Source of the DNA: an uncultured candidatus Brocadiaceae bacterium
GTDB lineage: Bacteria > Planctomycetota > Brocadiia > SM23-32
Length of the DNA stretch: 35,610 bases
Direction of reading: 5' to 3'
Assembly: GCA_964534775.1 (NCBI GenBank)
Contig: CAZHPE010000005.1
Span: 1 to 35,610, forward strand
The translations under genes were made by a program, and so were the position numbers. Under the pieces are notes generated by a model. It ran no database searches. It was not told the DNA's origin and saw nothing but the letters and a program-made list of their open reading frames with translations. Of this stretch, positions 1 to 35,610 are shown in pieces; the stretch's first letter is position 1, and each line of letters starts with the position of its first letter.

Positions 1-698
1 GCGAGACCGGCACGCTGAATCAGATGCTCTTCTCCGGCTATCTCGACGCGTTCTTCATGAGCCTGGAGGAGCGCGTATTCGGCATGCAGCCTGCCGTGCA
101 GTTCATGGAGCGGCTCCCATACCTGCCCGTGAGCGAGCTATTCTACGCCTCCTATTTCTCCTACTACATCATGATCGTGGGCATAGGCGCCGCCCTGTAC
201 TTCCGCGACAAGCGCCAGTTTTTTCACTACGTCTCCCTGGCCTCGTTCAGCTTCTACGCCTGCTTCTTCATCTACATTCTCCTCCCCGTCATCGGGCCGC
301 GCGTTTTCTTCGACTCGGAGTGCGCCATGAAGTTGGCGGGAGGGGTGCGGCCTGCGAACGCCATCTTGGCCTACCCCGCAGCGGTCCAGGCGGGCCTGTT
401 CTTCCGGATCATGAAGATCATCTACCGGCACTTCGAGGCCTCCGGCGCGGCGGTCCCCAGCAGCCACGTTGTGGTGGCCATCTGCACGTGCTATTTCTCG
501 CGCATCTACCTGCCGCGCATCCACCTCGCGCATTTCACGCTCGTCGTGCTGCTGTGCCTATCTACCATCTACTGCCGGTACCATTACGTGGTGGACATCA
601 TGGCCGGCGTTCTCGTCGTCGCTGCACTGATCCCGCTTGGGAACTGGCTATACCACAAGTTCCCGGGCTCGACTTCGTCCCGTGCCGGGCCGGCTTGA
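1..698 (+). CDS. PAP2-superfamily integral membrane phosphatase/phosphotransferase (PAP2_3-like), probably 5'-truncated by the window edge
   Basis: ORF 24..698, with the frame open back to base 3. At least 5 hydrophobic helices. 'PSSHVVVA' and 'RYHYVVDIMAG' fit the PAP2 C2 (PSGH) and C3 (SRx5Hx3D) motif pattern. Confidence 0.6.
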   Translation, partial: ETGTLNQMLFSGYLDAFFMSLEERVFGMQPAVQFMERLPYLPVSELFYASYFSYYIMIVGIGAALYFRDKRQFFHYVSLASFSFYACFFIYILLPVIGPRVFFDSECAMKLAGGVRPANAILAYPAAVQAGLFFRIMKIIYRHFEASGAAVPSSHVVVAICTCYFSRIYLPRIHLAHFTLVVLLCLSTIYCRYHYVVDIMAGVLVVAALIPLGNWLYHKFPGSTSSRAGPA

Positions 699-810
699 CA
701 GGTGCGCCGCGGTGCCCCTACCATACGCTAGGGCATCGCGCGCCTCAGCGCGAGCTTACCCCGCACCGGTTCCGTTGTTCTCTGCTCTCCACCTTCAGGG
801 TTTCGTTCCC

Positions 811-3039
811 ATGCATACATCACAATCCGATCCCATCACCGGCGACCTGACCGACGCGCAGCGCCGCGCCGTCTGCCACGGGGAAGGCCCGCTGCTGGTC
901 GTGGCCGGGGCCGGCACGGGGAAGACGCGCGTCATAACGCGTCGCATCGCGCACCTGGCGCACCAGGGCACATCCCCGGATCGCATCCTCGCGCTCACCT
1001 TCACCAACAAGGCCGCCAACGAGATGCGCCGCCGTGTGGAGGACATGGTCGGCCGGGAAGTGCTCGTGACCACCTTCCACACCTTCTGCGCCCGCCTGCT
1101 CCGCCGCGACGCCGCCCGGCTGGGGCGCGACTCCTCCTTCACCATCTACAACCGCTCCGACTCCACCCGCGTCGTGCGCCAGATTCTCAAGCAGATGAAC
1201 GTCGACGCGGAGACCTTCCGGCCGACCGCGATGCTGGACGGGATCAGCGCACACAAGGACCGCATGGAGTCCGCCGAGCAGTGCGCTGCCGAGGCGCTGG
1301 GCGTGGAGGAGAAGGCCCTCGCCGAGGTCTACCGGCTCTACGAGGCGCGGCTGCTGGACAACAACGCCCTGGACTTCGACGACCTGCTGGTGAAAACCAT
1401 CGAGCTGTTCAGCTCCCATCCGGAGGTGCTCCAGCGCTGGCAGAACCGCTGCGTCCACGTCCTGGTGGACGAGTATCAGGACACCAATCTGCCCCAGCAC
1501 CTCATCGCCCGCGCACTCCAGGGCAAGCACCGCAACATCACGGCCGTGGGCGACCCGGACCAGATGATCTATAGCTGGCGGGGGGCGCGGCTGGAGAACA
1601 TCATGGAGTTCGAGCAGGATTTCCCCGGCGCCAGCGTCGTAATGCTCGAACGCAACTACCGCTCCACGGGCCACATCCTGCACGCCGCCTCCCGCTGCAT
1701 CAGTTGCAACCGGCTCAGGCACGACAAGGCCCTCTATACCGAGACCGTCCTCGGCGAGCCGGTCCGGGTGATGGAGTTCGAGAACGCGCGCGAGGAGAGC
1801 GACAGGATAGCCGCGACGACTGCCGAACTGATTGAGGGCGGCACAAGCCCCCGCGAGATAGCGGTGCTCTATCGCACCAAGTACCTTTCGCTCGGGCCGG
1901 AGGACGCGTTCTCATCGCGCGCGCTGCCTTACCAGGTGGTGGACACCGTGGGGTTCTTCGACCGAAAGCAGGTCAAGGACCTCCTGGCCTACATGCAGCT
2001 CGTGGTCAACGCGCGGGACGACGAAGCATTCCGGCGCATCGTGAATGTCCCGGCGCGCGGCATCGGCCAAACCACTGTGGCCGCCCTGGGCGCCGCCGCA
2101 ATGGCCGGCGGCGAGCCCATGCTGAAGACCGCCCGCAGCGCCGCGGGCATCGCGGGTCTCGGCCCGCGGGCAAAGAAGTCGCTGGGTCGGTTCTGCGAGC
2201 TTTACGACCGCCTGGCGGGCCTGGCCGGCGGGAGCATCCACGCACTCCTCAAGGAGTTGCTACGGCAAACGGGCTACGTGGACTCGGTCCGGCCCGAGGA
2301 GCGCGCCGACGTCGCCGAAGTGATCGACTACTTCCTGGGCTACGCGAAGGACTATGACGAGCGCTCGGGCGGGAGCGGTCTCTTGGGGTTCGTCGAGCAG
2401 GCGGCGCTGGTCAGCGACCAGGACGGCTGGAACGCGACGGCGGGCACCGTCACGCTCATGACGCTGCACTCCGCCAAGGGGCTGGAGTTCGACGTGGTGT
2501 TTATCTGCGGGGTGGAGGAAGGCAGCCTGCCGCACCAGCGCGCGCTGAATGAGAACCCCTACCGGGACGAGAACTACGCCCTGGAGGAGGAGCGGCGGCT
2601 CCTTCACGTAGGGATGACGCGCGCCCGCCGGAAGCTCTACCTGACCTTCGCGCGCCGGCGCACGGTGCGGGGGCTGCAGCAGCAGTGCGGGCCGTCGCGC
2701 TTCCTGGACGAGTTGCCCGGCGATGGCGTCGAGCGGCACGCTTCGGCCGCGGTGCGTGACGTGGGCCGGGCCGCAGCGGGTTTCGCCACGGAAGCCGCCC
2801 GCCTCGTCCGGGTGAAGAAGACCCCGCTACGCGCCGTCGACAGCGAAGAGGGCGGACAGCTTGCCGTGGGCGCCGAGGTAGCGCATAAGACCTACGGTGA
2901 GGGGAAGATCGTGGGGATCGAGTCGGCGGGCAAGCACCACCTGTTGCGGGTGAAGTTCCCGGAGCACGGCGTCCTGTCATTGCTGCTCACGGCCGATCAG
3001 ATGCCGTCGAAGACGGGTGGGGGTGACTTTGGCGCGTAA
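811..3039 (+). CDS. uvrD: ATP-dependent DNA helicase, SF1A UvrD/PcrA/Rep family
   Basis: ORF 637..3039; the first sensible start is ATG 811 (MHTSQSDP). SF1A motifs are present: 'AGAGTGKT' (Walker A), 'VLVDEYQDTN', 'LERNYRS', 'TLHSAKGLEFD' and 'LHVGMTRAR'. The C-terminal 'HKTYGEGKIVG...LLRVKF' resembles the UvrD/PcrA Tudor-like tail. Confidence 0.93.
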   Translation: MHTSQSDPITGDLTDAQRRAVCHGEGPLLVVAGAGTGKTRVITRRIAHLAHQGTSPDRILALTFTNKAANEMRRRVEDMVGREVLVTTFHTFCARLLRRDAARLGRDSSFTIYNRSDSTRVVRQILKQMNVDAETFRPTAMLDGISAHKDRMESAEQCAAEALGVEEKALAEVYRLYEARLLDNNALDFDDLLVKTIELFSSHPEVLQRWQNRCVHVLVDEYQDTNLPQHLIARALQGKHRNITAVGDPDQMIYSWRGARLENIMEFEQDFPGASVVMLERNYRSTGHILHAASRCISCNRLRHDKALYTETVLGEPVRVMEFENAREESDRIAATTAELIEGGTSPREIAVLYRTKYLSLGPEDAFSSRALPYQVVDTVGFFDRKQVKDLLAYMQLVVNARDDEAFRRIVNVPARGIGQTTVAALGAAAMAGGEPMLKTARSAAGIAGLGPRAKKSLGRFCELYDRLAGLAGGSIHALLKELLRQTGYVDSVRPEERADVAEVIDYFLGYAKDYDERSGGSGLLGFVEQAALVSDQDGWNATAGTVTLMTLHSAKGLEFDVVFICGVEEGSLPHQRALNENPYRDENYALEEERRLLHVGMTRARRKLYLTFARRRTVRGLQQQCGPSRFLDELPGDGVERHASAAVRDVGRAAAGFATEAARLVRVKKTPLRAVDSEEGGQLAVGAEVAHKTYGEGKIVGIESAGKHHLLRVKFPEHGVLSLLLTADQMPSKTGGGDFGA

Positions 3040-3631
3040 AGAGGGCCAGCGCTATGTGGGCCGTGGCGGCGATAAGCTCAAGGCGGCCATAGACGAGTTT
3101 GGATTGGCGCTCCGAGGCGTCATGGCAGCGGACTTCGGCTGCAACGTCGGCGGCTTCACCGACTGCCTGCTTCAGGAAGGCGCCGCGCGGGTCTATGCCG
3201 TGGATGCCGGCTACGGCGCCCTGGAATGGAAACTCAGAACGGACGAGCGCGTAATCGTCATGGAGCGCACCAACGCGATGCACGTTCAGTTGCCCGAGCC
3301 CGCGGAGGTCATCGCCGTGGACGTGGCCTGGACGCGTCAGCACCATATCCTGCCCAGCGCCCTGCGGCAGCTCACCCCCTCCGGCCTCGTGCTGTCGCTC
3401 TTCAAGCCCCAGTACGAGGCGGACCCTTCGCAGGTGCGGCGCGGCATAGTGATGTCCGAAGAGTTCCAGCCGGTCTTGGAGGCCACGCTGGCCGGCTTGG
3501 CGGCGCAGGGCATCCCCGTCCGCCAAGTGGTGCAGCTCCCCCGGACGGAACGCTCGAAGAACCCGGAGGCGTTCCTGCACATCGTCGGCGCGGACTGTCA
3601 TGCCAGCGCGCCGGGTGGAGGACCCGGTTAG
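3017..3631 (+). CDS. tlyA: TlyA-like (FtsJ-fold) rRNA 2'-O-methyltransferase without an N-terminal S4 domain
   Basis: 'YVGRGGDKL', 'AADFGCNVGGFTDCLLQEGAARVYAVDAGYG' (SAM-binding loop), 'ERTNA' and 'LFKPQYE' match the TlyA core. GTG start at 3017 overlaps the helicase stop by 23 nt. At 204 aa there is no room for the ~60-aa S4 domain. Confidence 0.8.
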   Translation: MGVTLARKEGQRYVGRGGDKLKAAIDEFGLALRGVMAADFGCNVGGFTDCLLQEGAARVYAVDAGYGALEWKLRTDERVIVMERTNAMHVQLPEPAEVIAVDVAWTRQHHILPSALRQLTPSGLVLSLFKPQYEADPSQVRRGIVMSEEFQPVLEATLAGLAAQGIPVRQVVQLPRTERSKNPEAFLHIVGADCHASAPGGGPG

Positions 3632-4704
3632 TGGAGCAGCAGGGGACCATTCGCGAGCTTCCCTTCACGGGCAGCCACTTCGAGCGTGGCCTTCAGCGCG
3701 GCGAGTTGCTGCGCGAGAGCTTCGTTGCGCCGCCCGTGCCCGGCGTGACGGCGGAGTTCGTCCAGGCCTGCTTCGACCTGACGGCCCGCGTCTACCCGCC
3801 GGTCATCGAGGAGTTCGAGGGCATCGTGCGCGGAGGCGGGTTCGGGCGCGATGCGATGATGGCCTACTACTTCGGGCGGCTCGAATCGCAGCTCGGCGGC
3901 TGCACGATGGTGGCGGTCGCTCAGCAGCGCCGCAGCTCAGGCCTTGGTCCGCTCGTGGGGCGCAACTACGACTGGGCGATCAGCGACCTGCGGTGGTGCG
4001 CGCTGCACCGGCTGGAACCGCCGGACGCGCCGCGCCGGATCGGCTACACCCATCACTGGGCGGGCTACCCCGACTGCCTCAACGAGCGCGGCCTCTACGT
4101 GGCCATCGCCTCGCTCCCGCCCGTACCCGTGCGGGCGCCGGGGATTCAGTGGAGCGTGCTGGTGGACATGATTTCCGAGACGTGCGTGAGCGCCGACGAA
4201 GGGGCCGAACTGTGCGCGCGGGTCCGACACCTGCGCTCCATCTCCTACCTGCTCGCCGACGGCGATGGCGGGATGTGCGCGGTCGAGGCCACCCCGGAGG
4301 AGGTGCGCTGCCGGATGCCCCGCGAGGGCGTCTTGGTGGTGACCAACGCGCCGCAGAGAGGGCGGTTGGCTGGGAAGTGGGAACCCGAACCGCCCGGCGG
4401 AGTTCCCCATCCGGACATCGAACTGGATTCGCCCGGGCGTCACGCCAGGGGCATCGCACGCTCCGACCGCCGGCAGCGGCGCGCGGAAGAGCTGCTCGAC
4501 GCCGCCGGGGACGGCATCTCGCGGGAGGGTCTGGCCGCGCTGCTCGCGGACCACGCGGCGCCGACTTGCATCTGCCCCGAGAGCCGCCCGGACGGGGGGC
4601 GGTGGGGCACGATCTGGTCGGGCCTGTGCGAGCCGGCTGCGGGCGAGTTCCTCATCGCGCCCGGCCCGCCCTGCTCCCACCCGTACGAGCGATTCAGCCT
4701 GTAG
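3631..4704 (+). CDS. Peptidase C45 / acyl-CoA:6-aminopenicillanic-acid acyltransferase-like Ntn hydrolase
   Basis: In ORF 3226..4704 only the part from GTG 3631 is protein-like. 'LGGCTMVAV' is a Gly-Cys autoprocessing/nucleophile context, followed by 'GRNYDW'. The start overlaps the tlyA stop by 1 nt (TAGTG). Confidence 0.65.
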   Translation: MEQQGTIRELPFTGSHFERGLQRGELLRESFVAPPVPGVTAEFVQACFDLTARVYPPVIEEFEGIVRGGGFGRDAMMAYYFGRLESQLGGCTMVAVAQQRRSSGLGPLVGRNYDWAISDLRWCALHRLEPPDAPRRIGYTHHWAGYPDCLNERGLYVAIASLPPVPVRAPGIQWSVLVDMISETCVSADEGAELCARVRHLRSISYLLADGDGGMCAVEATPEEVRCRMPREGVLVVTNAPQRGRLAGKWEPEPPGGVPHPDIELDSPGRHARGIARSDRRQRRAEELLDAAGDGISREGLAALLADHAAPTCICPESRPDGGRWGTIWSGLCEPAAGEFLIAPGPPCSHPYERFSL

Positions 4705-4775
4705 ATATAATCAGCGGCCCAGGGCAACGAACCCCGGACGCTGACGGTTTCTGAAAGAGGGTGGCCAAAGAGGGC

Positions 4776-5438
4776 ATGGACGAGCTCCGTATTGTCGAGG
4801 TTTTCGACAGCATTCAGGGCGAAGGCACCCGGGCTGGGCTGCCGTGCGCGTTCGTGCGGCTGGCCGGCTGCAACCTCCACTGCCGCTACTGCGATACGCG
4901 CTACGCGTGCGAGGAACCCGGCGAGCCGGCTTCCGTCGCGGAGATGGCGGAGCGGGCGGGGGAGCTCGGCCGCCGCTTGGTCTGCTTGACCGGGGGCGAG
5001 CCGCTGCTCCAGGCGGCCGCTGTGGAGCTGGCGCGCCGGCTCATCGACCGGGGCCACACGGTGCTGATGGAGACCAACGGAACGCTCGACATCACCCCCC
5101 TGCCGCCCGAAGCGGTGCGTATCATGGACGTGAAGTGCCCCGCGAGCGGCGAGTGCGGCAAGACGCTGCCCGGCAACCTTGACGCGCTCAACGCGCGCGA
5201 CGAGGTGAAGTTCGTCCTCTGCGACCGGGGCGACTTCGATTGGGCCGCCGAGTTCACGCGCTCGCGCCGCCTCATCGACCGCTGCGCCGTGCTGATGGCG
5301 CCGGCGGAGGGGCGCGTGTCCGGCAGCGAGCTGTGTGGGGGCGAGCTGGCCGCATGGATCCTGGACTCCGGCCTCGAGGTGCGGCTGCAGCTTCAATTGC
5401 ACCGCATCCTGTGGCCGGATCGCACGCGAGGCGTGTAG
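4776..5438 (+). CDS. queE: 7-carboxy-7-deazaguanine synthase (radical SAM)
   Basis: 'VEVFDSIQGEG' followed by the radical-SAM cluster 'GCNLHCRYCDT' (Cx3Cx2C); about 220 aa. An alternative GTG start lies at 4761. Confidence 0.88.
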   Translation: MDELRIVEVFDSIQGEGTRAGLPCAFVRLAGCNLHCRYCDTRYACEEPGEPASVAEMAERAGELGRRLVCLTGGEPLLQAAAVELARRLIDRGHTVLMETNGTLDITPLPPEAVRIMDVKCPASGECGKTLPGNLDALNARDEVKFVLCDRGDFDWAAEFTRSRRLIDRCAVLMAPAEGRVSGSELCGGELAAWILDSGLEVRLQLQLHRILWPDRTRGV

Positions 5439-5527
5439 CGACGGCCCCTTGCGGGCGCCGGCCCGGAGTGGCAATCTCTGTCGGACGGACGAAGCGTAAG
5501 GGGCGAACTGCCGGGGAGATTCGCGCA

Positions 5528-6649
5528 GTGCGCATTGTCTACGGCATCCAGAGCACGGGCAAGGGCCACCTGTCGCGCTTCCTGGGCCTGAAGCTTTTCT
5601 TCGACCGCGACGGCCACGAGCTGCTCGTGATCGCCAGCGGCTACGAGGACCCGCCGGACTACTTTCTGGAGGCCGTGCGGGATTGCGAATACGTCCGGTT
5701 CCGCGGCGTCTCCTACGTGGGCGACGGTTCCGGTGGCATCTCGTGGGCTGCAACCGGATCGCAGTTTCTCCTCTGCATCCCGGGGCTGCTGGACAGCTTT
5801 CAGGACGCCAGCGGCATCATACGGCAGTTCGATCCCGGCGTGATCGTGAGCGATTTCGACCCCATCACGGCGTCCAGTTTCGTAGCGCCGGGCTTCGTCA
5901 AGGAGGCCTGAGCCACCAGAGCATCCTTCTAAGCCCGGGGGCCTACCATCCGCCCGGCTACGAGGGGGAGAAGTTCGTCACCGACTGCGTGGTGGAGACC
6001 TTCACGGAGGGCCTGGATCACGACATGGGCTGCCACTTCTATCCTGCCGGCGAAAGCGGCCTTCCCCCGATCATCCGCGAGCCCATCCGGGACGCGAAGG
6101 TGGAGCATCGCGGGCATATCCTCGTATACCACACGCTGCCCGGACTGCTCGAACAGATCGATCGCTACACGGCCGCCCACGCCGACCGCCGGTTCATCGT
6201 CTACGGCTACCCGCAGCGCGAGGACGCGCAGAACATGCACTTCGAAGGCGACCGAAGTCGGTTCGCCGCCGATCTGGCCGCGGCCGATCTGGCCGCGGCC
6301 GACGCCTACGTCGGCACAGCCGGCTTCCAGTCCATCAGCGAGGCATTCCACATAGGAAAGAAAATCGCCGCGCATCCGATCAAAGGGCAGTACGAGCAGA
6401 TATGGAACGCGGTCCAGCTCGAGCACCACGGCATGGGATGCTGGTATGGCGAGCCCTATGACCTGGCGGAGGATGCCGGTCGCTCCCGCGGCCCCGCGTT
6501 CGCTGGAAGAGGCGCTGGAGTAGCCGCTCGACGAGGCGCTCCACCGCCGCCGCCTTCCCTGGTTCCGCGACGGGGCCCGCACCTGCTACGAGCGGATCAT
6601 TGGTCTGGCCGACGAACGAGGGCTCGCGGGCGACTCGACGGACTGGTGA
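5528..6649 (+). pseudogene. GT-B glycosyltransferase (MJ1255/TIGR00661-like) disrupted by at least two frameshifts and an in-frame TAG
   Basis: The N-half in frame 2 ('RIVYGIQSTGKGHLSR...') ends at TGA 5909-5911. The C-half continues in frame 1 from about 5905 ('GLSHQS...GTAGFQSISEAFHIGKKIAAHPIKGQYEQIWNA...GMGCW'). After about 6470 frame 1 becomes Arg/Pro/Gly junk while frame 2 looks protein-like ('RSLEEALE*PLDEALHRRRLPWFRDGARTCYERIIGLADERG'). Confidence 0.6.
6271..6300 (+). repeat. Perfect 15-bp tandem duplication (GATCTGGCCGCGGCC x2) inside the glycosyltransferase pseudogene
   Basis: Read directly from the sequence. It encodes 'DLAAA DLAAA' in frame. Confidence 0.9.
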
Positions 6650-6742
6650 GCGTTCACTGCCATCGGCTTTGCACTTAGGGTCGCGGCAAAAGTCACAGAG
6701 AGAGTCTTCCGTGCTGGGTACTGAACCCTGACCCCTGTAGTG

Positions 6743-8077
6743 TCAGCCCGCCGCGTCCGCTTCCTCGGCCGGGAAGAGCTTGCGCAGGTCCTCGCCCTCG
6801 CCCTCCCCGAACGGCCCCACCACGGCCATGTTGGCAGAGGCATGTTCGAGCACCTCGCCCATCACCTCGCCCACGCGCCCGCAGGTGAGCGCTTCCTGGC
6901 GGGCGACGTACTCCTGCGGCGTAATGAGTCTCTCCGGACGCAGCAGGAACTCCTGCCGTCCGAACCAGTGGGCCAGCCGGTGCGAATCGTCGCACATGAT
7001 CTCCGCGCCGCAGCGGACGGTCTCCTTGTGGCGCTCCAGTTCCGCCTCCGTTATGCCGCCCTCGCGCACGGCCTCCACCGTTTCGAGGGTCGCCGCGACT
7101 GCCGCGGCGAGGTTCGCAGCGTCCACGCTCAACGTTGTGACGACCGCCCCCGCGTCGGAGTAGCCCTCGGTGAAACTCATGATGTGATAGACCAGCCCCA
7201 GGTCCTCGCGCACCCGGGTGAAGAGGCGCGAGCTGAGCCCGCCGCCGAGGATGTGCGTCCCCGCCCGGACGACGTGGTAGCGCTCATCGCCCTGCCCCCA
7301 GGCGTAGTGGAACAGTTCCGCGTCTACGATGGGTTGGCTCTGAGTTCTGCGGTGGATGCAGCGTGCACGCCTGCGCGCGAGCGGCGGCGGCACTAGTGCG
7401 GGGAGAGAAGATGCGGGCTTCTCGCCGGCGGCGCGCATCACACCCAGCGAGCCGGCCAGCTCGTCGAACACCTCATCGAAGTCGAACGCGCCGGCAACCG
7501 AAATGACCATGTTGTCGGGCCGCATGTAGCGCTCATACTGGGCCTGCACCATGTTCCGGTCGAACGATTGCAGCGTCGCCAGGTCGCCCCGAGTGCCCAG
7601 CTCGTCCAGCTCATCCTTGAAGAGGAGGGTGTAGGCGAGCTCGGCGACGCAGATGTTGCGCTGGTGCTCGTCGCGGTACTCGCCCAGCTCCTGCGCCACT
7701 ATGCGCTTCTCATTCTCGATCTCGGACTCCTCGAACAGGGGGTGGCGCAGCACGTCGATGAGTATCTCCAGCCCGCGGCGCCAGTGTTTGCGATGCACCC
7801 CAAGTTCAATCTGGAGCGTCTCCGGGCCTGTGCTGGGGTCCAGCGCACCGCCTATGTCCTCGACGGCGCGCATGAGTTCGTTGGAATCCGGGAACTTCTT
7901 CGAGCCCTGCGCAAGCATGTGCTCGAGGAAATGGGTAAGCCCGGCCTCGTCCTGCCGCTCGAAACGCGGGCCGGCATGGATCCGCACGTCGCAAACGAAG
8001 GAGTGCACTTCCGGGTTCTCCACGCCCAGGACTACCAGGCCGCAATCCGCCACACGCCGTTTGCATTCACCCAACAT
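6743..8077 (-). CDS. M16 (pitrilysin/insulinase) family zinc peptidase
   Basis: ORF 6743..8686(-); the sensible start is ATG at 8077 (MLGECK). Inverted zinc motif 'HFLEHM' (HxxEH), followed by 'EIENEKRIVAQE'. About 445 aa with a two-domain M16 layout. Confidence 0.82.
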   Translation of the reverse strand: MLGECKRRVADCGLVVLGVENPEVHSFVCDVRIHAGPRFERQDEAGLTHFLEHMLAQGSKKFPDSNELMRAVEDIGGALDPSTGPETLQIELGVHRKHWRRGLEILIDVLRHPLFEESEIENEKRIVAQELGEYRDEHQRNICVAELAYTLLFKDELDELGTRGDLATLQSFDRNMVQAQYERYMRPDNMVISVAGAFDFDEVFDELAGSLGVMRAAGEKPASSLPALVPPPLARRRARCIHRRTQSQPIVDAELFHYAWGQGDERYHVVRAGTHILGGGLSSRLFTRVREDLGLVYHIMSFTEGYSDAGAVVTTLSVDAANLAAAVAATLETVEAVREGGITEAELERHKETVRCGAEIMCDDSHRLAHWFGRQEFLLRPERLITPQEYVARQEALTCGRVGEVMGEVLEHASANMAVVGPFGEGEGEDLRKLFPAEEADAAG

Positions 8078-8260
8078 GCCGTGCCTTCGCACAAGGAAGA
8101 GCGACCGGGAACGCCGCAATTCAGGCGCAGGACGCGCGCGGCCCGCTTTTGCCGGTCTGGCAGGAATGCTATAGAATGCCGGGCGGCAGGTCAAGTTCCG
8201 CACCCTTTCGCTGCAGTATGCCCGCCGCAAGGAGCAACCTGCCGCAGGCATGCTCCACGC

Positions 8261-9568
8261 ATGCGGGCTGAACACGAAGAACACGAAGAACACAAAGTGC
8301 ACGAAGAAAAGACCGGAAAAGGCGCGCACCGCTGCCCCTCGCCGCCCGCTCGAGCAGCCATCATCACGCCGCCGGGCGAGGGCGGCATCGGGATCATTGC
8401 CCTCGTCGGGCCGGGCGCGGCGGAGGCGCTGGGGGCCGTGTTCGCCGGCACGCGTCGGGGCGCGACCGAAATCGCCCCCGGCTCCATTGCCCACGGACGC
8501 GTCGTGCGAGGCGGCGTGACGCTCGACGAGGTCATAGTGGCGCACCTTAGGGAACCCCGCGCGGCGGACGACGCGGCTGTCTTTGAGATCAATTGCCACG
8601 GTGGCGTTCAGGCCGTGCAGGCCGTGCTCCGATGTCTGGAGGAGGCCGGGGCCGCCATCGTGCGGCCCGAGGAGCTTCAGGGTCAACCGGCGGACACTTG
8701 CCGGCCGCTCTCGCGGGAGGCGGTGCGCGCCGCCGCGCTGAACCTGCTTCCTCGTGCGCAGACACGGCTGGGCGCGCGCATGTTGCTCGGCCAGGCAGGC
8801 GGGGCCCTGAGCGAGGAGCTGGCCACCGTGTCAGAGGACTTGGCCGCCGGCCCTGGAGCGGCGCCGGGGGCCGAGGAGCGCCTTGCAGCCGTGCTTGCCA
8901 CCGCGCCGCTGGCCCGCGCGCTGCTCGAGCCGCCTCGGGTGCTTCTGGCCGGGCCGCCCAACGTCGGCAAATCCACCGTGATGAACGCGCTGCTGCGGCG
9001 GGAGCGCGTGATCGTCCACCACCGCCCAGGCACCACGCGCGACGCCGTGCGAGAGGTCGTATCGGTGCGCGGCCTGCCGCTGGAAATCATCGACACGGCG
9101 GGCATTCGCGCCGCTGCGGGGGAGGTGGAGCGCGAGGCCGTGCAAAGGGCCGCCGCGTTGCTAAGGGAGTGCGATGTTGCGCTGGTGCTTTTCGATGCGC
9201 GGTCGGGCCCGCGCTGGGCGGCCGAACATGTGGAAGAGCTTCGGGGCGTGCCCCGGCTCGTTCTGGTGGGCAACAAGATCGATCTGCTGGGCGAGGAACC
9301 GGCGGCGGCGCGCCGCCCAGATTCTCCCCGGCTGCCCACAGAGTTCGGCGGCGTGCCCCAGATATTCATCGCCGCCAGTGAAGGCCGCTGCATTGAACGC
9401 GTGGAAGCCGCGCTGCTGGCACCCTACGAGGGGGCCATGCGCGCCCTGGAGCGGGGGGCTCCAGCGGCATTTACGGCCGGGATCGCTGCCGCTCTGGAGG
9501 GGGTGCGGTCAGCCCTTCGCGAGGGCGGTCCGGCTCGCGCGCTGGAGGAGCTGGAGCGTTCTTGCTGA
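8261..9568 (+). CDS. mnmE: MnmE/TrmE-like tRNA-modification GTPase (atypical termini)
   Basis: 'IITPPGEGGIGIIAL' (N-domain), G1 'GPPNVGKST', G2 'TTRD', G3 'DTAGIR' and G4 'NKIDL'. The start is ATG 8261 or GTG 8297, with no start codon closer to the TPPG motif. The protein ends '...LEELERSC' and lacks the canonical C-terminal FCIGK. Confidence 0.8.
   Translation: MRAEHEEHEEHKVHEEKTGKGAHRCPSPPARAAIITPPGEGGIGIIALVGPGAAEALGAVFAGTRRGATEIAPGSIAHGRVVRGGVTLDEVIVAHLREPRAADDAAVFEINCHGGVQAVQAVLRCLEEAGAAIVRPEELQGQPADTCRPLSREAVRAAALNLLPRAQTRLGARMLLGQAGGALSEELATVSEDLAAGPGAAPGAEERLAAVLATAPLARALLEPPRVLLAGPPNVGKSTVMNALLRRERVIVHHRPGTTRDAVREVVSVRGLPLEIIDTAGIRAAAGEVEREAVQRAAALLRECDVALVLFDARSGPRWAAEHVEELRGVPRLVLVGNKIDLLGEEPAAARRPDSPRLPTEFGGVPQIFIAASEGRCIERVEAALLAPYEGAMRALERGAPAAFTAGIAAALEGVRSALREGGPARALEELERSC
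8270..8305 (+). repeat. Four imperfect tandem 9-mers (GAACACGAA, GAACACGAA, GAACACAAA, GTGCACGAA)
   Basis: Read directly. They lie at the 5' end of the mnmE-like ORF and would encode EHE-EHE-EHK-VHE. Confidence 0.85.
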
Positions 9569-9616
9569 GAGTCTGTGGCAGGCAGGGGCGCGAGAATATG
9601 CCTTCCTGATTCCGCA

Positions 9617-10153
9617 TCACACAAGCACCGAATGCTCCCTGCGCAGCAGTCCGATACGCCCGAAGGCGAGGAACGCCACGGGCGTAGCGGCGGCGGTAAG
9701 GAGGGCCTGGCCGAAGGCGCCGGCCAGGAGCGTGCCCGGCCGCGCACCGCGCACGAGCGCGAACGTGCCGGCGGCCTCACCCAGGCCGAAACAGAGCACG
9801 AAGGTGAACACGAACAGCGCCTGCATGATCATCCACTGGCGGTAGACCTTGTCCCGCACCAGCACGACCCCGGTGGCGGCGAGGACAAGCAGTATTGCGC
9901 TCTGCCCGGGTCGGCCCGCCGATGCCATGTCGCGCAGGACGCCGACGAGGAGCGCGCAGACCAGCGCGGGCTTCTCCGCGGCCTCCAGCGCCAGATAGGC
10001 CGACAGAAGAAGCAGCAAGTCCAGCCGCAGCGCGCCGTAGGAGAACCGGTGCATGACCTCCCCCTGAAGCACCAGCAACACGAGCGCGCATGCGACCAGA
10101 CGGCCTCGTCTGAGCATGGCGGCCTCCGTGGATGCCTCCTTTCGGACCAGCAT
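9617..10153 (-). CDS. mreD: MreD-like rod-shape-determining membrane protein (orphan; no mreB or mreC in the window)
   Basis: About 170 aa with 5 hydrophobic helices. The pattern 'LRLDLLLLLSAYLAL....ALLVGVLRDMASAGRPGQSAIL' parallels E. coli MreD 'PNWVLLILLYWILAL...GAILDLISGSTLGVRVL'. An alternative ATG lies at 10117. Confidence 0.5.
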   Translation of the reverse strand: MLVRKEASTEAAMLRRGRLVACALVLLVLQGEVMHRFSYGALRLDLLLLLSAYLALEAAEKPALVCALLVGVLRDMASAGRPGQSAILLVLAATGVVLVRDKVYRQWMIMQALFVFTFVLCFGLGEAAGTFALVRGARPGTLLAGAFGQALLTAAATPVAFLAFGRIGLLRREHSVLV

Positions 10154-10340
10154 GCAAAAAAGTCAAGAACCTGAACTCCGGCTTCCGGGTTCAGCCCGTG
10201 GATTCTCGCAGACTTGGCGGGACCGGTGCAACGGAAAGCACCGCGGCGGGGGCTTGACAGACCGGCGGGAGCGGCGGTAGACTCGCTCCTCGCGATGCTC
10301 ATCTCGAGCGCGTAACCCATTTATTGCGAAGGGAACTACG

Positions 10341-12026
10341 ATGGCACTCAGAAGCGACATGGCCACCAAAGGGGCCGAGCGGGCCCCGTCACGGGCGCTG
10401 CTCTATGCGACCGGTCTGATGGCGCCCCGACACTTGGGCAAGCCCATGATCGGCATTGCCAGCAGCTACACCGACCTGATCCCCGGCCACGTGGCTATGC
10501 GGCCGCTGGAACGCGCGATCGAGCGGGGCGTGGCCGCCGGGGGCGGCGTGGGGTTCCTGTTCGGCGTGCCGGGCATCTGCGACGGCATAGCCATGGGCCA
10601 CAAGGGAATGCACTATTCGCTGGCCTCGCGCGAGCTTATCGCCGACCTCATCGAGACCGTCACCGAGGCGCACCGCCTGGACGGTCTGGTGCTGCTGACG
10701 AACTGCGACAAAATCACGCCGGGCATGCTGATGGGCCTGGCGCGGCTGGACATCCCTGGCATCGTGGTGACGGCTGGCCCGATGATGAGCGGCCACTGGC
10801 GCAAGGCCGGGCAGGACAGCCTCTGCCGCCTATCGCTCGTGCGCGACACCTTCGAGGCCGTCGGCTGCTACCAGGCCGGCGAGATCGACGAGGATGAGCT
10901 GACGAACCTGGAGCTCAGGGCCTGCCCGGGCGCCGGTTCGTGCCAGGGGCTTTACACGGCCAACACGATGGCATGCGTGACGGAGGCGCTGGGGATGTCG
11001 CTGCCGGGCTGCGCCGCCATGCTGGCGGTCGAGGCCGCCAAGGTGCGCTTGGCCGAGGAGAGCGGCGAGCGTATCGTGGGGCTGGTAAGAGAGGCCGTCA
11101 CCGCCCGGCAAATCATAACCGCCGCGAGCCTCCAAAACGCCGTCGTGGTCGACATGGCCCTGGGCGGCTCCACCAACACCTGTCTGCACCTTCCGGCCAT
11201 AGCCCACGAGGCGGGGCTGGAGTTGTGTCTGGACGTGTTCGACGAGGTGAGCCGCCGCGTGCCGCACGTCACCAACCTGCGCCCCGGCGGCGAATACTTC
11301 ATGGAGGACCTCTTCTACGCCGGAGGCATCCCGGCCGCCTTCAAGACGCTCATCGACGACGTTGCCGACTGCCCAACCGTGAGCGGCCAAAGTACACATG
11401 AGCTCGCCGCCGACGCCGAGGTTTACGACAGCGACGTGATCCGCCCGCGCGAGAATCCCTTCCATGCCGAGGGCGGCATGGCGGTGCTGAGGGGGAACCT
11501 GGCGCCGGACGGCTCGGTCGTCAAGCAGAGCGCCGTGGCGGCTGAGATGATGCACTTCACCGGCCCGGCAAGCGTCTTCGACAGCGAGGACGACGCCATG
11601 CACGCGATCATGGACGGGAAGGTCGAGGCGGGGAGCGTCGTCGTGATCCGCTACGAAGGTCCCAAGGGCGGGCCGGGAATGCGCGAGATGCTCAACCCAA
11701 CGGCGGCCCTGATGGGAATGGGCCTCGGAAATGCCTGCGCGCTGATCACCGACGGGCGCTTCAGCGGCGGCACGCGCGGGCCCTGTATCGGCCACATCAG
11801 CCCCGAGGCCATGGTCGGCGGCCCCCTTGCGCTGGTGAGGGAGGGGGACGAGATCGAGGTGAACATCCCCGCGCGCACGCTGAACCTGAATGTCGACGCG
11901 GCGGAGCTTGAGAAGCGCCGGCGGGAATGGACCGCGCCCCCGCCCAAGATCGCTAAGGGTTACCTGGCGCGCTACGCCGCCTTCGTCACCAGCGCCTCTA
12001 CCGGCGCCGTCTACCGCGAGCCGTAG
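10341..12026 (+). CDS. ilvD: Dihydroxy-acid dehydratase
   Basis: 561 aa. Motifs '[12 protein letters not shown]', '[13 protein letters not shown]' and '[14 protein letters not shown]'. Confidence 0.95.
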
Positions 12027-12409
12027 GCCGTCGCCACGGGATTGGACGTGGCAGTGGACACAAGCGACAAGACTTCGGCCGCAGGTCCATGCGGATAAAC
12101 ACGGATAAGAACATCGGGGCAAGCTCTCCGAGGGGAGTTCACGTCCGTTCGCGTGTTGCGCTGGAGTTGGCAGCCTTCAAGGGCTTTCGCGCCACGGCCA
12201 GAAAGCGGCGGGAGTGCCGCGTAAACCAGCCGACGGGCGGGTAACCGAAGAGCTTGATGGCACCGAAGCCAGCCTACTTGGGCAATCGGCGGATTTCAGC
12301 GCCATTGTATAGGCGCATGCAGATGTTGTGGCGTTCGGTCTTGTTGCCGCGACGGAAACGCCACGGGTGGGCGCTGCGCGATGCGCTGAGGCGGGCCCCG
12401 CCGGGCCAG

Positions 12410-12544
12410 GGTGATGCGGTGGTGCTGATCGGGGACGGCTCCCATAACCTCGACCCGCCCGATCCGCTGGATGCGGCGGCCATGCTGGCCGAGCGCGGGG
12501 TGCCGCTCTACACCGTGGGGATGGGCCGCGAAGAGGTGGGAGGG
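12410..12544 (+). pseudogene. Short fragment resembling the C-terminal part of a VWA (BatA-like) domain
   Basis: 'GDAVVLIGDGSHNLDPPDPLDAAAMLAERGVPLYTVGMG' fits the VWA pattern 'vvLlTDGe.n.g.dp..aa..a...gv.iytiGvG'. There is no MIDAS-containing upstream portion and the flanking translation is junk. Confidence 0.3.
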
Positions 12545-12656
12545 CGCATGGCTCTTTGCACTGTTCCTATGCGCTCTCGGGGCCGAGCGGGGCGTACGCA
12601 GGTGGAAGGGGCTTGTCTGAACGCGCGGCGCTCCGTCGTAGAGGAAGGCGGAGGTT

Positions 12657-14495
12657 CTATCCCCCCTCGCCGTTGCCCTTGTCTTCCTTCGGGCCCGGCA
12701 CCTTGCCTGCGCCGGGCCGAAGGGCGGCCGGCTCTCGCAGTAGCCTCATGGACTCATCGACGTAGAGGCGGTCCTGCGGAGGCAACAGGTGGTAGAGTTG
12801 TTTGACCAAGTCCGGGGCGAATCCCGCCCGTCCCGCGAAAATGTCTTGCAGGGCGAGCTGTCGCAAGCCTTCGACGTCGATCCTGTTCCTCTCCGTGGGG
12901 TTCGACGCGCTGTTGTACCTCTCCGCGAAGTCAGAGGCCATTTCACGGCAGTCGCTTGACTCCTGCTCCATGAGCCGGGCCGCGAAGAAGTAAGACCGGT
13001 TCAGGAGCGAGCCCACGAGTGTGCGGATGGCTGCCGGGGCCATGCCCTCGAACCGTTCATTGAGGTCATCGAAGACGAACTGATGAACACCCACCGCTGC
13101 CGTCCCCGCCTTGCCGTACCTGTCGAAAAGGTACCTCGGGAACTTCTCCCTGAGGCGATCAAGATACTTCTCGGCCTTCGGTACGTCCCCCATGAAGTAG
13201 AACTCCGAAACGATCTTTACGAGGAAGAACTTGTAGCTGTCCCCGATGCCAATGGTCCATCGCGCACCCGGCTTTTCGGTTGAGTCTGCGTACCGTTCCA
13301 GCAGCTCATCATATTGCTTGATCATCCTGTCTGTGAAACGGTAGTCCGGCGCCATTCTGGACATCAGGATGCCATGCTGATCGAAAGTGAGCCGACCGTT
13401 CGTGACAAGTTTCTGCAGAGAGCCATATATGATCCGGTCGTGCTGGATGTCGCCGTACTCGAGGTTGAGCACCTTCTTGATCCACTCGGGATCATCGATA
13501 CCCGTTAGGCCCCGCTCTTTCATCAGGCGGAGGCGGAAGGCTCTGGCCTGCTCCCGCCCCAACTCGGCCCAGTAGATGGCGTGCGCGTAGGGCGTGCGCC
13601 AGTCCAGGGGCCCGTAGGCGTCCTCCCCGCCGTACATCAGTATGAGCATCTTCTTCGGATCTAACTTCAGATCCTCAAGCCGCCGAGCCCGCGCAAAAAG
13701 CCCGATTATGCTGAAACCGTGCGGGTCGGCCTCGATCAACTCCAGCGCCGGTTTTGGGATGGCGCTTCTGTTGCGATAGTAGGTGAAGTGCCGCATCGCG
13801 CCGTCCTCGAGCCTCTCGAATGGATCGAACCCCGCTTCCACGAGGGCGGCATAGTACTCCTCAAGCTTGGGGGATGCCTCCAGAAACTCGCTGCTCGTGG
13901 CAGGAACCCCGCTCAGGACGGTAAGGACATCTCTCGCGTCCGGCAGCGGGAGGATCTCGTGCATGCTGAGTCCCAACTCCTGCTTGTAATGGAAGTGGGC
14001 ATCATCGAGATTCTTGCCGATCTTGTGCTCGTAGATCCAGGCGAGGGAGAAATACAGCTCCGGGTTGGTCGGGTTGTTAGGTATGCCCTTCTCGCGCAGG
14101 ATCTCGATGCCCTTCTGCACCCACGGCCATCGGGAGTTCAGGTCCGGGATCTCCGCCGTGATGTTGTAGGCCATGTTCCAGGAGTTGAAATCCCAGACCG
14201 CCGCGAAGTTCGGTTCGAGGCGGCAGGCGAGATCGGCCAGTTGCACGATCTCGAAGAACTTCCCCTCCTGCTTGAGCTGCTCCATGCGGATCCACACTAT
14301 GTCCACAACGATCCCGCGAAACGCCCCCAGCGCCGTTGTGGCCAGCACCACGCCGGGCGTAACACCCCTGACGGGAGCGCTGGTCAGGTCGTGCTTGGTC
14401 TGCATGCGGTAGAGCGGCTTGACCCGACCGCCTGCCGCCGCAAAAAACGCAACCGTCACCGCCAGGATCACTAGCCGTCTTGCCATGGCATCCAA
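12657..14495 (-). CDS. Hypothetical 612-aa exported or membrane-anchored alpha-helical protein (last gene of the membrane cluster)
   Basis: Long ORF with a protein-like, low-Arg composition. The N-terminal 'MARRLVILAVTVAFFAAAGG' looks like a signal or anchor. I recognise no family motif. The gene sits 18 nt downstream of the permease. Confidence 0.75.
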   Translation of the reverse strand: MDAMARRLVILAVTVAFFAAAGGRVKPLYRMQTKHDLTSAPVRGVTPGVVLATTALGAFRGIVVDIVWIRMEQLKQEGKFFEIVQLADLACRLEPNFAAVWDFNSWNMAYNITAEIPDLNSRWPWVQKGIEILREKGIPNNPTNPELYFSLAWIYEHKIGKNLDDAHFHYKQELGLSMHEILPLPDARDVLTVLSGVPATSSEFLEASPKLEEYYAALVEAGFDPFERLEDGAMRHFTYYRNRSAIPKPALELIEADPHGFSIIGLFARARRLEDLKLDPKKMLILMYGGEDAYGPLDWRTPYAHAIYWAELGREQARAFRLRLMKERGLTGIDDPEWIKKVLNLEYGDIQHDRIIYGSLQKLVTNGRLTFDQHGILMSRMAPDYRFTDRMIKQYDELLERYADSTEKPGARWTIGIGDSYKFFLVKIVSEFYFMGDVPKAEKYLDRLREKFPRYLFDRYGKAGTAAVGVHQFVFDDLNERFEGMAPAAIRTLVGSLLNRSYFFAARLMEQESSDCREMASDFAERYNSASNPTERNRIDVEGLRQLALQDIFAGRAGFAPDLVKQLYHLLPPQDRLYVDESMRLLREPAALRPGAGKVPGPKEDKGNGEGG

Positions 14496-14513
14496 CCCGC
14501 CTTGCGACGATTT

Positions 14514-16223
14514 CTATAGGATCATACGCGCCAGTTCACGCTTGCTGTAGAACAGCGTTGCCAGGAGCATGAAAACTGCGCCCCAACAGAACACGAGGGC
14601 CGCCATCGCCCGGCCCACATAGCCCCATCCCACGGCCCGGCCGTTCACCAGGTCGCCGATGGGGTTGAAGCGGGCGAACTGCGGCACGCAGTAGCACAGG
14701 GCCGCCAAGGCCTGGGTGAGATGGGTCGGCTCCCTGTAAGGGGCCACCACCCAGGGAGCCAAAAGCCCGGCTATGAACACGGCGCCTACCAGCAAGCTCG
14801 CAACAGGCAGGGAGAGGGCGGCCCCAGCCATGATCGAGATCGCGGCCAAGAGCACGATTTGGCACAGTACGATGACGAGCGAACGGTAGTAGTTCGGTAG
14901 AAAGCCCTCGGTCCGCTGCATCAGCTGGAGCCCGCCGTCAGGTGTAAAGAAGACGGTGCCGGGCCGGGAGTTGACAAAGGCCACGTATAGCGCACCGTTC
15001 GGGTCCACCAGCGGCATGGTTTCGGTCTCAGAGATCGGCACGGCGCCGGGCAGCGATAACTCCTGGAAGGCCTTGCACACGTAAGTGCGGATGGGAAAAC
15101 TGTGGATGAGCTTGGTCTCCGGCTTCTCCGGCTTCGGTGTCCCCGGTGGGGGCGGCATCTCGTGATGGACCTCCCAGTGGCCAGTCACCTTCTTTGGTGC
15201 GTCGGGTTCGAACCGCAAGGGCATAAAGCGCAGGAAGATCGGCAGGGCGGGGTCGGGCTTCAGACCATCGAACCGCCACATCTTCTTGGACATGCCCTTG
15301 ACGCTCATGTATTCGTTGCGCAGCCTGCTGCGCATATCCCGCCGGGTCAGATCGATGGTAACCCGCGCCTGTAGCATGCCCCGCGCGCGCAACTCTTGGA
15401 TGTGCTTATCCACGACCTCGTCGAAGTCCGGGACCAGGTGCTCTACCCGACGGCGCGTGACAAGAACCTCTTCGCGCGCCTGCACGATGCTCTTTTGCGC
15501 TCTGCCCCACTCCAGGGCCGGAAGGTGCGCAAAACCCCTGTCGCGCACCACGTGCAGCGCCAGGCCGTAGACGGCCCCGCCCATCAGGAACATGATGGTC
15601 GAACACAGGATGGTCACCCCAAGCAGCTTACCCACCAGGTATTGCCAGCGGGCCAGCGGCTTGGGGTCCAGCACGTGGATATGCCCGCGGTCAATCTCGC
15701 CGCAGACCGAGGCTGTGCACAGGAATACCGCCACCAGCGACTGCAGCACCTGACCCAGCGTTAGGGCGTAGGTTATGACGATCTGGACCTGGCTCTTCAC
15801 GTTGCCCTCGGTCTTCAGTATGAACGGCAGCGAGGGCATGAGTACGATGAAGAAGATCAGCAAAACGACTATGACTTTGCGGTTGATGGCCTCGATGATC
15901 ATCTTGCGCGCCACGGCCCAGATCAGCCCCCATCGCCGAATGATCGGCCACGCCAGCAGGCCCGCCGCTACGAAGCACCACCCCCAGGCCAGCGCCGAAA
16001 TCGGGATGCCCCGGGACGAAAAGAACGCTCCGGGGTCGGCCCATATCTTCTGCGCTACCTCAGCAATGCCCCGGAACCAGAAGTAGAGCAGCGGCAGCAG
16101 AAAGGCAAGCAGCAACGCCCCCATCACCTCCGGGGCCAGCCGCACAAGCCACCGCACGGCCGCCTTGAACTGTCCCACGAGCCATCGCACGCCGCCAACA
16201 GCCCCGTAGAGTATGTTTCTCAT
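14514..16223 (-). CDS. ABC-2-like transporter permease with a ~200-aa non-membrane insertion
   Basis: 569 aa with multiple TM helices at both ends and a soluble central region (about residues 230-440). The ATG overlaps the stop of the upstream ABC ATPase (ATGA). Confidence 0.7.
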   Translation of the reverse strand: MRNILYGAVGGVRWLVGQFKAAVRWLVRLAPEVMGALLLAFLLPLLYFWFRGIAEVAQKIWADPGAFFSSRGIPISALAWGWCFVAAGLLAWPIIRRWGLIWAVARKMIIEAINRKVIVVLLIFFIVLMPSLPFILKTEGNVKSQVQIVITYALTLGQVLQSLVAVFLCTASVCGEIDRGHIHVLDPKPLARWQYLVGKLLGVTILCSTIMFLMGGAVYGLALHVVRDRGFAHLPALEWGRAQKSIVQAREEVLVTRRRVEHLVPDFDEVVDKHIQELRARGMLQARVTIDLTRRDMRSRLRNEYMSVKGMSKKMWRFDGLKPDPALPIFLRFMPLRFEPDAPKKVTGHWEVHHEMPPPPGTPKPEKPETKLIHSFPIRTYVCKAFQELSLPGAVPISETETMPLVDPNGALYVAFVNSRPGTVFFTPDGGLQLMQRTEGFLPNYYRSLVIVLCQIVLLAAISIMAGAALSLPVASLLVGAVFIAGLLAPWVVAPYREPTHLTQALAALCYCVPQFARFNPIGDLVNGRAVGWGYVGRAMAALVFCWGAVFMLLATLFYSKRELARMIL

Positions 16224-17461
16224 GTGTCAGTGTCCGAATCGTCCCTGTCGCCGCCTTCGCTGCCGTCCTCGATGAGATCGTCAAGCACCTCGTGCCGCAC
16301 GCCGACTTCGGTGTCTTCGACCGGCTCGAGTTCCAGCTCGGTCTGGCTCTCCTGCCGCCCGGCTTCCTCGGCGCCTTCGACCAAGTCCTGAAGTACCCCC
16401 GTATCGGGTCCCGACACCATTGCCACCGGCTTCTCAGGGGCCGGCTCCGTGGCCGCTGCTCCTTCCTGCGCCGCCGCATCCTGCCCTGCCGCCACCAGCC
16501 CTTGCACGAGCTCGTCCCCCGCCGCCTCTTCCGTCCCACCTGTGAGGAACTCGGCGGCCGGGCCGCCGGCCTCTGCGCCCGCCGTGACGAGTCTCTCCCG
16601 CCGGGCCTGCTTGACCACGTCCAGAAAAAACTCTTCCAGCTTCTGGGCGGGCGAGCCAACCTCGATGTTAGCTTCCGCGCCTGCGTCGGCGTGAATAAGG
16701 TCCGTTATCTGCTTCACTACGACCTCGGAAACCTTTGGGCTGCGGATCTGCATCATCTCCTGGCGCACGAGCAGCTCGTTTACGTCCCCAAGGGCCCTTG
16801 CCTTACCTCCGTAGAGTATGCAGACCCGGTCGCAGGTTTCCTCCACGTCGGCCAGAAGGTGGCTGCACAGCAGGATGGTCTTCCCCCGGCCGCGAAGCAT
16901 CGTGATCAGGTCCTTCATCTCCCGTGTGCCGATCGGGTCCAGGCCGGAGGTCGGCTCGTCCAAGATCAGAAGGTCAGGGTCGTTTATCAGGGCCTGCGCT
17001 AGGCCGATGCGCCGCGCCATGCCTTTGGAGAACTCACCTACCGGGCGGCGCCGCGCCCTCTCCAACCCCACCATGCCGATCAGGGAGGCAACGCGCCTGG
17101 TGCGCTCCCCCCGAGAGAGACCGAACAGGCGCCCGAAGAAATGCAGTGTCTCCTCGGCATTCAGGTAACTGTAGAGGTTTGACTCCTCGGGCATGTAGCC
17201 CAGACTCTTCTTGAGCTCGATGTTTCTGGGGTCCCTGCCGAACACAAACGCGCGCCCCCCCGTTGGGAAGAGCAGCCCCAGTAGCAGGCGCACCATGGTG
17301 GTCTTGCCGGAGCCGTTCGGCCCGAGAAGCCCGAGGACCTCGCCCCTCCTCACCGTGAGGTCGAGCGAGTCGAGGGCGCGCACGCGACCCCGTCCCCAGA
17401 AGTCCTTGTAGACCTTGGTCAGCCCGATGGTCTCGATCACGTTTTCGATTTGTTTCGCCAC
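16220..17461 (-). CDS. ABC transporter ATP-binding protein with a ~170-190-aa acidic low-complexity C-terminal tail
   Basis: Walker A 'GPNGSGKTT', signature 'FSKGMARR', Walker B 'LLILDEPTSGLD'. I chose the GTG start at 17461 (VAKQIENV), 13 nt after the P-type ATPase stop; the longer ORF to 17545 would overlap that gene. The tail ends '...DDLIEDGSEGGDRDDSDTDT'. Confidence 0.88.
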   Translation of the reverse strand: MAKQIENVIETIGLTKVYKDFWGRGRVRALDSLDLTVRRGEVLGLLGPNGSGKTTMVRLLLGLLFPTGGRAFVFGRDPRNIELKKSLGYMPEESNLYSYLNAEETLHFFGRLFGLSRGERTRRVASLIGMVGLERARRRPVGEFSKGMARRIGLAQALINDPDLLILDEPTSGLDPIGTREMKDLITMLRGRGKTILLCSHLLADVEETCDRVCILYGGKARALGDVNELLVRQEMMQIRSPKVSEVVVKQITDLIHADAGAEANIEVGSPAQKLEEFFLDVVKQARRERLVTAGAEAGGPAAEFLTGGTEEAAGDELVQGLVAAGQDAAAQEGAAATEPAPEKPVAMVSGPDTGVLQDLVEGAEEAGRQESQTELELEPVEDTEVGVRHEVLDDLIEDGSEGGDRDDSDTDT

Positions 17462-17474
17462 GGTCGACGATTCC

Positions 17475-19460
17475 TCAGGCGGTGCGGGCAGCCGTAGCGT
17501 CGCTCTCGGCAGCCGCTGGGTTATGGGGCAACAGGTTCTCGCCAAACCGCACCAACCTTGCGCTGTTGAAGATGACGATGAAAGAGCTCACAATCTGCAC
17601 GGCGGCGGCCTCGATCGGGCCAATAATCTTCAGCGCTGCCAACACGGCGAAGCCCAGCATGAAGACGAGGCCAATGCCGAGGTTCTGCAAGATGACGCGC
17701 TTGAGCTGGCGCGAGAGCCGCACCAACCACGGCAACCGCCCCAAGTCGTTGCTCATCAGGGCGATGGATGCGCTGCCGATGGCCACGTCGCTGCCGGCCG
17801 CCCCCATGGCGATGCCCAGGTCGCCGGCGACCAGCGCGGGGGCATCGTTGACGCCGTCACCGACCACTGCCACCGTGTTGCCTTCCGCACGCATCGCTTC
17901 GACCAGACGCAATTTGTGCTCGGGCAGACACTCCGCCTGCACTTCGGTGCAGCCCAGCTCGCCCGCCACCTTTCTGGCAACGCTCCAGCGATCGCCCGTG
18001 AGCATCGTCAGCCGCCGCACGCCCAGCTCCTTGAGCTCGGAGGTGGCCTGCTGCGCTTCGGGCCTGGCACGGTCCTCCAGCGCGATCCACCCGATACAGC
18101 GCCCGGCCCGGCCCACAAACAGCAGGCTCATGCCTTCGACTTCGGGGATCTTGTCGCGCGGGACGGTACTCATGTCGACACCCTGATCTTCCAGCCACTG
18201 GCCGCGGCCGACCAACGCTTCCTCCCCCCCCACCAGACCCTGAACGCCCCTTCCGGCGACCTCCTGCACACCGCTGGCCTCCAGCGGCATGATGTTGGCC
18301 CGTTCCGCCACGCCCACCACGGCGCGCGCGACGGGGTGACGGGAGTTCTGCTCCAGGGTAAGCGCCGTCTGCAGGAGCGTCGCGCCCTCCACCTGCGGCG
18401 CCGGCGATAGCCGCGTCACGGTCAGCTCGCCCGTGGTCAGCGTTCCGGTCTTGTCGAAAACCACCGCCGTAATGCTGCCGGCCACCTCCAGGTGGCCTAC
18501 GTTCTTCACAAGCACGCCAAGCCGTGCCGCCGCCGTGAGGCCGGCCACCATGGCCGTGGGCGTGGCCAGCACGAAGGCGCACGGGCAGGCCAGCACAAGC
18601 AGCGTGATGGCGAGCTGAACGTCACCGTCGGTCATCAGGTAGACCACGAAGACGATCATCAGAACCACGGGCGCATACCAGATGGCGTAGCGGTCGACCA
18701 GTTGCATCAGGCGTGTCTTGGTGGCCTCGGCCTCGAGGATCAGTCGCTTCACCTTGCCGAGAGTAGTGTCCTCGCCGGCGCGGATCACCTCGACGACGAT
18801 GGCGCCCGTGAGGTTGTGCGTGCCGGCGAAGACCTCCTCACCGGCCGCCTTGTCGGCAGGGAGGGACTCGCCGGTGATGGTGGCCTCGTCCATGGTGGTT
18901 TCGCCTTCGACTATGCGCCCGTCGGCTGGCACGCGGTCACCAGGGCGCAGGCGAATGCTGTCCCCGGGCTTCAACTGGCTCACATCTACTATCTCCCCGC
19001 CGACGAGTTCGGCCTTACGGGGTTGGAAGCGCATCAGTTGTTCCACGCTCGTGCGGGCGCCCTCAGCAGTGCGTTGCTCGATGAGGGTAGCCAGGAGCAT
19101 GAAGAGCGCCACTATGCCGGCCACGCGGTAGCCTGCGCCGCTGCCCACGGAGCCGGGCTCGCTCAGGGAAAAGGCCGCCAGCACTGCCAAGGCCACCAGC
19201 ACGGACATGTGCATCCTCCCGCTCGCCATCTCCTTCACGGCGGCCCGCACGATGAATGCGCCCAGCAAGATGGCGCCCAGCATGGCGCTGAAGGCCCCGA
19301 TCTCCTGCTGCCCCGGGAACAGGAACTTGTCGGCGAGCCAGGAGTTCAGGATGAGTACGCCACCGATGAAGGTGATGACGAGCTGGCTGTGCAAACTGCC
19401 GAAACGCGTTCGTTCGGCAGCGCCGCCTTCGATTGCGCTGGATGCCTGTACCTGGGACAC
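17475..19460 (-). CDS. P1B-type (heavy-metal) P-type ATPase lacking an N-terminal metal-binding domain, with a non-canonical TM ligand signature
   Basis: 'ITGESLP', 'ACPCAFVLATP' (CPC), 'DKTGTLT', 'SRHPVA' (HP) and 'GDGVNDAP'. Four TM helices precede the actuator domain and no CxxC/HMA domain is present. GTG start with a strong upstream AAGGAGAG. Confidence 0.9.
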   Translation of the reverse strand: MSQVQASSAIEGGAAERTRFGSLHSQLVITFIGGVLILNSWLADKFLFPGQQEIGAFSAMLGAILLGAFIVRAAVKEMASGRMHMSVLVALAVLAAFSLSEPGSVGSGAGYRVAGIVALFMLLATLIEQRTAEGARTSVEQLMRFQPRKAELVGGEIVDVSQLKPGDSIRLRPGDRVPADGRIVEGETTMDEATITGESLPADKAAGEEVFAGTHNLTGAIVVEVIRAGEDTTLGKVKRLILEAEATKTRLMQLVDRYAIWYAPVVLMIVFVVYLMTDGDVQLAITLLVLACPCAFVLATPTAMVAGLTAAARLGVLVKNVGHLEVAGSITAVVFDKTGTLTTGELTVTRLSPAPQVEGATLLQTALTLEQNSRHPVARAVVGVAERANIMPLEASGVQEVAGRGVQGLVGGEEALVGRGQWLEDQGVDMSTVPRDKIPEVEGMSLLFVGRAGRCIGWIALEDRARPEAQQATSELKELGVRRLTMLTGDRWSVARKVAGELGCTEVQAECLPEHKLRLVEAMRAEGNTVAVVGDGVNDAPALVAGDLGIAMGAAGSDVAIGSASIALMSNDLGRLPWLVRLSRQLKRVILQNLGIGLVFMLGFAVLAALKIIGPIEAAAVQIVSSFIVIFNSARLVRFGENLLPHNPAAAESDATAARTA

Positions 19461-19548
19461 TTCCCTCTCTCCTTTTTCTTCTTCAGATCGTCTCGTAGTC
19501 CATTTGCCGCCTTCGGCCGCGGCACTAGGGGCCGGGCACGCTCGCCTC

Positions 19549-20856
19549 TCAGTGCTGGTGTCCGCCCGCTTCCGTCGCCCCAGGCGCGCTCAACCGCTGC
19601 TGGGCCTCCTTGAGCCGATTCTTGACTGTGCGCGCCACGGGGGAGAGCTGTATTTCCAGCGTCTGACCGGGCCCCAAGACGTACGGGTCCTCGGAGGCGG
19701 CGAACAGTTCCACGATCATGCGGTTGTAACGCGTGCTGCGCAGGATGCTGGCCGCCTCAGGCGACTTGCCATAGGCCTCGCCAAGAGTCTGGACCATCTC
19801 TGCGTCGGCCTTTGCGGTGTTGACGAGCCGTGTGGCATAGCTCTCCGCCGCGCGCACGATCCGGCTCGCGCTGCTGCGCGCGCGCGTCAGGATCTGTTGC
19901 TCCTCGTTGTCGGCCTCGTGGATGCGTTGGGCCATCTGTGCCTGGGCGTCCCGGGCGGCGTCGAACGCCGCCTGGACTACCGGGGGCACCACCGGTCCCA
20001 GCGTAAGCTCGACGCCGGCGACCTTGATGCCGAGGGACTTGCTGTTGGCCCGGCGGTAGGCATCCAGTTCTGCCGTGATGCGGTTATGGATCTCTTGCTG
20101 AAGGGCAATTGTGGCACCGCCCGGGGTCCTGCGATACTTCTGCCGAACGTCCTCGATGGTCCAGGATCCGATGGTCTCGATGGTGCTCTGAACGGTAAAG
20201 CGCCTCAGCAACCACTCAGGGTCCTTCCGGGGCTCCCCGGGTTCCGGATCGGGGCCGATGAAGCCGAATGCATAGTCAAGCAGATCATCATCCTCGCCGC
20301 CTGCGGCGTAGCGCACCTTCAACCTGAGGTGGACGATGTTGGCATCGCCCGTGATGAGAAACCCGTCCGTCTTCACATCGACCGGGCGCTCGCTCGCAGA
20401 GATCCCCTGCTCGGCCATGAGCTCCATCTCCCTTTCGGTGCGGGCTCGCCTGAAGGGCATGAACTCCATATTCAGTTCAAGCGGCTCCTCTTTGGTGGAC
20501 ACGCGCACCACTTCTTCGCCCGGCCACAGGAAATGATATCCGCTCCCGGGCTCTATTACGTAGGACCCGTCCACCTTGACCGGCCGGCCGAACCGGAGCT
20601 TTATGTTCACCTCGTTCAACTGCACCCAGAACAGCCTCTGGTAGACATAGAAGCCCACCAGACCGGCCATCGCAACCAGCATGATCACGAAGGCCACGCA
20701 CGCCGCTTCGGAAATGGCGCGGGTGCCGATGTCCGCGGTGGCGTCATCTTCCGCGTCGTTCGGTTGCCCGACTTGCTCCCCGTCCTCGGGCGGCGCCTGG
20801 GGGCTTTCCTCCTCGCCGGCGCTTTCGGGTTCCGTCCAGTCGTCGGACATCGTCAT
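19549..20856 (-). CDS. SPFH/Band-7 protein, HflK-like, with an acidic N-terminal tail
   Basis: A single N-terminal TM helix ('ACVAFVIMLVAMAGLVGFYVY'), then an SPFH core including 'FLITGDANIV' and a coiled C-terminal region. The start overlaps the upstream gene stop (ATGA). An alternative ATG at 20850 has better SD spacing. Confidence 0.8.
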   Translation of the reverse strand: MTMSDDWTEPESAGEEESPQAPPEDGEQVGQPNDAEDDATADIGTRAISEAACVAFVIMLVAMAGLVGFYVYQRLFWVQLNEVNIKLRFGRPVKVDGSYVIEPGSGYHFLWPGEEVVRVSTKEEPLELNMEFMPFRRARTEREMELMAEQGISASERPVDVKTDGFLITGDANIVHLRLKVRYAAGGEDDDLLDYAFGFIGPDPEPGEPRKDPEWLLRRFTVQSTIETIGSWTIEDVRQKYRRTPGGATIALQQEIHNRITAELDAYRRANSKSLGIKVAGVELTLGPVVPPVVQAAFDAARDAQAQMAQRIHEADNEEQQILTRARSSASRIVRAAESYATRLVNTAKADAEMVQTLGEAYGKSPEAASILRSTRYNRMIVELFAASEDPYVLGPGQTLEIQLSPVARTVKNRLKEAQQRLSAPGATEAGGHQH

Positions 20857-21836
20857 TCCTCCCTTTCCTGCCCGGCATCGACGAGGGTGCCTTCGGCCCG
20901 GCCCTTGGCCTGACCGCCGCCGTCCGAATCGCTTCTCGTCAGCTCGTTGAACGGAGGCGTGAGCACATCGATGACCAGCGTCAGAGGCGTCCCTGCCTTT
21001 GTGGCGTTCCGGGAAATGGTCGTCAAGCTCTTCATGTTAGCCAGGAAGATGGCGAGCTCCGGTTCTTTGGCAAACACCGGGTTGAATTGGGATGCCTCCT
21101 TCTCAGCCTTCGCTTTGATCTGCTCGGCCTTCAGGGCTGCCTGTCCACGGATTACGTCGGCTTTCCTGAGGGCCTCGCTCCTGATGGCCTCCCGTTCGCT
21201 TTTGCCTTGCGCGATATACTCGGCGGCCCGAGCCTTACGTTCTTCCTGCATCCCCTCCAGGACTTTGCTGGTCTCCAATGGCGGTATGGCCATCTGCCGC
21301 ACGCCGAGCGATACGACCTTCAGGCCGTATCCGCGCTCATCCACGGCCAGGCGGACCGCCTCGTCGATGTCGGCCCTGATCTGATCGAACCGAAGCTCCT
21401 CCGGGTTTGCGCTCACCAGGTTCTTGAAATCGGCCCTGCCAATACGCGCGGACGTTTCCTCCGCGATGATGTCCTTGAGTTCCTGCGCCGCTTCCTCTTC
21501 GCTTTCCAGGCTCTTTACGAACTGGCGGGGGTCGGCGATTTGCCAGGCCGCATACATCCCGACGATGACTTGCCGCTGGTCCTGCAGTTGCGTCTGCACG
21601 GCCGGGGTTTCCAGCACACGAACGCCCTTGTCGTACTTGACGACCTTGTCGAAAGGGCGCGTGAACCGGAACTTCCAGCCAGCCTCGTTCTTGTCCATGT
21701 TGACTATTCGGTAGATCGCGCCGCGACGGTAGTGGACGGCAACCTCATTGCGCCGCACCTGGAAGGTGAACAGATAGACCACCAGCAGGGCGACGACGGC
21801 GGCCACGGCGATAAACGTTATCTTGCTGCTCTTCAT
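20853..21836 (-). CDS. SPFH/Band-7 protein, HflC-like
   Basis: N-terminal anchor 'ITFIAVAAVVALLVVYLF', then 'VRRNEVAVHYRRG...' as SPFH core and an Ala/Glu/Lys-rich coiled region. 327 aa, with 4-nt overlaps at both ends. Confidence 0.8.
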   Translation of the reverse strand: MKSSKITFIAVAAVVALLVVYLFTFQVRRNEVAVHYRRGAIYRIVNMDKNEAGWKFRFTRPFDKVVKYDKGVRVLETPAVQTQLQDQRQVIVGMYAAWQIADPRQFVKSLESEEEAAQELKDIIAEETSARIGRADFKNLVSANPEELRFDQIRADIDEAVRLAVDERGYGLKVVSLGVRQMAIPPLETSKVLEGMQEERKARAAEYIAQGKSEREAIRSEALRKADVIRGQAALKAEQIKAKAEKEASQFNPVFAKEPELAIFLANMKSLTTISRNATKAGTPLTLVIDVLTPPFNELTRSDSDGGGQAKGRAEGTLVDAGQEREE

Positions 21837-23812
21837 CGGAAATTCTCCTCGAGATTGATGCCGCCGGTAATGCCGGGCTGGGTTGTGGTCAGGTCAAGAT
21901 CCACGCCCACGTCCTTGCGAACGGGCAGCACATAGACCCTGTGTCCCCGCAGAATGTCTTCCAGCGCCCTAAGATACAGGCGATGAAGATAGACGCGGGG
22001 GGCCATACGATAGGTCTGGGCCTGGATGGCAAAACGCTCGGATTCGGCGCCGGCGACCTTCGAGAGGCGGGTGGCGAATTCGCTGGCCTCGCCGAGGATC
22101 CGCGCCTCCTCGCCCCTGGCCTCCCCGACGATTCTCGCTGCCTGACCCCGCCCAATGTGCTTGAGCTTCTCCATCTCCTGATAGGCGCTACCCACGCCTT
22201 CGAAGGCCCTGGCTGTTTCGTGCGGCGGATACACCACCGGAATGCCGGCGTAGACGATCTCCAGACCCATCCCGCGCTCGTGCAATTCCTTCTGCAGGTC
22301 GTCGCGGAATTGCTCGGAAATCTCCCCGCGCTTCACGTTCATCCACTCCAGGAAGTCTTGCCGCGCGGCTAGGCGCGTCAGCACGGCGTAGGCCAGGTTC
22401 TCAAGCAGCCGTTCCGGATCACGGTGATCGTAATAGAAGCGGTAGGCCGCCTTCTCATCGACCCCGCGGCCGTCGGGCGTTCTCTTGACGCGGTAGTGAA
22501 CCTGCGCCTCCAAGAAAGCGATGTTCACTGGCGGCGCATCGGTGTCTGCGCCCGCCTCCTCGCTGCCGGGGGACAGGAAGCTCACCTCGTAGCCGACGCT
22601 TGGTTCGATGTGCACCTCACCCCAGAGGAGGTAGTTGGGGTCGGTCATCTCCATTACGCCCGGCGGCAGGCGCCCGCCCCTCTCTCCCCTCTTGTATCGG
22701 TGCTTGCCGATGTCCTTGCGGAAGAGCCTGTAGGCCGGCACTTTCCTTGCCGTTTGGATAGGCCACGGCGCTTTGAATCGGACCCCGGAGGTGTAGACGG
22801 TGGCTTGGAACCCGCGCTCGGCGTCGGCCTTTGTCAGTATCGGTTTGCCGAACTGCTCGATGAAGGCGATCTCGTCCGGGTGCACTATCACCAAGCACGA
22901 GAGCAGCCACAAGGCAATGATCTGGACGAGGAAGAGCGGGATGATCGCGCGGCCCATGAACCGGTAGAACCACGTCTCCGAGACCTTGAAGCCGAACTGG
23001 TAGTCGAGCGTGGCCGCAATGGTCTTGAGCATGCTGCCGGGGGCGGCGATCAGCCCCAGAAGGCGGCTGTCGTAGTGCGGACGCACCTCCTGCCCGGGAA
23101 CCCTCGGGCGATAGATGTCCAACACCATGCTCAGAACGATCTCCACGGCGATCAGCCCCATCACGCCCGGCAGCAAGAAGGCCATCCCCGCTTCCAGCCA
23201 TCCGACACCGAACTGGACCATCACTAGCGAGCAAACCACCAGGAAACTGGATGCCGCGTTGCCGAGCATGAACGAGCCGGAGGCCCGCAGCAGCCTGAAC
23301 CGGGTGCTCTGGGCCAGCGCCACGCAGTACTTGCCGACCAGAAGCCCGAAGAAGGCGATCCCAGCCAGCCCTCCCACGCCCACTAGGGGATCCTTGATGG
23401 CCCCGATGTCGGGCGCCTCGCGCAGCGCGGTGCGCAAGCTCCAGTAGCAGAAGAACGCCAGCAGACCGCTTAGCACGACCGCGATGCCGGGCACGACGTA
23501 GCGCTCGAAAATGACCAAGCCGGCATGCTCTCGCATGCGCTCCACTTCCTGTTCGTCGAACAGCTCATCGCTCAGGCGCGTGCGCTGGAGCTCCTCCAGC
23601 TCCTCGCGCTCTTCCTGCGCCCGGCGTCGCTGACGCCCGTGCAGCATCACGACAATCCACAGCAGTACACCCGGCACCAGGAACCACGCCTGGGCCCGCA
23701 TCGCCAGGCTGCCGGTAATCACATACAGCGCGTAGGCCACGCCGGCAAATGCGACCTGCACCAATAGCCCGAACAACGCCGTGTGCTCCAAACGCTTCTC
23801 TCTAAGAGCCAT
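21833..23812 (-). CDS. Fusion protein: polytopic N-terminal membrane domain (~300 aa, ~7 TM) plus C-terminal SPFH/HflK-like domain
   Basis: The N-terminal helices are interrupted by the charged segment 'RQRRRAQEEREELEELQRTRLSDELFDEQEVERMRE'. The C-terminal 'IAFIEQFGKP...', 'FLEAQVHYRV' and 'ARIVGEARGEEARILGEASEFATRL' are HflK-like. Confidence 0.75.
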   Translation of the reverse strand: MALREKRLEHTALFGLLVQVAFAGVAYALYVITGSLAMRAQAWFLVPGVLLWIVVMLHGRQRRRAQEEREELEELQRTRLSDELFDEQEVERMREHAGLVIFERYVVPGIAVVLSGLLAFFCYWSLRTALREAPDIGAIKDPLVGVGGLAGIAFFGLLVGKYCVALAQSTRFRLLRASGSFMLGNAASSFLVVCSLVMVQFGVGWLEAGMAFLLPGVMGLIAVEIVLSMVLDIYRPRVPGQEVRPHYDSRLLGLIAAPGSMLKTIAATLDYQFGFKVSETWFYRFMGRAIIPLFLVQIIALWLLSCLVIVHPDEIAFIEQFGKPILTKADAERGFQATVYTSGVRFKAPWPIQTARKVPAYRLFRKDIGKHRYKRGERGGRLPPGVMEMTDPNYLLWGEVHIEPSVGYEVSFLSPGSEEAGADTDAPPVNIAFLEAQVHYRVKRTPDGRGVDEKAAYRFYYDHRDPERLLENLAYAVLTRLAARQDFLEWMNVKRGEISEQFRDDLQKELHERGMGLEIVYAGIPVVYPPHETARAFEGVGSAYQEMEKLKHIGRGQAARIVGEARGEEARILGEASEFATRLSKVAGAESERFAIQAQTYRMAPRVYLHRLYLRALEDILRGHRVYVLPVRKDVGVDLDLTTTQPGITGGINLEENFR

Positions 23813-23853
23813 GATTCCTATTCGTCCTCCCGATCGTAACGCCGAAACGCCAC

Positions 23854-25272
23854 CTATATGATCTCGCGCCCCTCAAACAGGAACGTCGCAAAACCCACCA
23901 TGGCCCCGCACCACAGAGCGGCGTACAGGGCCGCCTTGCCCACGTAGGGCCACGGCACGTGGGGGTCGGGACGAACGAGCTGGTCAGCCACCCAGAAGAG
24001 CTGAAATGACGGCAAGACGTGATAAGCGGTCCAAGCCGTCCACTTCCACCCTGTCCTGAGCCCGTAGCCCCAGCCTTTCTCGATACGCACTCCCGTGTAG
24101 TCCTGATTCGCCTCGTCCGATGCAAGCCGGGGGTAGGACCGCTTGTCCGGGCGGAAAACATATTCAGGAAGCCTCGGCGACACGCTGCCCCAACCGTCCC
24201 TCTTCACCCACGCGTCGTAGATGCCTCTGTCGTCGGTCGCGACACTCCCCGGCAGGCCGCTCATTATGACTCCTGCAATGCCCTCTCCCTCCGCCGTGCG
24301 CACCTGCCCGGAAACCTTTACCCTCTCCGCCTCGCTGTAGTCAACCTCCCAGCTCCCCCAAGGGGTGTCCACCGCCCATCCGAAGAGGTAGTGCGAGACC
24401 ATGCCGACAAAAAACACGGCGGTGCACACCAGCACGCCAGCCACCATGTTGAGTCGGGTGGAGGATGCCACCGCCACCGCCGACAGCATCCACACGCCCA
24501 GCGCGACCAGCACGGCTGCCGCAACCACGGGCCCGGCGTTCTTCTCCGCAAAGAGCTCCAACCCGTTCAGCGTCAAACTCGTGCCCTTGTGCCAGTCATG
24601 TTCGATTCCCACCACGCAGACGGCCAGAGTGGTAACCGTGTAGGTCACCAGTGCGGCCTTGACGGACGTGGAGGTGAAGTTCCAGCGGTAGAAGTAGTTC
24701 GCATACGTCGCCAAGGCCAGCGCCACTGCCATCGAACCCGCCTGGGCGACGAGAACCGGCCAATCCGGCTTCCAGCCCACGTCGTGAGGAACGTCCTGTC
24801 GCACGGCCAGAATGAGCATGATCCCCAGCAGGTAGCTGGCCGCCCACATCGCCCCGCTCACGCCCAAGAACTTGCCCGTCACCAGAATCAGCCGGCTCAC
24901 CGGCTTGCTTATGACGGCGCCGGCGGTCTTGACCTCGATCTCCCGGCTTACCACCTGCGTCGCGCTCACGACCGAGAGGATAAGGCCCACCATGAAAATC
25001 GTCCCGAGCCCCATGTCCACCAGGAGCTTCAGATCCGACCCGGTTTCCATGCTGAAAGCGGTTATCAGGGGGCTCAACGCTATCAGCACCATCCCCACAA
25101 GCAGCAAGATGCCGTACGCGGGCTGACGTGTGATCTCAGTGAACGCGTTCTTCGCTATGGCGTAGAGGCGGCTGAACAAATCTCCTGATCCTTTACCATG
25201 ACGCTTCTTGACCCTGTCATCGACGCTGGCAGCCGCATCCGTCGGCCCTGCTCGGCTTTCGCACGGACGCAT
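23854..25272 (-). CDS. ABC-2-like permease with an inserted CarboxypepD_reg-like beta-sandwich domain
   Basis: 'AIAKNAFTEITRQPAYGILLL...' is a typical ABC-2/NosY-like N-terminus. The insert 'VKVSGQVRTAEGEGIAGVIMSGLPGSVATDDRGIYDAWV' fits the carboxypeptidase-regulatory-like pattern (v.G.V.d..G.pi.gA.V......tD..G.Y). More TM helices follow. Confidence 0.7.
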   Translation of the reverse strand: MRPCESRAGPTDAAASVDDRVKKRHGKGSGDLFSRLYAIAKNAFTEITRQPAYGILLLVGMVLIALSPLITAFSMETGSDLKLLVDMGLGTIFMVGLILSVVSATQVVSREIEVKTAGAVISKPVSRLILVTGKFLGVSGAMWAASYLLGIMLILAVRQDVPHDVGWKPDWPVLVAQAGSMAVALALATYANYFYRWNFTSTSVKAALVTYTVTTLAVCVVGIEHDWHKGTSLTLNGLELFAEKNAGPVVAAAVLVALGVWMLSAVAVASSTRLNMVAGVLVCTAVFFVGMVSHYLFGWAVDTPWGSWEVDYSEAERVKVSGQVRTAEGEGIAGVIMSGLPGSVATDDRGIYDAWVKRDGWGSVSPRLPEYVFRPDKRSYPRLASDEANQDYTGVRIEKGWGYGLRTGWKWTAWTAYHVLPSFQLFWVADQLVRPDPHVPWPYVGKAALYAALWCGAMVGFATFLFEGREII

Positions 25273-25592
25273 GAACCTCCAACACGATGTGTGTCACAAC
25301 TGAGTGCTCAACCATAAGTTGTGCTGTCACCCGCTGGGTTCTGCGGTGCGACGTCTCCCGTCGGCGCTCGCTTAGTGCAACGTTGTACTCGTAATGTTCA
25401 GATTTCCCTGAACAACTTTGCTTGGTCCACTGGCCCGCGGCGTAAAAACCATGCCTCCGTTCTCGTGTCAACCGGCCGCATAGTGCGGCGTAGCATTGGT
25501 CATCCGCAGGGGTCTATGGCAAACTCGCGGGCCATGCCGGCCGCGGCGGCGGGCGATGCTGCTGGCGCGACAGGCGGCTCGCCTGAGATAGC

Positions 25593-26624
25593 TCAGCGCT
25601 GCACCCGGCCCGAGCCGCCGCTCTTTAGCAGCGTTTCCACCTCATCGACCGTCGCGTGGTTCACGTCGCCTGTCATGGTGTGCTTTAGGCAACTGGCGGC
25701 GGCGGCGAAATCCAGCGCGGCCTGATCCGTCCGGCCCTCGCGCAGACAGCGGATGAGGCCTGCCGCAAAGCTGTCCCCGGAGCCGACCCGGTCGACGAAG
25801 TGCGTCACGTCGTAAACTCTTGTGGTGTAAAGCGTCTCTCCGTCAAAGAGAACACCGCTCCAGGTGTGGTGCGAGGCGCTCAGGCTCCCGCGCAGCGTGA
25901 TGGCCACCCTCTTGAACCCCGGGAACCGTTCCATGAGCTTCTCGGCCACGTAACGGTAGTCCTCAGCCTCCACCCGGCCCGCTTCCACATTCGCATGGGG
26001 TGCCCTGATGCCTAAGACCTTGTCGGCGTCCTCCTCGTTTCCGATGACCATCTGGACGTACTCGACCAGGCCGGACATGACTTCGCCCGCCTTCTTTCCC
26101 CATTTCCACAGCTTGCTGCGGAAGTTCAGGTCGCAGGAGATTGTCAGGCCCTTTTCCGTCGCCCTTTGCGCGCCCTCCAGGCACAGGGCCGCCGCACTCT
26201 CGCTGATTGCGGGCGTGATGCCGGTCCAATGGAACCAGTCCGCGTCCTCGAAGGCGGCGTCCCAGTCGATGTCGCCGGGCCCGGCCTCGGCGATGCACGA
26301 GCGGGCCCGGTCGTAGATGACCTTGCTCGGCCTCTGGACGGCGCCCGTCTCCACGAAATATATCCCTATCCGCCCGTCCTTCCGGACGATGTGGCCGGTG
26401 TCCACGCCAAAGGAGCGAAGCTGGCGGACGCAGGCGTCCCCGATGGGGTTGTTGGGAAGCACCGTCACGTAGCGGGCTTCGACGCCGAAGTGGCCCAGGC
26501 TCTGGGCTACATTGGCCTCGGCGCCGCCGAAGGTGGCCTCGTACGCAGCGGCCTGCGTATGGCGCTGAAAGCCCGGCGTTGTCAGCCGCAGCATGATCTC
26601 GCCAAAAGTCACAACTTTTGCCAT
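25593..26624 (-). CDS. kdgK: 2-dehydro-3-deoxygluconokinase (PfkB family)
   Basis: 'VTFGEIMLRL', 'FGGAEANVA' and 'DRVGSGDSFAAG'. 343 aa, with GGAGG 10 nt upstream of the ATG. Confidence 0.85.
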   Translation of the reverse strand: MAKVVTFGEIMLRLTTPGFQRHTQAAAYEATFGGAEANVAQSLGHFGVEARYVTVLPNNPIGDACVRQLRSFGVDTGHIVRKDGRIGIYFVETGAVQRPSKVIYDRARSCIAEAGPGDIDWDAAFEDADWFHWTGITPAISESAAALCLEGAQRATEKGLTISCDLNFRSKLWKWGKKAGEVMSGLVEYVQMVIGNEEDADKVLGIRAPHANVEAGRVEAEDYRYVAEKLMERFPGFKRVAITLRGSLSASHHTWSGVLFDGETLYTTRVYDVTHFVDRVGSGDSFAAGLIRCLREGRTDQAALDFAAAASCLKHTMTGDVNHATVDEVETLLKSGGSGRVQR

Positions 26625-26681
26625 TGCCTCACATCCTCCGTGCCCAACACGTTGTTGCCTACGGTACCCGCCGCCTGCGCG

Positions 26682-28040
26682 CTACTGGCAGATGATGCCG
26701 GCGAACTCATCCGGCCCGCCTCCGGTGCCGGTCCGGGTGCAGCGCTCCATCACGCCCTCGCCCGGGTAGGGCTCCGCACCGATCCGGCGGAAGAACTCGT
26801 TCTTGGCGGCCGCATCGGAGCCGAAATGCTCCTCGGCCCACTCGCCCACGTAACCCACACCCGCCGTCATCATCAGCAGTGTGTGGCCCCAGGCGATGTG
26901 TGCGCCCCGCCGGAACTCATCGAAATGCGGCGCAACGGCCTCCGCGCCGAAATCATCCACGAACTTGTTGCCGTGCTTGTTCATCTCCGTGCCCACGACG
27001 ATGGGCATCTCCAAGCTGCAAGCCGCCTCGACGGCCGCGCGCAGGTTGGCCACCTTCACGGCCCGCTCCTTCTCCGGCACGTTCCAGTTGCGGTCGGGGG
27101 CCATCATCACGCAGACGCAGCCCTTCTCGCGCAGGAAGGTGAAGAGTTCCACGGGGTCCGCCTCGCCGCCGCTGGTGCCGTCGAGCCAGCCCGCGCTCGG
27201 CATGGCGCCGCACTCCAGCGTCATGGCCACCACCTGCTCGATCGCCGGGAAGACCCCCGCGTCGGGCTGCGCGTAGCCCACGCCGCCGTGTTTCATCAGT
27301 CTGGCGCGCATCAGGTCCTTCAGAGACGGCACATCGTCCAGCAGGCGCCTGATCTCGGCCGGGTCCGCGTTCAACTTCTCGCTCCAGAACGCCGCCAGCG
27401 CATCTTCGTCCGGCAGCACCTCGCGCGCGCAGGCCTCGTACGCCGTCAGCATGTGGCGCTCGGTGCCGTTGCCGGCCGCGGTCAGGGGCAGCACGTCACG
27501 CTCGTAGTCCACCGCAACCGGCGCGAGATGGGCGTTCACCTTGCCCAGCATCCTCAAGTTGCGCGCGCGCGCCCGGGCGCCCATGTCGCCCAGCGTTTCG
27601 GCCGCCTGGGTGCCGGCTGGCGGAGAATCCGTAAAACCAGTGCCGATCAGGTAGGAGACGCCGGGCTCCTTTGGCGAGTTGGTCACCCGGTCGGCATATT
27701 CGCTTATGAAGACTCGCGTTTCAATGCCTGCAGTGGTCTTCAGCCCGAGCAGCCGTCCCGCTGCCAGGAACTCCCGGGTGGCGTCGAGGCAGTCGAAGTC
27801 CACCACGCCGCCCGCCTCCAGGCCGCGCCGATAGGCCTCCCACGCGAACCGTGAGGGGGAGTAGCCGTAGGCGTTGAAGGAGAAGAACGTATGGCAGTGC
27901 AAGTTTACTGCGCCGGTAGGCTCGGCCACGGCCACCTGCTCGCTGCGGGCCATCTCGACGAGGCGTTCGAGGGCGGCACGACGCTCCCCGGGGTCGAAGC
28001 TGTCGAGTTCGGCGGTGAGTTGTTCGACTCTATTTGCCAT
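26682..28040 (-). CDS. PHP-domain metal-dependent phosphoesterase-like protein, function unknown
   Basis: 'VNLHCHTFFS' matches the PHP motif I pattern (DLHxHTxxS). 452-aa intact ORF with normal composition. Confidence 0.6.
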   Translation of the reverse strand: MANRVEQLTAELDSFDPGERRAALERLVEMARSEQVAVAEPTGAVNLHCHTFFSFNAYGYSPSRFAWEAYRRGLEAGGVVDFDCLDATREFLAAGRLLGLKTTAGIETRVFISEYADRVTNSPKEPGVSYLIGTGFTDSPPAGTQAAETLGDMGARARARNLRMLGKVNAHLAPVAVDYERDVLPLTAAGNGTERHMLTAYEACAREVLPDEDALAAFWSEKLNADPAEIRRLLDDVPSLKDLMRARLMKHGGVGYAQPDAGVFPAIEQVVAMTLECGAMPSAGWLDGTSGGEADPVELFTFLREKGCVCVMMAPDRNWNVPEKERAVKVANLRAAVEAACSLEMPIVVGTEMNKHGNKFVDDFGAEAVAPHFDEFRRGAHIAWGHTLLMMTAGVGYVGEWAEEHFGSDAAAKNEFFRRIGAEPYPGEGVMERCTRTGTGGGPDEFAGIICQ

Positions 28041-28247
28041 TGTGCAGCGCTTAGAGAGAGGCTGAAGTCAGGCAGGAAAGCAGCGGCTCAATGGTGGCAC
28101 ACGGGCACTGAGTGTACACGTGAACCGCCTTGCGGTCAAGTGAAACGGCGCCCGCCCGCTGCACCAGGCTATTCCGTCAGCCCGTGGGACCCTACTCCTG
28201 CGGCGAGGCCCCCCGTGCTCAGCTTCATCGGCGTCATCTCGCCCCAC

Positions 28248-28495
28248 GCCGATGTCGGCGATCCTGCCCAGGTACTCCGGCAGGTCCACCCCGGCCATGG
28301 CAGCCACGTCGTGCGGTGGCGGGAGGCTCCGGATGAGGCTGGAAACGAACCCGGCCGTCGAAGAGCGCCCTCCCCGCCGCCAGAGTCCCAGACCGTCACC
28401 TTGTCGATCTTGAGATTCTTGATCGCCTCGACCTGCTTCGCGACGATGCCCTCGGTCTTCTCGACCATAAGGAGCGTCGCGGCGGACTTGCCCCC
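28248..28495 (-). pseudogene. Relic of a flotillin (SPFH family) C-terminus, truncated and frameshifted
   Basis: Frame A (28367-28495): 'GGKSAATLLMVEKTEGIVAKQVEAIKNLKIDKVTVWDSGGGEG'. Frame B (28248-28361): 'TAGFVSSLIRSLPPPHDVAAMAGVDLPEYLGRIADIG'. Together they resemble the last ~85 aa of bacterial flotillins. No SPFH core lies upstream. Confidence 0.5.
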
Positions 28496-28744
28496 TCTCG
28501 AACCGCTCTTTACCTGCGTACTGCAGGCTCCTATTGTAAATAAAAAAGAGCCGTCTGCAAGGGGCAAATCGCGTTCGTCCGAGCTTTTTTCGAGGTTCAG
28601 GTCTCGGCGGTTCCACCGGGTAGAATACGCCCCGCTTGTGGGCGCCCACAAGGGAGGCGCGAGGGTCCGGCGCGCGGGATGGGTCGCTCGCCGCCGAGGG
28701 GCCTCACTGGGGGAAGGATGGCCCAGAACCGGCGAATCTTTTTC

Positions 28745-28773
28745 TTGCAAAATCGCAATCGGAAGTGTATACT
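28745..28773 (+). promoter_or_regulatory. Sigma70-like promoter candidate: TTGCAA-N17-TATACT
   Basis: Read directly, with a 17-nt spacer. The only downstream plus-strand gene is cspA at 29135, implying a ~355-nt leader. Confidence 0.4.
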
Positions 28774-29134
28774 ACCCTGTTAGATGTGCTCTGGGGCGTC
28801 CCGTGGGGAGGGGCGTCTCTACGGCTCTGCGGAGCGGTATACGGCAGTGCGGCGGTGTAGTGGTTATGTCAGACCGGGCGCAGACGTTCCCGGATAGTGG
28901 TTTTCGCAGTCGGTCAGGCGCGTATGCAGGTTTCTTTTCCGGCCTTGGGTTCCCTCGCCTGTGGGGTCGAAATCACACCTCGCCGTGCTCATTGTCCGCC
29001 TCGGCCAACCATTCGTTCCCGCCCACCGCTGAGCATAGCCAGAAATGGAGCACATCGTGGAGAAGCGGAGCTTTCAGACGCGCGATGGTGCGTCAGCCCG
29101 CAGCAAGGAAGGATTGTTTTTCAGAGGTTTTGCA

Positions 29135-29344
29135 ATGGCTAGAGGCATCGTTAAATGGTTCAGTGATACGAAGGGTTTTGGGTTCGTTGCGCCCGACGAC
29201 GGGACCAAAGACGTTTTCGTCCATTACACCGGCATCGGTGGCGGAGGCTTCAAGAGCTTGGCCGAAAACGATGTGGTCGACTTCGAGATCGAGGACGGCC
29301 CCAAGGGTCCCCGGGCCGTCAACGTAATGAAGATCCAGGCTTAG
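29135..29344 (+). CDS. cspA: Cold-shock protein (CSD, CspA family)
   Basis: '[12 protein letters not shown]' (RNP1) and 'DVFVHYT' (RNP2). 69 aa, with AGAGG 7 nt upstream. The longer ORF from 29045 is not CSD-like. Confidence 0.93.
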
Positions 29345-29367
29345 GGCAGACTCCGAAGGGCAAGCAT

Positions 29368-29408
29368 AACCGCCGCCGTTTGGAGGGAAACGGCGGCGGT
29401 TTCATTTT
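29368..29408 (+). terminator. Rho-independent terminator of cspA
   Basis: A perfect 14-bp stem, AACCGCCGCCGTTT / AAACGGCGGCGGTT, with loop GGAGGG, followed by TCATTTTGT. Confidence 0.85.
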
Positions 29409-29621
29409 GTCTGCGCGGCCTTCGCCGGCGAGATCGTGTCCGGCACGCCAGTTCCGCAGTTCCTTCCCCTTGACGCCAGCTTCCGGCTGTCCGGCAGAAC
29501 CATTTCCGGCGCCTCCAGATCTCGCCTTGCATTCTCGCCCTTTCGCACTCATACTACGCATCTGGGAGGAACCGGAAGCCCGGGTGCCGCATAGTGCTTG
29601 CAAGGAGGGGAGAGGGGGGTC

Positions 29622-30055
29622 ATGAGGAAGGCGTTCACTGTCGTCGAGCTGTTGGTGGTTATGGCCGTCATCGGGGTCTTGGCCGGCATGCTAACAATGG
29701 CCGGTGCGGGGCGGGCAGGGAGAAACGGAAGGCTGCCTACGTCGACCATGCCGATGATGACACGCTGAGGCCCGAGATCAAGAAGCTGGACTACACTCAG
29801 GATGACCTGGTTCCCGGGGGGGGGCCGACGCTGGGCGTGTTGTCCTCGCCGACCACATCGCAGATGGTGCCAACCACCCTAAAGGGTCCAAACGTTCTGT
29901 TCGAGGACGCCCACGTGAAGCGCACCCTGGGGAATGCGCCGGACGGTTGTCACCCGGATTATTCTCAGCAGGACCCTCACGCTTACACCTACGACGACGG
30001 AGGACTGGACGACGCGAGCATCGAGGAAGACGGTTGGGATGGAAAGGGGGAGTAA
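29622..30055 (+). pseudogene. Prepilin-type N-terminal cleavage/methylation-domain protein (pseudopilin-like, degenerate H-X9-DG-type C-terminus) interrupted by a frameshift
   Basis: ATG 29622 gives 'MRKAFTVVELLVVMAVIGVLAGML', the classic type IV prepilin leader plus hydrophobic helix, but this frame stops at 29766-29768. The -1 frame continues with 'AGREKRKAAYV...KGPNVLFEDAHVKRT...' to 30055. The frame switch must fall in the G-rich run at 29706-29720. Confidence 0.65.
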
Positions 30056-30058
30056 AGG

Positions 30059-30856
30059 ATGCGAAGCCTCAAGCAGATGCTGAAGGAGCAGGATCTGGTT
30101 GTCGGCCCCATGGTCAACCAAGTCTGCGCGCCGTGGGTGGCCAAGGTGTATGCCGACGCGGGGGCGGACTTCGTCTACGTGGAGAACGAGCATGCGTTCT
30201 TCAACGAGGCTGAGCTGGCCAATTTCATCCTCGCCTGCCGGCTCTGCGGGCTCCCGGTGGTGGCGAAATGCACCTACGTCGACCGTGGCTCCGTCTGCAA
30301 GCTGCTCGACGCGGGTGTGACCGGGATGCAGCTGCCCATGTCCGAGTCAGCCGAACAGTTGACCAAGCTCGTCAGCTACACCAAGTATCCGCCGGACGGG
30401 GTTCGTGCGGCCTCACCTGGAATGGGCAATACCGACTATGAGCCGGTCGATCTGAGGACATACCTGAAGACGGCCAACGAGGAAACGATGGTTCTGGCCC
30501 ATATTGAGAGCGTCACGGGCCTGGACCGCGTCGATGCCATTCTTGAGGTCCCTGGGGTCGACATGATGTTCATCGGCACCTTCGACCTGAGCGTAAGCTT
30601 GGGCCGGCCCGCACGCTACGATCACCCGAATGTCGTGAAGGCCATAGATCGCCTGCTCGGCGCCGCCAAGGAACACGGCAAGGTCGCCGGGATGTATGCG
30701 GCCTCCTACGAGGTCGCCAAGCCGTGGATCAAGGCGGGCGTGCGCTTCTTCGAGGCGGCCGGCGACGTGGGGTTCATCGCGAAAGGTGCGGCCGAGTTGA
30801 TGGGCGCATTCCCCGGGCACGGCCCGAGGATAGACGTGGGCGACGGGCATGTATGA
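30059..30856 (+). CDS. HpcH/HpaI-family (class II) 2-keto-3-deoxy-acid aldolase
   Basis: 265 aa. 'DFVYVENEHA', 'AHIESVTGL' and 'DMMFIGTFDLSVSLG' fit the HpcH/HpaI aldolase pattern. Confidence 0.75.
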   Translation: MRSLKQMLKEQDLVVGPMVNQVCAPWVAKVYADAGADFVYVENEHAFFNEAELANFILACRLCGLPVVAKCTYVDRGSVCKLLDAGVTGMQLPMSESAEQLTKLVSYTKYPPDGVRAASPGMGNTDYEPVDLRTYLKTANEETMVLAHIESVTGLDRVDAILEVPGVDMMFIGTFDLSVSLGRPARYDHPNVVKAIDRLLGAAKEHGKVAGMYAASYEVAKPWIKAGVRFFEAAGDVGFIAKGAAELMGAFPGHGPRIDVGDGHV

Positions 30857-30896
30857 CCGCGGGCCGGGCCGCGGATGCGTCGCGTTGCAGTGCGAC
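30857..30896. terminator. Two short GC hairpins in the 41-nt spacer between convergent genes (possible bidirectional terminator, no U-tract)
   Basis: CCGCGG-GCCGGG-CCGCGG (30857-30874) and GTCGC-N8-GCGAC (30879-30896), read directly. Confidence 0.25.
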
Positions 30897-30897
30897 A

Positions 30898-32706
30898 TCA
30901 GTTGCGGAAGAAGAACCTGAGCACGTCGTTGCGGATCGCATAGGCCATGACGGCGACCAGCAGGCACAGCCCCGCGTACTGAGTGATCAGCATCACGCGT
31001 TCACTCACTGGCCGCCCGCGCATCTTCTCCATGGCCACAAAGGCCAGGTGGCCGCCGTCCAGCACGGGAATGGGCAGTATGTTGACCACCGCGATTACGG
31101 TGCTGAGCATGGCGGCCCAGTAGATGAGCTTGCCGGGGCCGTATTTGGCCGCCCGATAGGTTGCCACCGCAATCGTCCCTATGCTGCCGACATTCCTGGG
31201 GCTCACCTGACCTTTGCCGATGCTGCGCAGCATCACGAAGACCCCTTTGACCTCGCCCACGGTTTTCCTCAGGCCCACGCCCACGCTCTTGGCGATGCTG
31301 TAGCGCCGGGTTCGCATCTTGGGACGGGTGAAAGCGAGCCCCAGATTGAGTCCGCTTCCGTCGATCATCGTACGCGGCATGACACTCTTGGCGAACGTCT
31401 TGCCCCCGCGGAGCCACCGAACGGTGCATGCCGCTGACCCGTTACGGCCGTTTTCCCGGAGGACATCCTCCCAGCTTTCGACCTCTTCATCGTTGATCGC
31501 CACGATCACATCCCCCGGCCTCATTCCGGCCTCCCAGGCAGCTCCTTCCGGATTGACCCATGCGAGCTTGTTACTGGACTCGAACTTGACGCTGAACAGC
31601 AGTTTCCCCACCGCCTGCTCATCGGGCACCTCACCCTCGAGGATGCGCTCGCCCCCGTCCCGTTCGACCGTCATCGTCAAGCGTCCGTCGCGGTCTCTAA
31701 TGGCTTCATCCAGATCAATGGCGCTGCCGACCGGCGTCTCGCCCACGCGCACGATCCGATCCCCCTTCTGCAACCCCATCCGTTCGGCCGGGCCATCGTT
31801 CTGAACGGCCTCGATGATGCTGCTGTCGCCGGATATCCCGATGAGGTGGCGACGCCTCGGCTCCGCGTGCACGGCGAACGTGCGCTCCCCGTCCTTGCGT
31901 TTGACCGTCAACTCGACATCCCGGTCCTTCACCTTCCCGAGAATCCCGATTATCTGCTGGGCGGACGCCACCCGCCTTCCGTCGACGGCGATGACGCGGT
32001 CGTTGAGCCTCAAGCCGGCCGCCCGTGCCGGCCAGCGCTTCTCATCTTCGCCCACTTCGGAGAACTGCGTGATAACGGGCTCAATGGGCATAAAGAACCC
32101 AAGGCTCCGCAGGCCCCGGTGCTTCTCGTATTCGGTCTCGATCGTGAAGGGGACTTCTTGCCCGTCCCGCTCCACAACGACGTAAAAGTTCTCCTTGCCC
32201 CCCAGTGCAACAGTACGCAAGACGTCGTCGAAGTCCGGGGCCCTGAGATCGTCGAGTTGAACGATCCGATCGCCAACCCGCAAGCCGGCTTTCCACGCAG
32301 GCAAACCCTTTTCCAGAACGCCGATTTCTGCCACCTCGGACGGAACCCCGATTGTGAACGCGATGATGAACGCCACCAGGGCGAAAACCATGTTGGCGCA
32401 CACCCCTGCGGCGAAGACCAACGCCCTCTGGCCCGGCGTCTTGGACGAGAACTCGTCCGGCGCCCCGCTGCCCTCGCCGACGAGCTCGCCCGCCATCTTG
32501 ATGTAGCCGCCGAAGGGCACCAGCGAGAGCCGATACTCGGTGTCGCCCCTGCGAAAGGCGACGATCTTCTTCCAGAACCCGATGGAGAACACTTCCACAC
32601 GCACGCCCACGGCCCTGGCCATGAGGAAATGGCCTAACTCGTGCACGATTATCACCACGCTGACCGCGGCGACGGCGAGCAGAATGTACAAGATCATGGC
32701 AAGCAT
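30898..32706 (-). CDS. rseP: RseP-type site-2 protease (M50) with four PDZ-like domains
   Basis: N-terminal 'HELGHF' (HExxH) and C-terminal 'NILPIPVLDGGH'. Four PDZ-like segments, each with a 'GL+xGDxI' motif (GLRVGDRIV, GLRLNDRVI, GLQKGDRIV, GMRPGDVIV). Confidence 0.9.
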   Translation of the reverse strand: MLAMILYILLAVAAVSVVIIVHELGHFLMARAVGVRVEVFSIGFWKKIVAFRRGDTEYRLSLVPFGGYIKMAGELVGEGSGAPDEFSSKTPGQRALVFAAGVCANMVFALVAFIIAFTIGVPSEVAEIGVLEKGLPAWKAGLRVGDRIVQLDDLRAPDFDDVLRTVALGGKENFYVVVERDGQEVPFTIETEYEKHRGLRSLGFFMPIEPVITQFSEVGEDEKRWPARAAGLRLNDRVIAVDGRRVASAQQIIGILGKVKDRDVELTVKRKDGERTFAVHAEPRRRHLIGISGDSSIIEAVQNDGPAERMGLQKGDRIVRVGETPVGSAIDLDEAIRDRDGRLTMTVERDGGERILEGEVPDEQAVGKLLFSVKFESSNKLAWVNPEGAAWEAGMRPGDVIVAINDEEVESWEDVLRENGRNGSAACTVRWLRGGKTFAKSVMPRTMIDGSGLNLGLAFTRPKMRTRRYSIAKSVGVGLRKTVGEVKGVFVMLRSIGKGQVSPRNVGSIGTIAVATYRAAKYGPGKLIYWAAMLSTVIAVVNILPIPVLDGGHLAFVAMEKMRGRPVSERVMLITQYAGLCLLVAVMAYAIRNDVLRFFFRN

Positions 32707-33854
32707 CTATGCGCCTCCTCCCGAGCCCACTGATCGGCTCGGCTCAATTGCTGTGCGTCGGGGTTATCGCCGACCGTATGATGCCGAAGAACATCCCGCA
32801 CGAGGGGGACAATCTGCGTGAAGGGAATGCACCGGTCCAGGAACGCCTGCACTACCACCTCGTTGGCGGCGTTCAGAACGGCCCCGCTTGTGCCGCCTTG
32901 GCGCACCACCTCAAAGCCCAGTTCCAGCGCGCTGTGAGTGTCCGGGTCCGGGCGACTGAAGTCCAGCTTCTTGATTCTCCCCAGGTCAAGCCGCTCGACC
33001 GGGCCCGCGATCCGGTCGGGATAGGTCAGGGCGAACTGGATCGGCAGCTTCATGTCCGTCACGCCGAGCTGCGCGATGAGCGAGCCGTCAACGAACTCCA
33101 CGAACGAATGGACTATGGACTGGGGATGAATGACTACCTCTATGTTATCCGCATCGAGGTCGAATAGCCAGCGCGCGGCTATGATCTCGAAGGCCTTGTT
33201 CATGAGGGTGGCGCAGTCGATGGTTATCTTCTTGCCCATGCTCCACGTGGGATGGTTGAGGGCCTGCTCGGGGGTCACGTCGTGGAGCTGCTCCGGCGAC
33301 ATGCCCCGAAACGCCCCGCCGCTGGCCGTGATGATGACGCGGGCGACCTCCGACCGGCGGCCGCTGCGCATGGCCTGCAGGATGGCGCTGTGCTCGCTGT
33401 CTACGGGCACGATCATGCCGCCATGAGACCCCGCCAGCCCCACCAGCAGGTGCCCGCCCGCCACGAGCGATTCTTTGTTCGCCAGCGCCAGCACGCTGCC
33501 GCGTTCCAGCGCGGCGACTGCGCTCGGAAAACCGGCCCAGCCGGAGATGGCGTTCACCACCACGTCCGCCTCCGCCATGGCCGCCAGCGCGGCCGCGCCC
33601 TGCGGCCCGTAGCGGAGCTGCACCGGCATCGCCCCCAGCGTATCCTCGAACTGCCGTCGCGAATTTTCGTCCGCAAGCGCCGCCGCCGCCGGCTTGAATG
33701 CCTTGATCTGTTCGGCCAGTCTCCCCCAGCGCGATGCGGCGCTGAGTGCGAGCACTTCGAAGCGCTCCGGCAGGCTGCGCGCGACGGCCAGGACGTTCTC
33801 GCCTATCGAGCCCGTGCTGCCAAGAACCACAAGTTTTCTTTTCTGTACGGTCAC
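32694..33854 (-). CDS. dxr: 1-deoxy-D-xylulose-5-phosphate reductoisomerase
   Basis: 'VLGSTGSIG', 'NKESLV', 'DSEHSAI' and 'HPTWSMGKKITIDCATLMNK'. GTG start. Overlaps rseP by 13 nt. Confidence 0.95.
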   Translation of the reverse strand: MTVQKRKLVVLGSTGSIGENVLAVARSLPERFEVLALSAASRWGRLAEQIKAFKPAAAALADENSRRQFEDTLGAMPVQLRYGPQGAAALAAMAEADVVVNAISGWAGFPSAVAALERGSVLALANKESLVAGGHLLVGLAGSHGGMIVPVDSEHSAILQAMRSGRRSEVARVIITASGGAFRGMSPEQLHDVTPEQALNHPTWSMGKKITIDCATLMNKAFEIIAARWLFDLDADNIEVVIHPQSIVHSFVEFVDGSLIAQLGVTDMKLPIQFALTYPDRIAGPVERLDLGRIKKLDFSRPDPDTHSALELGFEVVRQGGTSGAVLNAANEVVVQAFLDRCIPFTQIVPLVRDVLRHHTVGDNPDAQQLSRADQWAREEAHRCLP

Positions 33855-33896
33855 GATTGCCTTCCGTCTCGCGGCCGGCGCGCAGCGCGTCGGCGC

Positions 33897-34961
33897 TCAG
33901 TCCATTGAATTGATCTCGGCCAAAAGCGCGTCGGCCAAAGCCGATGCCTCTACTTTCTTGACCCGTTTTCCTGCGCGAAAGACGTAGCCGAAGTCCCCGC
34001 CGCCCGCAATGCCCACGTCGGCTTCGGCCGCTTCCCCCGGGCCGTTGACCACGCAGCCCATTATGGCCACCTTGAGTTTCTTGCGGGAACCTTTAAGCCT
34101 CCGGCCAACCTCCAGCGTCAGTCCGACAAGGTCGATTCTGCACCGTCCGCACGTGGGGCAGGAGAGTATCTCCGGTCCTTCGACGGGCCGCAGCCCAAGG
34201 CTCTCAAGGATTCTCAATCCCGCGTCCACCTCTGCGTGCGGCGGCCCCGTCATGCTGACGCGGATCGTGTCGCCTATGCCTTCTGCCAGCAAGGCGCCTA
34301 TGCCAACGGAGCTTCTGACCAGGCTGGCCTCGGGCGGGCCGGACGCCGTCACCCCGAGGTGAAGCGGATAGTCGCACGCCTGCGCAGCCAGGCGGTAAGC
34401 CATGATAGTAGTGGGCACGTCGCTCGCCTTGAGGCTCAGCACAATGCTGCCGCAGCCTTCCGACTCGGCCAGCTCGCAACAGTTGAGCGCCTCGCGGACC
34501 ATCAGCTCCGCGAGATCGCCTTCGTGCGATTTCACTTCCAGGCCGCGCCTCGGCCTCACGGAACCCGAGTTCACGCCGATCCGCACCTTTCTGCCCGCTG
34601 CAGCGGCTTTACGGAAGACCTCCCGCAGCCCGTCCTCGTCGCTCATGTTACCGGGGTTGACCCGCACGCCGTGCGCCCCGCTCTCCAGCGCGATGATGGC
34701 GAGGCGGTGATCGAAGTGACAGTCCGCGATTACCGGCAGGGGCGAGTGCCTGACGATCTCCTCCAGGGCCGCCCCGGCCTTGCGACTGGGCACTGCGCAT
34801 CGGATGATCTCACACCCGATGTCGGCAAGCTCGCGGATCTGCTGCAGGGTTGCACTCGCATCTTCGGTATGGGTCTTGGTCATGGACTGCACGCTCACCG
34901 GCGCACCGGCACCGATGGTTATCCCGCCAACTTCAACGGCCCGTGTCTCTCTGCGTTCCAT
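33897..34961 (-). CDS. ispG: 4-hydroxy-3-methylbut-2-en-1-yl diphosphate synthase
   Basis: Start at ATG 34961 (MERRETRAVEVGG). Motifs 'VQSMTKT', 'SCPTCGRC' and 'IMGCVVNGPGEA'. The upstream in-frame extension to 35312 is not IspG-like. Confidence 0.93.
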   Translation of the reverse strand: MERRETRAVEVGGITIGAGAPVSVQSMTKTHTEDASATLQQIRELADIGCEIIRCAVPSRKAGAALEEIVRHSPLPVIADCHFDHRLAIIALESGAHGVRVNPGNMSDEDGLREVFRKAAAAGRKVRIGVNSGSVRPRRGLEVKSHEGDLAELMVREALNCCELAESEGCGSIVLSLKASDVPTTIMAYRLAAQACDYPLHLGVTASGPPEASLVRSSVGIGALLAEGIGDTIRVSMTGPPHAEVDAGLRILESLGLRPVEGPEILSCPTCGRCRIDLVGLTLEVGRRLKGSRKKLKVAIMGCVVNGPGEAAEADVGIAGGGDFGYVFRAGKRVKKVEASALADALLAEINSMD

Positions 34962-35079
34962 GGGCTGAGCATTTCCGAAGGAAGGACATCGGCGTGTCGC
35001 GCGCTTCTGCAGGCAAGCAATCGACCGGCGGTGGCGCACCGCGCACAGCGCGAAGTTGGGAAGCGAATTGATCTCCACA

Positions 35080-35108
35080 ATTATAGAAGCGTATCGGCGC
35101 AGATTCAA
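35080..35108 (-). promoter_or_regulatory. Sigma70-like promoter candidate for ispG: TTGAAT-N17-TATAAT (minus strand)
   Basis: Reverse complement of 35103-35108 is TTGAAT. The spacer is 17 nt. Reverse complement of 35080-35085 is TATAAT. This lies about 110 nt upstream of the ispG ATG. Confidence 0.45.
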
Positions 35109-35409
35109 AGCTCCGTCGGCCTCGCCGATGACGCGCGCGAAGCCGGCGAAGGTCATGTCGCTCCGATGAAAATGTCTTCGCGAGAGAAAAAGCGGGAAAA
35201 CTTTTCGTATTTCGCAGATAAAGTATTGATTTACGGTCATGATTCTGTACAGTATGATTGTGTTATGCGGGCGCGACCGATGGCCAAGGATGTATCTTGC
35301 TGTTGCGATCACAATCGCCGGTCGTGGGACAGGCAGGCCAGGTCGATGAGCTTTCGGCTCTGAAGATCAGCGACCTGCATCTCTTTTCACTATGTTTGGG
35401 AGGTCTGGG

Positions 35410-35610
35410 ATGGCAAAGAAGGCAGCGAAGAAGAAAGCGGTGAAGAAGAAAGCGGTGAAGAAAGCCGCGAAGAAGAAAGTCGTAAAGAAGAAGGCAACCA
35501 AGAAGAAAGTCGCGAAGAAGAAAGTCGTAAAGAAGAAGGCAACCAAGAAGAAAGCCGCGAAGAAGAAAGTCGTAAAGAAGAAGGCAACCAAGAAGAAAGC
35601 CGCGAAGAAG
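35410..35610 (+). CDS. Lys/Ala-rich histone-H1-like (Hc-like) nucleoid-associated protein, 3'-partial at the window end
   Basis: GGGAGG at 35398-35403, then ATG 35410. The translation is 'MAKKAAKKKAVKKKAVKKAAKKKVVKKKATKKKVAKKKVVKKKATKKKAAKK...'. There is no stop before the window end. It is absent from the ORF track only because it is open-ended. Confidence 0.7.
   Translation, partial: MAKKAAKKKAVKKKAVKKAAKKKVVKKKATKKKVAKKKVVKKKATKKKAAKKKVVKKKATKKKAAKK
35476..35610 (+). repeat. Three 45-bp tandem repeats (units 2 and 3 identical, unit 1 differs at 1 nt), coding for KVVKKKATKKK(A/V)AKK
   Basis: Units are 35476-35520, 35521-35565 and 35566-35610, read directly. The array probably continues beyond the window. 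Confidence 0.9.

Follow-up and report, generated by a model that had tools for sequence, protein, structure and literature searches.

An eight-gene SPFH, P1B ATPase and ABC cluster of Planctomycetota and Verrucomicrobiota as a candidate transition-metal assembly

Eight minus-strand genes, here g1 to g8, form a conserved cluster in a 35,610-nucleotide stretch of DNA from an uncultured candidatus Brocadiaceae bacterium (contig CAZHPE010000005.1; this whole stretch is called the window). We think, with a probability of roughly 0.55, that the cluster is the PVC version of a module composed of an SPFH trio and an HmtA-type P1B ATPase, and that its products would form one inner-membrane assembly that moves a transition metal. 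The core of SPFH trio and P1B ATPase is already known but mechanistically uncharacterised, and what the PVC genomes add to it is a NosFY-like ABC system together with the g8 protein (Table 1).

Table 1. Features of the cluster and its upstream region in the window
Feature	Position	Strand	Length	Description
g1	23854-25272	minus	472 aa	NosY-like ABC-2 permease with lineage-specific insert
g2	21833-23812	minus	659 aa	6-TM N-domain fused to HflK-like SPFH part
g3	20853-21836	minus	327 aa	HflC-like SPFH protein, one N-terminal TM helix
g4	19549-20856	minus	435 aa	HflK-like SPFH protein, N-terminal tail of about 50 aa
g5	17475-19460	minus	661 aa	P1B-type heavy-metal ATPase, 8 TM helices
g6	16220-17461	minus	413 aa (GTG start)	NosF/DrrA-type ABC ATPase
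g7	14514-16223	minus	569 aa	NosY-like ABC-2 permease with soluble insert
g8	12657-14495	minus	612 aa	membrane-anchored all-alpha TPR-like solenoid (predicted)
Upstream non-coding region	25273-25592	minus		probable promoter/operator

Layout and inheritance of the cluster

From g1 to g8, the junctions measure 41, -4, -4, 88, 13, -4 and 18 nt, and the three -4 overlaps are of the ATG/TGA type, i.e. ATGA. An earlier sequence-only reading had listed the same eight open reading frames, and its coordinates and spacings were reproduced exactly, while the three overlaps it described are seen in the sequence. Most of its domain calls also stood in Pfam and NCBIfam HMM searches, which gave Band_7 in g2, g3 and g4, E1-E2_ATPase and HAD in the P1B ATPase g5 and ABC_tran in g6; the permease calls likewise held, and only a CarboxypepD_reg-like insert in g1 did not. 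The longest reading frame of g6 extends to 17545, but the start at 17461 is backed by alignments with orthologs, in which residue 1 is the first aligned position. L001, an 89%-identical relative, does not share the g1 ATG at 25272, so that the true start of this gene may lie downstream.

In species-representative genomes, 318 related loci were found. The order g1-g8 is kept from Brocadiia to Verrucomicrobiales, and thus in two phyla, Planctomycetota and Verrucomicrobiota; the cultured Anaerohalosphaera lusitana carries the cluster as well. At 30 of the 43 species-representative loci with enough flank, g3-g4-g5-g6-g7-g8 follow each other in order, and every junction is tight (medians 11-90 nt, more than 93% under 200 nt, in 48-77 loci). 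Chance is far from explaining the arrangement, whose order this neighbourhood survey recovered in dozens of distantly related genomes, and the co-inherited unit that had been postulated was borne out. The suggestion that it was possibly acquired was not: the GC3 of the cluster (0.79-0.85, against 0.82-0.90 in the flanks) is like that of the right flank, the flanking genes are housekeeping genes (uvrD, ilvD, pfkB, rseP, dxr, ispG), synteny with other Brocadiia extends to the upstream neighbours orf452 and pfkB, and the cluster is spread over two phyla. The GC contrast claimed earlier is weaker than stated, with 60.5-66.6% in the cluster genes against 67-72% in the left flank and 62-68% in the right. 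Judged from this sequence evidence, the eight genes are a real operon that is vertically inherited, and no acquired island.

The upstream non-coding region is probably the promoter/operator of the cluster. It contains the palindrome TGTTCAG-N6-CTGAACA at 25395-25414 and, at 25374-25389, a second, imperfect one of 16 nt, AGTACAACGTTGCACT. Both lie inside the longest near-identity stretch of the alignment with L001, which has indels elsewhere, and we infer a function of these palindromes in the putative operator. FtsH and NfeD are absent from the window, as had been stated before, and the 10-kb surroundings of 81 loci contained no FtsH-like open reading frame. Neither absence of FtsH carries much weight, because hflKC and ftsH are unlinked genes in E. 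coli as well.

The SPFH trio, the P-type ATPase and their relatives

In the g2 protein, a 6-TM N-domain (residues 1-232) is fused through a juxtamembrane loop (234-283) and a TM anchor to an HflK-like SPFH domain and its coiled coil; the protein gives a Band_7 match and a sub-threshold TIGR01933 (hflK) match. For its N-domain, Foldseek searches with the AF2 model (pLDDT 79) give the CDF transporters YiiP and ZnT1 (E about 5e-4), and for its C-terminal part HflK, HflC and stomatin; weak PF01545 matches over TM1-TM2, under the Pfam cut-off, occur in 8 of 26 family members. The model suggests a CDF-like fold for the N-domain. It is a 6-TM bundle as in the CDFs (YiiP/FieF, ZnT1), but the cytoplasmic CDF C-terminal domain is missing and the transport-site residues are unconserved, with a glycine instead of YiiP D49 in 70 of 78 sequences. 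This lack of conservation at the canonical CDF metal site, together with a negative hhalign comparison with E. coli FieF, was counted against a metal role. Relatives of the N-domain without the SPFH fusion were not found by phmmer among 1.8 billion proteins. Conservation in g2 is 100% for the residues E224, R235, R237 and R250 and for the motif YQFGFxxSxTW.

For g3, Band_7 gives an E of 1e-14 and TIGR01932 (hflC) 74 bits against a cut-off of 134 bits, and for g4 Band_7 gives 5e-10 and TIGR01933 76 bits, again below cut-off; over all three proteins, 74-90 bits stand against hflK/hflC equivalog cut-offs of 134-159. The presumably cytoplasmic N-terminal tail of g4 is acidic in the window copy and His/Cys-rich in other lineages, with His-rich tails in 15 of 64 orthologs. 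With the E. coli HflK/HflC cage round FtsH (PDB 7VHP, 7WI3, 9CZ2), the trio shares the SPFH fold, the adjacency of paralogous genes and the order of a single TM anchor, a periplasmic SPFH domain and a long coiled coil. In contrast to that pair, there are three paralogs, one of them with the 6-TM N-domain, the PVC genes are linked to transporters and score under the equivalog cut-offs, and a partnership with FtsH is putative.

The ATPase g5 reaches 512 bits with TIGR01525 and, among NCBIfam subfamilies, scores highest with the Cd/Zn efflux subfamily TIGR01512 (442 bits). It carries the DKTGT, TGES, GDGVND and CPC motifs, and an HMM search found neither an HMA nor a ferredoxin-like metal-binding domain, in agreement with the earlier call of a P1B ATPase lacking this domain. 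The Y-N and M residues of CopA and the K and D residues of ZntA are absent. The TM8 consensus of the family reads LHNxGS, and the window copy has Q622 in the His position. Among g5 orthologs, 38 of 57 have a His-rich N-terminal stretch; apart from g4, such stretches are found in at most 4 of 51 sequences for the other six proteins of the cluster. The window copies of g5 and g4 have no such tails, and this and Q622 were counted against the metal-platform reading.

The HNxx(S/T) motif in the last TM helix is shared with CtpC of the mycobacterial CtpC/PacL1 'effluxosome' and with the ferrosome P1B-6 ATPase FezB, and CtpC also has CPC. FezB has SCA where g5 has CPC, just 6 of 57 g5 orthologs have the RxR motif that FezB and CtpC share, and the fez genes are absent here. 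The CtpC and FezB pumps need or are linked to a membrane scaffold with a His-rich metal-binding tail (PMC13460109; bioRxiv 10.1101/2020.01.10.902569); the scaffold in the PVC cluster would be SPFH and not PacL (DUF1490).

In Paraburkholderia, Klebsiella and Rhizobium replicons, a module of the order long HflK / HflC / SPFH / P-type ATPase occurs, from which the ABC genes are absent while the P-type ATPase stays with the SPFH trio. Its three SPFH paralogs correspond one-to-one to g2, g3 and g4: in a 3x3 profile matrix of PVC against proteobacterial proteins, the diagonal gives E values of 1e-25 to 1e-39 and the off-diagonal 1e-7 to 1e-17. Homology between g2 and the long HflK-like protein of Burkholderiaceae spans the full length (hhalign 99.96%, E 5e-39), g3 matches the second SPFH gene (hhalign E 1.3e-39; BLASTP 27% identity, full length), and g4 has its best match in the third (E 4.1e-25). 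The g5 family and the module ATPases have ACPCA, LLHNxxT/S, HNxx(S/T) and His-rich N-termini in common, and both lack the ferredoxin-like metal-binding domain. Overall BLAST scores place g5 no closer to the Paraburkholderia ATPase (median 301 bits) than to AfCopA (320 bits), which was counted against the metal reading, and the orthology of the ATPases thus rests on motifs and context. On these comparisons, g2-g3-g4-g5 are homologous to the proteobacterial four-gene module.

We equate this module with Pseudomonas aeruginosa PA2439-PA2438-PA2437-(PA2436)-PA2435 (hmtA), an SPFH triplet and P1B ATPase locus (PMC4542158, PMC8531726, PMC11761036, PMC13086221), on the basis of published gene order and annotation and not of sequence, the link being drawn via plasmid-borne proteobacterial copies. 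The statement that no operon with an SPFH triplet among transporters had been described is therefore wrong for the core: the gene order of the hmtA locus (PA2439-PA2434, with PaFlo5, PaFlo6, PaFlo7 and HmtA) and of the Burkholderiaceae, Rhizobium and Klebsiella copies is like that of g2-g5, with PA2436 as an extra small gene in P. aeruginosa. Zn depletion induces PA2435 and PA2437-PA2439, and the PA2439 promoter is bound by Zur (PMC4542158, PMC8531726, PMC11761036). HmtA is reported as an importer of Zn and Cu (PMC8456098, citing Lewinson 2009). Deletion of paFlo5-7 gave no more than subtle phenotypes, which were counted against the metal-platform reading, and a zinc-limitation test is unreported (PMC13086221). 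The Paraburkholderia copy adjoins znuABC-like genes and the genes of a GTP-binding protein and of PCuAC. Compared with the hmtA-type module, the PVC version has four more conserved genes (the NosY-like g1 and g7, the NosF-like g6 and the TPR-like g8), its juxtamembrane motif is TLDYQFGF instead of RYGIDLRQNW in Burkholderiaceae, and the four PVC loci inspected have no flanking zinc-uptake or other zinc genes, Zur-type regulator or recognisable Zur context, which again was counted against a metal role.

The ABC unit and g8

The Pfam ABC2_membrane_2 matches of g1 (E 5.6e-6) and g7 are just under the Pfam cut-off, and their ortholog profiles lead to NosY with an E of 0.025 for g1 and 2.4e-11 for g7 (7O0Y_D). 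The two permeases are paralogs of each other (hhalign profile-profile probability 99.4%, E 1.4e-21). In g1, residues ~300-415 are a lineage-specific insert of some 110 aa; it is absent in most orthologs (median length 341 aa), and the HMM search found no Pfam match in it, CarboxypepD_reg included. The soluble insert recognised earlier in g7 was recovered by a TM scan as about 215 aa that lie between TM3 and TM4 (roughly residues 225-440) and are free of TM helices; it is conserved in 50 orthologs and probably periplasmic, and the Brocadiia proteins have an additional N-terminal extension of 95 aa. The ATPase g6 (ABC_tran E 1e-29) has its top PDB score with ABCA-family lipid transporters, and among single-NBD proteins its best match is NosF (181 bits; next 142 bits). 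Its acidic tail, also noticed before, comprises about 120 C-terminal aa, is kept across orthologs (median 23% D/E) and contains three repeated LxxLV-type motifs. The unit thus resembles NosDFY(L), the copper-delivery ABC machine for N2O reductase (PDB 7O0Y), but the PVC cluster is without the NosD beta-helix protein, NosL and nosZ, its permeases are a heterodimer-type paralog pair, and the g7 insert and the g6 tail are its own.

No Pfam or NCBIfam family was found for g8 by HMM searches, as its first description had anticipated, and its homologs are all annotated 'hypothetical'. The AF2 model (pLDDT 82, pTM 0.74) predicts an all-alpha solenoid, for which Foldseek gives generic TPR matches alone (TM-score <0.25). 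One or two hydrophobic helices are found at the N-terminus, and the earlier label 'secreted' was not confirmed. The protein has conserved Trp/Tyr-rich motifs. With 587 clusters the family is near the size of that of g2 (637), and it appears essentially PVC-restricted and confined to this cluster.

Proposed function and competing explanations

An SPFH scaffold that organises transporters, as proposed from the sequence alone, is still the best reading, and we infer its physical assembly with the pump and the ABC unit. The proteins g2, g3 and g4 would together build a ring or cage of the HflK/HflC type on the periplasmic membrane face, and the polytopic N-domain and invariant juxtamembrane loop of g2 would dock client proteins. 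The client would be g5, the CPC/HNxx(S/T) P-type ATPase, with a divalent metal as cargo that may be Zn-like or possibly Cu, Co or Ni, and the N-terminal tails of g5 and g4 may receive or donate this metal. By analogy with NosDFY, ATP could drive the periplasmic insert domains of the NosFY-like unit (g1 and g7 with two copies of g6), which would hand metal to or from the g5 pump within a confined space. The g8 protein may be an adaptor that possibly binds the acidic LxxLV-repeat tail of g6. Because of the homology with HmtA, uptake under metal limitation is the leading direction. Counted in favour of a metal link were the His-rich g5 and g4 tails, NosY and NosF as the nearest solved relatives of g7 and g6, the CDF-like g2 N-domain, the znuABC-like neighbours in Paraburkholderia, the Zn-depletion induction and Zur binding in P. 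aeruginosa, and the reported Zn and Cu import by HmtA.

The same assembly could also work outward as an efflux or metallation platform, which we regard as unlikely: g5 would export metal for detoxification or for the loading of periplasmic proteins, as CtpC does with PacL1, and the NosFY-like unit would pass it on to periplasmic acceptors. His-rich cytoplasmic N-terminal tails are typical of efflux pumps, and the tails of the g5 and g4 orthologs are probably cytoplasmic. NosDFY, a relative of g6 (through NosF, among single-NBD structures) and of g7 (through NosY), serves in periplasmic copper delivery. Besides the preference of g5 for the Cd/Zn efflux subfamily, characterised P1B ATPases are nearly all exporters, and CPC with HNx(S/T) defines the Zn-exporting, scaffold-dependent 'P1B-6-like' CtpC (PMC13460109). 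However, it is zinc depletion and not excess that turns on the homologous Pseudomonas locus, and HmtA reportedly works as an importer (PMC4542158, PMC8456098); the Paraburkholderia copy adjoins zinc-uptake genes, and HMM searches found no PacL (DUF1490), NosD or NosL homologs in the cluster.

It is rather improbable that g2-g4 are HflK/HflC-type modulators of an FtsH encoded elsewhere, which would control the turnover or insertion of transporters without any transport compartment. The nearest solved and HMM relatives of the three proteins are indeed HflK and HflC, an interaction of PA2438 and PA2439 with HflB (FtsH) was suggested by the authors of a Pseudomonas proteomics study (PMC11761036), and scaffolds may shield bacterial metal-ion transporters from degradation according to an effluxosome review (PMC13460109). 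Against this, the trio scores well under the hflK/hflC cut-offs, P. aeruginosa possesses a separate canonical hflK-hflC pair beside its trio (PMC13086221), and the FtsH-free surroundings of the 81 loci add weak evidence. Such quality control would also leave unexplained why the g2 loop is invariant, why g4 has His-rich tails and why the linkage to a P1B ATPase is strict. A non-metal cargo seems very improbable; in this reading the substrate of the ABC-2 exporter would be a lipid or a polymer of the envelope, a lipid microdomain would be organised by the SPFH proteins, and the gene of the P-type ATPase would be a passenger. ABC-2 (type V) exporters commonly carry lipids and glycans, and the ABCA-family top score of g6 and the Trp/Tyr-rich motifs of g8 would fit, as would the link of SPFH proteins to membrane microdomains (PMC2636767, PMC10434171). 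However, no other gene of the cluster is as well conserved as g5 (48-67% identity), and the proteobacterial modules, which are without the ABC genes, keep the g5-type ATPase beside their SPFH trio.

The eight-gene operon and its conservation

The eight minus-strand ORFs (g1 to g8) lie exactly at the coordinates that the sequence-only reading had given, with junctions of 41, -4, -4, 88, 13, -4 and 18 nt, and the three 4-nt overlaps are indeed of the ATG/TGA type. HMM searches also agreed with its main domain calls. Band_7 is found in each of g2, g3 and g4, which form the SPFH trio; g5 contains E1-E2_ATPase and HAD domains but no HMA domain, and reaches 512 bits with the heavy-metal P1B model TIGR01525 (cut-off 346); g6 contains ABC_tran; and the permeases g1 and g7 match ABC2_membrane_2 at about 26 bits, slightly under the cut-off. 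For g8, no HMM match was obtained beyond faint TPR signals. NfeD gave no match, and the eight tightly packed genes leave no space for an unassigned ORF, so that the cluster is not of the SPFH-NfeD operon type. No FtsH-like ORF occurs in the window either, as had been noticed before.

Features of the window and of the cluster
Feature	Position	Strand	Observation
ORF	3600-4754	+	GC3 0.55, GC1 0.88; probably a shadow ORF
ORF	8683-9393	-	GC2 0.81; probably a shadow ORF
VWA-like ORF	12254-12805	+	weak VWA match, E 0.04, especially ~12410-12532
g1 to g8	25272 down to 12657	-	eight-gene cluster
Acidic tail of g6	16220-16590	-	three LxxLV-type repeats
g6	16220-17461	-	ABC ATPase
g5	17475-19460	-	P1B ATPase
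g4	19549-20856	-	HflK-like SPFH protein
g3	20853-21836	-	HflC-like SPFH protein
g2	21833-23812	-	N-domain and HflK-like SPFH part
Palindromes upstream of g1	25374-25414	minus-strand sense	candidate operator sites
452-aa ORF	26682-28040	-	faint PHP-domain match only
rseP-dxr-ispG (GcpE)	30898-35312	-	envelope and MEP-pathway housekeeping block

The closest relatives of g2 are found in 'Candidatus Brocadiia' and other Planctomycetota MAGs, and a scan with one genome per species yielded 318 loci encoding a g2 relative. When the eight window proteins were mapped by tblastn onto the best 80 of these 318 loci, the order g1-g2-g3-g4-g5-g6-g7-g8 was recovered in Brocadiia, Phycisphaerae, Pirellulales and Planctomycetaceae, and likewise in the Verrucomicrobiota (Verrucomicrobiales, Limisphaerales). 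Where the sequence extends 9.5 kb or more beyond g2 on its downstream side (43 loci), g3 to g8 are all in order in 30 cases, and most of the remaining 13 are without one gene at the sensitivity of tblastn. Among 68 loci, g1 is the immediate upstream neighbour in the same orientation in 50 and is divergent in 11. The intergenic distances have upper-bound medians of 11-90 nt, with more than 93% under 200 nt. Pfam-labelled, gene-called contexts contain the same eight genes within unrelated flanks, including the complete genome of the cultured Anaerohalosphaera lusitana. Loss of synteny in related genomes had been named as a reason to abandon the cluster; as the gene order is kept there, the cluster stands, and it is a deeply conserved operon rather than an island. 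Two apparent gene fusions, g4::g5 in the related locus L032 and g5::g6 in L074, are not real: the ORFs had been extended through stop codons.

Two MAG contigs with the full cluster carry labels from outside the PVC group, namely Candidatus Aquilonibacter of the Vulcanimicrobiota (L067) and Bifidobacterium (L072). Their arrangement and their identities to the window proteins resemble those of Verrucomicrobiota-labelled loci, and these labels probably reflect mis-binning or mislabelling, not a true occurrence.

The suggestion that the cluster was possibly acquired did not survive. The left flank is indeed richer in GC (67-72%) than the cluster genes (60.5-66.6%), but the gap is smaller than estimated by hand, and the right flank has only 62-68%. 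The cluster genes have GC3 values of 0.79-0.85, against 0.82-0.90 for the flanks, whose genes are housekeeping genes (uvrD, radical-SAM, M16 peptidase, ilvD, pfkB, HpcH aldolase, rseP, dxr, ispG), and the rseP-dxr-ispG block supports a core-chromosome context. Together with the conserved upstream synteny, GC3 and these flanks speak against horizontal acquisition, which was rejected. An assignment as anti-phage defence system was also discarded, PADLOC having returned generic ABC ATPase matches only. Pattern scans for terminator- and promoter-like sites inside the cluster gave no excess over shuffled sequence, and neither a tRNA nor an Rfam match was found in the window.

The SPFH trio, the P1B ATPase and the proteobacterial module

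Both g3 and g4 have Band_7/hflC/hflK HMM matches and one predicted N-terminal TM segment. In the AF2 model of g2 (pLDDT 79), a six-helix N-domain is followed by a poorly placed loop, a TM anchor, the SPFH domain and a helix of about 70 residues. The Foldseek matches of the C-terminal part are HflK, HflC, stomatin and erlin, with 7VHQ and 9CZ2 at E 1e-11, and the g2 profile matched HflK at E 7.6e-31; g2 thus shows the HflK/HflC architecture of an N-terminal TM helix, an SPFH fold and a long coiled coil at the C-terminus. Of the three, g3 resembles HflC; g4 and, in its SPFH part, g2 resemble HflK, with bit scores that stay far below the equivalog cut-offs (g2 90 and g4 76 against 159 for hflK; g3 74 against 134 for hflC). 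The three proteins are mutually very divergent.

The N-domain of g2 matches the CDF transporters YiiP and ZnT1 in Foldseek (E about 5e-4). True CDF membership was considered and rejected. Cation_efflux (PF01545) reaches 20.2 bits in g2 against a cut-off of 26.6 and is weak in 8 of 26 family members, and an hhalign comparison with E. coli FieF, in a sequence verified to be identical to 2QFI, was negative. Of the two CDF site-A positions in TM2, one is G in 70 of 78 g2 sequences, and H, F or Q occupies the second. When the N-domain was used for an exhaustive phmmer search, 836 representatives were found. Among the 150 matches listed, the domain is always N-terminal and always SPFH-fused, most proteins have about 630-870 aa, the shorter ones are likely truncated, and no classical CDF protein occurs. 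Because of the sub-threshold Pfam score, the negative FieF comparison, the unconserved TM2 sites and the phmmer relatives listed, we regard the modelled N-domain as CDF-like in its predicted fold, a weakly backed lead, and not as a CDF. What is invariant over all 78 g2 sequences is E224 in TM6 and a juxtamembrane loop comprising Y234-R-P-R, R250 and Y271-Q-F-G-F-x-x-S-x-T-W.

The catalytic motifs of g5 are present (D336-KTGT, TGES at 196, GDGVND at 534), as is C292-P-C294 in the TM helix ahead of the P-domain; C-P-C is found in 50-57 of 57 orthologs. The TM8 consensus is LHNxGSFxVxFNSARL. In P1B ATPases, the TM8 ligand is M in CopA (within MxxSS), D in ZntA (within DxG) and H in P1B-4, and TM7 provides Y-N in CopA and K in ZntA. 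His occupies, in 52 of 57 members of the g5 family, the position which we take to correspond to the CopA M and the ZntA D. The TM7 comparison with AfCopA was made with a tool, the TM8 positions for CopA, ZntA and P1B-4 being placed by motif. At the CopA Y-N positions the g5 family has F600 (56/57) followed by V or I (54/57), and as neither the CopA Y-N nor the ZntA K in TM7 is present, the family lacks the defining residues of both P1B-1 and P1B-2. The P1B-6 pattern, as in FezB of ferrosomes, combines SCA (D[Y/F]SCA in TM4) with HNxxT in TM6 (bioRxiv 10.1101/2020.01.10.902569); the g5 family shows an HNxGS-like motif, but its TM4 has CPC and not SCA. This combination matches the "P1B-6-like" pattern of the zinc-linked mycobacterial CtpC, which is described as having CPC and HNx(S/T) and as needing the membrane scaffold PacL1 (PMC13460109). 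The N-terminal RxR motif of FezB and CtpC was also looked for and can be dismissed as a family trait, occurring in only 6 of 57 g5 orthologs.

A His-rich N-terminal stretch is present in 38 of 57 g5 orthologs, and 15 of 64 g4 orthologs have a His/Cys-rich N-terminal tail, for example MSDKHDHPHHDHDHDHPHDHDH, which is presumably cytoplasmic. For none of the other six cluster proteins does the count of such tails exceed 4 of 51. The window proteins are atypical in this respect: g5 has Q622 at the His position and no His tract, although CPC is kept, and the g4 tail is acidic, not His-rich. These departures may reflect a metal shift or a relaxation in this Brocadiia lineage.

Outside the PVC group, a tblastn search with g2 against plasmids revealed the four-gene order long HflK/HflC/SPFH/P-type ATPase in three replicons, from Paraburkholderia sprentiae, Klebsiella aerogenes and Rhizobium tumorigenes. 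On the P. sprentiae plasmid (locus L085, 73-7667) the module is immediately preceded by genes encoding a GTP-binding protein, a znuABC-like transporter, a DUF2946 protein and the copper chaperone PCu(A)C, with which it forms a compact metal-acquisition island. The first gene encodes a multi-TM N-domain in all three copies, and hhalign aligned the PVC g2 family with its Burkholderiaceae counterpart at 99.96% probability (E 5.4e-39) over columns 11-642 and 25-623, N-domain included. In a 3x3 hhalign matrix, g2, g3 and g4 pair with the proteobacterial SPFH proteins 1, 2 and 3, the diagonal E values being 3.5e-37, 1.3e-39 and 4.1e-25 and all off-diagonal ones 8e-17 or weaker. Judged from these profile alignments, the three SPFH paralogs are one-to-one orthologs across phyla, in fixed order. 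The three proteobacterial ATPases have ACPCA and LLHN[VM][GS]T, are annotated without a metal-binding domain, and have a His-rich N-terminus in two of three cases. The idea that g5 is closer overall to the Paraburkholderia ATPase than to AfCopA had to be given up (BLAST medians of 301 and 320 bits, respectively); as these scores are no higher than those to AfCopA, the ATPase orthology is argued from motifs and context.

From annotation, gene order and zinc context, and not from sequence, we equate the proteobacterial copies with the PA2439-PA2435 type of P. aeruginosa, the hmtA locus. The PVC g2-g5 genes share with this type the long HflK with a polytopic N-domain, the SPFH order and, directly downstream, the P1B ATPase without metal-binding domain and with CPC and, at family level, HNxx(S/T). 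PA2439 is the first gene of that locus, and its promoter was gel-shifted by Zur (PMC8531726). The proteins of the trio/HmtA locus are increased in zinc-depleted proteomes (PMC11761036), and Zur- or zinc-responsive expression of the module is known for P. aeruginosa only (PMC4542158, PMC8531726, PMC11761036). The trio, described there as PaFlo5-7, forms a single predicted operon, and its deletion had subtle phenotypes only (PMC13086221). For HmtA, uptake is reported of Zn and Cu and not of Ag or Cd (PMC8456098, citing Lewinson 2009). The core g2-g5 is part of a module that is known but lacks a mechanistic explanation, and that became fixed in PVC bacteria together with g8 and a NosFY-like ABC unit.

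The ABC unit and a possible client of a putative SPFH cage

The permeases g1 and g7 are paralogous (hhalign 99.4%, E 1.4e-21). The profile of g7 orthologs matches NosY of NosDFY (7O0Y_D) at E 2.4e-11, that of g1 orthologs weakly at E 0.025, and g6 scores 181 bits with NosF, the best among single-NBD structures (runner-up 142). Compared with NosDFY(L), a NosY-type permease and a NosF-type ATPase are thus present in the PVC cluster, whereas the NosD beta-helix, NosL and a nosZ context are absent from all eight proteins and the flanks, g8 being all-alpha. The CarboxypepD_reg-like insert that had been read into g1 found no Pfam match even at E up to 1; the insert is lineage-specific, and the median g1 ortholog has 341 aa. 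The soluble insert of g7 proved to be a family-wide element of about 215 aa between TM segments 3 and 4, presumably periplasmic, and the acidic tail of g6 is a conserved feature of about 120 aa. This tail has three LxxLV-type repeats, DELVQGLV, GVLQDLVEG and EVLDDLIEDG, which orthologs also contain and which resemble short linear motifs for docking, with the TPR-like g8 as a possible partner.

It was claimed earlier that g8 is exported, which is unproven; the protein has one or two N-terminal hydrophobic helices, and its confident model is a membrane-anchored all-alpha solenoid (pLDDT 82, pTM 0.74) with generic TPR structures as only neighbours. That it belongs to no recognised family is borne out by its homologs, all of which are annotated as "hypothetical". 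The g8 family (587 clusters) is about as large as that of g2 (637), as expected if g8 is essentially confined to the operon.

Four independent features point to a metal role: the pump itself, the His tails on g5 and g4, the homologs in Proteobacteria with their zinc regulation and neighbouring zinc genes, and the NosFY kinship. In the most economical mechanism, every step of which we infer, an SPFH ring or cage would hold the P-type ATPase, in the PVC group it would hold the ABC unit as well, and the assembly of SPFH proteins and pump would serve as a platform that moves a metal. We give a probability of about 0.3 to the reading that an HflK/HflC-type SPFH cage of three ancient paralogs encloses the P-type ATPase, and in PVC also the ABC machine, instead of FtsH, forming a closed periplasmic metal chamber. 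Alternatively, the trio may act through FtsH. No ORF with both Walker A and HExGH was found within 10 kb in 81 loci, which is uninformative alone, since E. coli hflKC is likewise without a nearby ftsH. As to the direction of metal transport, uptake under metal limitation is favoured by HmtA and its Zur control, export by the CtpC-like motifs and the His-rich N-terminal tails, if these are cytoplasmic as we assume.

If a caged pump were confirmed, bacterial SPFH cages would have a second class of clients, independent of a protease, the cage would predate the split of Proteobacteria and PVC or have spread between them, and the cluster would encode, with its eight genes, an almost universal organ of the PVC envelope. 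The roles of bacterial SPFH proteins beyond FtsH modulation are an unsettled question, and for the hmtA-adjacent trio of Pseudomonas, which studies of the zinc regulon mention, no explanation has ever been given. We found no paper on an operon of SPFH, ABC and P-type genes or on the eight-gene arrangement in PVC, and none that describes the SPFH trio as one-to-one orthologous across phyla or its first member as carrying a polytopic N-domain. New here is the view that the trio and the P1B ATPase without metal-binding domain are one ancient cross-phylum module, as the SPFH paralogs correspond one-to-one and the ATPases have their signature motifs in common, and that in Planctomycetota and Verrucomicrobiota it is fixed, alongside a NosFY-like ABC machine, within an operon of eight genes. 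A specific client is thereby offered for an SPFH cage, and the question of what non-FtsH SPFH assemblies enclose becomes concrete and testable: the g2 loop YRPR...YQFGFxVSxTW, E224 and the His tails are motifs to target by mutation, and P. aeruginosa and A. lusitana, a cultured carrier of the cluster, are tractable hosts. The module may, in addition, shed light on how pumps of the HmtA type can run as importers.

Surroundings of the cluster

The two ORFs with odd codon-position GC have no Pfam matches and are probably shadows of genes in another frame or on the opposite strand. The "relic" reported downstream of g8 comes down to a weak VWA fragment and one weak tblastx match, nothing more, and it may be the VWA-like ORF that lies in the 630 nt separating ilvD from g8. 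In the related locus L084 a convergent VWA/GATase1-like gene occupies the same relative place, although a direct comparison of the two was not significant.

On the other side, the 452-aa ORF is a conserved upstream neighbour in 15 of the 80 mapped loci (the best 80 of 318), nearly all labelled Brocadiia or Brocadiaceae, with 55-94% identity. A pfkB gene between this ORF and the cluster is seen in the closest relatives only. Upstream of g1 there are two palindromes, TGTTCAG-N6-CTGAACA and the imperfect 16-nt AGTACAACGTTGCACT (ACAACGTTG), both inside the longest near-identical non-coding stretch shared with the 89%-identical relative L001. They are candidate operator sites. L001 does not share the g1 ATG at 25272, and the start of g1 may therefore lie further downstream.
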